Part shown: positions 1 through 64,000 of the stretch, piece by piece
Layout: each line of letters starts with the position of its first letter
Numbering within the stretch: position 1 is the stretch's first letter
IMG/VR virus record: IMGVR_UViG_3300028569_000022
Span: 27,441-91,440 of that record
DNA length: 64,000 nt
From: a virus
Direction: 5' to 3' (one strand)
Notes under the pieces: generated by a model
Seen by the model: only the letters and a program-made list of their open reading frames with translations
Databases searched by the model: none
Told to the model about the DNA's origin: nothing
Program-made: the position numbers and the translations under genes

Positions 1-2
1 AG

Positions 3-1922
3 AGTGGGTTAGTGGTCAATATTCCAGGTGATGGTGGCACAACAATACCTCCGCTAACTGTAATTCCTCAGTTTGAGTCTACTAAGGAATTAGTTCCAGT
101 AACGCAACCGGTTCCTGGTGCATTGTTAGAAATACCACTAAGCGGATGGAACTATGAAACAAATAAGTATGACGGAAAATCGTTAGGTGCTGCTCCATAC
201 TGGGCTGAAAAACATGTAAGTAAATCTCCATCAACAAACTTTGGTGGATTATTTGATTGGGGATACTCTACAGAATTTATTGAAAGATATCTTCCGAACG
301 CTACACCTCATATATCTAATTTAACAATAAACTACGGACATGTACTAGAATACAAGTCCTTAAGTTCATCATTTGTGTGGAATCAACCAATTGAATTTCA
401 AACATTTGTAGGAGTTCCACTCTGGTGTAAAATCCAAAGAAATGAAAATAGTTACTCACCTTTGTCTGCTACGTACGATATTCTTCAATATAGAGATACT
501 CACGCCAAGCCTACATTGAGTGCTAGTGATATTTTATTGAGTAACTATATAGATGGCAGTCCACTTGAGGTGTTTTATCAAGCAGCAAACTCTTTTACGT
601 GGACCGTGAAAGTTGATACATTATCAAGTGGGACTGTGAGCAAATATAGTTACACAGCAATAGGGACTGATCAATCTCATAACGTATTATCTAATAGAAA
701 TTATCCAACAATTGCTGTTATACCAATTGCGGAAGATGTTTACAGTAAAAAAGACGTTGGTGGATTTTTTGTGCCAAATAATTTAGGAGCTTCTAATTAC
801 GTAAACAGAAATTATACAGTAAAATTATCAACTGACATAAAAGACGGCTCTGAATTCTTTGCTAGCGAATTAAACCCAGCAGGAGGAAGAGGATTGACAA
901 AACAACAACAACAAGTACCATATTATTGGGAAGATGACAATCAATGGCTAAAAGCTCCTTTTAATTCAGGAGTTTTTGCTGGGTCAGTAAGAAAATCCTT
1001 AACTAAGGATCTCCAAACATTTGTTCCGTATCAAGAATCTTTAGGATTATCCGTAAATGGATTAGTTACTCCTGAAAGTAGAACTTCTCCGTGGGGAGGA
1101 GTTGAAGGCACAGAATGGACAGATACACAAAATTTCCCAAAAACATTCGCTGGTGTTCCTAATGTGCCAGCATGGACAAAAACACAAATTTTAAAGTATA
1201 CCCAACAGGAAGTAGATTGTTGGACTTCCGACATTTACAGTAATCAGTATGGGTTGTATAAGTCCTTATCAGCATCTGTCGTAACAGACAGATCCGAGAC
1301 CACTGGAGAATTATGGGTAAAAACTAAAGAGGGAAATGTTATTACAGGCACCGCAGCACTATCATCGATCTACGAACCGTTTAAAGTCATTAATAGCACC
1401 GTTTATAGTCAATTGACTGGAAGTGGAATTTGTGTAGTTGATTGCTTTGGAGATGTTGTATTTATACAAACTACTAATGCAGTAATTTTTGCTAAAATAT
1501 TATTCGATCCTGAAACTCTGTTAATAAATACTACTCTTGATGATACAAGATTTATTATAACTTCTCTTAACATCGAAAGTGATGAAAGATTAGATGGATA
1601 TCAAAAATTAGGACAAACTTGGTACTCCCCAAAGAACAAAACAGTTGATATTGCTGTAGTTTCAATATACCAAAACCAGCTGTTTCCAGAAATTCATAAA
1701 GTTCACTTGTCTCCAATGTCTCTTGACAAGGCGTTCCCTTCAACTGAAGATCAAACAACAACTTTAACACAAGAGTTGAGTAGCATTTCTGCTAAAAGTG
1801 TAGAGTCTGCCTTGTTAACTTATAATGAACCATTGCGTAAGTATGCAATGACCATAAGTGGAACTACTACAAACGAAAAGCCGTTCGTAGTTAATCTCAT
1901 ACTACAACATGAAAATAGTTAA
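3..1922 (+). CDS. Large probable virion/baseplate structural protein, 5'-truncated by window edge
   Basis: Frame is open to the window start. Beta-rich S/T/N composition, followed by structural-type genes. No enzyme motif seen. Confidence 0.55.
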   Translation, partial: SGLVVNIPGDGGTTIPPLTVIPQFESTKELVPVTQPVPGALLEIPLSGWNYETNKYDGKSLGAAPYWAEKHVSKSPSTNFGGLFDWGYSTEFIERYLPNATPHISNLTINYGHVLEYKSLSSSFVWNQPIEFQTFVGVPLWCKIQRNENSYSPLSATYDILQYRDTHAKPTLSASDILLSNYIDGSPLEVFYQAANSFTWTVKVDTLSSGTVSKYSYTAIGTDQSHNVLSNRNYPTIAVIPIAEDVYSKKDVGGFFVPNNLGASNYVNRNYTVKLSTDIKDGSEFFASELNPAGGRGLTKQQQQVPYYWEDDNQWLKAPFNSGVFAGSVRKSLTKDLQTFVPYQESLGLSVNGLVTPESRTSPWGGVEGTEWTDTQNFPKTFAGVPNVPAWTKTQILKYTQQEVDCWTSDIYSNQYGLYKSLSASVVTDRSETTGELWVKTKEGNVITGTAALSSIYEPFKVINSTVYSQLTGSGICVVDCFGDVVFIQTTNAVIFAKILFDPETLLINTTLDDTRFIITSLNIESDERLDGYQKLGQTWYSPKNKTVDIAVVSIYQNQLFPEIHKVHLSPMSLDKAFPSTEDQTTTLTQELSSISAKSVESALLTYNEPLRKYAMTISGTTTNEKPFVVNLILQHENS

Positions 1923-2907
1923 AATTGAAATATTTCAAGAGCAAGTTCTACCAGAACCACCTATAGTCGTTTCTCCGTTTAATGTTATTCCTATAACCAC
2001 AGGCGAACAATTCAGCATCTTCGTTCAAACAATTCCCTTTCCTGTAAACTTTAGATTGTTAAATTTCCTAAACGAGACTGGTAACAAAGGAAGTGTATGG
2101 TCCACATATGATTATGTATCGATCGGTTCTTCTCTTCCGTCTACTACGTTTACTTGGCCTACAACGATTAGTTCAATTTCATCACAAAATCCGGTTGCTA
2201 CATCATCTCAAATTCTATCAGTAGCATGTTGGGAAATTACTAACACTTCTACTAATAAAGCGTACGTCTATTATAATGTAGATGAACTAACATTTACTCC
2301 AACTACTACAGGAATCTATACTGTTTCAGTTAGCGGAATTGATGAAAATAGAGATTTAATAACATTTAATCAAATCCCTTCCATTACAGCCGTTCAATTA
2401 AGCGACATATCAATAGCACAGAGCATAGGAGAGTTTAATGGCGTATTTAACGAAGAAGGATTGTATCAAGTTGCATACGAAGTATACAATGAGTCAGGAG
2501 AAAACAGATATTGTTTGACGTTATCAGCAATTCACCCTCCACCATCTCCAACTCCGTCGGTAACGCCAACATCTACTGTAACTCCAACGCCAACGGTGAC
2601 TCCGTCGCTTATCCCTTCATCAACTCCAACTCCAACTCCAACTCTAACGGTGACTCCTGGATTGTCTCCAACGCCAACATCAACACCAACACCAACGTTA
2701 ACCCCGACAGTAACTCCAACATTAACTCCGACTCCGACACAAACTCCTCCACCGACAATATGGGTGGTTCCTAACGCAACACCTCGGTGGATTTGTGAGA
2801 CTCCTGTATGTGATCCTGTTGTGGATGGAGACATTATCATAAAGACTACTCCGAGACTAGAACCCCCTTGCCCCGAACCTGAACCTGATTGTCCTTGTGA
2901 TAATTAA
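1909..2907 (+). CDS. Probable virion protein with Ig-like N-region, mucin-like Pro/Thr tract and Cys-rich tail
   Basis: PPPSPTPSVTPTSTVTPTPTVTP... tract of about 70 aa. C-terminus PPCPEPEPDCPCDN. Overlaps the upstream stop. Confidence 0.65.
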   Translation: MKIVKIEIFQEQVLPEPPIVVSPFNVIPITTGEQFSIFVQTIPFPVNFRLLNFLNETGNKGSVWSTYDYVSIGSSLPSTTFTWPTTISSISSQNPVATSSQILSVACWEITNTSTNKAYVYYNVDELTFTPTTTGIYTVSVSGIDENRDLITFNQIPSITAVQLSDISIAQSIGEFNGVFNEEGLYQVAYEVYNESGENRYCLTLSAIHPPPSPTPSVTPTSTVTPTPTVTPSLIPSSTPTPTPTLTVTPGLSPTPTSTPTPTLTPTVTPTLTPTPTQTPPPTIWVVPNATPRWICETPVCDPVVDGDIIIKTTPRLEPPCPEPEPDCPCDN

Positions 2908-2942
2908 CAACAAAGAGAATATGATTATATTAAATTAATATT

Positions 2943-3563
2943 ATGGTTAAAGGAACAAAAATAACCGAATTGATTTCTGTAGCAACTATGAATTCCACAA
3001 TGGATGAATTGTTGGCAGGAAGCGACGGAAAAACTGTACTGGTTCCTATTAGTGCAATAGAAAGTGGAATAGCAAAAGTATTACAACTTGAAACTGAGCT
3101 TAAAAGCTTGTCTGCAGATATCATTCATCCAGTTAACTCTTCTACGGTTAATATGTATATAGATTCTGCTGTGCGGGATCTATCTGCCGATTTTACTATT
3201 GTAGTAGATGAGTCTGTATTATTTCCTCAACTTCCTTTAATTTTTACGGAAAGTCTTACTGCAACAAACGGGATGCATAATAGAATGATTGTGCTTAGTT
3301 CCGACGATGACGTAACAGTAACTCTAATGCCGAATCTGTCATCTGGTTTAACGGTAAATTTTCTTCGATATGGATTTGGAGAGGTTAAATTCGTTTCAGG
3401 AGCTGGTGCTAAAGTATACACATATCCTGACAGCTCATATAACTTAATATCACACCAAAACGCATGCGTCACAGCAATAAAAGGAACTGCTGACAAATGG
3501 AATCTGAAAGGTAGTTTGGGATCTCTAAAAGGCGGAAAATTTATTATCGAGCACAATCCGTAA
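2943..3563 (+). CDS. Hypothetical fibre/adaptor-type structural protein
   Basis: N-terminal KITEL motif resembles KISQL of 62961. C-terminal beta-sandwich-like segment (VTVTLMPNLSSG...WNLKGSL). Confidence 0.5.
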   Translation: MVKGTKITELISVATMNSTMDELLAGSDGKTVLVPISAIESGIAKVLQLETELKSLSADIIHPVNSSTVNMYIDSAVRDLSADFTIVVDESVLFPQLPLIFTESLTATNGMHNRMIVLSSDDDVTVTLMPNLSSGLTVNFLRYGFGEVKFVSGAGAKVYTYPDSSYNLISHQNACVTAIKGTADKWNLKGSLGSLKGGKFIIEHNP

Positions 3564-3568
3564 TACTG

Positions 3569-3889
3569 CTACTCTTTTCTGACAGCATCCGCTTCTTTTA
3601 CTATGTCTGTCAACGCAGCAATATAAGGAATCAAATCTACTGCAGTATCATGTTTATATCCTCCCGCAAAGCGAGAATATTTTTGATCTATGAATGATGC
3701 AAGAGCGACTGCTTTAACCGCATTTTCAGACAATTCTTTATCGGTATATTTTTTAATAATAGCCTTTGTGAGATGCCAACATCCATCTTGACCCCAGGTG
3801 TCCGCATACTGTGAACCCCGTTCGTGCATGGTCTTTGCTGCTTCTTTTAGAGTGGTTGATGCTCTTTCAATAAATTCATTCATACACAA
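3569..3889 (-). CDS. Nucleotide-modification-associated (Nmad1/DUF6378-like) small helical protein
   Basis: Pattern ERGSQYADTW...KYSRF...HDTAVDLIPY resembles this phage MazG-like family. Confidence 0.5.
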   Translation of the reverse strand: MCMNEFIERASTTLKEAAKTMHERGSQYADTWGQDGCWHLTKAIIKKYTDKELSENAVKAVALASFIDQKYSRFAGGYKHDTAVDLIPYIAALTDIVKEADAVRKE

Positions 3890-3933
3890 ATATTATACGA
3901 ACAAACAGAACCTTATCAACTACTAAAACTATA

Positions 3934-6000
3934 TTAATATTTTATGCAATACAATAAAGCAACGTTTCTAGGTCGAGCAGATCCTGTGCCGAATCCGCCA
4001 GTATGAAGCTCTATGGCTGATCCTGATGTTACGGTAGTATTTTGGTAACTATTCAAGAGATTTGGCCAAGTGTCTCTCGCATTTACTACGTGATCAACTC
4101 CTATATCTTCACATGAATCATTCAAGTCCAGCCAGTTAGTTGATAAGTTTCCGCCAGATTTATCTACTCTGTTAATTGGAGTACAAACCGTAACAGAACT
4201 TCTATTAGGATCTACAATCACAGCAGTGCCTTTCTGCTTACTTCCAAAGGGTCTTCCCTTATCTACTTCTCTACCATCATCCCAACCCCGAACAAATTCG
4301 CCTCTCAAATCAGGAAGTTTACCTAGCGAGCCAAAGCTTGAACCTACTGCAGCATATAGTAACTCAAAATTTGCTTTTATACCTTGAATAGTATCTTCTC
4401 CATTCGGAACAATATCACCATTACAAACTAGCCATCCGGCCGGAGCAGTTCGTCTAGCAAAAGACATTACAGCACCGACTGGAATTACATTGTTTATTGT
4501 TGTTTGAGCACTGATGGTAATATCGTCGGTTCCGTTATTAACAATAATTCCAGCTCCAGCTTTTATTTTTTTAAACTCCAATATACCGTTTGTGTTTCCC
4601 TTCAGTACTTTTCCAACACCTGTTCCGATGTTTGAATTTACTGCATTTATCAGTGCGTTTCTCGAATCGAACGTAATTGAATTTATATCGCTCGTTACAT
4701 TAATAGCTGAGCCTATCGAACTGAGACTTTTAAATTGCAAGGTTCCAAGTGAAGATTTACCTGAGTAAAGCCCGAATGTTTGACTATTTCCCAAATTTTC
4801 AACATTTATTGTTTTGTATATTACTTCATCTTTTACGGTGATGCTTAATGTTCCGTTGTCATCATTTAACTCGATGCCGTTTCCTGCACTAAGGGTTTTA
4901 AAGTGTAGCTCGAATCCACTTTGTCCAGAGAATACTGTAGTTCCGGTTCCGACATTTATTCCGTTAAACCCAGCCATTGCTGGAATAAATGTATCAATTT
5001 TAATTCCGTCTGCTGTCTCGGTGAGCTCTACGTATTTTCCTGCAGAGAGTGTTTTAAAATGTAATGTGTTGTCAGTTAAATTTGAAAAAACTTTTTTGCC
5101 AAATCCTATATTTTCCCCAGACAATAAATTAACAACGCTTATGTGTATATTATTTAAACGATCTTCAATTATAACGTTTGGACTAGCTGCTGACAGCGTT
5201 TTAAATATTAAGTTGTCATTAATTTTTTCTTTGTAAATAAAAGCTCCTTCAGGATGTGCTCTAACTGCTGAGACTGAATCTGTTGCTGAAATGACTATGT
5301 CAGCGTTGCTCATACCCACAGTAATGTTCTTCCCACTTTTAATTGTTCTAAACTCGAGTGGGTGAGTACTATTGTCGAGAACAACTCCAGTCCCTGTACC
5401 TATATTTTTTCCAGAAACTGTAGACGTTATAGTAACAAAATCATCAGCAGTCAATAAACTAATTCCAGTGCCTGCAACAAGAGTTTTAAAAGGTAAGATC
5501 GTTCCTTGTTTTTCTTTAGCTAATCCCACTCCGCTTCCGACATTGGAAGTTGAATTTGCTTCTCCAAGAGCAAGTCCGCTTGAATCAAGTCCTGTTATTT
5601 TTATAACATCACCAACTGCACTAACAGATATATTTGTGCTTCCAGAAACAATTTTTCTGAATTCTAAACCTCTGTTAGCTTTTTGTTTAAAAATGTCTGC
5701 ACCATAAGCAACACCAACATTTGAAGCAGAAATTAATTCCTGTCCGGAATACGGATTGCCTGCAGATAGTGTCACTGTTCCTATTCCTGTGCTGGGATCG
5801 ATCGTAAGATAATCTCCCACGACTTTAATTTTACTAACACCAAACGCGCTAAATTCTGCTACGTTTGTTTGCAATTGCTGTAACGCAACGTTTACTGAAT
5901 TTACTTCAGATGTTAACGTAACAAAGTTGCTGTTGATTGATGACAGAGAATTTCCAACACACTCATTTTTGTCGATTAAAAGAACATTAGCAAGAGACAT
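3934..6000 (-). CDS. Tail fibre with ~47-aa repeats and C-terminal phage tail-collar domain
   Basis: About nine repeats of N-x-G-x-G...L-x-F-(K/R)-T-(L/I)-x-AG. C-terminus PVGAVMSFA...APAGWLVCNG...LPDLRGEFVRGWD...RPRNVALLYCIKY. Confidence 0.85.
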   Translation of the reverse strand: MSLANVLLIDKNECVGNSLSSINSNFVTLTSEVNSVNVALQQLQTNVAEFSAFGVSKIKVVGDYLTIDPSTGIGTVTLSAGNPYSGQELISASNVGVAYGADIFKQKANRGLEFRKIVSGSTNISVSAVGDVIKITGLDSSGLALGEANSTSNVGSGVGLAKEKQGTILPFKTLVAGTGISLLTADDFVTITSTVSGKNIGTGTGVVLDNSTHPLEFRTIKSGKNITVGMSNADIVISATDSVSAVRAHPEGAFIYKEKINDNLIFKTLSAASPNVIIEDRLNNIHISVVNLLSGENIGFGKKVFSNLTDNTLHFKTLSAGKYVELTETADGIKIDTFIPAMAGFNGINVGTGTTVFSGQSGFELHFKTLSAGNGIELNDDNGTLSITVKDEVIYKTINVENLGNSQTFGLYSGKSSLGTLQFKSLSSIGSAINVTSDINSITFDSRNALINAVNSNIGTGVGKVLKGNTNGILEFKKIKAGAGIIVNNGTDDITISAQTTINNVIPVGAVMSFARRTAPAGWLVCNGDIVPNGEDTIQGIKANFELLYAAVGSSFGSLGKLPDLRGEFVRGWDDGREVDKGRPFGSKQKGTAVIVDPNRSSVTVCTPINRVDKSGGNLSTNWLDLNDSCEDIGVDHVVNARDTWPNLLNSYQNTTVTSGSAIELHTGGFGTGSARPRNVALLYCIKY

Positions 6001-6036
6001 ATAAGCTATTTATAATAAAAGAACGTTTTTTGGTGT

Positions 6037-7689
6037 TTATCCTTTGTTGAATTCAATGACAGCTGAACCGAAATCAGGATTAAACAAATATTCCCAGCGA
6101 CAAAAATTATTTGGATTCGTTCCCCAGCACATTAATGTTTTATCTGATAAGGCAAACCCAATATTGTCGCCTTGCATCGATCCAATTCCAAAATAACCAA
6201 CCAACGTCCATTGTTTAGTGGAATTGTTTCGTCTAACCAACCATCGTTCATTCGAACCCATTACAGCAAATGAATATGACCTCCCATCAAATAACCACAC
6301 ATCAACGAATGTTGTTTGCTCTGTTGCAATAATAAATGGTTTGAGGTAGCCTATTTCCTCAACATCAAACCCAACTTTGATCGAGTTAGCTACTGAGTTT
6401 GTGTTGGTTATGGCTTCATTCGGATTGAAGAACTTGCTGTTAAATGAGCACGAATTAAAGCAATTTCCTTTTGTTATAGTCTTAACGGTCGGAGTTAAGT
6501 TTTTATAACCGTGTTCTATTATTGCTTCTGTGATGACATTAGTTAACTCTTCTTTTGTAAAATTTGCTTGTACCTGTGAGATTTTAAAATTAGCGAGATC
6601 TTTAATGTTGTTCGGGCTTTCAAATTTTCCTTCATCTGTTTTAATTGAGGATAGAAATTTCCAACTCAACTCACTGTTTGTATTATCCTCTGAGTTAATA
6701 AAAAATATTGTTCCAGCTACATTGGTTTGATTGACTGAATTCAACGCGCAAACATCTTCATAATAACGTACGGTTGGCTGATTTGGAGTTTCAGAGAAAA
6801 AGTAACTTGATTCCAAATCGTTACAGAAAACCAAATTAACAAAACGAGAATAGTTGTCGTTACTGTATCCAACAGCATTGAATACTCTATCGAGAGTAAA
6901 TGGAAGTATTTGTACTTTATTCTTTAATACGTCTAAATTGCCTCCAAATAGTGGAAGCAACGCACTAATCAAAGGGTTTGCGTCATCATCATTTAATATA
7001 GTAGAAATTTGTTGAGCTTCAGGAAGTTTTGAATCGAGCCAAATATTAATTTTAGGACTTTCCCAAGGAATAATGGGTTGGGCGTTAGATAACCGTAATC
7101 GAGGATTGTCTGATTTAATTTTAGATGCAAATTGCTTTGAAAGAGGTTCACTAATACTGTAAGTGGCTTTATTTGGATTCATAATATTTGTAGTAGTTGA
7201 CACTGATATTAAGTATGTAATATTTGGATCAAGTGTTGTAAATGCACACACCTTATCATTTGGTGAATATGTGTCAAAGGTTTTGGAATCCAAACTAACT
7301 TTTTGTGCCTTTTTAATTGATGGGTAATCGGATAGGTTAATAGAGGAATTAAACGGAAACTTAATAATGTGCCACGCTTCGGTTATATCACTACAGTCTA
7401 ACGTTAATATGTCTGGTACAAAACCGTTTAATATACCATCAGTCTCTATTGTAAATTGCCTAACTGACCGAATGCAATATCCTCTACCCGGCTTAAGAGA
7501 AGTTACTGATTGTGATTCGGTTGACGCTCCATTAATATAAAAATCAATATTCGAGTTTGATTCTTCGTTTGGAGAAAACGCTGAAATAATATCAGGAAAA
7601 TTACTTAGGTGTCGTTCTGATGTTCCGTCAAATTGGAGTAAAGTAAATCTTGGGCTATTTTTTTCTCCGTTAATGTTAAAAGTTTTCAT
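6037..7689 (-). CDS. Hypothetical protein, probably structural
   Basis: 550-aa ORF between structural genes. N-terminal ~170 aa has a weak internal duplication (SLKPGRGY / TLDPNITY). Confidence 0.5.
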   Translation of the reverse strand: MKTFNINGEKNSPRFTLLQFDGTSERHLSNFPDIISAFSPNEESNSNIDFYINGASTESQSVTSLKPGRGYCIRSVRQFTIETDGILNGFVPDILTLDCSDITEAWHIIKFPFNSSINLSDYPSIKKAQKVSLDSKTFDTYSPNDKVCAFTTLDPNITYLISVSTTTNIMNPNKATYSISEPLSKQFASKIKSDNPRLRLSNAQPIIPWESPKINIWLDSKLPEAQQISTILNDDDANPLISALLPLFGGNLDVLKNKVQILPFTLDRVFNAVGYSNDNYSRFVNLVFCNDLESSYFFSETPNQPTVRYYEDVCALNSVNQTNVAGTIFFINSEDNTNSELSWKFLSSIKTDEGKFESPNNIKDLANFKISQVQANFTKEELTNVITEAIIEHGYKNLTPTVKTITKGNCFNSCSFNSKFFNPNEAITNTNSVANSIKVGFDVEEIGYLKPFIIATEQTTFVDVWLFDGRSYSFAVMGSNERWLVRRNNSTKQWTLVGYFGIGSMQGDNIGFALSDKTLMCWGTNPNNFCRWEYLFNPDFGSAVIEFNKG

Positions 7690-7710
7690 TCTTAATTTAT
7701 AATACTTATA

Positions 7711-8814
7711 TTATTTTGCTTGCTGTTTCGACCTGAATAACGCTACAGCCGATACGTCTTTCCAATTTTGATCGTCGTTCCAAATCACAGAGTCATTCCA
7801 TTTAACTTCCGCAGCAAAAATTGTTGTAGCCGTAGGAGTTGGAGTAATAGTTGGAGTTGGGTCCGGAGTGCATGTCGGAGTCGGAGTAAAGGGGAGTGTT
7901 GATGTGGGGGTTGGTGTGACGGATGGTGAGGTCGTCGGAGTAGGAAAAACCGTAGGAGTTGGAGGATTTGGGATTATTATAGCTTTAGGATCATAAATTA
8001 ACTGACGAGAACTTGGTGAAATTCCTAAGACAGTCGAACCTGTAGTGAAATAATAAAACGTAAAGATATCTGTATCAACTACAGATAGTTGAACATTAGA
8101 TGACACGAAAAGTTTGCTAGAAGAAGCACTAATATTGCTGTTTGGGGCAATCGACCAGTGACAATTGTTAAAATCACACGCATCAAAATTATTTGCAAAA
8201 GTAACTCCGTCTATACCGTTAATAGTAAGAGTAAATCGCGAAACTGTAGTTGTGTCTATAATGAAATATGTCTGATCAATTACGCTTGTATTTACTATTG
8301 AATTGTTTTTATCAATAAAAATAGTAGTAACCGGAGTTTGAATTGCTGCTGGAGTTGGGGAAGGAGGCGGTAAATAGTTCTCCGTTTTTGTCAAATCAGC
8401 CACGCCATCTACAAATCTTCCAGTTAACACATCAGATGTAGTAGTTGTAAACGGTTTATATCCAAACACTGAGCCGATACGATCTTCGGAAAATTCTACA
8501 GCTGATCTAAAAAGACCATCTACTGAAACAATCATCGTTTTGAGTAATGCGCTTGTTTGAGCGGCCTCAGCAAAATAAAACGTATCAGAAAAGAAATTCC
8601 GCTTAAATGCTATTTTTTGATGAGCAACAAACGTAGTTTCTGGAGTCAAACCATACTTAAACGATTGTGCTAATTGCTGAGTCAATTTTGGAAATGGAGT
8701 AGAGGTAGGAGTGGGAGTGGGCGTAGGCGTTGGTGAAGTGCGGGGAACGGGGGCTGTGTAACGTATTCTGCCACCAAACGGATTTAAGTTACCTGCTGAA
8801 CGATTCATGATCAT
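7711..8814 (-). CDS. Probable virion protein with Pro/Thr mucin-like tracts and a shared 'R-x-G-x-x-FGY' module
   Basis: TSPTPTPTPTPTSTP and PTPTTSPSVTPTPTST... tracts. ATG at 8814 preferred over TTG 8823. Confidence 0.6.
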   Translation of the reverse strand: MIMNRSAGNLNPFGGRIRYTAPVPRTSPTPTPTPTPTSTPFPKLTQQLAQSFKYGLTPETTFVAHQKIAFKRNFFSDTFYFAEAAQTSALLKTMIVSVDGLFRSAVEFSEDRIGSVFGYKPFTTTTSDVLTGRFVDGVADLTKTENYLPPPSPTPAAIQTPVTTIFIDKNNSIVNTSVIDQTYFIIDTTTVSRFTLTINGIDGVTFANNFDACDFNNCHWSIAPNSNISASSSKLFVSSNVQLSVVDTDIFTFYYFTTGSTVLGISPSSRQLIYDPKAIIIPNPPTPTVFPTPTTSPSVTPTPTSTLPFTPTPTCTPDPTPTITPTPTATTIFAAEVKWNDSVIWNDDQNWKDVSAVALFRSKQQAK

Positions 8815-8933
8815 AATTATCAATTAAACTTATCAAAAAGCGTAAATGAAGCGTTCGTTTAATTTTGAGATGCAATTTTTGAAAATTTTCTTGAGTATAT
8901 AGTTTTTTATTTGAGTTTGATTAAATAACCTTA

Positions 8934-9470
8934 ATGAAGAATTTTGATACATTATTCGAAAAAGAGTTAGAGCGCTTTCAGCTAGGAGGAATAATTGTAG
9001 GGGATCGCATCCGCTTTACAAAAGATTGCCTCAAATTAGATTACATTAAAAGCAGAGCAGCTTCATATCAAGATATTATCAAAGCTTGCTCTGAACCCAC
9101 ATTTGATCTTAACTTGCGAGTTGGTGCAGTAAAAAGCGTATATCCAACAACTTCACACAATTACACCGGAGGAGTAACTGATGCTCCTGACGGTATCTTT
9201 TTGGACATTTATATCGAATATGCTCCAGGATTATATAGAAATCCAATGACGGTGCCAATCGACGCAGTAGAAGTCATTGATGATGGAAACAATAGAGGAC
9301 CAGTGCCAGATAGTCTCGTAAGAAAAAACAGAGTGCACGGACCTGAGGAAATAAAAACCAAACAATCAGACTTTGCTAATATTAATTTGCCTACAAAAAA
9401 CACCACTCTCCCAAATGCAAATAAGTGGGATGACGGAAAACCAGGCGGAGGAAATTTTTTAAAGGTTTAA
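8934..9470 (+). CDS. Hypothetical late protein
   Basis: TAAATA 6 nt upstream of ATG. N-terminus NFDTLFEKELE. Confidence 0.6.
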   Translation: MKNFDTLFEKELERFQLGGIIVGDRIRFTKDCLKLDYIKSRAASYQDIIKACSEPTFDLNLRVGAVKSVYPTTSHNYTGGVTDAPDGIFLDIYIEYAPGLYRNPMTVPIDAVEVIDDGNNRGPVPDSLVRKNRVHGPEEIKTKQSDFANINLPTKNTTLPNANKWDDGKPGGGNFLKV

Positions 9471-9507
9471 GTTTCCTAAAACCATACTACACTAGTATGC
9501 ATGACCT

Positions 9508-9708
9508 ATGTTCAAAAATAAAATGCAAATAATCGTATATAAAATGGCTGTGGTAATATTCTATTGTATAGGGGATATTGCTTCAAAAATTAATTCTGAG
9601 TTTGCATATGAGATTTATCAGAAGTCTATGAAAGCATCTGTTAAATATGACGAGAAAATTGGTTGGTGGTTTTGGAAAGAACCTTTAAATACAAATACGA
9701 CTTTATGA
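9508..9708 (+). CDS. Small hypothetical protein
   Basis: Stop overlaps the nrdB start (ATGA). Otherwise unsupported. Confidence 0.3.
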   Translation: MFKNKMQIIVYKMAVVIFYCIGDIASKINSEFAYEIYQKSMKASVKYDEKIGWWFWKEPLNTNTTL

Positions 9709-10697
9709 AAAATCAAACAAGATTAAAAATATTCGATGAACAAGTTTCGCGGAAGCCGAACTTATATCCGTGGACAGAACAGTTTATTGAAGCAATACAT
9801 GCTGGATTTTGGACAGATAAAGAATTCAACTTTAAGTCTGACGTGCAAAATTTTAAAGTTAGTTTGACTGAACAAGAAAAAGAAATTGTTATAAGAACGC
9901 TTTCTGCAATAGGACAAATTGAAGTTGCGGTAAAAAGCTTTTGGGCAAATCTTGGAACTAATCTTCCTCATCCATCTTTATCTGACCTTGGATATGTGAT
10001 GGCAAATACTGAAGTAATTCACAACAATGCGTACGAGCGCTTATTAACTGTTCTTGGTCTTGAAGATATATTCGAAGAAAACCTCAAGCTAGAGTGGATT
10101 CAAGGTCGTGTAAAATATCTTAAAAAATATACTCACAAATTTTACAAAGACTCAAAGAAGCAGTACTTGTATGCCTTAATCCTATTTACTTTATTTGTAG
10201 AGAATGTGTCGTTGTTTAGTCAATTCTACGTAGTCAATTGGTTCGCTCGCTTTAAAAACGTTCTCAAAGATACTGACCAGCAAGTCAAGTATACTCGTAA
10301 CGAAGAAAATTTACATGCGTTGATTGGGATGAAAATAGTCAATACAATTCGAGAAGAATATCCAGAATTGTTTGACGAAGAGCTTGAGGAAAAGATCCGG
10401 CAAGAAGCGCAAGAGGCATACAAAGCTGAGGCAAAAATTGTAGATTGGATGGTTAATGGTGTTCAACAGGAAGGACTTACTGCTGAAATTCTTAAAGAAT
10501 TTATTAAAAATCGTATTAATGAATCATTGGCTCAAATTGGATTTAAATCAGCATTTGAAGTTGACAAAGATGTATTACGGTCGACAATGTGGTTCGATGA
10601 AGAATTGCTTGGTAACAACATGTCTGACTTTTTCCACAGCCGGCCTGTAGATTACTCCAAATCAAACCAATCATTTTCTGAAGACGATTTATTTTAA
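9705..10697 (+). CDS. nrdB: Ribonucleotide reductase class I beta subunit
   Basis: FWTDKEF, E-V-I-H-N-N-A-Y (metal ligands plus radical Tyr), ENVSLFSQF, E-E-N-L-H, DFF..RPVDYSK. Start taken at ATG 9705. Confidence 0.95.
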   Translation: MKNQTRLKIFDEQVSRKPNLYPWTEQFIEAIHAGFWTDKEFNFKSDVQNFKVSLTEQEKEIVIRTLSAIGQIEVAVKSFWANLGTNLPHPSLSDLGYVMANTEVIHNNAYERLLTVLGLEDIFEENLKLEWIQGRVKYLKKYTHKFYKDSKKQYLYALILFTLFVENVSLFSQFYVVNWFARFKNVLKDTDQQVKYTRNEENLHALIGMKIVNTIREEYPELFDEELEEKIRQEAQEAYKAEAKIVDWMVNGVQQEGLTAEILKEFIKNRINESLAQIGFKSAFEVDKDVLRSTMWFDEELLGNNMSDFFHSRPVDYSKSNQSFSEDDLF

Positions 10698-10700
10698 AAT

Positions 10701-11768
10701 ATGACAAACAAATATGAATGGCTTAACAAAGACTCGCGAAAATTTCTCGAAAGAGGATATTTGTTAGAAGGAGAAACTGCTGAGCAACGAATTAGAGATA
10801 TTGCAAATGCTGCAGAAAAATATCTTGATATTAAAGGCTTTGCTGATAAATTCGAGGGGTTCATGGAGAAAGGATTTTTTTCATTATCAAGCCCAATATG
10901 GTCAAATTTTGGACGGACTAGAGGCTTGCCTATAAGTTGTTTTGGCTCCTATATTCCTGATACGATGGAGGGAATCATGGAAAAAGTATCAGAAACTGCT
11001 ATCATGACAAAACACGGAGGCGGCACATCTGCTTATTTTGGAGATGTACGTGGAAGAGGATCAGCAATTTCATGTGGAGGAGAATCTACGGGTTCCGTTC
11101 ATTTTATGGAGCTGTATAACAAACTAATGAATGTTGTCTCTCAAGGAAATGTTCGCAGAGGTTCGTTTGCTGCATATCTTCCAATAGACCACAAAGACAT
11201 TGAGGAATTTTTACAAATTCGTTCAGAGGGACATGATATTCAAGAGTTATCATTTGCGGTGACTGTTTCTGATGAATGGATGAAAGATATGGTTGCTGGT
11301 GACAAAGACAAGCGAAGAATTTGGTCTAAAGTCATTCAAAAACGCTTCGAAACTGGCTATCCTTATATTATGTTTTCGGATACAGTTAACAACAATGCTC
11401 CTCAAGTGTATAAAGATAAAGGATTGAAGATTAATAACTCAAATCTTTGTGTAACAGGAGATACTTTAATCACCATTCTTATTAATAATTCTGAGAAACG
11501 TCAGATACAAATCAAGGACTTGATGTTCTATATGAAGAAGTATGAGGACGTCAAAGTAAAAGGATGCGACACTACCGAAAACAAAGTAGAATTTGAAAAA
11601 ATAGAAGTGTTTGCTCAGACTGGAGAATCTACTGAATTATATGAAATTGAAGACGAGCACGGAAACGTAATTAGATGCACACCAGACCACCAACTATACA
11701 CAAAGAACCGTGGTTATGTAATGGCAAAGGATCTCAAAGAAGACGACATCTTACAAAGCGAAAAATAA
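10701..11768 (+). CDS. nrdA: Ribonucleotide reductase alpha subunit, N-fragment (249 aa) fused to split-intein N-half (106 aa)
   Basis: SSPIWSNFG, ISCFG, GGGTS, QGNVRRGSFAAYL, TGYPY, then SNL|CVTGDT...TPDH...(intein blocks A and B). No ATP cone. Confidence 0.95.
   Translation: MTNKYEWLNKDSRKFLERGYLLEGETAEQRIRDIANAAEKYLDIKGFADKFEGFMEKGFFSLSSPIWSNFGRTRGLPISCFGSYIPDTMEGIMEKVSETAIMTKHGGGTSAYFGDVRGRGSAISCGGESTGSVHFMELYNKLMNVVSQGNVRRGSFAAYLPIDHKDIEEFLQIRSEGHDIQELSFAVTVSDEWMKDMVAGDKDKRRIWSKVIQKRFETGYPYIMFSDTVNNNAPQVYKDKGLKINNSNLCVTGDTLITILINNSEKRQIQIKDLMFYMKKYEDVKVKGCDTTENKVEFEKIEVFAQTGESTELYEIEDEHGNVIRCTPDHQLYTKNRGYVMAKDLKEDDILQSEK
11448..11765 (+). mobile_element. Split intein N-fragment (IntN)
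   Basis: Begins with Cys1 (CVTGDTLI), has block B CTPDH, ends RGYVMAKDLKEDDIL. Confidence 0.92.
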
Positions 11769-11780
11769 CATAATATTAGA

Positions 11781-11821
11781 TAAGTAATTACAGAGCATAG
11801 ACCATTTATGCTCTGTAATTA
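11781..11821 (+). promoter_or_regulatory. Late-promoter-like TAAGTA overlapping a 15-bp hairpin that occludes the HNH start region
   Basis: Perfect inverted repeat 11785-11799 (TAATTACAGAGCATA) / 11807-11821, including the A of ATG. TAAGTA at 11781-11786. Confidence 0.75.
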
Positions 11822-12699
11822 TGAACTACAAATTAATACATGATGAGCTAATAAATTATTGTAATGGAGTATCCCCGCAAATGAGACTAAAACATAGAAA
11901 TAAAAACGACGAAAGACTCAATAGTTCTTCTTTGTATGTTGAAATTCATCATATTCTTCCACGGTCTTTAGGAGGCACAGACGAGATTGCAAATTTAGTA
12001 GAAGTATTACCTGAAGAACATATATTTATTCACATGCTTCGATATAAATTATACAAAAAAAGAGAAGATGCATTAGCTGTACGTTTTTGTTTAAATGGAA
12101 TGAAATTTAATAAACAGAAAAAGCATGGGTTATCTTCTCTTATTTTAACAAAAAAACTGCGCATGGGGTATGCATGGATTAGAGCAAATGCTCAAACTGT
12201 TAGACAAACAGAGGGCTGGCATACTCCAGACGGAATTAAAAGAATTTCTGAAGCAAGAAAAGGCAAAATACCAGTAAAAGATATAGATACTAATCAGTTT
12301 ATTGGAGCTGTTTCTAACACTCATCCCAACGTAATTTCAGGTAAGTGGGTGCACCACACCAAAGGTAGACGTATATCCGAAGCTGAAAGACAAAAAAGAA
12401 AAAACATCGGAAAGGGTCAGAGCAATAATAATGCCTCAGGACTTTCGGAAGAGTACTTTATCCAAAAGGGTCTAGAAGCATTCAATGAGTTTGGAATAAT
12501 ATTAACATGGAAAGCAATGTTAATATTGTCTCAAAAAAGAGGCTTTCCGTGGATAAAAAGCACAAAAAGTAGGTTTAACGGTAAAAGCATTAGAGGTTAT
12601 TATTCAATTTTAGAAGAAAAGACAGGAACAAAATTTAATTCTTTTGCTGCTAGATCTTTATCAAAAACCAAGTTAAAATTAAAAGAAATTTATGATTAA
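11821..12699 (+). CDS. Free-standing HNH homing endonuclease (MobE-like)
   Basis: EIHHILPRSLGG...NLV...EEHIFIH HNH motif. NUMOD3-like HTPDGIKRISEARKG. Sits between the nrdA halves. Confidence 0.88.
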   Translation: MNYKLIHDELINYCNGVSPQMRLKHRNKNDERLNSSSLYVEIHHILPRSLGGTDEIANLVEVLPEEHIFIHMLRYKLYKKREDALAVRFCLNGMKFNKQKKHGLSSLILTKKLRMGYAWIRANAQTVRQTEGWHTPDGIKRISEARKGKIPVKDIDTNQFIGAVSNTHPNVISGKWVHHTKGRRISEAERQKRKNIGKGQSNNNASGLSEEYFIQKGLEAFNEFGIILTWKAMLILSQKRGFPWIKSTKSRFNGKSIRGYYSILEEKTGTKFNSFAARSLSKTKLKLKEIYD

Positions 12700-12790
12700 A
12701 ATACGCAAAATTACAAAAACTGAACCTGTATATGACATTACAGTAAAAAAAATTAAGAATTTTTTTGCAAATAAAATATTGGTCCACAAC
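12692..12790 (+). mobile_element. Split intein C-fragment (IntC)
   Basis: Block F VYDITV, block G ILVHN, followed by +1 Cys. Confidence 0.92.
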
Positions 12791-13693
12791 TGTTCTGAAA
12801 TTTGTCTTTCTAATTCTCAGGATGAGTCGTTTGTTTGCGACCTTTCCTCTTTAAATTTAGAGAAATGGGATGAAATAAAAGACACTGATGCTGTAGAAAC
12901 TCTAGTATATTTTTTGGATGCTGTAATGACCGAATTTATTAATAAAACAGAAGGCATGCAGTTTATGGAGGCTCCTAGGAAATTTGCTGTCAACCAACGA
13001 GCCCTTGGAGTGGGTGTTCTTGGCTGGCATTCGCTGCTCCAATCAAAGATGATTGCGTTTGAGTCATTTGATGCAAAGATGCTCAATGTCAATATTTGGA
13101 AGACTATTAGAGAGCGTGCAGATAAAGCTACCGAAGAGTTGGCTTCGCTTTTTGGAGAGCCAGAATTGCTTAAGGGGTATAAAAGAAGGAACTCAACTAC
13201 TCTTGCTGTGGCTCCCACTACATCTTCCAGTTTTATCTTAGGACAAGTATCTCAATCGATAGAGCCAATGAATAGTAATTTTTATTCTAAAGACTTAGCT
13301 AAAGGACGCTTTAGTCACAAAAATCCTCACCTCAAAGAGTTGCTCAAAACTAAAGACAACAATACAGACGAAGTGTGGAAGTCGATTCTTTCAAACGGAG
13401 GATCCGTTCAACATTTAGATTTTCTTTCTGAAGTTGAAAAGGATGTATTTAAAACGTTTGAAGAAATTTCACAAAAAGAAATTGTTATTCAAGCAGCTCA
13501 ACGCCAAAAATACATTGATCAATCACAAAGTTTAAACTTGATGATTCCTCACAACGCGAAACCGAAAGAAGTTAATGAACTTCTCATATTTGGATGGGAA
13601 CAAGGAATTAAAACGTTTTACTACCAAAGATCATCAAATCCTGCACAAAAACTTGCTAGATCCATTATGACTTGTAAATCATGTGAGAGTTAA
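12692..13693 (+). CDS. nrdA: Split-intein C-half (33 aa) fused to ribonucleotide reductase alpha C-fragment (300 aa)
   Basis: PVYDITV...NFFANKILVHN|CSEI, then CDLSSLNL, RALGVG, AVAPTTSSS, IDQSQSLN, KTFYY and C-terminal CKSCES. Confidence 0.95.
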   Translation: MIKIRKITKTEPVYDITVKKIKNFFANKILVHNCSEICLSNSQDESFVCDLSSLNLEKWDEIKDTDAVETLVYFLDAVMTEFINKTEGMQFMEAPRKFAVNQRALGVGVLGWHSLLQSKMIAFESFDAKMLNVNIWKTIRERADKATEELASLFGEPELLKGYKRRNSTTLAVAPTTSSSFILGQVSQSIEPMNSNFYSKDLAKGRFSHKNPHLKELLKTKDNNTDEVWKSILSNGGSVQHLDFLSEVEKDVFKTFEEISQKEIVIQAAQRQKYIDQSQSLNLMIPHNAKPKEVNELLIFGWEQGIKTFYYQRSSNPAQKLARSIMTCKSCES

Positions 13694-14145
13694 TGCAATC
13701 AACAAGCCATAGAATTTTTAATACTGTTCTTGCTGGAGATTTATTAACAATATTTTACACCAAATTTCCGTTATTGACTTCAGTTGTTGCTTGTGGAATG
13801 GTGTTGTTCAGTAGTTTTCCTGACAAAATCGAGAAGATAGGATTAAAACACAGAGGAATTAGTCATTCACTAATTCTGTATTTAATTCTCGGTTGGATTT
13901 GTTTACAATTACCTACATTAATCGAAGCTCAACTCATTTGGATTTCGTATATAGGTTGCGGGTTTGTTTGTGGTTGTTTAGGTCATATTCTCGCTGATAT
14001 GTTTAGTAAGAACGGCATTGTTGTTCTTACTAAGAAAATAAGATTCAACCTGTATAGCACAGGAAATTTATCTGAACAAATTTTCTTGTTCAGCTTTGTT
14101 TTATTAAATTGTTTGTTGATATATTGGTTCTTGTTTACTAAATAA
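13693..14145 (+). CDS. Membrane-bound metal-dependent hydrolase (YdjM-like)
   Basis: SH...FPD...HRGISHSL...GHILADMFS motifs with hydrophobic helices. Confidence 0.75.
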   Translation: MQSTSHRIFNTVLAGDLLTIFYTKFPLLTSVVACGMVLFSSFPDKIEKIGLKHRGISHSLILYLILGWICLQLPTLIEAQLIWISYIGCGFVCGCLGHILADMFSKNGIVVLTKKIRFNLYSTGNLSEQIFLFSFVLLNCLLIYWFLFTK

Positions 14146-14196
14146 TCTTTATACACACTTTCCAATGCAGAGGAAATAGAAAGGAGATACACACAC

Positions 14197-14433
14197 ATGT
14201 CACATAATAACAAAAACGCTTACGAAATCCGTTTGGAAGTTCTTCAAATGGCTCACGGGGATATGAATATGAAGTTTATTGAAAAGCTTAATGTTCACAG
14301 AACACAAGATATAAATGGGTTTTTACAAAATCCATCAGAAGAAGTAATTGAAAGCTTGTTTCCAAAACCAGCTGATACTATTATCAGAGCTGAAGAACTC
14401 TATAAATTTGTTGAAGGAACAAAAGGCCTTTAA
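14197..14433 (+). CDS. Conserved small T4-like phage protein
   Basis: NAYEIRLEVLQMA...AEELYKFV pattern. Confidence 0.6.
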   Translation: MSHNNKNAYEIRLEVLQMAHGDMNMKFIEKLNVHRTQDINGFLQNPSEEVIESLFPKPADTIIRAEELYKFVEGTKGL

Positions 14434-14450
14434 TTTTTGAGTCGAACCCG

Positions 14451-14506
14451 AAACCCCTCTAGGCTACCAACCTGGAGGGGTTTTATTTTTTTTTTTTTTT
14501 TTTTTT
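14451..14506 (+). terminator. Rho-independent terminator
   Basis: AAACCCCTCTAGG-loop-CCTGGAGGGGTTT followed by a long T run. Confidence 0.85.
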
Positions 14507-14588
14507 AAATTTTTTTAAAATCTTTGATAAATAAAAATGTCTGGTGCTCGAAAGAGGTCAGACAAAACATAACATAGATTAATAAATT

Positions 14589-15068
14589 ATGACACAACTA
14601 CAAACATACGTCCCTGGACATTATTCGTCCACTGAACGGGTCTTCCGCCATTTGCCCGCTCTGTTTAATGATAACTGGCTAGAAAACATGTTCGGAGAAG
14701 TCGACAAAGCGTTTGACGTCCCGAATGCAGTATATCCCTACAACGTCTTACAAGTAAGGAACGACAAGCAAGAAGTAACCCAATATGAAGTTGAGGTAGC
14801 ACTTGCAGGAGTCGGAAAAGAACATATTGATGTAAAAGTCCGTGAAGGAAAACTACACATTAATATTCTCAAAGAAAAAGAGGAACCGATTGATACTATT
14901 GCGTATCTAAAACGAGGCATTAGTCAAAGAAAAGGAAGTATGACTTTCAATCTTGACGACAAAGTGAACTCCAAAAAAATTAGTTCAACTTATAAAGACG
15001 GGCTACTCAAGGTAATCATTCCAGTTGTAAAACCGGAAACGATTGATATTGATATTAAAGTAGCATAA
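14589..15068 (+). CDS. hsp20: Small heat-shock protein (alpha-crystallin domain)
   Basis: YPYNV...EVALAG...YLKRGISQR...YKDGLLKV. Confidence 0.92.
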   Translation: MTQLQTYVPGHYSSTERVFRHLPALFNDNWLENMFGEVDKAFDVPNAVYPYNVLQVRNDKQEVTQYEVEVALAGVGKEHIDVKVREGKLHINILKEKEEPIDTIAYLKRGISQRKGSMTFNLDDKVNSKKISSTYKDGLLKVIIPVVKPETIDIDIKVA

Positions 15069-15085
15069 CTAAACTTAACAAAACT

Positions 15086-15120
15086 AAAGAGGGCTTTCGA
15101 AGAGGAAGCCCTCTTTTTTT
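15086..15120 (+). terminator. Rho-independent terminator, possibly bidirectional
   Basis: AAAGAGGGCTT...AAGCCCTCTTTTTTT. Confidence 0.85.
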
Positions 15121-15225
15121 ATCTGCTGATCTCTTCCCAATCCAAAGAAGCAAAGAGCACTGACATAGAAGTTCCAAATAAATGTATTGTGTATTTGAGA
15201 CTTAACAATTAAATAATACTACCAC

Positions 15226-16524
15226 ATGGAAATAACACTTAAAGACTTTGAATGCAAAACAGTCAAAAGCACTTACAGCTGGGACGAAGGAGTGCCTACA
15301 GGTTCACGTGTTGTTCCAGCTGTAAGCTCAACTGATACAGGACGCTATGTAGGATACGCTCCAACAGTTATTGTTTCCCTCAGTGCTTCCATTTCTGATT
15401 TAAATCCAAACCATTATGCTTTTAAGCGAACTGTAGATTTTGGTGATTATTATAATTCTGAAACAAACGTGCAAACAGCTCTAACTCAAACTGATGAGTT
15501 TTTCTGTCACACATACGTAATGCCTGGAGAATATACCTTAAAGATTACACAAACTCAATACTCCGTATTAACATCTGAATTAGAGCAACATACGTACAGG
15601 GAGGACGGAATTGCGGAAAATGATATATTACCTCATGAATGGAAGTGGTATAGTTTCTTTTGTGAGGATCCTGAGCAAACTCCTTTAATAAAATCATATT
15701 CCGTGACGTGGGATGATTGTATTTTTCAATCGACAACTCCAATGACGTGGAATGAATTGTCTAATAGTGCAAGAAGGGATTTTGTTAATTGTCCATGCGT
15801 TCCATCACCGACTGTTTGGAATTGGTATAACTTTTTAAGCGGAAATTTAAGTGATGATCTGGAGATTGATCCTTTAGATCCGAATCGAGACGGGCTCAGA
15901 TGGAAAAGTTATAGCTTGTCGGGTTGTGCTCCTCTTACTTGGAGAAGGTTAATACAAACAACTGATTTAACAGAATGTAGAAGAAAAATACCTCCGTTGA
16001 CTGCAGAAACAATTACCTACACAAAAGAACTCTTTTTAAAAGTGTTGGAAATTCCTCCTGTTGCATACTTAGAAGTCGTTGAAGTGCAATCTAATAAAAT
16101 TTCACCATATACTGTGAAATTGTCTCCAAAAAAAATTCGTTGTGGGAGTTTTCCTATTGAAAGATTAATTTGGGATTTTGGAGATGGTTCTCCGTTGTTA
16201 GAGCAAGTTAGAGGAGAGGTGAAACCAGAATATCCGTTTGTGTTTATGGATGCTTTCGATTATGATTCGGATGATGTTAGAAATTATGACGTATTACATA
16301 CATATCGTAGATCAATTGCTTCAGGTAATTGTTTTTACCCATCAGTAACAGCTATTGCGTTCTCTACAGAAACTCAAGATTGCGCGTCAGCTGTTGTAGG
16401 ACCTCTTCTATACGAACCGCCCAAAAAAGTATCCCTATTACAAAACAAGCTTATGGAGACCGAAGATATTGTGTATACAGGACAAATTGATGATGGAGCT
16501 GTTCTTTGGAAAACTGATAATTAA
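15226..16524 (+). CDS. PKD-domain structural protein with Trp/Cys-rich repeats
   Basis: DFGD...HTYVMPGEY and IWDFGDGSP PKD signatures. Confidence 0.65.
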   Translation: MEITLKDFECKTVKSTYSWDEGVPTGSRVVPAVSSTDTGRYVGYAPTVIVSLSASISDLNPNHYAFKRTVDFGDYYNSETNVQTALTQTDEFFCHTYVMPGEYTLKITQTQYSVLTSELEQHTYREDGIAENDILPHEWKWYSFFCEDPEQTPLIKSYSVTWDDCIFQSTTPMTWNELSNSARRDFVNCPCVPSPTVWNWYNFLSGNLSDDLEIDPLDPNRDGLRWKSYSLSGCAPLTWRRLIQTTDLTECRRKIPPLTAETITYTKELFLKVLEIPPVAYLEVVEVQSNKISPYTVKLSPKKIRCGSFPIERLIWDFGDGSPLLEQVRGEVKPEYPFVFMDAFDYDSDDVRNYDVLHTYRRSIASGNCFYPSVTAIAFSTETQDCASAVVGPLLYEPPKKVSLLQNKLMETEDIVYTGQIDDGAVLWKTDN

Positions 16525-16539
16525 AGCAACTAACGTAAT

Positions 16540-17445
16540 ATGATAACAAAACACTTATCTTTATCAGCTTTTGACCCAATTAAACTGGCGTATAAATATA
16601 GCACGACTGGAGATCTTAAAGCTGAATATAAAGAGTTTAGAAATGGAATGAGATATTATGATCATGATGCTTTAAAACAGTTTGCTGATGTATCACTCAG
16701 CAACGAAAGCGCTCTAATACTAACTAGAACTCTTTCGTTAAATTCAATTTTTGAAGAACAACAGAAAATATTGTCTGTTAGTGAGTTATGTGGTATGTTT
16801 GTTTTATTTGCAAAAGACACCCCGTTTCTTGGTGGCGATACTGAAGTCAACTACTTTAATGGGCAGTTTTGCATTGGAGGAAAGGGAGAGCAAGCAATTT
16901 TTAATATCGTTCCAGCAAAAGACAATAAAGTATATTTGAAAGTTAATTACAAACGAGTACAAGTAGCTGAACAGTATCCATACGAGGTGTATTTATCTGA
17001 CGACAAATTGCCTGACAACGAGTCAAACAGAGAGTTGTTTGAAGTATCATATAGGAATAAAAAGTTTGCAATAAAAACACAAACTAAAGAAGGAACACGG
17101 TTTTTATCGTTTGGGACAGATCGCATTTTAAGGGGAGTGGGATTGGAGTTAAATAAATCAATAATAAATCCGTATCACTTTGATGTAAAATTTCTCAGCT
17201 TTTCTTCGATTGCATATGGTTCTGATTATGATACAAAGGAAGTGAAATATTATAACACTAACGAATCGTTACTGGAAAAGAAAGCTTTAAATATTAAGGC
17301 ACATAAAGGTCAGAACACAAATATATTATTTGATTTTCCTGTTATTCAAACTCAAACAACAACAAATGTTGGAGTAAACATGGCTGTATTAAAAACAAAC
17401 TTCACATCAACAGGTACATTTAACTCCTCGTTAAGCTCACAATGA
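16540..17445 (+). CDS. Hypothetical structural protein
   Basis: In an operon with PKD/LamG genes. ATGA coupling to the next gene. Confidence 0.55.
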   Translation: MITKHLSLSAFDPIKLAYKYSTTGDLKAEYKEFRNGMRYYDHDALKQFADVSLSNESALILTRTLSLNSIFEEQQKILSVSELCGMFVLFAKDTPFLGGDTEVNYFNGQFCIGGKGEQAIFNIVPAKDNKVYLKVNYKRVQVAEQYPYEVYLSDDKLPDNESNRELFEVSYRNKKFAIKTQTKEGTRFLSFGTDRILRGVGLELNKSIINPYHFDVKFLSFSSIAYGSDYDTKEVKYYNTNESLLEKKALNIKAHKGQNTNILFDFPVIQTQTTTNVGVNMAVLKTNFTSTGTFNSSLSSQ

Positions 17446-19964
17446 AACAGCGCATTTACAACAAATTATACGTAAATAAAAATAGGACCGATGGGTCAGA
17501 AAAGGTACTGTTGGGGTATCGATATAATGAGCGAGAGATCGTATTCAAAAAAGACCAAGAAACGTTTTTTCACGTTCCAGTATATGCTACGCCAATCCGC
17601 TTATCAGAGTCTAGCTTAATAACCAACGGAGCAACTGCTGGGACATTTCCTGCTGCTTCTGATAGAATTTTTAAAAATCTCAAAAGCTATGGAGATGTTA
17701 CTCCTTACGGTAATCCGTCATTTAGCATTGAAGGGGGATATACTCCTTATGATAATCCTACTGGAGGAGGTCCTGCAAACGGTACGTGGTTTTGCAGTTG
17801 GTTAAAATATGATGTAAAAACTGGCCTGGTTGGATGGGTAGATAGATTTTATAATCCAGGACGATTTGTTTATGAACAAGCTGAACAAGATTTAAATAAA
17901 CTTCCTACATATGAGAATCATAACCCAACTTTTGAAGATATTCCTTCAACGTTGGTGTTTGAACCTCAGGTTCTTTATAAATATTTCCACGTAGGCGATC
18001 AAACAGCAGCTGAATTACTAACTTCATTTGAAGGGGTTAGCAGTCAATATCTCGGTCTGCATTTAAAAAATTGGGGAAATGAAAATGTAGATGAGTCTAC
18101 AAATAAAGTCCGCGTTACAGTATCGTCTAAAGCTCCTAATGATACGCTATATTCTCCAGCTTTAACTAATCCTTTGGTGATGGCACCTTCGATAAATTTT
18201 AACCACAACTACAACGTGGTTGCTCAGTCTGAGTGGGCATCTTCATATACTACAGAACAAGAATTTACTTGGTCGTTTTGGGCTCATTCTGAAAATTGGC
18301 AAACAAACGTTAGTACACAATTGTTTGGAAATTATTCTGTAGCAGGAGAAGGAATAGGAATTTTTATTGATACTTTAGAATCGTTTCCGTTTATTGTAAT
18401 ACCTGAAACTACGTATGGTAGATTATTGTTTATTAACGAAGGTTTAGAAGGATATTTGGATAAGGCTGTGTCGGGTGCACAATCAATTTTAGCTCCACCA
18501 AGTTGCTTTGTAATTAATTCTGAACGAGAGTTAATAGTATGTAATAATGACCGAGCTGCTGGAATTTACAAATTTGATCATACAGGAAACGTATTAAGCA
18601 CTACAAAAAATTTAAATAACCGTTCTAACTTTTTTGTATTTCCGGGACAATATGAAAAACCAAAGCAAGTGCTTTGTGGACCAACTGACTCAATATATAT
18701 CATTACAAATGAAGGATACTACCATTTTGATAAAAACTTGAATTTCTTGTGGTCTGTACCAAACAATACGAAAAATGTTGTTGGAGCGTTTAGCTATACG
18801 CTATCAGGAGACGCCAAATTTGAGTTGGTTTCGGATGTTTATGATGTGAAATTTATCGAATCTGATAAATGGTCTCTAGAGAGAAGAGACGGTTGTCTAT
18901 ATAAAAACGATAAGCGAGTCTATGTGTTTGATGATATAGCCACGACTTTAGCAGTAAGTCCGGACGACAAATTGTGGGTCGCTCACGGAGAAAATATTAT
19001 CGATATTATCGATCCAGTAACAATGGAATCATCAACATTTACTGTGGGTACTGTTAAACGAGCATCTGATGCAATAAAAACCATTACGTTTTTTAAAAAA
19101 TATATTAGAGAGAAAAATACGACATCGTGGAGCGGTCTTGTATTATACTCCGATGAGCAAGTATTATACTCATGCGATTTAACTGGATTGGTCAAGAGTA
19201 GAGTTAAGTTGATAGATCTACTTGATTACAACCAATTACAACAACAAAAGCAAACTGAAGAAAATTCGACATTTAATGCATTAGGGGATATGACTGGATA
19301 TGAGCGAAACCGCACAATAAACTCCACTAATCCTATTGCAAATCAACCGCAGTTAAAACTAAAAATTTCACATCGAGATGTCTCTAAACTTATTCCTGTA
19401 TTCGAAACGTCTATATTCTCTACATCGATTACAGACTGGACTTTGAATAGCTGGCAGCATTTTTCAGTAATTTTTAAAAATAAAACATTGCAGCTATTTA
19501 TAAACGCTGAGAAAGTTGGACAAATAGTATTAAAAGGCAATCAACGAATCACAAATATATATCAAAATGCTTTTTTTATAGGAATAGAAGCTGGATATAA
19601 ATTCGGGTTAAATAAAGAGATTGGATATGTATCCGGGATTTTTAACGGGAAGATCAGTGATATCAGAGTGTTTAATTATGCTTTTAATCCATATGATTTA
19701 AAGGCGTTTATTAATGCAAGTGCGGTTGGTGAGGATTTATTTTGGCAAGTTCCGATGCCGATGACTCAATATGTAGAGCAAATAAATCGCTTTTTTAAAC
19801 ACAAGCTTCCTGGAGCAAAATCGCAAATGTTTAACATAAAATTACACGGGACTCAAGTGACTGATCCTACTACTCAACGTTTAATAGAAGAAGAAATCAA
19901 AGCACTCGTAACCGAACAAAAACCTGCATATACTGATTTATTAAATTTTCAGTGGATAAGTTAA
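17442..19964 (+). CDS. LamG/ConA-like and beta-propeller structural protein
   Basis: FTWSFW; WQHFSVIF...QLFIN...FNGKISDIRVFNYA (LamG). Central propeller-like repeats. Confidence 0.7.
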   Translation: MKQRIYNKLYVNKNRTDGSEKVLLGYRYNEREIVFKKDQETFFHVPVYATPIRLSESSLITNGATAGTFPAASDRIFKNLKSYGDVTPYGNPSFSIEGGYTPYDNPTGGGPANGTWFCSWLKYDVKTGLVGWVDRFYNPGRFVYEQAEQDLNKLPTYENHNPTFEDIPSTLVFEPQVLYKYFHVGDQTAAELLTSFEGVSSQYLGLHLKNWGNENVDESTNKVRVTVSSKAPNDTLYSPALTNPLVMAPSINFNHNYNVVAQSEWASSYTTEQEFTWSFWAHSENWQTNVSTQLFGNYSVAGEGIGIFIDTLESFPFIVIPETTYGRLLFINEGLEGYLDKAVSGAQSILAPPSCFVINSERELIVCNNDRAAGIYKFDHTGNVLSTTKNLNNRSNFFVFPGQYEKPKQVLCGPTDSIYIITNEGYYHFDKNLNFLWSVPNNTKNVVGAFSYTLSGDAKFELVSDVYDVKFIESDKWSLERRDGCLYKNDKRVYVFDDIATTLAVSPDDKLWVAHGENIIDIIDPVTMESSTFTVGTVKRASDAIKTITFFKKYIREKNTTSWSGLVLYSDEQVLYSCDLTGLVKSRVKLIDLLDYNQLQQQKQTEENSTFNALGDMTGYERNRTINSTNPIANQPQLKLKISHRDVSKLIPVFETSIFSTSITDWTLNSWQHFSVIFKNKTLQLFINAEKVGQIVLKGNQRITNIYQNAFFIGIEAGYKFGLNKEIGYVSGIFNGKISDIRVFNYAFNPYDLKAFINASAVGEDLFWQVPMPMTQYVEQINRFFKHKLPGAKSQMFNIKLHGTQVTDPTTQRLIEEEIKALVTEQKPAYTDLLNFQWIS

Positions 19965-19985
19965 GCATTTACATAATTACTTTAA

Positions 19986-22900
19986 ATGTCTTTAAATCTT
20001 TTTTTAAACTATGAGCACACAAACAGTGAAGGGCTTTTTTATAGAGAAGTTAGCACTAGCTCTTTTACCGTTTTAGCACAAATCAAGTTTGCTGATACGG
20101 CTCTACCCATTCCCGCTCGGTATTCCGCAACATACAATCTTAATGACGGAAACGATGAATCGTTTAATTTAATTACAGGACAACAATTAACATTTGATAG
20201 AACAAACCCTTGCGTTTCTTCTGTTAATGTAACAATTAAAGACGGAGACGGAACGCTGCTTCACACGTTGAGTTTATCATCTAAGTTCGTGAGTCAATTC
20301 CCGACAGTTTCGTTTATTGCGTATCCTCAACATTATATAGATGAAAATGAAGCTGTATTAAAGACATTGGATGATACTAATTGGTATGCTGATTCTCCTG
20401 GTGTTTATTTTTATGGTGAAGGTCATACTGAAACAATTAAGCTTTCTGCAAAAGCAACAAATGCTCCATCATCATCAACAACTATTACATGGTTGATAGG
20501 TAACAATTTTAGTGATCTGTCAGCAAATTCTCAGATTTCTGCCACAACAATTGGAAATACAAACACCGCCACTGTTGAAATATCTTCTGCGAGTGAAAGT
20601 AATTTGTTAATACCTATTAGCGTATATGCTACCAATGGTGAGATCGAGCAAGGCGGCCCAGTGGTCCAATATGATGACACTACTGGTGAAAAATCTTTTT
20701 ATCCGTTTTTTGCTACTTCTTTAAATACTGACGGCTTACCAGTAAGTGGAGATAGAACTTGTGGATCTATACGTGTAAAACCATATCCTTCAGATAATTT
20801 ATATATATTTAATTCTCCTTTCGTATCTAATGAAATTGCTTTACCGTTAAACCGCACTCATCAAAAATTTAAAGCATCTATAATAAAAAACTCAAACAGT
20901 TCTAAGATTCTTACTTCAACTCTCAGTAGTACTACTTGGGAGATTAAGGAGTTTTCAAAAATTGGTGATTGGTCATACAAGACACGTGCACTAAGTGATA
21001 TTAGTATATATGAGTTTCCGTTAACATATAGTGAAACAGTCGTTGGTGAATCTTTAATGCCACTTTATGTTCCTCTAGGAGAAAAGACTACTGTTACGTT
21101 AGCGGTTTCATCAGCTTCTAGAATAGAATTTATATATCCCCCAGGTGATTGGATTCCACGCAATGCTCACATCGAACAGCACCAAGCAATAACTCAAATA
21201 CTACCTATTCCGTTTGCTGAATTATTCATATCAAATTATTTTGTTGAAAAATCAACGGAACTTGTAATTAACAGTATTAGAATTTATGCTGATGTTGTAT
21301 TGGAATTGAGTTCAATCTCTCTGAGGACTGACGACAATAACAAAAAATATGTGATTGATCCAGAAATGTTAGAATTTCCGCAAAGCATTTCTTTTACAAA
21401 GCTGGGGAAACGTACCATTTTTGTTGAAATGACATTTCTAAATACAAATACAAACGAATTACAAGTAATTGAAAATTCGTTTGAGGGTATTGTTGATGTA
21501 GTAGAATCTATCAATACGATATTCACAGAGGAAAGTCCTCAAGAATACAGAACGGAAAGCTCGCCGGTAACCTTTTCTTATGCATCTTCAGCAGTTCCTC
21601 TGATTGCACCAAATGACTGGACAATTGCAGACAACGTGAATTGCATAATTTCGGAAATTTACAATTTAATTGAAAGCGTATTTAATCACACGACTGTATA
21701 TACTAAGAATGACGTGTTTCTGGGGTGGTTGGGTAGTGATAAGTATGCTTGGAGTGATCTACAGTGTTTTTCGAACATAATTACTACTACTCAGTGGTCA
21801 AAGTATGTCACTGAAGCAACTATTGATCAACCAGAACCCGAACAATTAGTATGGAATGACAATACATGCATAAATTCTGTGGTTGATCCGTTCTGTATTC
21901 AGAAATATTGTATAGAGTGGAAATGGTCATCACGAACCAGAAAAAAATCCGATTTATTTGTAACGTGGCGTTCTGCGTTGTCTGGTGAATCATACAATAA
22001 AAAATGGAAATATGAGCCCTGTGAATTGAATCAAATCACACTAACATGCCCAATTGGTAAATGGCATACATCAACGTTAGATAAAGCATTGTTCCCAAAG
22101 CCTTTTTGTAGTGCAACACCTGAATGTTCAATCATTAGCTTTGCTGTAACAAATCAAGGAAAATATGTGATTGCAAGAGAAACGGAAGTTCTCGTACTAG
22201 ATAATGCAGATGTTCCTGTAACACTAGCAAAACACACTTTTGCAGATGAGATTTTTGTATTTTCTAAAATAGTGAAAATGGAACTGAGCAGAGAGAGTTT
22301 GCTGTATGTATTGGATTCAGGTATTCCGAGAGTATCAGTACTTAGTATAAGACCGAATGACGCTATTTTGTTGTCAGAATCTTGGGGAAAGCTTGGATCA
22401 GCTTCTAATCCATACGGATTTAAAAATCCACAAGATCTACACATAACAGATGATCTAGAGATCATAATTGCTGATACTGGAAACAAGTGTATCAAAACAT
22501 ATACTTCTTCAGGAAAGCATAAAGACACATTTATCGATGAGCGGTTTCAAATAAATCCCCCTTTAAGTATTGCGACTGATAGCCGAGGCGAATTACATGT
22601 TTTAATCCAAGACCGAGTATTGGTATATGACTCAGACAATATATTTGTTCGAGAGTATTTACTGTCGTCTGATGTTCAAAATCCTAAAAAACTTGTATTT
22701 TCTAATAACAGAGAAATTTGTTATATTACCCATGATGTTGGAGTAATAAAATATTTTAGAAACGGTGTATTATTTGGAAATTTAATTAAAGATTTAGTTT
22801 GTAATAATGAGGAGATGCTAACTGGGTTTAATGATGTTATTCACGATATTGAAAATAATGTATACGTTTCTGTTAAAGACAAAGTATTGAAATATGCAGA

Positions 22901-23231
22901 TAGAATGGAAGTTGTTCATAAATCTTCACTCAATACAGAACTGTACTGGAGTCTGTCTGACGTATTAATAGATAAAAACGAATATATTCAGCCGGCAACA
23001 TATATGAAATCGTTTCATAAACTTTGGGATAATACTGAATTATTAAGAAATTCTTTGAGTTTCTCTGGAATAACTGAAGCAACTGAGCTAGGTACAGCAA
23101 CATTCATGAAAGAAGATCTAGTTATTGGACAGAATGAGTTAGTTGTTAATTCAGTTATAAATAGATTGTCTACTCAGATGTGGACAAACTTGAAAACATT
23201 AGTGTCTTATGTTTTACCAAAATCGAGTTAA
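19986..23231 (+). CDS. Large structural protein with NHL-repeat propeller and Trp/Cys-rich region
   Basis: LYVLDSG, FKNPQDLHI...IIIADTGNKCIK, PLSIATDSRGELHV. Confidence 0.7.
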   Translation: MSLNLFLNYEHTNSEGLFYREVSTSSFTVLAQIKFADTALPIPARYSATYNLNDGNDESFNLITGQQLTFDRTNPCVSSVNVTIKDGDGTLLHTLSLSSKFVSQFPTVSFIAYPQHYIDENEAVLKTLDDTNWYADSPGVYFYGEGHTETIKLSAKATNAPSSSTTITWLIGNNFSDLSANSQISATTIGNTNTATVEISSASESNLLIPISVYATNGEIEQGGPVVQYDDTTGEKSFYPFFATSLNTDGLPVSGDRTCGSIRVKPYPSDNLYIFNSPFVSNEIALPLNRTHQKFKASIIKNSNSSKILTSTLSSTTWEIKEFSKIGDWSYKTRALSDISIYEFPLTYSETVVGESLMPLYVPLGEKTTVTLAVSSASRIEFIYPPGDWIPRNAHIEQHQAITQILPIPFAELFISNYFVEKSTELVINSIRIYADVVLELSSISLRTDDNNKKYVIDPEMLEFPQSISFTKLGKRTIFVEMTFLNTNTNELQVIENSFEGIVDVVESINTIFTEESPQEYRTESSPVTFSYASSAVPLIAPNDWTIADNVNCIISEIYNLIESVFNHTTVYTKNDVFLGWLGSDKYAWSDLQCFSNIITTTQWSKYVTEATIDQPEPEQLVWNDNTCINSVVDPFCIQKYCIEWKWSSRTRKKSDLFVTWRSALSGESYNKKWKYEPCELNQITLTCPIGKWHTSTLDKALFPKPFCSATPECSIISFAVTNQGKYVIARETEVLVLDNADVPVTLAKHTFADEIFVFSKIVKMELSRESLLYVLDSGIPRVSVLSIRPNDAILLSESWGKLGSASNPYGFKNPQDLHITDDLEIIIADTGNKCIKTYTSSGKHKDTFIDERFQINPPLSIATDSRGELHVLIQDRVLVYDSDNIFVREYLLSSDVQNPKKLVFSNNREICYITHDVGVIKYFRNGVLFGNLIKDLVCNNEEMLTGFNDVIHDIENNVYVSVKDKVLKYADRMEVVHKSSLNTELYWSLSDVLIDKNEYIQPATYMKSFHKLWDNTELLRNSLSFSGITEATELGTATFMKEDLVIGQNELVVNSVINRLSTQMWTNLKTLVSYVLPKSS

Positions 23232-23281
23232 ACTCTCTTATATGGTAGAAAAAAACCGAAAATTAGATAAATAAAATTAAC

Positions 23282-24268
23282 ATGAAAAATCCGTTGTCGT
23301 CACTATACGAACAAATACTCATTTCTGAAGCTCAGAATAAACAAGATTTAACGAATCCTTCGCAGAGTGAAGTAGGTTCGCTCAAACAAAACCAAGATGC
23401 ATTTGGTTCAAAACCTCAGGTGGTAAGTGGACCGGAAAAAGCCTCTATAGCAAAAGGACCATCATACAAAATTTCAACCAGTTCTGAAACAGCAACTCAA
23501 TATTCCAAAGAAGGAAAATTTAAGGGAAGTGCTCCAGCTAAACCTAAGTCTTCTGACGAGCCAGAAGAGACTGAGACCCCAGAAAGTGCGTTTCCAGAAG
23601 GGGATGACGAAGAAAAATCTAAGGAAGATTCAAAAAAAGAAAAAAACTCAGAATCATCTGAAGAAAAATACACCAAGAAGAATAAATATATTAGACAACA
23701 CGAAAATTTTACTATGAGCGCATTTGAAACACTATTTAAAAAAACCCTTATCGAAGAACTAGAGAATGAAGACGAAGCTACACTTGCTTCTGCACCTGAA
23801 GGTGACTTATCTGATGATGTAATGTCTGACGATGAGCCTCTTGAAGACGAATCTTCCGAAGAAGAGTCTGAAGAGTCTGAGGCTGATTTAGTTTCTGATC
23901 TGAGAGAATTACAATCAAAGCTTGATTCGATCCTATCTAAACTCGAAGGCCTTGAAGAAGAGGAAGAAGATTCTGATGAAGAAAATTCAGACGAAGAATA
24001 TTCAGACGAAGACTTTGATACAGAGTTCTCTACAGAAGAAGAGCCTTCCGTTACTAAAGAGTCAGTCGACAAGCCAAAGGCCCTTTCCGATTCAAAAGGA
24101 AAACAATTAACAAGCAAAAAAAATAAGGTTGGAAAACTTGCTCCAAAAGGTGGTAAAGCATATGTTGGAAAATTCAAAAATAACCCCAACCCAAAAAATC
24201 TTTCCACAAAAGTATCTAAATCAGCAGAAGTAAAATCCACTGTCAAAAAAGGTGATTTTCTTAAATAA
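23282..24268 (+). CDS. Highly charged low-complexity late protein, possibly scaffold or internal head protein
   Basis: Long E/D tracts flanking a short coiled coil, Lys-rich tail, TAAATA 8 nt upstream, own terminator. Confidence 0.55.
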   Translation: MKNPLSSLYEQILISEAQNKQDLTNPSQSEVGSLKQNQDAFGSKPQVVSGPEKASIAKGPSYKISTSSETATQYSKEGKFKGSAPAKPKSSDEPEETETPESAFPEGDDEEKSKEDSKKEKNSESSEEKYTKKNKYIRQHENFTMSAFETLFKKTLIEELENEDEATLASAPEGDLSDDVMSDDEPLEDESSEEESEESEADLVSDLRELQSKLDSILSKLEGLEEEEEDSDEENSDEEYSDEDFDTEFSTEEEPSVTKESVDKPKALSDSKGKQLTSKKNKVGKLAPKGGKAYVGKFKNNPNPKNLSTKVSKSAEVKSTVKKGDFLK

Positions 24269-24294
24269 TTTAGAATAACGTTATTTATAAGTTT

Positions 24295-24327
24295 AAAAAG
24301 CCTCGGAGTTTCCGAGGCTTTTTTTTT
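24295..24327 (+). terminator. Rho-independent terminator
   Basis: AAAAAGCCTCGGA-GTT-TCCGAGGCTTTTTTTTT. Confidence 0.9.
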
Positions 24328-24347
24328 GGTTTTTAATAAATAAAGAT

Positions 24348-24839
24348 ATGGAAAAAAAATCCGAACTAAAGCTTAGAGATTATCTGACTTTAGGTAAACC
24401 TACAATTTCTCCGGACAGTTTGGATCCGAATGTCTTTTATTTTCCTGAAACAGGAGAGCCTCCAATATTACATGCGCGAATTAATGCTCAGATTATAAAC
24501 GATCTGGAGTTTTTTTGCGGGGAGCAACAACAGAGAATCGAGAAATACGTATTGGTTGGTGATGCATTAATTCCTGGAAACAAAGACCGAACAAAACCCT
24601 TAAAAGTATTAATAATTCTCAATAAAACAATAATGGATTTGGATATCGAAGGAATGCTCTCTGAAGTGATTTTAAAAACACTTAACAATATAAGTGGAAG
24701 GTTAGCTTCTGGTACGTTACGACCAATTATATACATACCAACAGTAAGAAATATCAAAGATCATCCTGAATATAAAGCAGTTTATGATATTGCTATACAC
24801 AAATGGATTAAGTTACCTTCAGGGTTAAAACATGCTTAA
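24348..24839 (+). CDS. Hypothetical protein, possibly degenerate nucleotidyltransferase fold
   Basis: LHARINAQI...YVLVGD...AVYDIAIHKWIK. Catalytic DxD not evident. Confidence 0.45.
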   Translation: MEKKSELKLRDYLTLGKPTISPDSLDPNVFYFPETGEPPILHARINAQIINDLEFFCGEQQQRIEKYVLVGDALIPGNKDRTKPLKVLIILNKTIMDLDIEGMLSEVILKTLNNISGRLASGTLRPIIYIPTVRNIKDHPEYKAVYDIAIHKWIKLPSGLKHA

Positions 24840-25833
24840 AGTAACTACAGATAAAGTTCGTTATTTAAATAAAAATAACAACGCAAATGAGAGAGAAAAC
24901 TACTCAAAATGGTGGAAAGAACAAATAGAGCATTATGGCACTACTGTTGACTACTATTCTAATGGATATGGATTGACTGCACACAACTTTGTTTATGGTG
25001 AAGATCCAACTTCTTTATTTATAAAAACTCCTGAAGTGGTAATGTTGACAGACATTACAAACGATTCTTTGATGTTGTCTAAGTTTGGTATCATGGCTGA
25101 TTGTGATATGACTGCTGTTATACACATTTCTTCATACTATGAACAGTTTGGTTGTGGTTCTGAACCAAAAGCTGGAGATCTAATAAGACTAACCGAATAC
25201 GGAGCAGATCGTCCTGGCGGAAGAAGTGCTCCTGTATACGAAATAACTGAGAGAGATGATGAGTATTTGCAAATGACCAATGCTTTAATCGGTCATTATG
25301 TGTGGTATTTAAAGTGTAAACGGTATGAATATTCATACGAGCCTGGTGTCGATGTCGGTCCTAATAACAAGCAAGTCAGCGATGGCGGAGATTATGGAAG
25401 ACTTGCAGGAGGAGAGAATCCTGAAGAACTATTCCAACCGTATCCAGATTCCGTTCAAAACTCAGCAAAGTGTATATATGATTACTATGATAAAGATAAC
25501 GCGTTTTTAGACAGAAACTTGAATCACTACGTTGAACCAAACCCTCCTTCCTGTCCAACTGACTTGACAGTTACTTCACTCAGCGCAGTTCCTGGCCCAT
25601 ACTCTTCGACTCAGACAGTGTCAGAAGAAAGTTTTAGGTCATTGTTAGATTTAGCTAAAGCAGCAGTAAAAATTACGCCAGATATAGTGGTTGCACCAAA
25701 TACATATACAGACCCACTAAGTACGAATACCTTTACGGCATCAACGTCGTCAAAACCTGAAGACACAATATTGTTTGCCATTGAAAATAGTAGCTTGCTA
25801 AACTTAAATACAATAGATGGAGGTTTTATATAA
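24832..25833 (+). CDS. gp14: Neck protein, T4 gp14-like, with C-terminal extension
   Basis: EQIEHYG, VYGEDP, LSKFG, EPKAGDLI, YEIT, LKCKRYEYSYE. Confidence 0.8.
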   Translation: MLKVTTDKVRYLNKNNNANERENYSKWWKEQIEHYGTTVDYYSNGYGLTAHNFVYGEDPTSLFIKTPEVVMLTDITNDSLMLSKFGIMADCDMTAVIHISSYYEQFGCGSEPKAGDLIRLTEYGADRPGGRSAPVYEITERDDEYLQMTNALIGHYVWYLKCKRYEYSYEPGVDVGPNNKQVSDGGDYGRLAGGENPEELFQPYPDSVQNSAKCIYDYYDKDNAFLDRNLNHYVEPNPPSCPTDLTVTSLSAVPGPYSSTQTVSEESFRSLLDLAKAAVKITPDIVVAPNTYTDPLSTNTFTASTSSKPEDTILFAIENSSLLNLNTIDGGFI

Positions 25834-26174
25834 TGGCTGAAAATAAGTCGTCTGTTTATGGATATTACGGTGGAGCAACAGAGGAAAACCACTATGTCCC
25901 TCCAGAAAGTCAAGAGTTTATTCCCCAACCTCCTCGAGTCGCCTTTACGGAAGCTGATAGAGCTTTAGTTCAACAACTCGTAGATCAAACCAAATTTTAC
26001 GCAGAAAATGCTCCAGATATTTTATTGAGAACGCTTACTTCACGTGTCCCAAATAGTGGAGATAATATCGATACGTTTATGTTGTCTACGTCTGCTAATC
26101 CAGAAGATATGATTGTATATACATCAGATGTAAACGACGTGAATTTAAATCGTATAGACGGAGGATTCTTTTAA
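25833..26174 (+). CDS. Small paralog of the gp14 C-terminal extension
   Basis: Shares NHYV, PDI, TF..STS..PED.I and LN.IDGGF with the last ~100 aa of the upstream ORF. Confidence 0.65.
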   Translation: MAENKSSVYGYYGGATEENHYVPPESQEFIPQPPRVAFTEADRALVQQLVDQTKFYAENAPDILLRTLTSRVPNSGDNIDTFMLSTSANPEDMIVYTSDVNDVNLNRIDGGFF

Positions 26175-26239
26175 TTATTATGAATGCCTCTGTGCAACCT
26201 CTATTCTACCACGCGTAAAATCCCAATTCAAATAACATC

Positions 26240-27106
26240 ATGGCATTTAAAGCTAAGACATGTAATGATACAATACAGCTCTTTTGCAAAGGAGGCAATC
26301 ATGGGTTTTTTTCTAATTGTTCTTTTGTACTAAAGTCAATATTAAACTTTGTTGACACAAACAAAAAATTGCCAAGTTATTTAGACGGATTGGCTCTATT
26401 TCCAGTATACAAACATAACCCCCAGAACCTTAACGAAGACTTAATGAAGGCATGTTTCGAACAAAAGTGTATATCAAACATTCAAATTGATAGTGTTTCG
26501 AAAGGCGGCTGTTATTTTTATCAGAGAGCTCATCAAGCTCAATATAAAAAACTCAACTTAAGTGAACTTAGCTTATATATTGACGCATACCTTACTCCTA
26601 GCGCTACTATAAAAGAGATTATCAACACAATTGAAAAAACCTATTTAATAGACTACGAAAACACATGCACAGTATATTATAGAGGAACCGACAAGAGAAC
26701 TGAAGCTGGACTGGCTAGCTACGAAGAGTTTTTTGATAAAGCTGACGAGATCTCACAAAAAAATCCAAATATACGATTTTTTATACAAACTGATGAGTTG
26801 GAGTTTGCATTAGCATTTAAGCAAAGGTTTAATAACAGTTTTTCCATCAACGAACTTGCTATGATATCTCGTGAGAACAACCTGGGTCCTCATTTTTCCT
26901 TATTGCAATCAGAAAGAACCACGCATGCTTATTGGTTTTTGGCTGCTGTTATTATTATGTCAAAAACAAAACACATAATAACAGCTACTGGAAATGCTGC
27001 TCTCTGGGTAGTTCTTTACAGAGGAAACTACAAAAATGTTCATCAGTATTTACGCCGAATTAATCGCTTTACTCAAGAGACAGTACAAAATTTTGGCTGG
27101 ATTTAA
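26240..27106 (+). CDS. Fucosyltransferase-like GT-B glycosyltransferase (GT11/NodZ-like)
   Basis: GFFSN, VYYRGTDK (motif I), FFIQTDE (motif II), MSKTKHII..TGN (motif III). Confidence 0.7.
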   Translation: MAFKAKTCNDTIQLFCKGGNHGFFSNCSFVLKSILNFVDTNKKLPSYLDGLALFPVYKHNPQNLNEDLMKACFEQKCISNIQIDSVSKGGCYFYQRAHQAQYKKLNLSELSLYIDAYLTPSATIKEIINTIEKTYLIDYENTCTVYYRGTDKRTEAGLASYEEFFDKADEISQKNPNIRFFIQTDELEFALAFKQRFNNSFSINELAMISRENNLGPHFSLLQSERTTHAYWFLAAVIIMSKTKHIITATGNAALWVVLYRGNYKNVHQYLRRINRFTQETVQNFGWI

Positions 27107-27175
27107 ACGATCATTTGTAGCGTCTCTTTGTATTGTTTGACGCTTGTTACATTATTAAATTGAAACTGCTATAAT

Positions 27176-27694
27176 TTAAGGTAAAAATGCAGCTATTTGA
27201 GCACCAACTGCTTCTACTGTCGCACAATTTTTTAATCTACCACCAATTCCTGTAGAAGGAAGACTGTTCACATCAAAAGACCAAAGCGTTGAGGCATCAA
27301 GAATAGCCAAACCAACAGTATCATCGATTGGAACGCTAAAAGAAACGGAACTAGCAGATGGTACGTTGCAACTTCCGGTTACGCTTCCACCAGCATAAGA
27401 AACTCCAAATCTCACGTCACTTGGAATAGGAAAATCATTTGAAGAAAGCGGAACAACAAATGTGGTTGTTAATGTACCAACATTTAAATTAACATTAGAA
27501 GTGACAATAAGCGATCCTCCAGCAGCTGCTGAGTTTTGTGCTTTATTTGAGATATGCAAACAATATATGTCAGAGTCTATTGTTATTGTTTTATTATTAA
27601 GGAAAACCTCGTCATCGGAATTGGGAATTACTCCTCCTACCCATGTTGAAGTATTATACCAATTTCCACTTTGTGATGCTAAAATATTAGCCAT
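27176..27694 (-). CDS. Hypothetical structural protein with G8-like N-terminus
   Basis: SGNWYNTSTWVGGVIP...V; PSDVRFGVSY. Confidence 0.55.
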   Translation of the reverse strand: MANILASQSGNWYNTSTWVGGVIPNSDDEVFLNNKTITIDSDIYCLHISNKAQNSAAAGGSLIVTSNVNLNVGTLTTTFVVPLSSNDFPIPSDVRFGVSYAGGSVTGSCNVPSASSVSFSVPIDDTVGLAILDASTLWSFDVNSLPSTGIGGRLKNCATVEAVGAQIAAFLP

Positions 27695-27696
27695 GA

Positions 27697-27861
27697 TTAA
27701 AGACCCTTCACCTTAATGTGGTTTTGTAACTCTTCGTAAACATATTTAACTAATCTGCTAAACAACCCCTCTGTCGTTATAAAAGGCTGTAGAACAGCCA
27801 AATAAGCGCAATAAACAGCATATTCTACTTCATGTCGACTATTGAGTGATAAAGATTGCAT
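27697..27861 (-). CDS. Small hypothetical protein (54 aa), not in the ORF track
   Basis: MQSLSLNSRHEVEYAVY...HIKVKGL* fills the gap between co-oriented genes (gaps of 11 nt and 2 nt). Confidence 0.6.
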   Translation of the reverse strand: MQSLSLNSRHEVEYAVYCAYLAVLQPFITTEGLFSRLVKYVYEELQNHIKVKGL

Positions 27862-27872
27862 GTATTGTGTAA

Positions 27873-28313
27873 TTATGTGTAATTGGCAGTTAATCTATCA
27901 TTCCATGACACGGCTGATGCGCTTGTCGTAGATATTACACTTCCTGCTGTATTTAGTGTTATTTTTTTAATATGCCACTCAGACTCGTCTTCCGACGTGC
28001 CTGTCAGGGCTTTTCCTATATAATTTGCATTATTTACAAAATCAGTCTTCCATAAAGCAGAGTCCATATTAACAACAACGTCACTAACTCCATTAATCCA
28101 TGCAGCAGAATTAGTGCGTACAATTGTCATCACATCTTCGTAATAAGAGTGATTATAAAAGGACACTAACTCATTAACGGGATTTTTTAAGAAAATCTTA
28201 CCGTCCGCAATATTGATCGCTAGTTCTCCTTCTCTTATCGAAGATAATGCTGGCGTTCTTCCAGAGACTGATGTCCTAAAGTGTTGAGTTATACTAATAG
28301 TTTCTGGCGGCAT
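27873..28313 (-). CDS. Mtd_N/hyaluronidase-N-like fibre adaptor protein
   Basis: RTSVSGRTP...EGELAINIADGKIF; C-terminal YIGKA...W.IKKI...WNDR..Y. Confidence 0.65.
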   Translation of the reverse strand: MPPETISITQHFRTSVSGRTPALSSIREGELAINIADGKIFLKNPVNELVSFYNHSYYEDVMTIVRTNSAAWINGVSDVVVNMDSALWKTDFVNNANYIGKALTGTSEDESEWHIKKITLNTAGSVISTTSASAVSWNDRLTANYT

Positions 28314-28332
28314 AGTAGTATTTATTGATAAC

Positions 28333-28521
28333 TTAGAATTTTCCTAAATCTGTTACTGTATTTTCTCCGGAAATATTTGTAGTATTCGTTGTCCCAATAT
28401 ATAATGTGTTTGTAGTTTCATCCATAGCTAATTCTCCACTCTTGATCATTGTTGGTGGACCAGGTTCTCCAGAAACTCTTCTTTTAATTAAAATCGTGGT
28501 ATATTTTCTAATTTCTTCCAT
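28333..28521 (-). CDS. Minimal Mtd_N-like domain protein
   Basis: ILIKRR..G..G.P..GELA.D...LYIG...DLGKF. Start ATG 28521 with TAAGTA 5 nt upstream. Confidence 0.65.
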   Translation of the reverse strand: MEEIRKYTTILIKRRVSGEPGPPTMIKSGELAMDETTNTLYIGTTNTTNISGENTVTDLGKF

Positions 28522-28563
28522 TTGAATACTTATATAACACACAAACCTTTTGTTGTTTTTATG

Positions 28564-29325
28564 TTAAGAATCTTTTGACATCAACAATCTTGCCAGTGAA
28601 CCGTCATCACAACCGTGATGAATTACTGCATTTGAATCAATCGGAAAGTCAAATCTCAATCCATCTGGAAATTCGTTATGGTCCTCTCCTTTAATACAGT
28701 TTGGTGAAAACTCTTTATAATTTTGTGTCCTAAAGCAATGTTGAAACAAATTAGAATGGTGAGTGTTTGGCACTAGCTCGTTTTGGCACAATACGTCAAA
28801 TGCAGTTGCTAATCTGTCGACGTATTTCCAGATTGTACAACACACATCAATGTCAGGCGGATATACAGCAGCTCCAACTAAATGTTTAGTTAACGGAACA
28901 ATAATCCCATCGTCCGTAAGAGTCGTGGTGTCTTGAGTCCACCCTAAGCAGTATTTGCCGCATTGTTTATATTCTTGTTCTAAAATATTTATCCAGTTAC
29001 GTGTTAACGGAGTCATGTCAAGCTCCATCCAAAGCCAAGGCAATTTTGTTTTTCTTTGGTATTTTAAGTGTTTTATTGTTTCTTGCCAATAAAAGTTTGG
29101 ACCTTGAGGCCACCCTGTTTTACCGTCTTCTGGAAAAGCATATATATCAGATGTTTTAAATTTGGTTTTAATTTTATTTAAAAGAGCTACCGCATGGCTA
29201 GCATCTGTCGGCCTGGAAACTACGAGAAGTTCGTGAGTAGAATATGGTCCAAAATGATTAAGACAAGCTGAAAAGTCTTCAATTAATTTTGCGTCAGAAA
29301 CGGAAACGGGTATAACTATTAACAT
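28564..29325 (-). CDS. GT-A-like glycosyltransferase (tentative)
   Basis: WLWMELD (ExD), HLVGAAVYP, AFDV, VIHHGCDDGS. Confidence 0.5.
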   Translation of the reverse strand: MLIVIPVSVSDAKLIEDFSACLNHFGPYSTHELLVVSRPTDASHAVALLNKIKTKFKTSDIYAFPEDGKTGWPQGPNFYWQETIKHLKYQRKTKLPWLWMELDMTPLTRNWINILEQEYKQCGKYCLGWTQDTTTLTDDGIIVPLTKHLVGAAVYPPDIDVCCTIWKYVDRLATAFDVLCQNELVPNTHHSNLFQHCFRTQNYKEFSPNCIKGEDHNEFPDGLRFDFPIDSNAVIHHGCDDGSLARLLMSKDS

Positions 29326-29364
29326 ATATTAATAATTATACCCGCCAGGTGTTTTTTTCCGAGT

Positions 29365-29472
29365 TTATGAGTTGTATCCCATAGGATCGAGGAATTTTAC
29401 GTTACCTTGAACTTTGGTGTTTCCTTGAATTTTTGCGCCCGAATAATAACTATTTTCGTTGTTTGTTGGCAT
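29365..29472 (-). CDS. Small hypothetical peptide (35 aa), not in the ORF track
   Basis: MPTNNENSYYSGAKIQGNTKVQGNVKFLDPMGYNS*, co-oriented and tightly packed. Confidence 0.45.
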   Translation of the reverse strand: MPTNNENSYYSGAKIQGNTKVQGNVKFLDPMGYNS

Positions 29473-29478
29473 AATCTT

Positions 29479-29577
29479 TTATTTTTTCTTTTTGTTTGCA
29501 CCTTTTCTGGAAGATTTAGAACCTTCTTTTTTAGGTTTTTTTGTTTCTTTTTTATGAGCGTTATTTCCTTTAGCCAT
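29479..29577 (-). CDS. Small Lys-rich basic peptide (32 aa), not in the ORF track
   Basis: MAKGNNAHKKETKKPKKEGSKSSRKGANKKKK*. Confidence 0.6.
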   Translation of the reverse strand: MAKGNNAHKKETKKPKKEGSKSSRKGANKKKK

Positions 29578-29595
29578 ATTTTTTATAGAGTGTAG

Positions 29596-29629
29596 AAAAA
29601 AACCTAGGAGCAGGAGACCTGCTCCTAGG
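29596..29629 (-). terminator. Rho-independent terminator after the fibre gene
   Basis: 12-bp stem CCTAGGAGCAGG/CCTGCTCCTAGG with T7 on the minus strand. Confidence 0.9.
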
Positions 29630-29645
29630 CTTAATTTGATTTTTC

Positions 29646-31868
29646 TTAGAACGTTCCGCCATCCAAAATTAACATGAGATTATCAATGTAATTTTTGGTT
29701 GCAACGTGAGAAGCTAATGTAGGTTCAGCTGCTTCGACTGTGCCAGAAAACTTACCGTTACCGATTACGTCTAACGCTTCGGTAGGAGCTTCTGTGTTAA
29801 CACCGACTACGCCAGCGCCGACAAACAATGTTGCTGTTTCATCATTGTTTACTGAAATCTCAACGCCGTTAGCAGCAGTAATAGTTCCAGAAACATCTAA
29901 GTTTCCAGAAATACTTCCACCAGTAAGGTTTAAGAAGTTAGTGTCTACATATGTATTGAGATTACTGATTGTTGCTTCAAGAGCATCAACTTCGTTATTA
30001 ATAGTTGTATTGAGAGTGCTTACTTCGTCAGCTAAGTCAGAAGCAATTGCTGCTTCAGCAGCTGTTGCACGGCTAACTTCTGAATCAAGTTGACCTTGGA
30101 GGTCAGATGAAACTGAAGATATTGTCGTTGAACTGTTATTAGCGAGTGTTGTTATTGCACCGTTAAGATCGCTGTCAGCCTGTTGAAACGCACTAACGAT
30201 TTCAGTTAAGGAATCGAGAGCTGCTCCATCAACGTTGCTTAGAACGTTATCAATTTGTGATTGTATGTTGCTTGCAACACCAGAAATCGTTGAATTGAGT
30301 GTTGAAACTTCGCTGTCGATCTTTGAATCGAGAGTAGAAGAAACGGACACCATTAACGAATTGAGGTCTGAATCAGCAGTAGCACGAGCTGAAGCTTCAT
30401 CAGCAATGTCTGAAACCAGACCAGCTGAGATAGAAGCAACAGTTGATGTTAAATCGCTGATAGCAGTGCCACGATTGGTAACTTCGTCAGCTAGGTCAGA
30501 AGCAATTGCTGCTTCAGCAGCCATTGCGCGGCCTTCTTCAGCAGATACAGCAGCAGTAAGAGTGCTTACTTCAGAAGCAATTGATGCTTCAAGTGTAGCA
30601 ACTTCAGAGTCAATTTTTGAATCAAGAACGCCTTCAGCTGTCGTAGCACGGCTAACTTCGTCTGACAAGTCAGATGCGAGACTAGCTTCAGCAGCGATTG
30701 CACGGCCACTTTCTGCAGATACGGCAGTATTGAGAGTGCTTACTTCAGAAGCAATTGATGCTTCAATTGTTGCAACTTCTGAGTCAATTTTTGAATCAAG
30801 ACTAGCAGAAACTGAAGCTAATGATGTTGAAGCAGAGTTTGCGAGACTAGTAATAGCACCATTGATATCGCTGTCAGCAGATTGAAAAGCTGAAACGATT
30901 TCAGTTAAGGAATCAAGCGCAGCAGCGTCAACATTACTAAGAACATTATCAATTTGTGATTGTATGTTGCTAGAAACAGATGCGACTGTTGTGTTGAGAG
31001 TGCTTACTTCAGAAGCAATTGATGCTTCAAGTGTAGCAACTTCTGAGTCAATCTTAGAATCGAGAGTGCTTACTTCAGAAGCAATTGATGCTTCAAGAGT
31101 GCTTACTTCAGAAGCAATCGATGCTTCAAGTGTTGCAACTTCTGAGTCAATTTTTGAGTCAAGAGTGCTTACTTCAGAAGCAATTGATGCTTCAAGTGTA
31201 GCAACTTCTGAGTCAATCTTAGAATCGAGAGTGCTTACTTCAGAATCAATTTTTGAATCAAGCGTAGAAGAGACAGACTCAACTGTAGTAGTTAAGGCTG
31301 AATCGGCAGCTATACGAGCAGCTTCTTCAGTTGAAAGATCGCTTTTGATCTCAGCTGAAAGGCTAACTAATGCTGCGGACGAATCTGAGGCTAAACCGTC
31401 TAAATCCGACTGCAAAGACGATGAGATTGAATCCATCGTGGAATTAACACTATTAATCGTATTAACGAGATTCGTAGCAAAGTTTTCGTCATTGCCTAAA
31501 GCAGAAGCTAATTCATTAAGAGTATTAAGCGCATCTGGAGCCATATCGATAACTGCAGCAATTTGCGCATCGATTTTAGCATCAAGAGTGCTTGATACAG
31601 ATTGAATAGTTGTGTTTAGCGTAGCAACTTCTTGAGTAACTCTTACATCAATAGATGTTATGTCCGTTTGGAGATCGGCTGAGATCGAGCTGACGCTAGC
31701 GTCAGTTGCAAAATGACCGTCGCCTCCAATAGGTATTACGCCATTTTCTGAACCATAGTATAATACTGAGTCTACTTCGTTGAATGCCAATTCACCACCA
31801 GAGAGTGCTGCAGGAGCACCAGCTTCACCAGTAGTACGGCGTTTAATGAGGATTGTGTTGTATGCCAT
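29646..31868 (-). CDS. Long coiled-coil fibre protein (Mtd_N-like head, 11-residue repeats, C-terminal DGGTF)
   Basis: ILIKRR...GELAFN; SEVSTLDSKID/SEVATLEASIA repeats; three AL(D/N)(S/T)L.E motifs typical of phage fibres. Confidence 0.8.
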   Translation of the reverse strand: MAYNTILIKRRTTGEAGAPAALSGGELAFNEVDSVLYYGSENGVIPIGGDGHFATDASVSSISADLQTDITSIDVRVTQEVATLNTTIQSVSSTLDAKIDAQIAAVIDMAPDALNTLNELASALGNDENFATNLVNTINSVNSTMDSISSSLQSDLDGLASDSSAALVSLSAEIKSDLSTEEAARIAADSALTTTVESVSSTLDSKIDSEVSTLDSKIDSEVATLEASIASEVSTLDSKIDSEVATLEASIASEVSTLEASIASEVSTLDSKIDSEVATLEASIASEVSTLNTTVASVSSNIQSQIDNVLSNVDAAALDSLTEIVSAFQSADSDINGAITSLANSASTSLASVSASLDSKIDSEVATIEASIASEVSTLNTAVSAESGRAIAAEASLASDLSDEVSRATTAEGVLDSKIDSEVATLEASIASEVSTLTAAVSAEEGRAMAAEAAIASDLADEVTNRGTAISDLTSTVASISAGLVSDIADEASARATADSDLNSLMVSVSSTLDSKIDSEVSTLNSTISGVASNIQSQIDNVLSNVDGAALDSLTEIVSAFQQADSDLNGAITTLANNSSTTISSVSSDLQGQLDSEVSRATAAEAAIASDLADEVSTLNTTINNEVDALEATISNLNTYVDTNFLNLTGGSISGNLDVSGTITAANGVEISVNNDETATLFVGAGVVGVNTEAPTEALDVIGNGKFSGTVEAAEPTLASHVATKNYIDNLMLILDGGTF
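30990..31260. repeat. 33-bp-unit coding tandem repeats within the fibre gene
   Basis: Repeated GAGAGTGCTTACTTCAGAAGCAATTGATGCTTCAAG and GCAACTTCTGAGTCAAT units. Confidence 0.8.
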
Positions 31869-31953
31869 AATTTTAATGTATTTTGTAGTTTGATGTTGCA
31901 GTCATTTGCAACAATATTACTTAATCAAAAACAATTTTTTTTTAGGCGTAAAG

Positions 31954-32050
31954 ACCCTGTAAATATCAGGGGTTGCACCGATTTGCTTAAAAAAACCCTG
32001 TAAATATCAGAGTTTGCACCGACTTGCTTAAAAAACCCTGTAAATATCAA
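31954..32050. repeat. About 2.4 tandem copies of a 40-41-bp intergenic repeat with palindromic core
   Basis: ACCCTGTAAATATCA at 31954, 31995 and 32035. The first two continue with TTGCACCGA(T/C)TTGCTTAAAAAA. Confidence 0.85.
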
Positions 32051-32197
32051 GGTAGATTGGTTGTTTTTTATTTAAAACGGATTAAAACTACATACAAAAA
32101 AATAATGAAATGAGATATACTTCGGTATATATTTCATTGAAATAACTTAGCGGTTCAAACACAACAAACGTGTAAAAACAATCAGAATATGAACAGA

Positions 32198-32235
32198 CAG
32201 CAAAGTGCTGTTAACTGAGTAACAGCACTTTGCTG
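32198..32235 (-). terminator. Perfect 16-bp hairpin downstream of the WYL-like gene (terminator or structured RNA)
   Basis: CAGCAAAGTGCTGTTA-ACTGAG-TAACAGCACTTTGCTG. U-tail is weak. Confidence 0.55.
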
Positions 32236-32270
32236 AGATTGGTTGAGGTCTTCTTTTTAACTAGATTAAA

Positions 32271-32564
32271 TTAAAGCTCATACCCTTCAGTAACAGAACA
32301 ATAATCAATTATTGAATTAATTCGAAACGAACGAAATGCCTTATTTTCCAAATCCCAAACAGAAAGTACATCTTCATTTTCTGTTCTGTTTTGCTTTTTT
32401 TCTTTCGGATTATGATTGTTTTCTTGAGATGGAAGAAGATCTGTCTTTAACGAGCAACACAACAGACGTTCTGTTCCGTTTATTTTTTTAAATTTGATAT
32501 TGAGGATTTCTTTTTTGAGGAGCGTTTTCAGTTCTGCTTTTGTAATCATGCTTTGATCATACAT
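32271..32564 (-). CDS. WYL_2/Sm-like SH3-barrel phage protein
   Basis: FKKINGTER...C.L...LP...VWDLENKAFRSFR. Confidence 0.75.
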   Translation of the reverse strand: MYDQSMITKAELKTLLKKEILNIKFKKINGTERLLCCSLKTDLLPSQENNHNPKEKKQNRTENEDVLSVWDLENKAFRSFRINSIIDYCSVTEGYEL

Positions 32565-32614
32565 AGTTTCTGTTGGAGTTCAACGAAAATAATTGAAAAC
32601 AATTAAATAAGAAT

Positions 32615-32815
32615 ATGGCCACTCTTACTCCAATTCTTACAAGCACACCAGGAAATCCTCTAACCTATAATCCAGGAATGGCTGAAACATTCTCCTGGAT
32701 TCCTGTAGAGAACGATGTAGATAGACCGATGTTTGCTAAAGTCGTATATCCAATAGAAATTTCAAAGCAACTTTCTACTATTATCGATCTTCTTTCGGCA
32801 CTTGTGGACAAGTAA
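32615..32815 (+). CDS. Small late protein
   Basis: TAAATA 5 nt upstream; YNPGMAETFSWIPV. Confidence 0.55.
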   Translation: MATLTPILTSTPGNPLTYNPGMAETFSWIPVENDVDRPMFAKVVYPIEISKQLSTIIDLLSALVDK

Positions 32816-32819
32816 TCCT

Positions 32820-33785
32820 TTAATCTTTATTATTTACTTCTGGCGAGAACCAAATACGAGAAGTTGGCTCTGGCGAGATTTGTGAAGATGATTTAATACC
32901 TTCAGGTAAGACTTCTTCGCTTACGTCTCCAGTTGATAGTTGGTTTTCTGTAGGTATTGAATCTACAGTAGGAACAGGAGTCAGAGCAGGCGTAGAGATT
33001 GGTTGTGTTGCGGATTGTTCTGCTTTAATGGGGTTTAATGCTGTTTCTTTACGTTTTAATGCAATATTAAATGCTAATAAAAGTGTAACAGCTAGCGGGT
33101 CAAACACACAAATTAAAATACAAATAAACGCAATTACCACAAAATCGAGAGGCTTGTTAATTGCTTCTGCTACAAAATTAAATGTTCCTATGTCTTTTGT
33201 TTTGTTAATTTCACTAGAAAGTTGTAAAATATTGCTGTCCTTTTCAGATTTTTGTTGTTGTACTTCTTGATTTCTTTGTGTTAATACTTGAATTTCATTG
33301 TCTGCTTTTTTAATTGCGTCATATGCTTGTTCTCTAGGCAATTTGTAATTTCCAGCCTCCTGCACTCTTTTTTCTTGATCTATTCTGATGCGGTTTAATG
33401 TTTCAATTCGCTGTTGATTTTGATTAATTTCTACATCTAATGTACTTTTTTGACTTTCTATTAGTGTAATTTGCGAATTAATTTGACTAAATTTTGAACT
33501 ATTAATTTGATAGGCAGCTGAAAGATACCCAAATATACCTGCAGACGTAACTACCATTAACGTAAAGATAGCTGTTAACAAATAAGCACGAAGAAAAAAG
33601 GAAGTATTTTTCCAATATCTATACAGAAACGAAGTTGCTACGAGTTTTCCTAGTTCTAAAGAAGATGCCATAACAGCAACTTGAAAAAAACTTCCTGAGA
33701 ATAACGAGGCAATACCAATTACGGAAAAGTAAGCTCCGCACAAAGCAACAAAAAAAGCGCTGAATCCAAGTATAATAGTAAACAT
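32820..33785 (-). CDS. Membrane protein with coiled coil, of a type common in large T4-like phages
   Basis: Three N-terminal TM helices (YFSVIG, SLELGKLV, TSAGIFGYLS), coiled coil, TM with VFDPLAV. Confidence 0.75.
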   Translation of the reverse strand: MFTIILGFSAFFVALCGAYFSVIGIASLFSGSFFQVAVMASSLELGKLVATSFLYRYWKNTSFFLRAYLLTAIFTLMVVTSAGIFGYLSAAYQINSSKFSQINSQITLIESQKSTLDVEINQNQQRIETLNRIRIDQEKRVQEAGNYKLPREQAYDAIKKADNEIQVLTQRNQEVQQQKSEKDSNILQLSSEINKTKDIGTFNFVAEAINKPLDFVVIAFICILICVFDPLAVTLLLAFNIALKRKETALNPIKAEQSATQPISTPALTPVPTVDSIPTENQLSTGDVSEEVLPEGIKSSSQISPEPTSRIWFSPEVNNKD

Positions 33786-33886
33786 ACATTTATACTTATC
33801 AAAAAAGCTTAATTTACCCTGTATTAAAGCGGGTTATTAGTTATGCAGTATTATAGAGATAGCCTGTAAATTAGGGGAACCTCTTG

Positions 33887-36280
33887 TTAATTTTCTCTTC
33901 TTTCCTCTGGCTTATAATATACTATTCTGTTGTGTTCAATAGGACTAGCAAGAAGTACTGCTGGTCGCAAATTGCCTTTTCTGGTCTCTTGAAACATATG
34001 ACTCATCCAAGTTTGTTCATAAGGATGTCCCCACTTTGTGTCCAAAAACATCTTTCTGTTTCCTTCTTTACCTACAATCATAGGCCAATTGGCATAATAA
34101 ATTTCCCCATCAATATAAGCTAGCTCATCAACAACATCAATTTTATTGAAAATTGTTCGTGGGCAATTTAAATCGAGTCCTTGTACTGGTAATTTATCGT
34201 AGTGTGGCCACAATTCTGTTCTAACATGCTGAGGAACATTATACCATGAAACTTGCAAATGATTGTCCATATAAACCTCAGTGAAGGTCAGCTTTAAAAA
34301 GTCAAATTCATCCTTAAGCATTATCTTATGGATTTTGTCGAACAAATTAGGTACATATTTCCTAAATCCATTTCTGCAAAACCCTGTGTTTTCAGGGGAA
34401 AACATGCCCATGTCATCCTCAAGAAAAATATAGTAATCACTGTCGGTTTGATCGAAATGTTCTGCTGCTCTGAGTCTGCCTCTATTAATCCCTAAATTCT
34501 CTCCAGTAACAATATGTTCAAAACCATACTCTTTACATATCTGCTCGTTTCCTTTTATTGCCTCTTCGTTATTAGAGTTATCAATTAAAAATTTCTTTGT
34601 TTTATCTAAAAACCCAGGATGCTGTTTATATTTTTCAAGTGTATATCTTACTTGTTGAGGAAAATTAAACGTGAGCATATACAGCGACGTTTTTAATTTA
34701 GATGTGTCTAAGCTCTTACGTATAAGAGCAACTCTGTCGTTCGGTATAGACTCTAATGCAACCGCATTATTAATTAACGCTTGGACAAACTTGACAACTA
34801 AGCCGTTACCATCTAAAGCATATCGTCTATATTTCTCTGGCTCAACATATGACATAAGAGTGAAAACGCTCTCTTCAGTACCCATAAACCCTCCTCTAAG
34901 GGTCTTATCTAGCATTGAGTAATACAACCCATTAGCTTGGTTTATTATTTCTTTTCTTCCGCCAAACAATCCGCCTCGACATACATATTCGACTTTTTTC
35001 CCTGCATAACGATTCATTGCATTAAAATCAAATCCATGAATTTCTGTATTTGCTTCATACGGATAGCTTAAAAACAAAAATGTATCGAGATGTGAAATTA
35101 TGTTATCAAGAGCTCTGTGTTCTGAAAAATATGATTTGCCTACAGTATTCGTTATACCAGCGTCTATCCAAATAAAATATTCAGTATTAAACGGATTCCA
35201 AATCGTGACATCGTTGAGTAAAAACATCTTTGATTGAACAATCGGATTGTACCATTCTAAAGATGCTTGAGGACTATTCGATAGCCATCCTCCTTCTCCT
35301 GTTTGATTGTACCATAACGGATTAGTTCTAATCTCTTGAGTCTTATTCCAAAACGGAGCATACATATTCCGTATATCTTCTAGCTCATAAATTTTAACGG
35401 AAGTATTTTCTCTCGAACGTTTTTCCCAAACTAAGTGTTCATATTCTTTAGGAATATAAATAAACATGTTGGCAGGTGTGTCTAGTAAATTTTTAAAATG
35501 TTCTATGTAATGAGAAAAATCTCTTCCTTGACGATTTATATTCCACAGACCTGTAACGATCGTTAGATTTTTATTTTGTATGTTGTTTATTGAAGTTGGC
35601 TCAGGCAACACACAACTTTCTCTAACTTTATTTAAATCCCAAAACGCGAGAACTTTTCTATTTCCGTTTTCGAACCCATCAACTCTTACATCTTCTTCTA
35701 AATAGGCATCAGGTTCAGGAAAATTGAATGGGGAAGCAATTAAATTGACTGGATAAAACCTGCCGTATTCAACACCTTCATTTTCTCTGTGAACCTCTCC
35801 AGATTTGCAAGACGTCCACGTGTGATCATCTATCTTTTTAGCCCATGTAGTGCTTAGTAGGTATTTACAATTTGAATTTAATATATTGTGAATAACCTGC
35901 TTGCTGTTTTCTAACGGAAGATGACCTAACACATCCCGTACTATTAATAAATCCGCATCAGGTATTTTATCTGTAATTAAATCGAACTCAACAAAATTAG
36001 TGGTTTCGTTTCCGTAATTTTGTGTATTAGCTTCCACTGCCTTTTTAACTATATCTCCGCCAACATAACTTTCAAATGAAGAAACTAGTTCTTTCATCCA
36101 ATTAAAATCTCCACACGGAATATCAACTACAGTTTTAATATTTTTTGCCGTAATAAGATCTTTTATTTTTTTTCTTAAAATTTTAGTTTCATCTAATGTG
36201 CTCCCAGGACCTGATCTACTCTCATTACTCCCGAAACCGTAATTTTCGTAGATGTTTGTAAAAACGTTTTTGTAATCCAT
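33887..36280 (-). CDS. Tri-domain SAM-methyltransferase / HtrL-like / GT-A glycosyltransferase
   Basis: SGPGS...VVDIPCGDFNWM...RDVLGHL (MTase). TIVTGLWNI...WIDAG...GGLFGG...GTEE (HtrL/YibB-like). YIFLEDDM (GT-A). Confidence 0.7.
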   Translation of the reverse strand: MDYKNVFTNIYENYGFGSNESRSGPGSTLDETKILRKKIKDLITAKNIKTVVDIPCGDFNWMKELVSSFESYVGGDIVKKAVEANTQNYGNETTNFVEFDLITDKIPDADLLIVRDVLGHLPLENSKQVIHNILNSNCKYLLSTTWAKKIDDHTWTSCKSGEVHRENEGVEYGRFYPVNLIASPFNFPEPDAYLEEDVRVDGFENGNRKVLAFWDLNKVRESCVLPEPTSINNIQNKNLTIVTGLWNINRQGRDFSHYIEHFKNLLDTPANMFIYIPKEYEHLVWEKRSRENTSVKIYELEDIRNMYAPFWNKTQEIRTNPLWYNQTGEGGWLSNSPQASLEWYNPIVQSKMFLLNDVTIWNPFNTEYFIWIDAGITNTVGKSYFSEHRALDNIISHLDTFLFLSYPYEANTEIHGFDFNAMNRYAGKKVEYVCRGGLFGGRKEIINQANGLYYSMLDKTLRGGFMGTEESVFTLMSYVEPEKYRRYALDGNGLVVKFVQALINNAVALESIPNDRVALIRKSLDTSKLKTSLYMLTFNFPQQVRYTLEKYKQHPGFLDKTKKFLIDNSNNEEAIKGNEQICKEYGFEHIVTGENLGINRGRLRAAEHFDQTDSDYYIFLEDDMGMFSPENTGFCRNGFRKYVPNLFDKIHKIMLKDEFDFLKLTFTEVYMDNHLQVSWYNVPQHVRTELWPHYDKLPVQGLDLNCPRTIFNKIDVVDELAYIDGEIYYANWPMIVGKEGNRKMFLDTKWGHPYEQTWMSHMFQETRKGNLRPAVLLASPIEHNRIVYYKPEERREN

Positions 36281-36286
36281 ATTGTA

Positions 36287-36916
36287 TTATTTTTTAATCT
36301 TGCATACCCATGCTGCCGGTGTAAATTGTTCTTGCATAAATGAATCTAAACAGTATTTGGCAACTGATTCTTGAATGTCTGAGTCTTGTATTTCATGCCA
36401 ATTCCAAAATTTCATGTAAACAGTTTTTTTAAAATATTCAGGAGTGGAAGCATAATCGTGTGCCATAATTATGTCTCCTTGTTTTATATATCTAGACAAT
36501 AAGTTAAATTCACCAATTTTCCAACCGCCGTCACACAACACTAGCGTTATTCCATCTTGCTGAATATATTCAATTGTTTCAGCTTTAACTTGACTATAAT
36601 CTTCATTAAATAAATTTTCTATTTTAACATGTATACCGTTAGTTTCTAACACTTTATACCCTGGTTGATAATGAATATCATTAGTTAATATAGTCGTAAT
36701 CAAATTCAACTCTTCGCATATTATCTTGAGAAATAAAGTAAAACCTCCCATGGACGTGCCTATTTCTAAAATTCTAGACGGCTTAATGGCTTTTATTAGA
36801 TTGTAAAATGATTCATATGTGTACGGGTTTTGCTGAGCTCCATGATTTAAATAGCACGATATGCTATCGTGTGATTCTAAGTTTGATCGCTTTGTTATAT
36901 TTTGTTCATTAAACAT
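36287..36916 (-). CDS. Class I SAM-dependent methyltransferase (Methyltransf_24/CmcI-like)
   Basis: ILEIGTSMGG, LCDGG, IIMAHDY. Confidence 0.75.
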   Translation of the reverse strand: MFNEQNITKRSNLESHDSISCYLNHGAQQNPYTYESFYNLIKAIKPSRILEIGTSMGGFTLFLKIICEELNLITTILTNDIHYQPGYKVLETNGIHVKIENLFNEDYSQVKAETIEYIQQDGITLVLCDGGWKIGEFNLLSRYIKQGDIIMAHDYASTPEYFKKTVYMKFWNWHEIQDSDIQESVAKYCLDSFMQEQFTPAAWVCKIKK

Positions 36917-36922
36917 ATTGTT

Positions 36923-37741
36923 TTATATTCTGTTTGCTTTTAGTTTCAAATAATCATTCAAAAATCGTTTAGTGTATCCGACCGCAAATGTGTTATTTGA
37001 ATTGTTGTCTATAGACATGTGTCCTCCCCAAAATGAAAATACATTAAAAATGTCAGCACTTATTATGTTGTAATGCTTGTTATGTAAATATCTAAATACG
37101 TATTGATCGTCAGTACAACCGTGTGGAAATCCGTTTTTGACGTCCCCAGACATGTAATCAAGGCACTCTTTCAATAAATTAAGAATATAATATTTCTCAC
37201 CTAAAAACACACCTGCATTTAATCCAAAAGGAAGAACGTTGCCGTATTTTTCTTTGTTTTTCTCTAAAAAAGATTGATATTGAGAATTGTAGAAATCACT
37301 TAAATAATTTCGATCCAGCGGTTCATACCCCGTGCCAGCATACTGATTTTCTATGTTAAATAAAATTTTGCAGTCATAAAATTCTAAATATTCAGACGGA
37401 TTAATAATATCTTTCAAAATTAATGTATCTAACCCGTCTAGATATAAAATATACTTCGGTAAATTGTCGTAATTATTTTTTATGTGAAAATATAGAGTTT
37501 CTACTTTGGAAATCCACTTGGTGTAGTGTTCAATTTTTAAAAAATTAACTTGATTGTTATTTTTTATCTTTATTGAATTTAAAGTACTTGCGTTTGCTGA
37601 GTGATTATCCGTTACGGTAAAAATTGCTAAATCTTCAGTCAAGTAAACGGACGTGTTTTGTAGTTCGTTTTTAAAATCAGTTAAAATTGACCCACAAAGA
37701 TATCTGCCATGCAGAACATTGAATTGGAAAAAATCTTTCAA
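36923..37741 (-). CDS. PLOD-like GT-A glycosyltransferase domain protein
   Basis: SKV, YILYLDGLDT, FNIE, LNAGVFLG and DDQY correspond to the PLOD GT motifs D-x-x-D, NSG-x-x-IG and DDQ. Confidence 0.65.
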   Translation of the reverse strand: MKDFFQFNVLHGRYLCGSILTDFKNELQNTSVYLTEDLAIFTVTDNHSANASTLNSIKIKNNNQVNFLKIEHYTKWISKVETLYFHIKNNYDNLPKYILYLDGLDTLILKDIINPSEYLEFYDCKILFNIENQYAGTGYEPLDRNYLSDFYNSQYQSFLEKNKEKYGNVLPFGLNAGVFLGEKYYILNLLKECLDYMSGDVKNGFPHGCTDDQYVFRYLHNKHYNIISADIFNVFSFWGGHMSIDNNSNNTFAVGYTKRFLNDYLKLKANRI

Positions 37742-37768
37742 ATTGTTAATTTAATTAAAACGTTTAAC

Positions 37769-38572
37769 TTAAGCTAACCAAAATCTTTCTACCTGTGGAT
37801 TGTGATTTACTATTAAAATTTTGGGGCTTAAATTTAAATCTGCTGGTTGGTTTATTCCTAATACATTATATACAGCACCTAATAAATATTCATCATTTAT
37901 TGCATACCATCCTCTGAAACAATTCATTTTATTTTGATCGTATAAATCGAATACTACATCGTTCCACATAGTAAACAGCTCCATCATTTTAGTTGAATCA
38001 CAAAAAACATATAAACGAGCTGCCTCATCAAATACTTTAATTTTAGAGCTTGTCGTTAAATTGTATTTTTCGTTCAGTAAATTTACGACTACTTTCATTT
38101 TAACATCCTCGGATTCAACATCCCAACGGGAAACCATATTATATAATATATTTTTATTGTTGAGATGTTCTTGTTTTAATACATCAAAGTTAATATGTGA
38201 GTCAGTTCCGAGCATGGCTATGTTATGCACGTTAAATGCAGCGGCTTGTAAAAGATGGAAACGAGTAGTTGAAAAAGGAAATTTATAATCTGTTTCTACA
38301 AATTTTCTTGCGTAATCATCAACGTCATAACTTTCTAAAAACGATTCATATTGCTCTAATTTTGGATATGTGTCATAAAAATCTTTAAGCTCGTGTACTA
38401 TAAGATTTTTGCGCTGCACATCTGCAAAGTATTTTTTATCATCTGTTAATATAAAATAATATAAATTGGGATGGTCAAAATACAAATTGGTTATTTTTTC
38501 TAAAGCTGTTTTTCTGTATGTCGGTCCGCAACACGTATAGCAAATAGCTAGTTTTTCGTTAAACTGTAACAT
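37769..38572 (-). CDS. Putative GT-A glycosyltransferase
   Basis: N-terminal ICYTCCGPTY, YFILTDD, LGTDSH, NDEY, NHN. Located inside the GT cluster. Confidence 0.5.
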   Translation of the reverse strand: MLQFNEKLAICYTCCGPTYRKTALEKITNLYFDHPNLYYFILTDDKKYFADVQRKNLIVHELKDFYDTYPKLEQYESFLESYDVDDYARKFVETDYKFPFSTTRFHLLQAAAFNVHNIAMLGTDSHINFDVLKQEHLNNKNILYNMVSRWDVESEDVKMKVVVNLLNEKYNLTTSSKIKVFDEAARLYVFCDSTKMMELFTMWNDVVFDLYDQNKMNCFRGWYAINDEYLLGAVYNVLGINQPADLNLSPKILIVNHNPQVERFWLA

Positions 38573-38598
38573 TATTTTAATTATTCGAAGTTTGGATT

Positions 38599-39111
38599 TT
38601 ATTTACAACAAAATAACACACCCATGAAATCTGGAGTTTGTTTGAAATTAGCTTTAACCTTTATCGTGAATCCCCATTCTTTTGTCTTTTTAATAAAGGA
38701 TTGCTTTAAATCTTCTGAATGAAATTCTATAGCTAATTCTGTTATATTGGTTAGATCTTCTGCAGTTAAATCTAAAAGTAACACTTCTCCGCCTTCTATA
38801 TCACACTTTAAAGCTGTTATTGAATGATCTTTTATTAAATTTCTAACTTGATCGGCTGAAGATAATATAACAGAATTAAAAGTAAATTTTGAGTTATTTT
38901 TAGTTTCGTTTATATAAAATGTGATATCGTTGCTGTAAGAATCTATTCCAACAACCTTATTAGCTGTTTTGCCAAAATATATAGGACTGCACTCTTCTAT
39001 GTTTGTTGTGTGCCATCTGCCGCATCCCAGATCTAAAACATTGTGACCACTGACGTTAAAGTGAATCCAATGGTCAGTCGAGTTCTCAGAATTTATAGTG
39101 TAATCAACCAT
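38599..39111 (-). CDS. FkbM-like methyltransferase
   Basis: VLDLGCG, LKCDIEGGE, IEFH. Confidence 0.75.
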   Translation of the reverse strand: MVDYTINSENSTDHWIHFNVSGHNVLDLGCGRWHTTNIEECSPIYFGKTANKVVGIDSYSNDITFYINETKNNSKFTFNSVILSSADQVRNLIKDHSITALKCDIEGGEVLLLDLTAEDLTNITELAIEFHSEDLKQSFIKKTKEWGFTIKVKANFKQTPDFMGVLFCCK

Positions 39112-39127
39112 CTTTATAAACTATTAG

Positions 39128-40390
39128 TTAATGTGTTATTTCCAATTTATGTTCTACTCTTTCTGCCCACCCTTTATCTTTATGAACTGCCCAAGCAACC
39201 ATTTTTACTGGTTTTTTACCAGTGTAAGTAAAAAATTCTTCGAAATGGATAGGTTTGCCAGTGCTAATGAAATCATGCAATTCTTTTCCTTGTATGCTTC
39301 TAGATTTCACCCCAACTCCATCTTCGTCATCAAAGGCTATAAGAATTGATGAATAATTACTGCCTGGTAACTCATGTCTGTGAACAGTAACTAAATTATA
39401 GAATGAGTTAACCCACGGACTGTCGTTTGGAGTTGGTGGATATTGATTTGATAAGGCATATTCCTGTACTTTCTTCTCTTTAAAATTAACTCCAGCAAAC
39501 ACCTCATATTCAGCTAAAGTTCTAGATGTCCCTAATCCATAGTCACCAAAGACAATAGAATCATCTTGTTCAACTCCGAATAGCACACGGATTTTTTTGC
39601 GAGCAAATTCTTGTTTGTTATACCAATCAATTCCAAACTTTCCGTCATCATCCCATTTTAACATTCCGCTTCTTTCTTCTCTCATTGTAGAATGCCAAAT
39701 TACTAATCTGTGCGGATGGAAAATGTTATAGCCATGTGTAAATGACCTTACGGACAAATTAATCTCTTCGCCGCTAAAATATATGTCTGGATCATGCTTA
39801 ACGTCTCTGGCCCACTGGCTTCTAGCAAAAGAGAAATGACCCGACAAAAACCGAGCGTGAGCTGGTTCTGTCATAGTCTCCCATCCTGAAAGCAATGCTG
39901 GACGTATAAAAATAGTACCATGAGGATAAAAACAAGCGAATTGAGCCTGCCAAGGAACGTCTGCTCTACCTACCGGATCCTTAAATGGGTTATAATGAGG
40001 TAGATATCCAGCAATAATTGGTTTGTACCCTTGCTTCTCCATTTGAGAGTGCATTCCGATTAGAGTTGAATCCCAATTTTTGGTGAATCTGTGATGAGAG
40101 TCTAATTGTAAAACAAAATCCTCGTCTGTTAAAAGCTTTTCGTTTATTTGAGCTCTGGCCCACGGTAGACCCAAAGCCTCCTTATATGGAACATCCATTA
40201 TTTTAAATCTAGAATCTAATCTAAATTCGTCTATGTTATCAAATTGGTCAGCAGGATTATATTGCCTGCAAACCCCGAAATGTATTCGCTCTGGATACTC
40301 AGCGTGTGATAACGCATCTTTGATTGTAGGAATGAGCTCAGGGTCTCTATAGCTCGGTAAGTGTACTAAAATGGTTTCTGTATTACTCAT
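39128..40390 (-). CDS. GT60-like polypeptide alpha-GlcNAc-transferase, paralog B
   Basis: LPSYRDPE, WAR, LQLDSHHRF..NWD, SGHFSF, YFSGEE..L.VRSFTHGY, WH. Confidence 0.8.
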   Translation of the reverse strand: MSNTETILVHLPSYRDPELIPTIKDALSHAEYPERIHFGVCRQYNPADQFDNIDEFRLDSRFKIMDVPYKEALGLPWARAQINEKLLTDEDFVLQLDSHHRFTKNWDSTLIGMHSQMEKQGYKPIIAGYLPHYNPFKDPVGRADVPWQAQFACFYPHGTIFIRPALLSGWETMTEPAHARFLSGHFSFARSQWARDVKHDPDIYFSGEEINLSVRSFTHGYNIFHPHRLVIWHSTMREERSGMLKWDDDGKFGIDWYNKQEFARKKIRVLFGVEQDDSIVFGDYGLGTSRTLAEYEVFAGVNFKEKKVQEYALSNQYPPTPNDSPWVNSFYNLVTVHRHELPGSNYSSILIAFDDEDGVGVKSRSIQGKELHDFISTGKPIHFEEFFTYTGKKPVKMVAWAVHKDKGWAERVEHKLEITH

Positions 40391-41621
40391 ATTTTATAAT
40401 TTGTTCAATCTTATCGCACCATCCTTTAGAAATACTGTGAGGCCAAAATCTTGACGAGTATGGTAACTTGTTGTCATCATAATCTACCCACACGTGGATA
40501 AATTTGTCGTTTGGATCTTTGTTTAATAAAGTTTTAATTTCTGGCTCTCCGACATCTCTTCTAAATAAATCCTCTCCTGCTGTATTCAGCATAGCTACCA
40601 CAAAAACATTATAATCAGTTTCTGTAAGAGATTCTTTAAAAATACTTACACAGGTTTTAACTTTATTTTTTAACCCTTTTTCATAATCTCCTTTTATTGG
40701 TGGTCTCTCATTATTTAAAGTTTCTTCGTGAATTTGACGTTTGCTGAAATTCAATCCAGCATATCTTTCATAATCTTGTAGTGTTCTTTCCTCACCAAAT
40801 CCAAACCCATTTAAATCTTCATTACTGTTTCCCATTCCAAACAAAGCCCTGAACCGAGCATAAGATTTTTTATCTTTATCAGACCATCCTGAATGATCTC
40901 CCCAATGTTTAGGTTTGCTCTCTCTGCCATAAAAATGCCAAGCAAGTATTTTATGAGGACTAAATAGATCGTATCCGTGAGTGAATGCTCGTACTGCAAG
41001 TGAGGTTTCTTCTCCGTGAAAATAAAAGTCTGGATCGTAAGGTACTTCTACAACAAACTTGCCTAATGTAAAAATGTAATGACCAGATATGAATCTTGAT
41101 GGAAAGGGTTTTTCCTGATTTTGCCAATCAGGTAATGCAGATGGTCTCAAGAAAGCTGGACCTTCCGGCAAGAAACGTTCTATTCCCATAATCCAAGGGT
41201 GAGTTATTCTATCTAACGGGTCTTTGTCAGGAAAGTAACATGGTAAATATGAAGAAAGAATAGGTTTTTTATATCCATCAACTTGCAAATCCTTAAGCAT
41301 ATTGATAGACTCTGTATCCCAATTTTTAATAAATCGGTGATGACTGTCTAATTGCAATGTAAACTCCTCGCCTTTGTAATGTTGTTGAATTTGACTCCTA
41401 GCCCAACAAGCGCCGTTACTTTGTTCAAAAGGAATGTCTAGTATGTTAAATCTGGAGTCGTTTTTATACTTGTCTATATTTTCGTCTAAGCCATGTTGCC
41501 ACGCGATGCAGAAGACTAAATTTTCCGGAAATTCAGCATTTGCAACACAATCATCAATAGTTGGGATTAACTCAGCATCTCTATAAGATGCTATTTGAAT
41601 GAAAATTTTTGATTTAATCAT
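40383..41621 (-). CDS. GT60-like polypeptide alpha-GlcNAc-transferase, paralog A
   Basis: IFIQIASYRD, GACWAR, LQLDSHHRF..NWD, PYDP.FYFHGEE..LAVRAFTHGYD, GEERTL.DYE. Confidence 0.82.
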   Translation of the reverse strand: MIKSKIFIQIASYRDAELIPTIDDCVANAEFPENLVFCIAWQHGLDENIDKYKNDSRFNILDIPFEQSNGACWARSQIQQHYKGEEFTLQLDSHHRFIKNWDTESINMLKDLQVDGYKKPILSSYLPCYFPDKDPLDRITHPWIMGIERFLPEGPAFLRPSALPDWQNQEKPFPSRFISGHYIFTLGKFVVEVPYDPDFYFHGEETSLAVRAFTHGYDLFSPHKILAWHFYGRESKPKHWGDHSGWSDKDKKSYARFRALFGMGNSNEDLNGFGFGEERTLQDYERYAGLNFSKRQIHEETLNNERPPIKGDYEKGLKNKVKTCVSIFKESLTETDYNVFVVAMLNTAGEDLFRRDVGEPEIKTLLNKDPNDKFIHVWVDYDDNKLPYSSRFWPHSISKGWCDKIEQIIKYE

Positions 41622-41630
41622 AAAGGCTGA

Positions 41631-41891
41631 TCAAGCTACCCAATCAACAGTCTTTATGTCTGTCACGTCGAAATAAATTGCGTGACCAATTGAATTGCCT
41701 TCATTAATCAAAAATCCTCTAAGTTTTCTGGGAGTTTCTGAGTAAGGAGTTCGTTTTTCTAAAATCTCTTCTTTTGTAACGAAGTATTCCTTATTTTCAA
41801 ACTGTTTTTGAATCGCTTTTCTTAAGAATTCTTGCAAATCTCCTCTGCCGACTTGTTCTTGAGTTACTGTGTAATAAGTTGGTTGTGACAT
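41631..41891 (-). CDS. Hypothetical protein at the head of the GT cluster
   Basis: 86-aa ORF, 9 nt from the next gene. Confidence 0.55.
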   Translation of the reverse strand: MSQPTYYTVTQEQVGRGDLQEFLRKAIQKQFENKEYFVTKEEILEKRTPYSETPRKLRGFLINEGNSIGHAIYFDVTDIKTVDWVA

Positions 41892-41945
41892 TAGACCGGT
41901 AATTATCCCATCAATCTAATGTTTTACAACAAGTAATTTTAAAGC

Positions 41946-42233
41946 TTAAAACCAAAGCTCAGCAGAGGTATTTGAAATATCTTTTAATAGCTTCATACAA
42001 GTTTTAGTCTTGTACATTAACGAATTAATTCGTTTTTTTCTAGCAGGAGTATCGTTAATTGGATTAAGCTGAGCAATTCTCAGCTTTTGGTAGAGTCTGT
42101 CGGTAAGAGAATAACACGTTGCTATATCTTCCTCGACGTTTTCAAGCGGATAAGGGAGAGGTTTTCTCTCTTTCGGCTGGAGCATATCGGGATTAATCTG
42201 ATTAAAAATTGAATGATCTTTAAAAGAATTCAT
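41946..42233 (-). CDS. Hypothetical protein
   Basis: 95-aa ORF, co-oriented with neighbours. Confidence 0.5.
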   Translation of the reverse strand: MNSFKDHSIFNQINPDMLQPKERKPLPYPLENVEEDIATCYSLTDRLYQKLRIAQLNPINDTPARKKRINSLMYKTKTCMKLLKDISNTSAELWF

Positions 42234-42239
42234 TAGAGT

Positions 42240-42734
42240 TTAATAATGACTTGCTGTACTAAATTTTTGGAAATCCATTAGATCATTTGGCAGTAGTTTA
42301 CGATCAGGATCTTTAGGAATCTCGCGTGGAACAACAGGATAGCAAATTGTAAAAATGTCAGGATAATCTTTAAAATATCGTTTAGCAAAATAAACGTCAA
42401 ACCAATCATATGGGTTTGTTTCCATTTCTTCTGGAGTAATTAATTGTTTTTGACCTCGCATTTTTAATTCATGATTTGCGTGTCTTGCGTATTCTACAGC
42501 TCTCGCTCTAAACTTATTGAGTTCAATAGCAAGTTTAGCTTGTAAAGCTCGTTTTTTTTCTCGATCAGGTTCTGCCTGTCTGTATTGAGTGTATTGTTTT
42601 CTTATGCTGGCAGCATCTTTACATATTTGAAGTATTTGAGAAATAGCTTCTTGTAACAACTGACTAGGATCAGATTCAGTCTGAATTTCGGTAAAAACGC
42701 GCTCACACAACAATAAAAAGTTAATATTACTCAC
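42240..42734 (-). CDS. Hypothetical late protein
   Basis: GTG start with TAAATA 5 nt upstream. Confidence 0.5.
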   Translation of the reverse strand: MSNINFLLLCERVFTEIQTESDPSQLLQEAISQILQICKDAASIRKQYTQYRQAEPDREKKRALQAKLAIELNKFRARAVEYARHANHELKMRGQKQLITPEEMETNPYDWFDVYFAKRYFKDYPDIFTICYPVVPREIPKDPDRKLLPNDLMDFQKFSTASHY

Positions 42735-42798
42735 TCTTTTATTTAATCTAACTCAGCAAAGTTATTTATATAATATACCGCTCCTACACAAAATTGTG

Positions 42799-42993
42799 CT
42801 ATTTACGGCAAAATAGTCTGTGAATCCAACTATACCAGTCGGACCACTCGACTGCAAATACGAGTTTAGTCCAGCAAATACTAACCAAAAACATAATATT
42901 GTTAATAAAATAACCGTATTTTGGTTTGGTGTGTGCCATTGCTTCAGTAACTAATTTTTCTGTTTGTTCTGGAGTGAGATTTATTGTTTTCAT
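42799..42993 (-). CDS. Small hypothetical protein
   Basis: 64-aa ORF filling the gap. Confidence 0.4.
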   Translation of the reverse strand: MKTINLTPEQTEKLVTEAMAHTKPKYGYFINNIMFLVSICWTKLVFAVEWSDWYSWIHRLFCRK

Positions 42994-43034
42994 TTCATCT
43001 ATAATACTACTTAACTATTGTGGACAGCTCAACG

Positions 43035-43466
43035 TTATTCCGCTTGCTTTTCAAATGTTGATCCAGCTAGACCAACTGGAGTAGTTAATGTGGTTGCTGT
43101 GAATTGCATATACACTCCGTTGGTTTGATTACAAGACTCGCATTTAAATGTGTTTTTTTGATTCAGTTTGATGAAAGTTGTGTTCGGTTGCTGACAATAC
43201 GCACACGACAATTGAACCGTAAAGTTAGCTAACTTGTCTAATGCTTCAAGCTCAACAAATTCTCGTGAAATTCTTTCTCTTTGAGCAAGAAACGTATTTA
43301 TTGCAAAAAAACATACAATTTGAACTAGAATTGCTAGCCAAAACCAAGAAAAAAAGTTTCCAGCAATTGATGGTCCAACAAATCCACAAATCGTAGCCAC
43401 ACAAGCTGTGGCTAGAACGGAAATACCTATTACTATTAAATCAAATTTGCTTAAAAATTTATTCAT
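43035..43466 (-). CDS. Membrane protein with C-terminal Zn-ribbon
   Basis: Two TM helices; CAYC...CESC. Confidence 0.6.
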   Translation of the reverse strand: MNKFLSKFDLIVIGISVLATACVATICGFVGPSIAGNFFSWFWLAILVQIVCFFAINTFLAQRERISREFVELEALDKLANFTVQLSCAYCQQPNTTFIKLNQKNTFKCESCNQTNGVYMQFTATTLTTPVGLAGSTFEKQAE

Positions 43467-43696
43467 TTCTCTGTAACCTTATTGTAAAGAATGTCTGTTG
43501 CTGAATCCACGTATTTTTGAATTTTTAATGGTTCGAGGTCAAAGCTATCAAATGGGATTTTTTTATCTTCGCACTTGTCCCCAATAATGTCAATAGCGTC
43601 TTTAAGTGCAGCCCAGCGACACAACTCATATAAAGACATATCAGCAATAATAACTTCTTTTTTAGGGTACTCTTGTTGTTTGGTGTTTTTCTTCAT
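43463..43696 (-). CDS. Hypothetical protein
   Basis: ATGA overlaps on both sides. Confidence 0.6.
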   Translation of the reverse strand: MKKNTKQQEYPKKEVIIADMSLYELCRWAALKDAIDIIGDKCEDKKIPFDSFDLEPLKIQKYVDSATDILYNKVTEK

Positions 43697-43971
43697 CGAG
43701 AGGGAGTATACTCTACTTTCTTCATTGAAGACAACGAGAATTTTACCGTTTCCTCAAATATTTCTTCTGGAAGCTGCTCAACAAACGTTAAAATACCCGT
43801 GTTGACTGCGTTGTTGAAATCTTCTATTGTTAGATAGAATGGTTCTGCCCCAGGAATATACAAAAATTGATAATAATCCTTAGATTCTTCTAAAAAAATT
43901 AAAAAATCTCCAGCTCTGATTTTATCAAAACTATAAAAACCTCGTTTGATGGGTAAAAAATCTTTCTGCAT
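43693..43971 (-). CDS. Hypothetical protein
   Basis: ATGA-coupled to the downstream gene. Confidence 0.55.
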   Translation of the reverse strand: MQKDFLPIKRGFYSFDKIRAGDFLIFLEESKDYYQFLYIPGAEPFYLTIEDFNNAVNTGILTFVEQLPEEIFEETVKFSLSSMKKVEYTPSR

Positions 43972-44047
43972 TCATTAATAATTACACAAAAAATTAAATA
44001 AATAAACCTTTCGATCACTATATCATTGAAATAAATCAAATGGCCTT

Positions 44048-44053
44048 TAAATA
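44048..44053 (+). promoter_or_regulatory. Late-promoter-like TAAATA (representative; recurs before many structural genes)
   Basis: 5 nt before the portal ATG. The same motif occurs at 8922, 24337, 32604, 45982, 46865, 51590, 60324 and 62950, among others. Confidence 0.7.
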
Positions 44054-44058
44054 CTAAT

Positions 44059-45936
44059 ATGACCTATAGACCCTATACAAATAATGCTGGGGTACCTGGA
44101 AGTTCTACTGCATCAGTAAAACCTCAACCGTATCCACAAACTTCATTATTAGGAGCCTTCGTATCTCGTTTGCCGTATGCATATCAAATCATTGATACGA
44201 TGGTAAAAAATAACCCAAAGTTCTATGAGTTCAAGAACCAATCCTCTAAAAAAGAGGAGATGTTACAAGATCAGTCTGTATTTTTAAATCAAACACAAAC
44301 GTTAGATAACTACGGTAACGGAACTCCGGGATCATTTGCAATAAACAAAGATTATCAAGCATTTGTATATGCAACCGTCGATAAAGACAAACAACGTAGA
44401 TTGTCTGACTACAGAAGAATGGCAGCGTATGCTGAGCTTGCTGATTGTTTAGATGAAATATGTGACGAGTGTATAGTAACGGACGAAAACGGAGATATTA
44501 TTAAATTTCAAGTCAAAGGATCATACAGCAAAAATATTCAAGACTCTCTTAAAAAAGAATTTGATAATTTTATACAAATATATGATTTGGAGCATAATGG
44601 TTGGGAAAAATTCCGTCAATTGCTCGTCGAAGGTGAAATTTTTTACGAAACTTTAATTAAAAACAAAAGAGAGGATCTTGGCGTTATTGGGTTAGTTTCT
44701 ATACCGTCAGATTTAGTAAATCCAGTATATCACAACGTACAAAACGAAATTATTAAAGGATACTTGTTGCGTAAACCAATAATAGGACCAACACAGTCAA
44801 TTAATACTGAAGATCAAGAAGAGCTGATTTTTCTTCAAAAAGCTCAGGTCAGCTATGTTAACTCTGGTTGTTGGAATGAATTCAAAACTATGAGAATTCC
44901 CTTCATTGAGAATTCTAAAAGAGCATATCGCCAGTTAAGTCTTATAGAAGATTCAGTTGTAATTTATCGTTTGGTCCGAGCACCTGAGAGGTTGGTATTT
45001 AAAGTTTATACAGGAAACATGCCTCCACCAAAAGCTGAATCATATATTAAAAGTTTAATGATGAAATATTGGTCTAAAAAGACCTTTAATGGAGCAGAGG
45101 GCAAAACAGCTAACGTATATGATCCCCAATCCATGTTAGATTCTTATTGGTTTCCAGTCGATGCTCAAGGACACGGAACGGATGTTAACCCAATTACTAC
45201 TTCTACAAATTTAGGTGAAATTAAAGATTTGGATTATTTTCTAACAAAGTTGTACAAGAGTTTAAAGGTTCCAATTTCCAGATTCATGACTCCTGGCGAT
45301 CCATTCAAGGATGGAACAGAAATAACTAGAGACGAATTACGTTTTGCTAGGTTTATTATTAGAATTCAATCTCAGTTTGCTTCGGGCATCAAACAAACTT
45401 TTATTACCCATTTAAAGTTAAAAGGATTGTGGAAAGACTATAATTTAAAAGAGCAATCAATAAAAATTAAATTTAATGAACCAACGTCGTTTATGACGAT
45501 GCGGAATCAACAAATTTTAAGTTTGAGGTTTGAAAATTATAATGCTGCTACTCAAGGAGATGCTATATCGAAGTCGTATGCCCAAAAATATTATTTAGAC
45601 ATGACTGCTGAGTTAATGACAGAAAACAGAGAATGGCTCAGAAAAGATGCGGCTCTTAAGTGGGAGTTGGGTCAGATCGAAGCATCAGGACCAAATTTCA
45701 GAGAACAATTAGCATCACAACAAGGTGGTGGAGAAGCTGCTCTTGATGATGGTGGCGGAGAAGCTCCTGCTCCTGATCTCGGAGGTGGAGGAGCGCCTGA
45801 ATCTTCAGATATTCCTGAATTTGGCGGCGGAGAAGCTCCTGATGCTGGTGGCGGAGAAGCTCCTGCTCCTGAGGCGGGTGGCGGAGAAGCTCTTGCTCCT
45901 AATGCGGGTGGCGGAGAAGCTCCTGCTTCAGTGTAA
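44059..45936 (+). CDS. gp20: Portal protein, T4 gp20-like
   Basis: YRRMA...DEICDE, EDSVVIYRLVRAPERLVF, GNMP..KAE.Y, SMLDSYWFP, LYKSLKVP.SR, EITRDELRF. Confidence 0.95.
   Translation: MTYRPYTNNAGVPGSSTASVKPQPYPQTSLLGAFVSRLPYAYQIIDTMVKNNPKFYEFKNQSSKKEEMLQDQSVFLNQTQTLDNYGNGTPGSFAINKDYQAFVYATVDKDKQRRLSDYRRMAAYAELADCLDEICDECIVTDENGDIIKFQVKGSYSKNIQDSLKKEFDNFIQIYDLEHNGWEKFRQLLVEGEIFYETLIKNKREDLGVIGLVSIPSDLVNPVYHNVQNEIIKGYLLRKPIIGPTQSINTEDQEELIFLQKAQVSYVNSGCWNEFKTMRIPFIENSKRAYRQLSLIEDSVVIYRLVRAPERLVFKVYTGNMPPPKAESYIKSLMMKYWSKKTFNGAEGKTANVYDPQSMLDSYWFPVDAQGHGTDVNPITTSTNLGEIKDLDYFLTKLYKSLKVPISRFMTPGDPFKDGTEITRDELRFARFIIRIQSQFASGIKQTFITHLKLKGLWKDYNLKEQSIKIKFNEPTSFMTMRNQQILSLRFENYNAATQGDAISKSYAQKYYLDMTAELMTENREWLRKDAALKWELGQIEASGPNFREQLASQQGGGEAALDDGGGEAPAPDLGGGGAPESSDIPEFGGGEAPDAGGGEAPAPEAGGGEALAPNAGGGEAPASV
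45724..45930 (+). repeat. GGGEA(P/L) coding repeats in the portal C-terminus
   Basis: Several copies of GG(T/C)GGCGGAGAAGCTC(C/T)TG. Confidence 0.75.
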
Positions 45937-45993
45937 TGTTAATGAGTTAATACTCACTTGTGCTTATTCGGGTAACTTTGATAAATAATAAAC

Positions 45994-46860
45994 ATGCCTG
46001 GACCAGTAATACCAATCGGTTATAAAGGAGGAACTAATTACAATCCCTCTATTACAACATACGAAGAGCTCTCAATACGTTTACAACGACAGCTTGGTGC
46101 TCCGTTAATCAACTTAGAGATATCAGACGAACAAGTTTATGATTGTATTACAGATGCAATTGAATATTTTACGAAATGGGCAGGATATACGGAGGAGTAT
46201 CTAATATTCAGTTCTAAGCTCTACACTACTGGTTATGGAATTAAAATAGAAAACCTTGTAAATAACACTCCTGAATTAACCTCAAGTAATACTCCAAGTC
46301 TTTCGACGTCTTATGATTACGATTTGGCAAGCTATAGAAAGGTAATAGATTGCTTTGAGTTTTCTAAAGGAGAAGATACTGGTATTAATACGCTGTTTAC
46401 AATGGAACAATCAATGGCGCAACAAGTTTATTCGAGTTATATGGTGGGTAACTTTGGGTTTGACTTAGTAACTTGGGAAGTACTTAAAGGATTTATTGAT
46501 ACTAGAAATAAAGTACTTGCAATGGTTCCTCACTTTAGATTTGATGCTAGAGAACAACTGTTAAGGATTATTCCTGAACCTACTTCTAATCACACGTATT
46601 TAGGTATAGTTGGATGTTATATAGAGCGTCCCATCAAACATTTAATTAGTGAAAGATATGTACAAAAATTAGCATTAGCAAAAATGAAGATTGCTATTGC
46701 TAGAGTCAGAGAAAAATATAGCGGAACAAATTTATTTGGAGGTGGATCAGTAAACAGTCAAAGCTTGCTTTCAGAAGGTATTGCAGAAGTAGAAAAGTTC
46801 GAACAAGAAATCAGAGAGTCTTATATCGATAACACACCACCAACATTCTTTATTGGATAA
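45994..46860 (+). CDS. gp13: Neck/head-completion protein, T4 gp13-like
   Basis: RQLGAPLINLEISDEQVYDCI.DAIEYF; KYSG..L.GG..VN...L..EG..E...E; PP.FFIG. Confidence 0.9.
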   Translation: MPGPVIPIGYKGGTNYNPSITTYEELSIRLQRQLGAPLINLEISDEQVYDCITDAIEYFTKWAGYTEEYLIFSSKLYTTGYGIKIENLVNNTPELTSSNTPSLSTSYDYDLASYRKVIDCFEFSKGEDTGINTLFTMEQSMAQQVYSSYMVGNFGFDLVTWEVLKGFIDTRNKVLAMVPHFRFDAREQLLRIIPEPTSNHTYLGIVGCYIERPIKHLISERYVQKLALAKMKIAIARVREKYSGTNLFGGGSVNSQSLLSEGIAEVEKFEQEIRESYIDNTPPTFFIG

Positions 46861-46877
46861 CAATTAAATATATTTAT

Positions 46878-47375
46878 ATGCAAGACAAAAAAGCAGTAGG
46901 TTCTACAGGATCCGTTAAAAAATACTCAGCAACATTACAAGCCAATGTAAATGAATCTAAATCTTCTTGGTTTGATAAAAATTTTAAATTTAAATCCGTA
47001 GCAGCTTTCGACAAAGCAACAACGGTAACATACGGAATTGTATGTGAGCCTAGCATTAATTTATCAGCAAAGTTTACAAAAGATCAATTAGACTCAATTG
47101 AAATTAAGGATAGTGCTGATTTTAAAGGACAACACCATCTTTTATTTCAACTTAAAGATAATCTTATTAGCAAGAGCGATATTATGAATGCTGAAAAAGT
47201 TATTCGAAAACTGGCTTCAAGATTGTATAAAAAAGTTACAAGCACTGAAGACATTAAAGAGATTGCAATACAAATTCAGCAAAGAGGGGTTAATAAATAT
47301 AGAGAAGATATTCATTCATTAGAAGAATCTCGTTTTGAATTTGATGCACTTTTTTTAAAAGTTATTAACTCTTGA
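46878..47375 (+). CDS. Hypothetical late protein
   Basis: TAAATA 7 nt upstream. Stop overlaps the TTG of the gp4-like gene. Confidence 0.55.
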   Translation: MQDKKAVGSTGSVKKYSATLQANVNESKSSWFDKNFKFKSVAAFDKATTVTYGIVCEPSINLSAKFTKDQLDSIEIKDSADFKGQHHLLFQLKDNLISKSDIMNAEKVIRKLASRLYKKVTSTEDIKEIAIQIQQRGVNKYREDIHSLEESRFEFDALFLKVINS

Positions 47376-47818
47376 AAAAAAACTCAAAATATAGACAAGG
47401 CGTCTTCAGACCAAACTTTCCTGAAAAATATAAAGGAACGTTTCCAATATATTTTAGAAGCTCATATGAGTTAAAATTTCAAAAATGGGCTGACAACAAC
47501 TCCAACGTATTAACATGGGGATCTGAAACTATAATAATTCCTTACCCAAATCCACTAACGGGACGAGTATCTAGATATTTTACTGATTTTAACATAACCC
47601 TTAAAGATAAACGCGGAGAAATAAAAAGTTATATCATAGAAATTAAACCGTCCAGCCAACTTCTTCCGCCTTCACAAAAAGGAAAGAGCACCAAATCTTT
47701 AATTAGACAACAAACAGATTACGTTAAAAATCAAGCAAAATGGAAAGCTGCTGCTGAGTATGCTGAGCGCAAGGGAATGATTTTTACTATAATAACAGAA
47801 AAACACTTAGGGATTTGA
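47372..47818 (+). CDS. gp4: Head completion nuclease, T4 gp4-like (TnsA-like)
   Basis: YRQG.F.P..PEKY.G, RSSYE, WGSE.I.IPY, RYFTDF, IEIKP, NQAKWKAA, ITE. Confidence 0.92.
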   Translation: MKKNSKYRQGVFRPNFPEKYKGTFPIYFRSSYELKFQKWADNNSNVLTWGSETIIIPYPNPLTGRVSRYFTDFNITLKDKRGEIKSYIIEIKPSSQLLPPSQKGKSTKSLIRQQTDYVKNQAKWKAAAEYAERKGMIFTIITEKHLGI

Positions 47819-48712
47819 TGTGTTATTTAATTTAAGACAATCTATTTCTGCTTTTAATTCTTTTATTGCCTCTATTAGTACGCCAACTAAATTGCCATAC
47901 GCTACGGTTTTAATTCCGCTTACTTCGCTAACTACTTGAGGAACAATAGACTCGACCTCTTGAGCAATTACTCCAACGTGAGAGCTTTCGTCATCTTTTC
48001 TCTGGAATTCTACTCCACGCAACAGCATTACTTTTGATAACGCATTATCAATCGTGTTAACATTCTTTTTAATACTAGCGTCAGAAAAAGAAGCAATATC
48101 ACCAGAAGTTGTTAATCTTCCGTCTGAATCCAAATTCATTCGAACGGATCCTGAATGATGCCATCGGAGATTTGGAAGTTGATCTGATCCAAAAGTATCA
48201 TTGTGCCAGAATTGAGATCCATCCAAAGCTTTTGAAAAAGTAATTTTCCCACCGTTTATTTTATCATTCTGTCTTGATAGGACGAGATTGTCAACTTCTG
48301 TCTCTCCACTAAGTGTTGCTCCATTCTTAATGGTTACGTTTCCTGTACACAAGTTGAAACTTAATGGTCTTAATTCATTACTTTGACTTAATGTCTCTCC
48401 GTCCTTTGTTATTTTAAATGAGTGAGTTTCACCATCGTTCTGTTCAATGACACTAGCTTTTTCGTTGAAATGTATTACTTGATCTTTAAACGCAACGTCC
48501 GATAAAAAATTTGCATGTTTAGAGACGTTTATCCTAAGAAAATTCACACAAGAATCATCAATGGTACTTACAAATCCATCCGCATTTGTTGTAACAAATT
48601 GGTCAAGATTAAATCTAGCCTCTTTATTAACCGTTGAATCAAATCCCAATATCCATTTGTTGTGTTTATTATCCGAAACGGTCAGCTTTGATATTTGTTG
48701 TATGTCAGTCAT
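47807..48712 (-). CDS. Tail fibre with C-terminal intramolecular chaperone (peptidase S74)
   Basis: FSDASIKKNV..I.NAL...GVIAQEVE...VAYGNLVGVLIEAIKEL. Confidence 0.85.
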   Translation of the reverse strand: MTDIQQISKLTVSDNKHNKWILGFDSTVNKEARFNLDQFVTTNADGFVSTIDDSCVNFLRINVSKHANFLSDVAFKDQVIHFNEKASVIEQNDGETHSFKITKDGETLSQSNELRPLSFNLCTGNVTIKNGATLSGETEVDNLVLSRQNDKINGGKITFSKALDGSQFWHNDTFGSDQLPNLRWHHSGSVRMNLDSDGRLTTSGDIASFSDASIKKNVNTIDNALSKVMLLRGVEFQRKDDESSHVGVIAQEVESIVPQVVSEVSGIKTVAYGNLVGVLIEAIKELKAEIDCLKLNNTSNP

Positions 48713-48752
48713 TTCTATGATTATTTTAAATTGTATTGGGTTTCCTTAACCA

Positions 48753-50210
48753 TTAGTGGCGAGGACAATGAGGTGTTGGTGTAGGAGTGCGAAATGGGCA
48801 CGGAGATGGAGTTGGTGAAGGGGCACAACGTGGTGACGGGAGTGGTTCTGGAGTTGATGAAGGTGTTGGTATTGGAACCGGAGCACATTCAACTATTACG
48901 GGATTTAGTATAGCATTTACAGACATGAAATTTACTCTTCCTTCAGTAAAGACTCCAGTAAAGCGCGCGCCATGTACGTTGTCTCCTTGCAATGAATATC
49001 CAAACGGCATTCCTAATCTGCTCTTGTGGAATATAACATCCGCTCTTATTATGTTATTAACCGACACGTACATAACTAGTCTGTTCGAATCAGTTTCAAA
49101 ACCAGACCCATCAGTGTAGTATAGAGTATCATTATATATAGCATCTAAATACACCACACTTTGGTGATCTGCTTCACAACCCATCAGGCAATATTTGATT
49201 ACCTTAGGAGGTAATGAAGGAGTTGGAGTAGGTGAAGCGATTATTGCAATAGTTGGAGTTGGAGTAACAGTTACGGTCGGAGTTACAGTCGGAGTTACGG
49301 TCGGAGTTACGGTCGGAGTTGGCGTAGGTGAAGGAGTAACTCTCATTGGTACACACGGTTGACGTTTGTCAATAATCGTGGTTTTATATAACTCATAAAA
49401 ATCTGCAGCTTGCTGTTGAGTAAGTCCTTTAAGAATTGCCACAAACGAGAGATGTTGCTCAGAAAAAAACGAATTTTGCAGAAGATTATTTGAATTATAT
49501 CCACCGATGTATAAATTTATGTTTGGAAGAACGTCTAGTGTTGGATGTGGAGTTGGAGTTTCGTTAGTAACTACAGATTGAGCTATTCCGTTCTTGTGAA
49601 TGAATGCCTCGTTGGCTCCTGAACGTGATGCTAACCAAAACCCTGGAGAGCCGCTTATTTCTGTAGTTAGTGTCTCGGATTTATATGAACTAAAAAATCT
49701 TACTGGACCAATTTCGCTTATATCTAGTCCTAATTTAGCCTGTTGGCTTTCATAGGCTCCAACCGTACCGTATTCTGTAGTAGAAGGTCGATATTGAGGA
49801 TCAATTACTTCAACAACTAATGAAACATTGTTTGGAGAAAAGCCAGCAGATAGCGGATTTAATGTTGTATCAATAAAACTTGTTGAATTTCCGGAAAAAT
49901 TAGCTCCGCACAAATTCCAACTAACGCCATAAGCAACAGCATCAAAATACCCTAGTTGTTCTTCTTGTGCACAGAGACACGGATGCTCCGTGTATCCCAG
50001 ACCGCCGATTGAATATACGGTTGGAGAAATTCCTACATTTTTATCAGTAGTTAAGAACCAACACGCAACATCATTCCATAATCCTAAGTCATATAGACCT
50101 TCCACAAATCTGAACACCATTCTACGATTTTTAGATTGAGGAGTTAAAGAAGAAATTCTATTAAAGTACTCCTGGACTTTTAAAAATGAAATATTGGATG
50201 TTATAAACAT
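48753..50210 (-). CDS. Probable virion protein with LamG-like region, (PTVT)n mucin tract and 'FGY' module
   Basis: LYIGG; TPSPTPTPTVTPTVTPTVTPTVTVTPTPT; Cys/Pro-rich C-terminus. Confidence 0.6.
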   Translation of the reverse strand: MFITSNISFLKVQEYFNRISSLTPQSKNRRMVFRFVEGLYDLGLWNDVACWFLTTDKNVGISPTVYSIGGLGYTEHPCLCAQEEQLGYFDAVAYGVSWNLCGANFSGNSTSFIDTTLNPLSAGFSPNNVSLVVEVIDPQYRPSTTEYGTVGAYESQQAKLGLDISEIGPVRFFSSYKSETLTTEISGSPGFWLASRSGANEAFIHKNGIAQSVVTNETPTPHPTLDVLPNINLYIGGYNSNNLLQNSFFSEQHLSFVAILKGLTQQQAADFYELYKTTIIDKRQPCVPMRVTPSPTPTPTVTPTVTPTVTPTVTVTPTPTIAIIASPTPTPSLPPKVIKYCLMGCEADHQSVVYLDAIYNDTLYYTDGSGFETDSNRLVMYVSVNNIIRADVIFHKSRLGMPFGYSLQGDNVHGARFTGVFTEGRVNFMSVNAILNPVIVECAPVPIPTPSSTPEPLPSPRCAPSPTPSPCPFRTPTPTPHCPRH

Positions 50211-50214
50211 AAAA

Positions 50215-51369
50215 TTACCATATAGAAGACTTGTTTTTGTAGTCCCATCTCAGAGAGCATGAATAGTTTGAAGACAGGATTATGTATTGTGATGAAGTGC
50301 AATCGTTTCTTACGAAGTTGAAGTCAGAACTCGTAATAGTTATTACTGACGTACTTTTATTTGTTAGAGTATAAAGCGTGCCTTTAACTCCGTTTACAAA
50401 TCTTTCTATTGTTACATCTGAGTCTGAATGTAACTCTACATCATTTCCTTTTCTTGGTAGTTCTGTGCATTCTGAAGCTATTGTGGTTGCTGTATCGAAT
50501 ACGACAAGAGAAGGATCAGTTGAGGCAAATGAACTACCAAAATCAGTTTTTTTAGTCCAAATGCTTCCTTTAACTAAAACGTCTGCTCCAAATGTAGCAA
50601 GATCTTCACAGCAAAGAGTGTGGACTGTAGTCTGATTTGCTGAGAGTATATTTGAAGTAGTGTGATGAGAGGATAACCTATCAGTTGTAGCAAATCCTGC
50701 TGATAAAATATTTGATCTCGTATTATATGCGGACAGAGAAACTATTGAAGCATTAGTAGCAGTCAACGAACCTGTTTTAAGTGTTGTTGAAAAAATTTCT
50801 CCAGAAGCACTAATATTTCCTAAAACGGTAAATCTTTCATTCGGTTCTGTTGTGTTTACTCCAATGAATCCAGGACGCTCTTGTGTGCCTTCTATATAAA
50901 ATACGCTATTTCCACTATCTGTAAAATTTGCAATAGCATTATTCCCTGTCTGATCTACATTTAAAGCGGGTCCGTCTCCAGTATTTGTAATGGTTACTGC
51001 TGATGTAGCATAAACAAGAGTTTCAATACGAGAGAATTCTCCATCAATTTGAATGTTGCCTTTAACTCTTAAGTCTCGCTCTACTGTCACGTCTCTACCA
51101 AAATATACATCATGTACAACCGAAAGATTGTGTGCAACCGTTAAGTCGTTTCCAACTAGTACGTTGTTTCCAAACGTTCCGTTTATATCTGCTGTCAGGC
51201 TTTGTGTTGTGATTAGATCACCTTGTGAATAAAACTCTCCTGTGAAGGGAGAATCAAACGAAGCAATAGGATCGTATCCTTTATCTGGATACTTTGCATC
51301 TCTAATCTCATTCGCAGGCACAGAATGGTGATTAAATCTGTGAAATTTTTGATGGAGTCTGTTGCTCAT
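50215..51369 (-). CDS. Fibre-like structural protein (beta-helix-type repeats)
   Basis: VGNDLTV/VERDLRV repeats; IGVNTTEPNERFTVLGNISASG. Confidence 0.65.
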   Translation of the reverse strand: MSNRLHQKFHRFNHHSVPANEIRDAKYPDKGYDPIASFDSPFTGEFYSQGDLITTQSLTADINGTFGNNVLVGNDLTVAHNLSVVHDVYFGRDVTVERDLRVKGNIQIDGEFSRIETLVYATSAVTITNTGDGPALNVDQTGNNAIANFTDSGNSVFYIEGTQERPGFIGVNTTEPNERFTVLGNISASGEIFSTTLKTGSLTATNASIVSLSAYNTRSNILSAGFATTDRLSSHHTTSNILSANQTTVHTLCCEDLATFGADVLVKGSIWTKKTDFGSSFASTDPSLVVFDTATTIASECTELPRKGNDVELHSDSDVTIERFVNGVKGTLYTLTNKSTSVITITSSDFNFVRNDCTSSQYIILSSNYSCSLRWDYKNKSSIW

Positions 51370-51382
51370 TGTCGAAGATTAT

Positions 51383-51559
51383 TTAATCGAACCAGGACTT
51401 AAAAACCGACAAATCCAATTCTTCTAATTGGGTTATCAGCATTTCGATAGCAACTTCGCACTCCTTAGTCGAATTTAAACTACTTGCCAGCACGTCTATG
51501 ATATTGTTTTCTATTAAATCTTCAACTATTGCTTCTATCTCGTTGTTTTTGCTGTGCAT
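51383..51559 (-). CDS. Small acidic hypothetical protein
   Basis: ATG 51559 with TAAATA 11 nt upstream, divergent from 51601. Confidence 0.5.
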   Translation of the reverse strand: MHSKNNEIEAIVEDLIENNIIDVLASSLNSTKECEVAIEMLITQLEELDLSVFKSWFD

Positions 51560-51600
51560 AAATGTATTGCTATTTATCAACTTGCAGCTTAAATAAATTT

Positions 51601-53748
51601 ATGGCAACAATTGAAGAAATCGGAAGGCTAGCTAGAGACTCACAAGTCATAAAAAGAGCTGTCAATACAAGCATGACATCTAACAAAGCAGTTCCTTCTA
51701 AAAAAGCGGCGTCTGACTGGTTTTTTGAGCACATGGGTGTTATGGACGGACAGACAAACCCCCAAACAACAGAAGGAACTACGATTGATAGATATTCAAG
51801 ACTACATTTACAAAAAACCGCTTCAAGTTATTTTGCTGCAGAAGGAGCAGCAGAGGCTCCTACTAAAATTGGTCCTGATACCGTTAAGCCAACTGCATTA
51901 CCTACTGAAGGGTTTGCTGCAAGAATAGCTGAAACTGCTCAAACCGCGAGAACCAATATCAGTCAAGTATTAAAGCCTATATCATCTTCTACTGGCTCCA
52001 CTTTAGGTACAAACACATTGATGACAACTAGTCCACTGGGGTCTCCACAAGCCATATCACACTCCATGGCAGCACTTTCTAACAGCGTCAATCCTTCATT
52101 TACACAAAAGTTGGATTCTACTTTTAAAAAATATAAAGTTGATGGTTTAACTCACATGCCAGGAAAAATGATGGGATCAATTCAGCATCTAGCAAATGCT
52201 GCAAGCAAATTGTTGTCCGTTCCTTTAGAATTTATGTCTGATATGTATAGAGGAGTAATGAAGCTAGCAAAATCAATAGCTAAAATTGCAGATTCCATTA
52301 TAACCATGGTGACTAAGTTTTTCATTGGACCTGGAGGCCTAATGGATAGCCTTATGGGATCAGGTTTAGTTAAGGGGTTTTTAAGTATCGTTAAACAAAT
52401 AGGAGCAAAAGCTTTAACATTAGTTCAATCATTTGGTGGAGCCAACCTCATAGGTAGTTTGACAGGCTCTCTTGGAAATTTTGCGTCAATGGGTTCTAAA
52501 TTTTTAAGCAATCCTATGGCTTTAGCTCAAAGTTACTTACCACAGATGCCTGGTGGGCTCGGAGGATTAGTTGGCTCTTTAGGAGGTGGGCTCGGAGGAT
52601 TAGCTGGCTCTTTTGGAGGCTTAGCAGGAGGTCTAGGAGGAGGCGGCCTTGGAGGAGCAATTGGAGGACTGGGAGGCGGTCTTGGAGGAGCTATTGGAGG
52701 GTTGACCGGCTCTTTAGGAGGCGGACTTGGAGGCTTAGCAGGAGGTCTGGGAGGTAAACTTGGAGGCTTAGCTGGTTCTCTGGGAGGCGGACTTGGAGGC
52801 GGTCTTGGAGGAGCCATTGGAGGCTTAACTAGTTCTTTTGGAGGTGGACTCGGAGGCATAGCTGGTTCTTTGGGAAGTAGTCTGGGAGGTGGACTTGGAG
52901 GCATGGCAGGCGGTCTCAGAGGTTTAACTGGTAGTTTAGGAGGTGGACTTGGAGGCATGGCAGGCGGTCTTGGAGGTTTAACTGGTGGACTTGGAGGCAT
53001 GGCAGGCGGTCTCGGAGGTTTAACTGGTGGACTTGGAGGTGGAATTAATAATGCAATTGGTTCAACAATAAGTGGATTTGGCGGAGGAAAGGCACTCGGA
53101 GGCGGAGGCATTGGAGGGGCCTTAACAGGCCTAGCAGGTTCCGTAGGAGGTAGTTTAGGAGGGTTGGGTGGAGGAGCTATTGGTGGAATAACTGGAATGC
53201 TTGGATCTTTTAAAGGCGGAGGAGGCATGGTCGGCAACTTAACTGGAGCTTTTGGTGGTAATATAGGAGGCATTGCAAGTGGAGTTGCTTCCGCTCTCAT
53301 GTCTGGAGGAGGAGGTGGAATATTCAGTAAAATTACTGCTCTTGCTGGAAATCTTTCTTCTATGGCTGATCCGTCCCGAATTATGTCTATGCTGGTTCCA
53401 CCTCAACTTGGAAGTCAGTTAGGTGGTCTGTCTAAAGCACCAGGATTAGGATTTCAGGGAAATCTTGGATATGGTGTTGGAAATAAATTCGACGCAGTTA
53501 AGGGAATGGCTATGCAAGGTGCTCTATCGACTCTTGGAGGTCAAGCTGGAATTTTAGCTCCTTTATTGGGACTTGCAACAAGCAAACCAAATTTAACAGA
53601 CAAAGCAGCAAATGGTCCGTTAGCTGCAACAGAGTGTAGTTTCAGTCCAGGACAAATTGCAGCACACGGACATATACAAGAAACTGATAGTTCTGCAAGA
53701 GCAATATTTTTCCAAAAGGGTGAGTTTGCTGATCAAAGAAAAATTTAA
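51601..53748 (+). CDS. Glycine-rich (GGL/GGM repeat) protein adjacent to the baseplate hub gene
   Basis: About 260 aa of GGLGG(L/M/A)AG repeats. ATG 51601 with TAAATA 5 nt upstream. Confidence 0.7.
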   Translation: MATIEEIGRLARDSQVIKRAVNTSMTSNKAVPSKKAASDWFFEHMGVMDGQTNPQTTEGTTIDRYSRLHLQKTASSYFAAEGAAEAPTKIGPDTVKPTALPTEGFAARIAETAQTARTNISQVLKPISSSTGSTLGTNTLMTTSPLGSPQAISHSMAALSNSVNPSFTQKLDSTFKKYKVDGLTHMPGKMMGSIQHLANAASKLLSVPLEFMSDMYRGVMKLAKSIAKIADSIITMVTKFFIGPGGLMDSLMGSGLVKGFLSIVKQIGAKALTLVQSFGGANLIGSLTGSLGNFASMGSKFLSNPMALAQSYLPQMPGGLGGLVGSLGGGLGGLAGSFGGLAGGLGGGGLGGAIGGLGGGLGGAIGGLTGSLGGGLGGLAGGLGGKLGGLAGSLGGGLGGGLGGAIGGLTSSFGGGLGGIAGSLGSSLGGGLGGMAGGLRGLTGSLGGGLGGMAGGLGGLTGGLGGMAGGLGGLTGGLGGGINNAIGSTISGFGGGKALGGGGIGGALTGLAGSVGGSLGGLGGGAIGGITGMLGSFKGGGGMVGNLTGAFGGNIGGIASGVASALMSGGGGGIFSKITALAGNLSSMADPSRIMSMLVPPQLGSQLGGLSKAPGLGFQGNLGYGVGNKFDAVKGMAMQGALSTLGGQAGILAPLLGLATSKPNLTDKAANGPLAATECSFSPGQIAAHGHIQETDSSARAIFFQKGEFADQRKI

Positions 53749-53756
53749 TAATAAAT

Positions 53757-56276
53757 ATGAGACAACACTGGGGAAACCACTTGGGAATCTGCGTTAATAA
53801 TGCAGATCCAGAAAAAAGAGGAAGAATTCAAGTATTCGTTCCTCATATTATGCCGGCATTATTCGAGGAATGGAATGAAGACGGGAAAGATATTACTATG
53901 GAGTGTGTCGGAGATAATATTCCTAATGGGCTAAGTTCTAGTATCGTTGAGCGGTTAATAAAAATACTTCCATGGGCAGAGGCAGCTTCACCCATCGTTG
54001 GTATGTCTGGTGGAGGAGGAAGTGTTACGTCAGGTGCATCTATAGGAGAGGCAATTGCTGCTCAAACAGGAAATCCCGTTCCTGGAGTTGACTCCTCAGC
54101 AGGAGTTCCAGGAGCACCTACACAAGGTACTGTATTAGATCAATCTCCAACAACAGTAGATCCTGGTAATGCTCAGCCTCCACCAAGCTCACCAGGAGGA
54201 CCGATAAAATTTTCTGATAAAGCTAGTGAGGGAAAGGGAATGAGCACTATGCCTGGAGGAACCAATGGAAATTGGGGAGGAAGTATTCAAGTGTTAAGTG
54301 ATTTACTGCCTGAAGGATACAATTATCAACCATCTAGCACTAAACGGAAATATCCGCCACCAGATAACTCATATACAAACAACCCGAATTCTGATCACAA
54401 CTGGGCTTGGGATAATGCTTATGGTATTGATTTGGCTGCAAGAACATTTGGTTCAGGATTAACTACAAGAGGATCAGCAGCATTTAACAAAGCTAGTGAA
54501 TGTGCATTGGGAATTTGGAATAACATTCGTGCTCAAGTAGGTAAAGCTCCTTACCCGCCAGGCACTCCGTGGACTGCTCAACTGGCAGCTGAAGCTAAAG
54601 CAAGCGTAGTGCTTCCAAGTGGGTATCGAACTCAATTGATATGGTGGGCTGACTCGGGTCATAAAAACCATATACATTTTGGAGTAAAGTATCAAGGGCC
54701 TACAAAATCAACAATGAGCGAAAGTGCAAAACCTCCTCCTGTTGCTCCTTCAAGTTCAAAAGACGGCGGGTTAAAAGCTAGTGACAAAACGGTGCCTGCC
54801 AACCAGCCATCTTTAGTAGGTACCAAATCAGAAATGGGAGATTGTCCTCCGCCTGCTCCATCTACATTACAAAGTTTAGGAGGAAGCCCTGCTCCTCCAG
54901 GAATTTTACCTGGAGGAGAAGGGATTGCAAGTACGACTGGAGGAAAACAGACCGCTCCTGCTGGAGTCTCGCCTGAAGCAGTGCACTATGCTATGAGAAT
55001 GGCGGCTGGTGAAACTGGAGCAACAGGCAATCCAGGTTCAGGAAAATCTACTGCAAATTACATCAGTCAAGTGAATAACACGATTGCAATGTCTCAAGGA
55101 ATTAAAAACGGAATGGAAGTAAGAGGAGTTTCATTCAAAAGAATTGATGAAATTGCTGAAACTCTTAAAGCTCAAGGTAAAGTAGACGGGACCGTATTAG
55201 ATATTGGTTACACTCAGCATAACGCAAGAGATGCAAAAGCATACGGCATTAAAAATAGTGGTGGTTATAAAGAGCAAATACTATCAGTAGCAGCACACGT
55301 TCAAAAGCAAATAAACAAAAATCCAGCTTTTGCTGCACAATTAGCTAAAGGAGACTATGTAAATGCTGAATACGTGGGGAAAACGGGACCGGTTCCTGGA
55401 TGGAATACTTCAATTTACAAAGACACCCATAAAGCTAATAAAGCTACGTTGACTAACCGCATTAACAAAGAATACGGAGGAGATCCAATGGCTGCTTTAG
55501 ATGCTTTTGATAAAATATATCCAGCAACTGATAGCATAGAGACAATGATGGGACCTGGATACAAGCCTCCTGCTGGAGGTGGTGGTGGCGGTTCAGACCC
55601 TCTTGCTTGTCCTGCAGATCCGAATGCTCCTCCGTCTGAGACTAATTTGGCAAACAGAACAAGTGATCACGGTCCTCTTGTAGTAAAAAACACAAACGAT
55701 ACTCCAAACGGGTTGTTTGCGTATCCTTCTGTAGGAGCTATGATTTGGGTATTCTTTAGAGAAGGAAATCCTCTATTTCCAGTCTACTTTGCCGCAAGCT
55801 TTGGTAAATCGGAATGGTCAGGAGCATATAAGCAAGGATCGCCAGCACCCGGAATTGCATACAATGGAGAGGGCCCAGGTGGAGGATTCTCTCATGGCAC
55901 AGAATTTAAACCCACACCAGCTGGAGGAATATCTACTGTATATACAGTGAATCCCACAGATCCATCAAAAGACCAAAAAAGCATTATGTTGTATGCTGAC
56001 GATGGATCTAATGTCTTTTTAGGAACTGGATATAATCAGTATTTTTCTCAGCATGATAGAATTGATTACGTCACAGAAGACAGATTCAACACAACAATGG
56101 GGTATAAAGAACAATGGGTTCAAGGAGATACTAATACTGTAATCATGGGTGATTGTTATATTAAAATAGGAGACGTATCTCAACGGGCTGTTGATGCTAT
56201 GGAACAAATTAAAAAATATACAGAGGAAATTCAAGCTCCGCTGCTGAAGTCAAATAGTCCTGGTGGTGGTGGTTGA
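53757..56276 (+). CDS. gp5: Baseplate hub/puncturing protein, T4 gp5-like OB fold with large insertion
   Basis: GICVNNADPEKRGRIQVFVP...LPWAE at the N-terminus; P.VGAMIWVFFREGNP.FPVY at about aa 655; V.GD beta-helix repeats at the C-terminus. Confidence 0.8.
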   Translation: MRQHWGNHLGICVNNADPEKRGRIQVFVPHIMPALFEEWNEDGKDITMECVGDNIPNGLSSSIVERLIKILPWAEAASPIVGMSGGGGSVTSGASIGEAIAAQTGNPVPGVDSSAGVPGAPTQGTVLDQSPTTVDPGNAQPPPSSPGGPIKFSDKASEGKGMSTMPGGTNGNWGGSIQVLSDLLPEGYNYQPSSTKRKYPPPDNSYTNNPNSDHNWAWDNAYGIDLAARTFGSGLTTRGSAAFNKASECALGIWNNIRAQVGKAPYPPGTPWTAQLAAEAKASVVLPSGYRTQLIWWADSGHKNHIHFGVKYQGPTKSTMSESAKPPPVAPSSSKDGGLKASDKTVPANQPSLVGTKSEMGDCPPPAPSTLQSLGGSPAPPGILPGGEGIASTTGGKQTAPAGVSPEAVHYAMRMAAGETGATGNPGSGKSTANYISQVNNTIAMSQGIKNGMEVRGVSFKRIDEIAETLKAQGKVDGTVLDIGYTQHNARDAKAYGIKNSGGYKEQILSVAAHVQKQINKNPAFAAQLAKGDYVNAEYVGKTGPVPGWNTSIYKDTHKANKATLTNRINKEYGGDPMAALDAFDKIYPATDSIETMMGPGYKPPAGGGGGGSDPLACPADPNAPPSETNLANRTSDHGPLVVKNTNDTPNGLFAYPSVGAMIWVFFREGNPLFPVYFAASFGKSEWSGAYKQGSPAPGIAYNGEGPGGGFSHGTEFKPTPAGGISTVYTVNPTDPSKDQKSIMLYADDGSNVFLGTGYNQYFSQHDRIDYVTEDRFNTTMGYKEQWVQGDTNTVIMGDCYIKIGDVSQRAVDAMEQIKKYTEEIQAPLLKSNSPGGGG

Positions 56277-56397
56277 GAACCTGCTAAGCCTAATGCAGCA
56301 ACACCTAATATGGCTGTAACTATTCCGGAAAACATGAGATTTAATCCCAAACATGTAAAATATTTGAAAAATAAAATTTTATACATAAGATAACTAT

Positions 56398-57840
56398 ATG
56401 GCACAACGTCAAATTACATGTCCTTTCTGTACAGGAAGTGTGTTAACAAAAGATACAGGAAAGGCTACGTCAACTATGCCGCTAATGAAAGCGAGGTTTG
56501 CAGTAAAAATGCCTTTAATGAGTGTAGCGTCAAAAATTTTTGAAGATCCTGAAAAATCAAAAAAAAGTTTATTAACAGGACCATGCAAAGCATGTGGTGG
56601 AAAAGGAACCATTCCAGATCCACAAGACGATACTGACAAATATGATCAATCAGCAAAAGCAGCGAAAGGTGCTGCACCCAAAATATTAGAAGAGGAGAAC
56701 AAACTGGGACAACCTGGCGGCAACAGATATACAATAATAAGAGGAAGTGATTTGCTTGAAGTTGGGTTGGGATTTAACGACAAACCTTCATATAGAGTGG
56801 ATAAAGGCACATCTGTAGCAAACGGTGGGATAGGTAACTCAAAGGTTCCTATGCTTCCTGCAGGAGCTAAAAGAAACACAGTTGTAGGAATACAATCAAT
56901 GTGGCCAGAAGATTCTGGAAACTATATGATAAAATGTGCTAACAATTTTCAGGTGTTAGTTGGGTCTGGAGGAATAAAAATGACAACAGGAGGCCCTATA
57001 GTTATAAGTGGCGGCATTACACAAATTACTGGTCCTGAAATTACAATTGGATCGGGCACTGGAGGGGTAACTATAGAAGGAGAGACTGTTCATTTAAGAG
57101 GAAAGAGTATAGAAGCCGCTCCTTCTGAAGGGCACTTCTTTGTAAAGGGAACAATAAGCAATACAGGTAACGTATCTGTTGGGGGACACATGCATGCTGA
57201 AAGTACTTCGTTTGTTAATGCTATGTGTGCTGGTAGAAATGACTCTACAGTTTGTAAACCGTCAGCTTCCTCTGATGGTTATACGGGACCGGCAGTATGG
57301 GGAGGAATTGCTGTCAAAGGACTTACTGCTGCAATGAAGGATTTGGTAGCTTATGTAACCACTCCGTTTTCAGAACCAGAAGGAAAAGGAAATTTACTCA
57401 CGTCTCCAAGAGGACAAGCTGGACTGAAGGACAAAATGAAGGCTATAACATATCAAATGCGGCCATGGGAGCAGAAAGAAACAGGATATATCTTACCAGG
57501 AACTAGTATAAAACTAGTTGGGACTTGTCCTTGTAATTATGGTGGAACTGCTGCTGGTTCATTTAACTGTATAGCTACCAATTTTATTAAATTAAATAAT
57601 TTTCCTCACAATCACGGAATATTTGATGGGATGCATACACATGATATTCGAGTGCCAGATATGGACTTTACTGCTGATAATGCTGAAGAGCTAAGAAATA
57701 AAGTATTGCCTAGCTTGGATCAAAATAGTCCTGCTCACATAGATAATTCATCTAAGACCAAGCAAGATTTGATGACAGTAGTTAAGGCTAAGGTATCAGG
57801 TTTTATAGTAAGCAAGATTATAGGAAAAGCAATTGCTTGA
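56398..57840 (+). CDS. Probable spike / gp5 C-terminal partner with CxxCxG Zn-finger
   Basis: CPFCTG, CKACGGKG, Gly-spaced beta-strand repeats, late HNH/HTH motifs. Confidence 0.55.
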   Translation: MAQRQITCPFCTGSVLTKDTGKATSTMPLMKARFAVKMPLMSVASKIFEDPEKSKKSLLTGPCKACGGKGTIPDPQDDTDKYDQSAKAAKGAAPKILEEENKLGQPGGNRYTIIRGSDLLEVGLGFNDKPSYRVDKGTSVANGGIGNSKVPMLPAGAKRNTVVGIQSMWPEDSGNYMIKCANNFQVLVGSGGIKMTTGGPIVISGGITQITGPEITIGSGTGGVTIEGETVHLRGKSIEAAPSEGHFFVKGTISNTGNVSVGGHMHAESTSFVNAMCAGRNDSTVCKPSASSDGYTGPAVWGGIAVKGLTAAMKDLVAYVTTPFSEPEGKGNLLTSPRGQAGLKDKMKAITYQMRPWEQKETGYILPGTSIKLVGTCPCNYGGTAAGSFNCIATNFIKLNNFPHNHGIFDGMHTHDIRVPDMDFTADNAEELRNKVLPSLDQNSPAHIDNSSKTKQDLMTVVKAKVSGFIVSKIIGKAIA

Positions 57841-58596
57841 TTACTTGTTTATTTTAACGTAATGTGATACTAATTTGTTTGCCACTCCAAGAGGATCTAC
57901 ATCAAGCATTTCCAAAGGCAAGTTTCTTACCAGCTCCGCAAATTTTATAAAATCTACAGCTCTTGGTTTGTCTAATATAAATTCGTCTCCAGACAATACT
58001 GTAAACACATTACCTATATAATCTGTTCTGTCACAATTTTTTTCAAACTCTTGAAGGTGTAAATCTGCCATTTGATCGAACTTTTCTCCAATGGCGGTAA
58101 TTAACGGAACATAAGTAGTTGGGCAAAAATCATCAGCAACCTCTAAGTCTTGAATAGTAAGCGGAACATAAGTGTCGTCTACACATTCTAACACAAATCT
58201 ATCCCAAGGGTGATCAGGGATACTCGCAATTTCTTCTTGTATAGCATCATTTAATTGTTCTGCTTCTAGTGCTAACTCATCAATTGCTTGAGTGGTTCTT
58301 CTAATATCTTCATCAACAAGATCACCAAGCGAATATGGAGCCGAATAAGGGTCTGTAAGATCAACCGTTGATAAGGGTGGTAAAACTATAGTCTGAGCTT
58401 GAATAATTTCTTCAATTGGCCAATCAAGAGAAGAAATGTCCGAAATTGTTAAGTTTGGATTTTCAATTGGAATTACTACTTCATCAAAAGAAATGTCCAA
58501 AGACATTTCTGGAATTTTTGTAGTTTCCAGCGGAAATGTATCATCGACTACGTCAATTCCTTCGCCAGGAAGAGGAGAAGATTCAGGTATACTCAT
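57841..58596 (-). CDS. Acidic hypothetical protein
   Basis: 251-aa ORF, abuts the convergent gene. Confidence 0.5.
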   Translation of the reverse strand: MSIPESSPLPGEGIDVVDDTFPLETTKIPEMSLDISFDEVVIPIENPNLTISDISSLDWPIEEIIQAQTIVLPPLSTVDLTDPYSAPYSLGDLVDEDIRRTTQAIDELALEAEQLNDAIQEEIASIPDHPWDRFVLECVDDTYVPLTIQDLEVADDFCPTTYVPLITAIGEKFDQMADLHLQEFEKNCDRTDYIGNVFTVLSGDEFILDKPRAVDFIKFAELVRNLPLEMLDVDPLGVANKLVSHYVKINK

Positions 58597-58627
58597 GCAT
58601 ATAATTTATGTAACTACCCACATAAAA

Positions 58628-59116
58628 TCAAATAAAAAATTCACTCAAGAAGTTTTCCCATTGCTCGTGATGTTCTGCTAGATCTTCTTGCCCGTAAATG
58701 CAAAACACGGTTTTGGAAAGTTGTCTGTAATAATCAGGTGAAGGAGCTCCGTGAAATTCCCATCTTTTTTTAAGAGCAGGTAAATGGAACGATAGCGATA
58801 TTAACGTTTTTGTGGCAAAAGATAACCCTTTGTCTTCAGACATCATAGGAAGAATATTTTTAGTCTTATTAAAGTGTTGAAAGATTGAAACGGCTACTCT
58901 AAAACACTCATCTTCAGATGAGGCAAATTTCGACATTAAACACACTATATAAATGATATCAATGGGTTTGGATAATAAAATTTTATGCTTATCTAAAAAA
59001 ACCTTTGACCCAATTGCATCCAAAATGCTTTTTTTGAGATCAGTGTCTTCTGAAAACAAACTTTTGATAGACGAACCTTCTTTTGCTGTATACAGTTCGT
59101 CTATCAAATTGACCAT
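58628..59116 (-). CDS. Hypothetical protein
   Basis: 162-aa ORF 4 nt downstream of phoH. Confidence 0.55.
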   Translation of the reverse strand: MVNLIDELYTAKEGSSIKSLFSEDTDLKKSILDAIGSKVFLDKHKILLSKPIDIIYIVCLMSKFASSEDECFRVAVSIFQHFNKTKNILPMMSEDKGLSFATKTLISLSFHLPALKKRWEFHGAPSPDYYRQLSKTVFCIYGQEDLAEHHEQWENFLSEFFI

Positions 59117-59120
59117 TTAT

Positions 59121-59909
59121 TTACTTAGGTTTATTGGCCTGATAATTTTCGATCTGTTCGATAATAAATTTTAATATTTCCGATCTCATGATATCCTCTT
59201 TACCAAACTCAACACAATAAATTCCTTGATTACAAGATTCTTCTGTATTAAAAATGTCAAACATCGGCTTGAACCCTGAATGTTCTCTGTGTTTAAGATC
59301 TGTTTGCATTGGATCTCCTAAAATAAAATATTTCGTAAATTTACCAATTCTTGTCAGTGATGTTAAAAGTTCTTGAAAATTTGCATTCTGAGCTTCATCT
59401 ACAATTACTGCTTTTGCATTATATGATGCGCCTCTCAAGTAATTTACAGGCATTCCTTTAACTCTCTCGTCAGCAAAAAGACGTTTAATGTCACTCGAAC
59501 ATAATAGTTCTTCTAACTTGTCGTTTAACACTGCAGTAAAAAACTGTAATTTTTCGTTTGCATCTCCTGGAAGAGTTCCCATCGAATTGGATGCACTTTC
59601 CACAATAGTTCTCACGTAAATGATATCACTAACACGCCGTGTATTCAATAAAAACAAGGAGCAATACACAGCAAGAATGGATTTACTAGTCCCAGCGGGA
59701 CCACTTAAAAATATTACTTTGGTATCTTTATGGGTTGCTAATTCTATAAATGCTTTTTGTTTTTCTGACCAATCCAATCCTCTTAAATTCAGGGTAAAAT
59801 CTATTTTTTCTCTCTGAAAAACTCTCGGTGAAGTATCTGTTATTACTTCATTTGATTGTTGTGTTGTGCTTTTACTTTTTGTTTGGCTTTTCTTTGGTTT
59901 GGTTTTCAT
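59121..59909 (-). CDS. phoH: PhoH-family ATPase
   Basis: GPAGTSKS, G.LPG...EK, YLRGAS, DEAQN, LTRIG, GD..Q.D, DIMRS. Confidence 0.93.
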   Translation of the reverse strand: MKTKPKKSQTKSKSTTQQSNEVITDTSPRVFQREKIDFTLNLRGLDWSEKQKAFIELATHKDTKVIFLSGPAGTSKSILAVYCSLFLLNTRRVSDIIYVRTIVESASNSMGTLPGDANEKLQFFTAVLNDKLEELLCSSDIKRLFADERVKGMPVNYLRGASYNAKAVIVDEAQNANFQELLTSLTRIGKFTKYFILGDPMQTDLKHREHSGFKPMFDIFNTEESCNQGIYCVEFGKEDIMRSEILKFIIEQIENYQANKPK

Positions 59910-60019
59910 GTTGTTGAAAAGAACGATTTAACTCATCGTTAAATTTATAAATCTACTTAAGGCGGATGTAAAATTAAATTAGGTTTAACAAAAAAGTTGA
60001 AACCAGATAAGTAAATGAA

Positions 60020-60274
60020 ATGAGATCACCATTTAATATTACCAATCTTGGATTAGAGGAAGAAGCTCGTATAAAGTTTTCTTATACTTCTCCGACGTTG
60101 CATCAAAACATCGAAATTTCTATTGATGGTGATGAGACTTCAGTAGAAGATTTACTTGATTCGTTTCATCGCTTCTTAAATGCTCTTGGTGTATCTACTC
60201 CTGAAAATGTGGTATTAGTATTTATGGAATTGAATGATGGAGAGAACGGGGACGGAGAAGAAGAGTCAAAATAA
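60020..60274 (+). CDS. Small hypothetical protein
   Basis: DLLDSFHRFLNALG. TAAGTA 6 nt upstream. Confidence 0.55.
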   Translation: MRSPFNITNLGLEEEARIKFSYTSPTLHQNIEISIDGDETSVEDLLDSFHRFLNALGVSTPENVVLVFMELNDGENGDGEEESK

Positions 60275-60334
60275 CGAAGCAGAATTTTTTTGAGATTATG
60301 ACTTTTAAAAAATATAGGTTAAATAAATAACATT

Positions 60335-61264
60335 ATGACAAATAAATTCGATACATTACTAGACAATCTGTTATCAGAGATGGCTGCTACTACAAATTAT
60401 GATCCATCTTCAATGGGAGACAAAATTGCACAAAAAGTTTCAGATCTCCCAGGAAGTTCTCAACATTGGAAATATTTACAGCAATTAAGCGCAGATGTGA
60501 GAAAAGACATTGTTAAAAAAATTATTCAAAACGTTTTTACTGATAATGAAGATAATACGTATTCATTGAGCATTGATAACGTAGGAGATCTTAAAACTGC
60601 CATCGTTGCTGCAATTAAGCGTGTATCTGAAACTAATCCAGAATTTAAGGCAACAAGCGGTACTATTATTAAATTTTTAGCTGATAGACTTGCAAACAAA
60701 GACCTTTTAGGCAACGTTAAATATACCACAGCAAGAGGAGAAGACATTGTATTGGATAAAGATGTAACTCAACAAGACGTTAAGAATGCATTAAAACGCG
60801 CATTATCTCCTGACTCTCTTGAAGATGGTGACTCTATTGAGGATAGCGATCCAACCGAATCCAATCAAGAGGAGCCAAGTGAGGTTTCTGCCTCCAAACA
60901 ATCTTATGATCCTTCAAGAGATTATTATTTAAAAAAATACGAAGAGATTAAATCAGGAACACTAAAAGGTGACTTGCAGGTTGCTTATGATAGAATCGAA
61001 CCATTCTCAGGAGAAGTTCATTCAGGCAGTGAATTTGCCAAACTTTTAAAAAATAGTAATTTGCCAATTAGTTTTCTCAGACAATTGTTTGAGTTAGATG
61101 TATTAGAACTTGCTGATGGTGATGATTTACCAGATGTTGGAGACACAAAGGGCTTCGATGAAACTGAGAGAGATTATATGGAACGTATTACAAAAGGAGC
61201 TAGAGAAGATTATGACCGATCTTCTCCTGCTGGGCGCTTTGGTGGAGAAGACGTCTTTGGTTAA
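60335..61264 (+). CDS. Hypothetical late protein, possibly internal head protein
   Basis: TAAATA 5 nt upstream. N-terminus KFDTLLDNLLSE. Confidence 0.6.
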   Translation: MTNKFDTLLDNLLSEMAATTNYDPSSMGDKIAQKVSDLPGSSQHWKYLQQLSADVRKDIVKKIIQNVFTDNEDNTYSLSIDNVGDLKTAIVAAIKRVSETNPEFKATSGTIIKFLADRLANKDLLGNVKYTTARGEDIVLDKDVTQQDVKNALKRALSPDSLEDGDSIEDSDPTESNQEEPSEVSASKQSYDPSRDYYLKKYEEIKSGTLKGDLQVAYDRIEPFSGEVHSGSEFAKLLKNSNLPISFLRQLFELDVLELADGDDLPDVGDTKGFDETERDYMERITKGAREDYDRSSPAGRFGGEDVFG

Positions 61265-61342
61265 TTCCGCATAAAGCTAAAATACAAGAAACATATATTA
61301 GTTTGTTTCTCTTTGCTGAGCGTTTGTAATAAGTAGTGTTCA

Positions 61343-62497
61343 ATGAATATATACACTTACGATTTTGAAGTACAAACGATGGTTACTATGTTCGTCAATG
61401 CGATGAGCGATATCGTAATTAAACGTTTTAATGTAAATAAACAATCAAGAGATCAAATAAAAACAAGAATTGTATATGCTCCAAAACAAAGAGTGCTGAA
61501 CGATTTACTAAACCGAGATCAAAATTTAATTTTGCCTGTAATTGCTTGCAATATTGCTGGAATGACGAGAGACAACACCAGAGTTTATAATAAAATATTA
61601 GGAACATTCCAGCAAACAAACCGTGGAACAACGACTCACGAAGAAACTCCTCTTCCAATTGACCTTGCTATTAATATTTCAATCATGACTCGGTATCAAG
61701 CCGATATGGACCAAATATTAACTCATTTAATTCCATATATCAATCCATATTTTGTGGTGTCTTGGAGAACTCCAGCAAGACCTGATTTTGAGATTCGCTC
61801 AAAAGTTGAGTGGAACGGAAATACTAATATTACATATCCAACAGATTTAAATGCAACACAAGTAGCAAGAGTTGTTGCTGACTTATCGTTTGTATTTAAA
61901 GGTTGGATTTTTAAAGCAAAATCAGACGAAGATGTAGGCACTATATACACAATTCACACAACGTACAACGAAAGTATACCAGGTATTCCGGCTGAATTCC
62001 TACTTCCTGATGAAATTAGAACTTCTACGGAACAGATGGATTATCGATTTATAAATGGAGCAAAACCTCAACCAACAATGGTTGAACCGTATATAACCAA
62101 AGTTGCTAAGTCAGAAAAATTTCGAGTAGTTGGGTCTGGATTTACTGTACTAACAAATGTATATTTGTCTGGAATCCCATTTGCTGTTGATTCTACTGAA
62201 TGGAATCCTTTATCTGGTATTCCGAGTCTGTCTGCAGATTATCCTCCGTTTACCGCAATAAAGTTATTAACTTCAGATTGGTGGTATGACAAAGACCACA
62301 TGGTCACGTTTATTATGCCATCAGCATCTACTGCAGGAATGTTTGATGTTGTTATAGAGGGTCCTGTTGGATATGGATCTTTGACAGCTAACGTAAGAAA
62401 CAACACATTTAACCCACATGTTGTCGGAACTCCTCAATATGATTCGTATGTTCCGTACAACCCTCCTTATTTATCCGGGATTGAAATTATCCCTTAA
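61343..62497 (+). CDS. gp15: Tail terminator / sheath stabiliser, T4 gp15-like, with C-terminal Ig-like extension
   Basis: F...SDI.I.R, IVYAPKQR, LPVIA...RD..R, P.PI.L...ISI.TRYQ.DMDQI...IPY.NPY, F.FKGWIF. Confidence 0.85.
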   Translation: MNIYTYDFEVQTMVTMFVNAMSDIVIKRFNVNKQSRDQIKTRIVYAPKQRVLNDLLNRDQNLILPVIACNIAGMTRDNTRVYNKILGTFQQTNRGTTTHEETPLPIDLAINISIMTRYQADMDQILTHLIPYINPYFVVSWRTPARPDFEIRSKVEWNGNTNITYPTDLNATQVARVVADLSFVFKGWIFKAKSDEDVGTIYTIHTTYNESIPGIPAEFLLPDEIRTSTEQMDYRFINGAKPQPTMVEPYITKVAKSEKFRVVGSGFTVLTNVYLSGIPFAVDSTEWNPLSGIPSLSADYPPFTAIKLLTSDWWYDKDHMVTFIMPSASTAGMFDVVIEGPVGYGSLTANVRNNTFNPHVVGTPQYDSYVPYNPPYLSGIEIIP

Positions 62498-62512
62498 TTT
62501 ATATAAAAACAT

Positions 62513-62911
62513 ATGTCTGACGCACTCAATACTTCCGTTCAAGAACTAAGCTCCGAAGAAGCTGACCGAACAGTTTTAACCTTTGTTACTGATGAATCAG
62601 TTCTTCCAACTTTAACGTATTTTGCATATGGCATGGTTGGAAGTTCATTTGATGAAGCTGGAGAAATTTCTGCTGATATTATAAACCAAACCGATCTGCT
62701 TATGTATAACAGGCTTCTTTCTCGTAATTCTAAGCCTAAAACAATGAAAATCTATATAAACCGATCAATTAGAGCTGTTGTGACGTTTGGATCTGTGCGA
62801 ACTGGAACAACTTTCGGTTATAAGCCTGATGAGTTAGTTAATACTGACAAGTTTCTTGTTGGGGCGTTTACATCCGGTTCGATAAATTTTACTTTATCAG
62901 TTACTTCGTGA
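62513..62911 (+). CDS. Stand-alone 'FGY' module protein
   Basis: KTMKIYINRSIRAVVTFGSVRTGTTFGYKP...GAFTSG, similar to segments of 7711 and 48753. Confidence 0.6.
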   Translation: MSDALNTSVQELSSEEADRTVLTFVTDESVLPTLTYFAYGMVGSSFDEAGEISADIINQTDLLMYNRLLSRNSKPKTMKIYINRSIRAVVTFGSVRTGTTFGYKPDELVNTDKFLVGAFTSGSINFTLSVTS

Positions 62912-62960
62912 AATAATTTCTATATCACAAAATATATTAACTGATTTAATAAATACTAAT

Positions 62961-63383
62961 ATGTCAGATAGAAAAATTTCTCAATTACGAAGTGTCGCTA
63001 ATATTGAGTACAATGATGTAATTCCAATTGTACAGAACGGAACTACATATAAAGTTTCTATTGATCAACTAGTAGCCTTAGGCAGCAAAAAGATACTGAT
63101 GCAAGAGAGTTTTAATGCTATTAGTAGAATGTCGTATTTGGTTAGTACTGCAGTTGTAGATATAACTGCAACTCTTCCGGCTGAACCGTTGGTAGGCGAT
63201 TATATTACGTTTGCTGATCCGTTTGTTACATGGAATTCTAGCCCCTTTACCATAAATAATAATAATAAAATGATACATGGACTTTCAGAACCTTTGATAT
63301 GTAACGTTAAAGGATTAACGTTTACATTAACATATGTTGGTGAATCTGTTGGTGGAACCAACATGGGATGGAGGGTAGATTAA
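62961..63383 (+). CDS. Structural adaptor (KISQL N-terminus, gp9/gp10-like beta domain)
   Basis: KISQL...PIVQNG.T.KV; TLPA.P.VGD.I.F.D...GW. Confidence 0.6.
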
Positions 63384-64000
63384 TGTTATTATCAAATCTA
63401 TTTCATCCGCTTTCTGTTACAATACACAACAATATACCTGAAGCTTGTTGTGATGGACAAACGTCTCCTGAATTGTTGACGGATATTTTAGTTCGAAACC
63501 CTCTTGGAATTTATCATTATGGAGAAGTTATTCCTCCTGGAACAAAATTAGAAACAATTTTAAGAAACATATTGAGCGAAGAATGTAGAGGATGTTGTGA
63601 AGAGCCAACACCTACTCCAACGATTACTCCAACTGTTACAATTACTCCTACTCCAACGATTACGATTACTCCTACTCCAACGATTACAATTACTCCTACA
63701 CCGACGATTACTCCAACGGTTACAATTACTCCTACTCCAACGATTACTCCAACGGTTACAATTACTCCTACACCGACTAAGACTGTAACTCCTACACCGA
63801 CGATTACTCCAACGGTTACAATTACTCCTACTCCAACGATTACTCCAACGATTACTCCTACTCCGACTAAGACTCCAGCTGGTTCAGTAACTCCTACACC
63901 GACGATTACTCCAACGGTTACAATTACACCTACACCGACTAAGACTGTAACTCCTACACCGACGATTACTCCAGCGGTTACAATTACACCTACACCGAGT
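63383..64000 (+). CDS. Mucin-like Pro/Thr-repeat protein, 3'-truncated, not in the ORF track
   Basis: ATG overlaps the upstream [12 protein letters not shown]...CRGCCEE is followed by over 130 aa of [12 protein letters not shown] repeats to the window end. Confidence 0.8.
63605..64000 (+). repeat. Coding tandem repeat (ACTCCAACGATT / ACTCCTACACCG units)
   Basis: Directly visible 6/12-nt periodic repeats. Confidence 0.9.

Follow-up and report, generated by a model that had tools for sequence, protein, structure and literature searches.

Organization of the cassette

The analysed window is a 64-kb stretch of a 91-kb viral record, and ORF calling across it revealed seven co-oriented, tightly packed genes on the minus strand between positions 33887 and 41621, all predicted to encode soluble enzymes. 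This layout bears out the compact gene block described in an earlier note made from the sequence alone. The genes of the cassette, with the portal gene as context, are given below.

33887..36280, minus strand: 797-aa three-domain enzyme with methyltransferase, HtrL-like and GT-A domains (phrog_3382, PF09612, fold)
36287..36916, minus strand: 209-aa CmcI/rhamnosyl O-methyltransferase-family enzyme, sugar O-methylation predicted (PF04989, phrog_15516)
36923..37741, minus strand: 272-aa accessory protein, probably a PLOD-type GT domain, a lead only (ESM Atlas neighbours)
37769..38572, minus strand: 267-aa accessory protein, probably a retaining GT-A glycosyltransferase, a lead only (ESM Atlas neighbours)
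38599..39111, minus strand: 170-aa probable class I SAM methyltransferase, weak call (VLDLGCG motif)
39128..40390, minus strand: GT60b, 420-aa paralogue of GT60a (PF11397, phrog_24687)
40383..41621, minus strand: GT60a, 412-aa soluble polypeptide-type glycosyltransferase (PF11397, phrog_24687)
44059..45936, plus strand: portal protein (phrog_213, 3e-100)

No membrane segment was found in any of the seven cassette proteins, and a search for epimerase/dehydratase and NTP-transferase genes across the 91-kb record returned none; the cassette is therefore suited to direct cytoplasmic transfer onto proteins. The earlier claim that genes of nucleotide-sugar synthesis are lacking holds for these searched classes. 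The portal gene diverges from the leftward gene string that holds the cassette. Its product is 28-31% identical to T4 gp20 homologues, and the description of the phage as T4-like applies in a broad sense only.

The two GT60 enzymes

The Pfam profile PF11397 was matched by both enzymes (GT60a 3.3e-65, GT60b 9.2e-54), as the earlier note had expected for these two ORFs, and so was phrog_24687 (5.7e-139 and 1.1e-107, respectively). The paralogues are 36% identical. The SYRD, DSH and GEE motifs reported previously correspond to Y12/R13, D91-x-H93 and G202-E203-E204, which are invariant across 18 homologues, and GT60b has kept all of these residues. The DxH motif is typical of the families GT60 and GT27 (PMC7185993). 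The AlphaFold2 model of GT60a (pLDDT 88.4) showed a GT-A catalytic domain followed by a C-terminal beta domain of about 95 aa, which lies beyond the Pfam model. When this model was compared with the PDB using Foldseek, all the matches listed (about 50) were mucin-type GT27 ppGalNAc-transferases, with E values of about 1e-9 to 1e-10. Many loci have kept the tandem arrangement, and in one of them (L105) a single 870-aa ORF matches both paralogues. The characterised GT60 enzymes carry out polypeptide glycosylation, TcOGNT1 forming GlcNAc-alpha-1-O-Thr on mucins (PMC9472816).

Partner and accessory enzymes

The 797-aa ORF was resolved into a methyltransferase domain (residues 8-195, approximately 35636-36280; phrog_3382, 1.3e-36), an HtrL_YibB domain (residues 239-483, approximately 34811-35635; PF09612, 1.3e-11, 45 bits against a cut-off of 24) and a C-terminal part of 307 aa (33887-34810) with a GT-A fold (AlphaFold2 pLDDT 92.8), which confirms the HtrL-like/GT-A fusion proposed before. 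Foldseek placed the last domain among a generic GT-A mix of GnT-I, Mimivirus R699, ppGalNAc-transferases and LH3 at about 1e-7 to 1e-8, and its residues E131-D132-D133 are invariant. Across 93 related loci the HtrL domain occurs in 80 and the GT-A partner domain in 70; the two domains together are the conserved partner of GT60.

The accessory genes are more variable. The 209-aa ORF matched PF04989 (6.2e-6, 26.5 bits against a cut-off of 23.2) and the methyltransferase family phrog_15516, with homologues in 14/93 loci. The 170-aa ORF carries the VLDLGCG motif with sub-threshold matches to Methyltransf_31 (E=0.023) and Methyltransf_23 (E=0.12); a sequence search of the PDB gave no relative, and the ORF is present in one of the 93 related loci. 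Thus, of the three SAM-methyltransferase domains claimed earlier, the phrog_3382 domain and the CmcI-type ORF were upheld, while the third stays a weak call. The 267-aa ORF had neither a Pfam nor a PHROG match; its ESM Atlas neighbours belong to the Nucleotid_trans, GT8, GT6 or TOD1 families at 0.95-0.96, and homologues lie within the cassettes of 9/93 loci. For the 272-aa ORF, likewise without a Pfam match, 27 of 30 ESM Atlas neighbours carry PF25342 GT_PLOD (0.97), and BLASTP against a GT_PLOD-bearing cassette protein of another locus (L009) gave E=0.55. The second GT-A enzyme and the PLOD-like GT of the earlier note are accordingly kept as tentative assignments from language-model neighbours. 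The lineage-specific cassette extras of other phages include GT2s, FkbM methyltransferases and carbamoyltransferases.

Pro/Thr-tract proteins of the window

Four ORFs of the window encode candidate acceptors with Pro/Thr tracts.

1909..2907, plus strand: 332-aa protein with a Pro/Thr tract of about 90 aa (residues ~202-292)
7711..8823, minus strand: 370-aa protein with two Pro/Thr tracts
48753..50210, minus strand: 485-aa protein with a (PTVT)n tract in its middle part and a tail rich in Pro, Ser and Thr
63368..64000, plus strand: ORF truncated at the end of the contig, encoding over 130 aa of ([12 protein letters not shown])n

The first of these genes comes after a large ORF (3-1922) that runs off the window start. 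The second is the first gene in a leftward string ending with a tail-collar fibre gene (3934-6000; phrog_523, 1.8e-32). The third adjoins a fibre gene (47807-48712) with an S74 chaperone domain (Peptidase_S74, 1.1e-14), and its product has a 56%-identical orthologue on a contig (L019) that also carries GT60. The fourth contains degenerate tandem DNA repeats with periods of 24, 36, 60 and 96. Six occurrences of the DNA pattern for PTPTPT were counted in this record, and reading it backwards gave none. The distance from the tract genes to the cassette is 7-30 kb, so they are not adjacent.

Comparison of the tract proteins with Pfam and PHROGs gave no structural-protein annotation beyond the repeat itself, and a homologue search with one of them found nothing. 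The earlier note had counted at least four tract-bearing proteins; the reading of the four ORFs as probable virion proteins follows from context, because the tract genes adjoin tail-fibre and baseplate-like genes.

Coupling of GT60 genes to Pro/Thr tracts

The positions of Pro/Thr/Ser-tract ORFs were plotted around 93 viral GT60 loci. Of 112 such ORFs, 40 are found on the GT60 strand no more than 500 bp upstream of the gene, a zone making up 46 kb of the 1574 kb available (binomial p=2e-32; p-values of this kind overstate independence because related loci are phylogenetically linked). A second peak lies directly after the cassette. When the loci were collapsed at 80% GT60 identity, an adjacent tract ORF was still found in 26 of 62 groups. 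With the tracts masked, at least 15 unrelated groups can be distinguished among the 40 upstream proteins. In many partners the N-terminal region is conserved and the distal modules vary, an arrangement also seen in fibres, and in some there are modules of an enzyme-like or binding kind (Rv2525c-like glycoside hydrolase, RCC1, P-domain).

The coupling was also examined from the side of the tracts. Among viral records of at least 20 kb picked solely by a (PT)5 DNA pattern, GT60 was present in 9/46, compared with 0/39 controls picked by random 14-mers (Fisher p=0.003). The PTPTPT pattern was found in all six GT60-positive records and in none of five large GT60-negative ones. GT60 was absent from small complete phages carrying (PT)n tracts and from a 22-kb fragment (G018) with two (PT)n genes, which shows that such tracts can exist without it; one GT60-positive genome (G023) has short tracts only.

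In a complete GT60-negative relative (G021), the genes flanking the cassette adjoin with one small gene between them, and the cassette is a clean, discrete insertion relative to this genome. No orthologue of any of the four tract genes was found there, while most neighbouring genes have one; its fibre genes are present and Pro/Thr tracts are absent. The upstream clustering, the (PT)5 enrichment and this joint absence are in accordance with the co-occurrence that had been put forward as a check.

Bacterial counterparts and phage XacN1

The coupling is genomic as well as statistical and extends to bacteria. On the chromosome of Jiulongibacter sediminis, a Pro/Thr-tract protein with a twin-arginine-like export signal is encoded inside the same cassette, and the locus adjoins UDP-glucose dehydrogenase and epimerase genes. 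In Paraburkholderia, Ralstonia, Achromobacter and Burkholderia, T6SS VgrG spikes with (PT)n or (PPPSET)n tails of 100-270 aa are encoded 1-4 kb from GT60.

The cultured Xanthomonas jumbo phage XacN1 and the phages Xoo-sp13, Stenotrophomonas CM1 and RAS14 belong to a different, Rak2-related lineage and, as here, have a cassette core with GT60 (35-38% identical) and many PTPTPT sites. Their core comprises a carbamoyltransferase, two small ORFs and a 546-aa ORF that takes the place of the HtrL-like partner, as judged by position. They have one GT60 and carbamoyl decoration, whereas the present cassette has a GT60 pair and methyltransferases. In XacN1 the GT60 homologue is ORF334, the cassette adjoins replication genes, and some of the 31 PTPTPT sites lie in the 3313-aa ORF325, which comes after baseplate wedge genes. 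Staining of purified XacN1 virions has shown at least two Schiff-positive glycoprotein bands, the proteins behind which were not named (PMC5852040).

Comparison with known systems

The protist GT60 alpha-GlcNAc-transferases (T. cruzi TcOGNT1/2, Dictyostelium Gnt2, and Gnt1 acting on Skp1) share PF11397 and the DxH metal-binding motif with the phage enzymes. TcOGNT and Gnt2 use Thr-rich, Pro-rich mucin-like acceptors as predicted here, and Gnt1 is soluble and cytoplasmic like phage GT60. The present enzymes differ in being encoded by phages (and bacteria), in lacking a Golgi anchor, in the extra C-terminal beta domain of about 95 aa and in usually forming a tandem pair teamed with an HtrL-like/GT-A enzyme; their activity is predicted. 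A prolyl hydroxylase is absent from a 99%-complete genome (G002), which makes hydroxyproline unlikely as acceptor.

The nearest solved folds among the matches listed are the animal and apicomplexan GT27 enzymes, superposed over about 280 catalytic-domain columns with an rmsd of 4.1-4.8 A. In both, the DxH motif is present and the catalytic domain precedes a C-terminal domain rich in beta structure, and the principle of glycosylating Pro/Thr/Ser tracts densely would be the same. However, the identity is only 11-16%, GT60a is not a GT27 member by Pfam, its C-terminal domain (about 95 aa, some seven strands and one helix) is no obvious ricin-type lectin, and phage GT60 is cytoplasmic rather than Golgi-resident.

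In mycobacteriophages, according to the account of Freeman et al. 2023 given in PMC12619734, phage-encoded GTs are thought to decorate the phage's own structural proteins in the host cytoplasm, as proposed here. By the same account, that glycosylation is experimentally demonstrated, involves another enzyme family and capsid and tail-tube C-termini and takes place in Actinobacteria, whereas the present system is known from sequence comparison, with internal Pro/Thr tracts of fibre-like proteins as predicted targets and probably Gram-negative aquatic bacteria as hosts. Giant viruses (PBCV-1 Vp54, Mimivirus fibrils) also employ virus-encoded soluble GTs without ER or Golgi, and their multi-domain GT and methyltransferase enzymes are comparable to the fusion of the cassette; these are eukaryotic viruses with different GT families and linkages. 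Mimivirus R699 appeared among the fold matches of the 797-aa ORF. The authors of the XacN1 study themselves likened that phage to giant-virus glycosylation (PMC5852040).

Alternative explanations

The tract proteins may be O-glycosylated as released adhesins, matrix-binding proteins or intracellular scaffolds, with no glycan-coated virion. No structural domain was recognised in any of them, the export signal of the J. sediminis counterpart means that GT60 substrates need not belong to a particle, and the glycoside hydrolase, RCC1 and P-domain partners point the same way. This explanation is nevertheless unlikely, as the tract genes of the window share strings with tail-collar fibre, S74-chaperone fibre and gp5-like hub genes, many partners elsewhere have the fibre-like arrangement, the VgrG partners are true parts of an injection machine and the XacN1 glycoproteins came from purified virions. 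Equally doubtful is a role of the cassette in making or modifying glycans of the host envelope (LPS core, O-antigen, capsule or another lipid-linked intermediate), for example to block superinfection, its proximity to fibre genes reflecting accumulation of accessory genes. HtrL/YibB (PF09612) takes its name from a gene in the LPS-core cluster of E. coli, so that a lipid or polysaccharide acceptor is conceivable; polysaccharides and the sugars of natural products are also among the targets of CmcI-type methyltransferases and carbamoyltransferases, some homologues bear the JGI label 'glycosyltransferase involved in cell wall biosynthesis', and sugar-nucleotide genes adjoin the J. sediminis locus. 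Yet the characterised GT60s all act on polypeptides (PMC9472816), the GT60a model resembles ppGalNAc-transferases alone among the matches listed, and no membrane protein, flippase or polymerase is among the seven cassette genes as annotated. The link is moreover with the tracts of at least 15 unrelated proteins and not with fibre genes as such, which the GT60-negative relative has without tracts.

It is quite improbable that other phage proteins are the substrates and the tracts plain linkers, adjacency reflecting shared ancestry of a gene block. The documented phage precedent, in the account cited above, does concern capsid and tail-tube C-termini, and the largest upstream partner group is chain-linked by common N-terminal domains, and some of the adjacency is therefore inherited; but one inherited block hardly explains at least 15 partner groups, bacterial VgrG-(PT)n proteins and an enrichment that started from (PT)5. 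Hypermodification of phage DNA bases for restriction evasion is very improbable, although phage glycosyltransferases often modify DNA (PMC12619734) and one genome (G002) carries a gene of the ThyA family, potentially a hydroxymethylase. A search for ThyA/hydroxymethylase-family genes in three genomes (G000, G008, G023) found none, no literature report of GT60 acting on DNA was found, and coupling to Pro/Thr-tract and VgrG genes has no DNA rationale.

Proposed pathway

The comparative tests all point towards the phage-encoded mucin-type O-glycosylation of the earlier note, for which we infer the donor, acceptor residue, order of steps and location on the virion. The seven genes probably constitute a self-contained cytoplasmic protein O-glycosylation module aimed at the Pro/Thr tracts of the phage itself, and most likely this uncultured jumbo, broadly T4-like phage sugar-coats the Pro/Thr stalks of its own fibre-like proteins. 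A literature search found no published description of a GT60 and Pro/Thr-tract pairing.

During infection, with the tract genes and the cassette presumably expressed late, the two soluble GT60s would draw on a host UDP-sugar and attach a first sugar to the hydroxyl groups of Thr (and Ser) in extended (PT), (PTxT) and (TPS) tracts of modular, fibre-like phage proteins. By family analogy this sugar is probably alpha-GlcNAc, the donor being assumed. The two-domain partner (HtrL-like and GT-A) would extend it, and lineage-specific extras, here the GT-A-like and PLOD-GT-like proteins and up to three SAM methyltransferase domains, may add residues and O-methyl caps. The predicted outcome is that linkers and stalks of the tail or baseplate appendages carry a dense 'bottle-brush' glycan, which, if formed, would stiffen and extend these appendages, shield them from proteases and alter adhesion.

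The GT60 pair and its fold

The seven ORFs of the cassette filled positions 33887-41621 on the minus strand, with gaps or overlaps of only a few bases between them.

Cassette ORFs (window coordinates)
40383-41621, minus strand, GT60a, 412 aa
39128-40390, minus strand, GT60b, 420 aa
38599-39111, minus strand, 170-aa ORF
37769-38572, minus strand, 267-aa ORF
36923-37741, minus strand, 272-aa ORF
36287-36916, minus strand, 209-aa ORF
33887-36280, minus strand, 797-aa ORF

The earlier note, made from the sequence alone, had recognised two GT60-like enzymes and predicted that the ORFs at 40383-41621 and 39128-40390 would belong to PF11397. The Pfam profile search found exactly this, with E values of 3e-65 and 9e-54 (221.3 and 183.7 bits against a curated cut-off of 21), and both proteins also matched phrog_24687 (6e-139 and 1e-107). 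The same family scored above its curated cut-off in 22 of 30 related viral records. The residues underlying the SYRD, DSH and GEE motifs, on which that recognition had been based, D91 and H93 of DSH among them, were invariant across 18 aligned phage homologues, a set that takes in both paralogues. A DxH motif replaces the DxD motif of GT-A enzymes in the GT60 and GT27 families (PMC7185993).

No GT60 relative was found by sequence among the solved structures when GT60a and a GT60 profile were searched against the PDB. Because these searches gave nothing useful, AlphaFold2 modelling and Foldseek comparison were used. The GT60a model (pLDDT 88.4) comprised a GT-A catalytic domain followed by a beta-rich C-terminal domain of roughly 95 residues. 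All of the roughly 50 PDB matches listed were GT27 polypeptide GalNAc-transferases, with E values of about 1e-9 to 1e-10 and catalytic-domain alignments of about 280 columns at an rmsd of 4.1-4.8 A. GT27 enzymes are the initiators of mucin-type O-glycosylation. The C-terminal domain, which is present in both paralogues and lies outside the Pfam model (model mdbd333cea31c, residues about 316-407), occupies the position of the lectin domain in GT27 enzymes.

One 870-aa ORF (locus L105, 10004-12616) matched both GT60 paralogues, and in the related record G008 (C1, about 88400-90600) both matches lay inside one 859-aa open frame, which suggests that the two enzymes work together. A prolyl hydroxylase search of the viral records G000, G002 (99% complete) and G023 found no P4H-type oxygenase; the acceptor is therefore more probably Thr or Ser than hydroxyproline, and a hydroxyproline acceptor of the kind known from Skp1 was set aside.

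The remaining cassette enzymes

The 797-aa protein consisted, in order, of a methyltransferase (phrog_3382, 1e-36), an HtrL/YibB-like domain (PF09612, residues 239-483, 45 bits against a cut-off of 24.1) and a C-terminal domain which had no match in Pfam or, by sequence or domain profile, in the PDB. The model of this last domain (pLDDT 92.8, 60-sequence alignment) matched GT-A enzymes of many families (E about 1e-7 to 1e-8, TM 0.42-0.53), and E131-D132-D133 was invariant in the 60 sequences. An HtrL-like/GT-A fusion, as had been read from the sequence, is thereby supported. The generic mixture of families retrieved with this domain contrasts with the result for GT60a, for which the matches listed were GT27 throughout.

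The further assignments stood to varying degrees. Among the three SAM-methyltransferase domains that had been claimed, the N-terminal part of the 797-aa protein was recovered and the 209-aa ORF was recovered marginally (PF04989, CmcI/rhamnosyl O-methyltransferase, 26.5 bits against 23.2, covering profile positions 12-108 of 206), while the 170-aa ORF remained a soft assignment with methyltransferase motif I (VLDLGCG), Pfam matches below cut-off (14.9 bits against 27) and no PDB match by sequence. The PLOD-like identity of the 272-aa ORF was favoured by its language-model neighbours, 27 of 30 of which carried PF25342 (GT_PLOD), but not by Pfam, where no match was obtained even at E<=1, and a BLASTP comparison with a GT_PLOD-bearing cassette protein was weak (E=0.55). 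The proposed second GT-A enzyme, the 267-aa ORF, may be a retaining GT-A according to a language-model lead.

Membrane segments were found in none of the seven proteins. Nucleotide-sugar synthesis genes had been reported as lacking, and epimerase/dehydratase and NTP-transferase genes were indeed absent from the 91-kb record. The same contig encodes, about 16-18 kb before the window start (locus L075, 8900-11727), CysD (PAPS_reduct family, 1e-39) and a fused CysN/APS kinase (APS_kinase, 2e-63), a pair that together makes PAPS. No recognisable sulfotransferase (PF13469, PF00685) was found in the 91-kb record, and the glycans or the tract proteins may be sulfated.

Genomic setting and insertion of the cassette

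The window forms the final 64 kb of a 91.4-kb IMG/VR viral contig, the completeness of which was estimated at ~40% by CheckV; a jumbo phage of roughly 230 kb is therefore implied. Its portal is a distant homologue of T4 gp20, and the window further holds ribonucleotide reductase genes, a gp44-like clamp loader, fibre genes and a gp5-like OB domain. The description of the phage as T4-like thus holds in the broad sense but not as close kinship, since the portal shares 28-31% identity with its counterparts in T4-like cyanophages and enterophages, and the phage has no close cultured relative: a nucleotide search with the cassette among GenBank phages matched nothing.

The portal relatives fell into records with GT60 and records without it. 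Among the latter, G021 is a complete genome of 217 kb with direct terminal repeats, the portal of which is 69-75% identical. The orthologues of the two genes flanking the cassette nearly adjoin in this genome, separated by ~330 bp that hold one 96-aa gene.

Cassette-flanking genes (window coordinates)
41631-41891, 86-aa ORF
32820-33785, 321-aa ORF

As these orthologues almost adjoin, the block 33887-41621 proposed in the earlier note is delimited exactly, its boundaries coinciding with the insertion relative to G021. Judged from this gene order, the cassette is a discrete and apparently mobile unit. The lone gene at the empty site (G021, 123754-124041) was 80% identical to the window gene at 3569-3889; this counterpart sits 30 kb away, which points to rearrangement around the insertion point. 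A gene interrupted in the window also has its counterpart in G021, where the matches to the ribonucleotide reductase large subunit overlap, ~100 bp apart.

Split gene (window coordinates)
10701-13693, ribonucleotide reductase large-subunit gene, two ORFs
11821-12699, HNH-type homing-endonuclease ORF parting them

Across 93 viral loci, the core of the cassette was composed of GT60 (93/93, often as a tandem pair), the HtrL-like domain (80/93) and the GT-A domain (70/93). The middle genes varied and included GT2s, FkbM methyltransferases, a GT_PLOD-FkbM fusion and carbamoyltransferases. The family itself is large, with at least 582 confirmed viral stretches in IMG/VR and about 3550 matching protein clusters at 90% identity, almost all of them unnamed.

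Several repeats were observed elsewhere in the window. Tandem repeats of 27/30 bp at the 3' end of the portal gene (45724-45927) encode an acidic Gly/Pro-rich tail (APDAGGGE-like). A 41-bp tandem repeat of 2.6 copies, containing CCCTGTAAATATCA, lies at 31950-32053 in a non-coding gap beside the coiled-coil fibre gene 29646-31868. A 728-aa ORF (51562-53748), without any family match, is located in a GC-rich stretch (45% against about 35%) and carries at 52552-53043 many degenerate 33/66/123-bp units encoding a Gly/Leu-rich sequence of the GGLGGLAGSLG type. The pattern TAAATA-N5-start is seen before the portal gene and, upstream of the cassette, before the GTG at 42734; as a late-promoter motif it is only suggestive, and conclusions were not built on it.

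Pro/Thr tracts and their association with GT60

At least four proteins with Pro/Thr tracts had been noticed in the window, and four ORFs with tracts of 50 to >130 residues were confirmed, the tracts being partly encoded by degenerate tandem repeats.

Tract genes (window coordinates)
1909-2907, plus strand
7711-8823, minus strand, 370 aa
48753-50210, minus strand, 485 aa
63368-64000, plus strand, cut by the contig end

These genes are not adjacent to the cassette; their neighbours are a tail-collar fibre, an S74-chaperone fibre and the gp5-like hub region. None of the four has an orthologue in G021, although most of the surrounding genes do. In Pfam and PHROGs, the tract proteins gave repeat-driven phrog_15511 matches only; RCC1 and P-domain modules were also recognised in two relatives. 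A homologue search with residues 1-285 of the 485-aa protein found nothing and did not recover the query itself. A domain of roughly 65-90 residues is shared by 7711-8823 (residues 59-122) and 48753-50210 (residues 345-428); both copies match the same region of loci L101/L030, and one also matches L111.

The position of tract ORFs (Pro+Thr/Ser, >=25 residues) relative to GT60 was plotted over the 93 loci, comprising 1.74 Mb in total and 1.57 Mb within the distance bins. Of 112 tract ORFs, 40 shared the strand of GT60 and ended no more than 500 bp upstream of this gene. The density reached about 87 per 100 kb in this 500-bp bin (46 kb available) against 1-13 elsewhere, an excess with a binomial p of 2e-32 for loci that are not independent of one another. 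After the loci were collapsed by GT60 identity, an adjacent tract ORF was retained in 26 of 62 groups at 80% and 15 of 27 at 70%. A second bump appeared 4-6 kb downstream, just past the cassette. The 40 upstream proteins formed at least 15 BLAST groups once the tracts were masked. The largest of these is chain-linked and contains at least two different conserved N-terminal regions, with tracts and variable distal modules behind each, a predicted architecture that is typical of fibres.

The association was also approached from the tracts, using viral contigs chosen solely by a (PT)5 DNA pattern and controls chosen via a random 14-mer. GT60 was present in 9 of 69 (PT)5 records, and at lengths of >=20 kb in 9 of 46 against none of 39 controls (Fisher p=0.003). 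Most of the positive records resembled fragments of large genomes by CheckV, and small complete (PT)n phages were without GT60. At the level of whole records, PTPTPT was found in all six GT60-positive records (6, 2, 1, 1, 31 and 23 hits; zero for the reversed pattern) and was absent from five large GT60-negative records totalling 888 kb. Both comparisons favour the co-occurrence proposed at the outset; the counter-examples are the (PT)n phages without GT60 and two further records. G023 is GT60-positive with short tracts only. The portal-related 22-kb fragment G018 (locus L074) encodes two proteins with uninterrupted (PT)20-30 runs (7287-8660 and 17439-19016) and no GT60, and is either a counter-example or simply incomplete.

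Cultured relatives and cellular counterparts

GT60 was found in only four GenBank phages, XacN1, Xoo-sp13, CM1 and RAS14, which form one clade by DNA polymerase. In XacN1, a carbamoyltransferase gene comes after the GT60 gene (ORF334), then two small ORFs, and then a 546-aa ORF occupying the place of the HtrL-like partner. Nearby, after the baseplate wedge genes, the 3313-aa ORF325 carries a Pro/Thr tract. Purified XacN1 virions showed at least two Schiff-positive glycoprotein bands, for which its authors proposed phage glycosyltransferases as the makers; that report names neither the band proteins, the enzyme family nor the tracts, and contains no knockout (PMC5852040). A full-text search found no literature linking GT60 or PF11397 with phages or Pro/Thr tracts, the nearest being this remark on XacN1. 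The existence of prokaryotic GT60 members was already known (PMC7185993).

When bacteria and archaea were scanned with one genome per species, 188 GT60 stretches were found, some of them on chromosomes or large contigs from cultured isolates; many of the others, on metagenome-assembled contigs, may be phage-derived. Many of the apparent Pro/Ser/Thr ORFs of high-GC bacterial loci may be the product of an incorrect reading frame, and only low-GC or Pfam-confirmed loci were relied on.

Cellular loci
L415 5951-13154, Jiulongibacter sediminis chromosome, cassette copy
L459 13075-15570, VgrG spike
L476 10270-13131, VgrG spike
L432 13064-15547, VgrG spike
L474 13295-16543, VgrG spike

The J. sediminis locus runs from UDP-glucose dehydrogenase and an epimerase through a short GT60, a 262-aa tract protein, GT60 and a carbamoyltransferase to an HtrL/GT-A fusion. 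Most of the 262-aa protein is (TPTPTxTPS)n, preceded by a twin-arginine-like signal. An HNH endonuclease and a DUF2357/PD-(D/E)XK gene lie on the side opposite the dehydrogenase and epimerase, and no phage genes were found near the locus. Short-form GT60 genes are found in Paraburkholderia, Ralstonia, Achromobacter and Burkholderia at 1-4 kb from type VI secretion (T6SS) VgrG spikes. Phage_GPD, gp5 OB and gp5 trimerisation domains are present in these spikes, whose C-terminal 100-270 residues consist of (PT)n or (PPPSET)n. Bacteria assemble VgrG, their equivalent of the phage baseplate hub, in the cytoplasm, which fits soluble enzymes acting before assembly.

Interpretation

The cassette probably encodes a cytoplasmic pathway by which the phage O-glycosylates those of its own appendage proteins that bear Pro/Thr tracts. 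GT60 would initiate the O-glycans on these proteins in the cytoplasm, the HtrL-like/GT-A partner would extend the initiating sugar, and the variable genes would extend it further and methylate it.

The other readings differ mainly in the acceptor. The tract proteins may be glycosylated and yet not be components of the particle, and their annotation in Pfam and PHROGs, which is confined to repeat-driven matches, leaves some room for this; such an outcome is considered unlikely, as is an action of the cassette on glycans of the host envelope. That the enzymes glycosylate other phage proteins, the tracts being bystanders, is judged a little less probable again. Hypermodification of DNA is very improbable and was set aside: a ThyA-family (PF00303) match was obtained in G002, where it may be an ordinary thymidylate synthase, but none in G000, G008, G023 or G021, so this explanation is poorly supported.

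Glycosylation of the phage's own tract proteins may have a wider counterpart. Tentatively, GT60 with its HtrL-like/GT-A partner could represent a widespread prokaryotic system for cytoplasmic mucin-type O-glycosylation of the Pro/Thr stalks of contractile injection machines, that is, the fibre and baseplate proteins of jumbo phages and the VgrG spikes of T6SS. It could also be the prokaryotic or viral source lineage of the mucin initiators of protist GT60, and perhaps GT27; this broader proposal is possible rather than probable.

So far, mycobacteriophages are the documented case of virion glycosylation by enzymes of the phage itself. The present evidence points to a second system, mechanistically distinct from that one and very common, and the idea is directly testable because XacN1 and Xoo-sp13 are in culture. 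If true, dense mucin-like O-glycans would be normal on the appendages of large aquatic and soil phages, where they would affect adsorption, host range, stability, stickiness to mucus and polymers, and antigenicity. Such a system would give a function to those prokaryotic members of CAZy GT60 that are uncharacterised, and would explain many Pro/Thr tracts of phage and T6SS proteins that have been puzzling. The system could give simple, soluble, lipid-carrier-free O-glycosylation of designed peptides in bacteria, and it would bear on the origin of eukaryotic mucin-type initiation.
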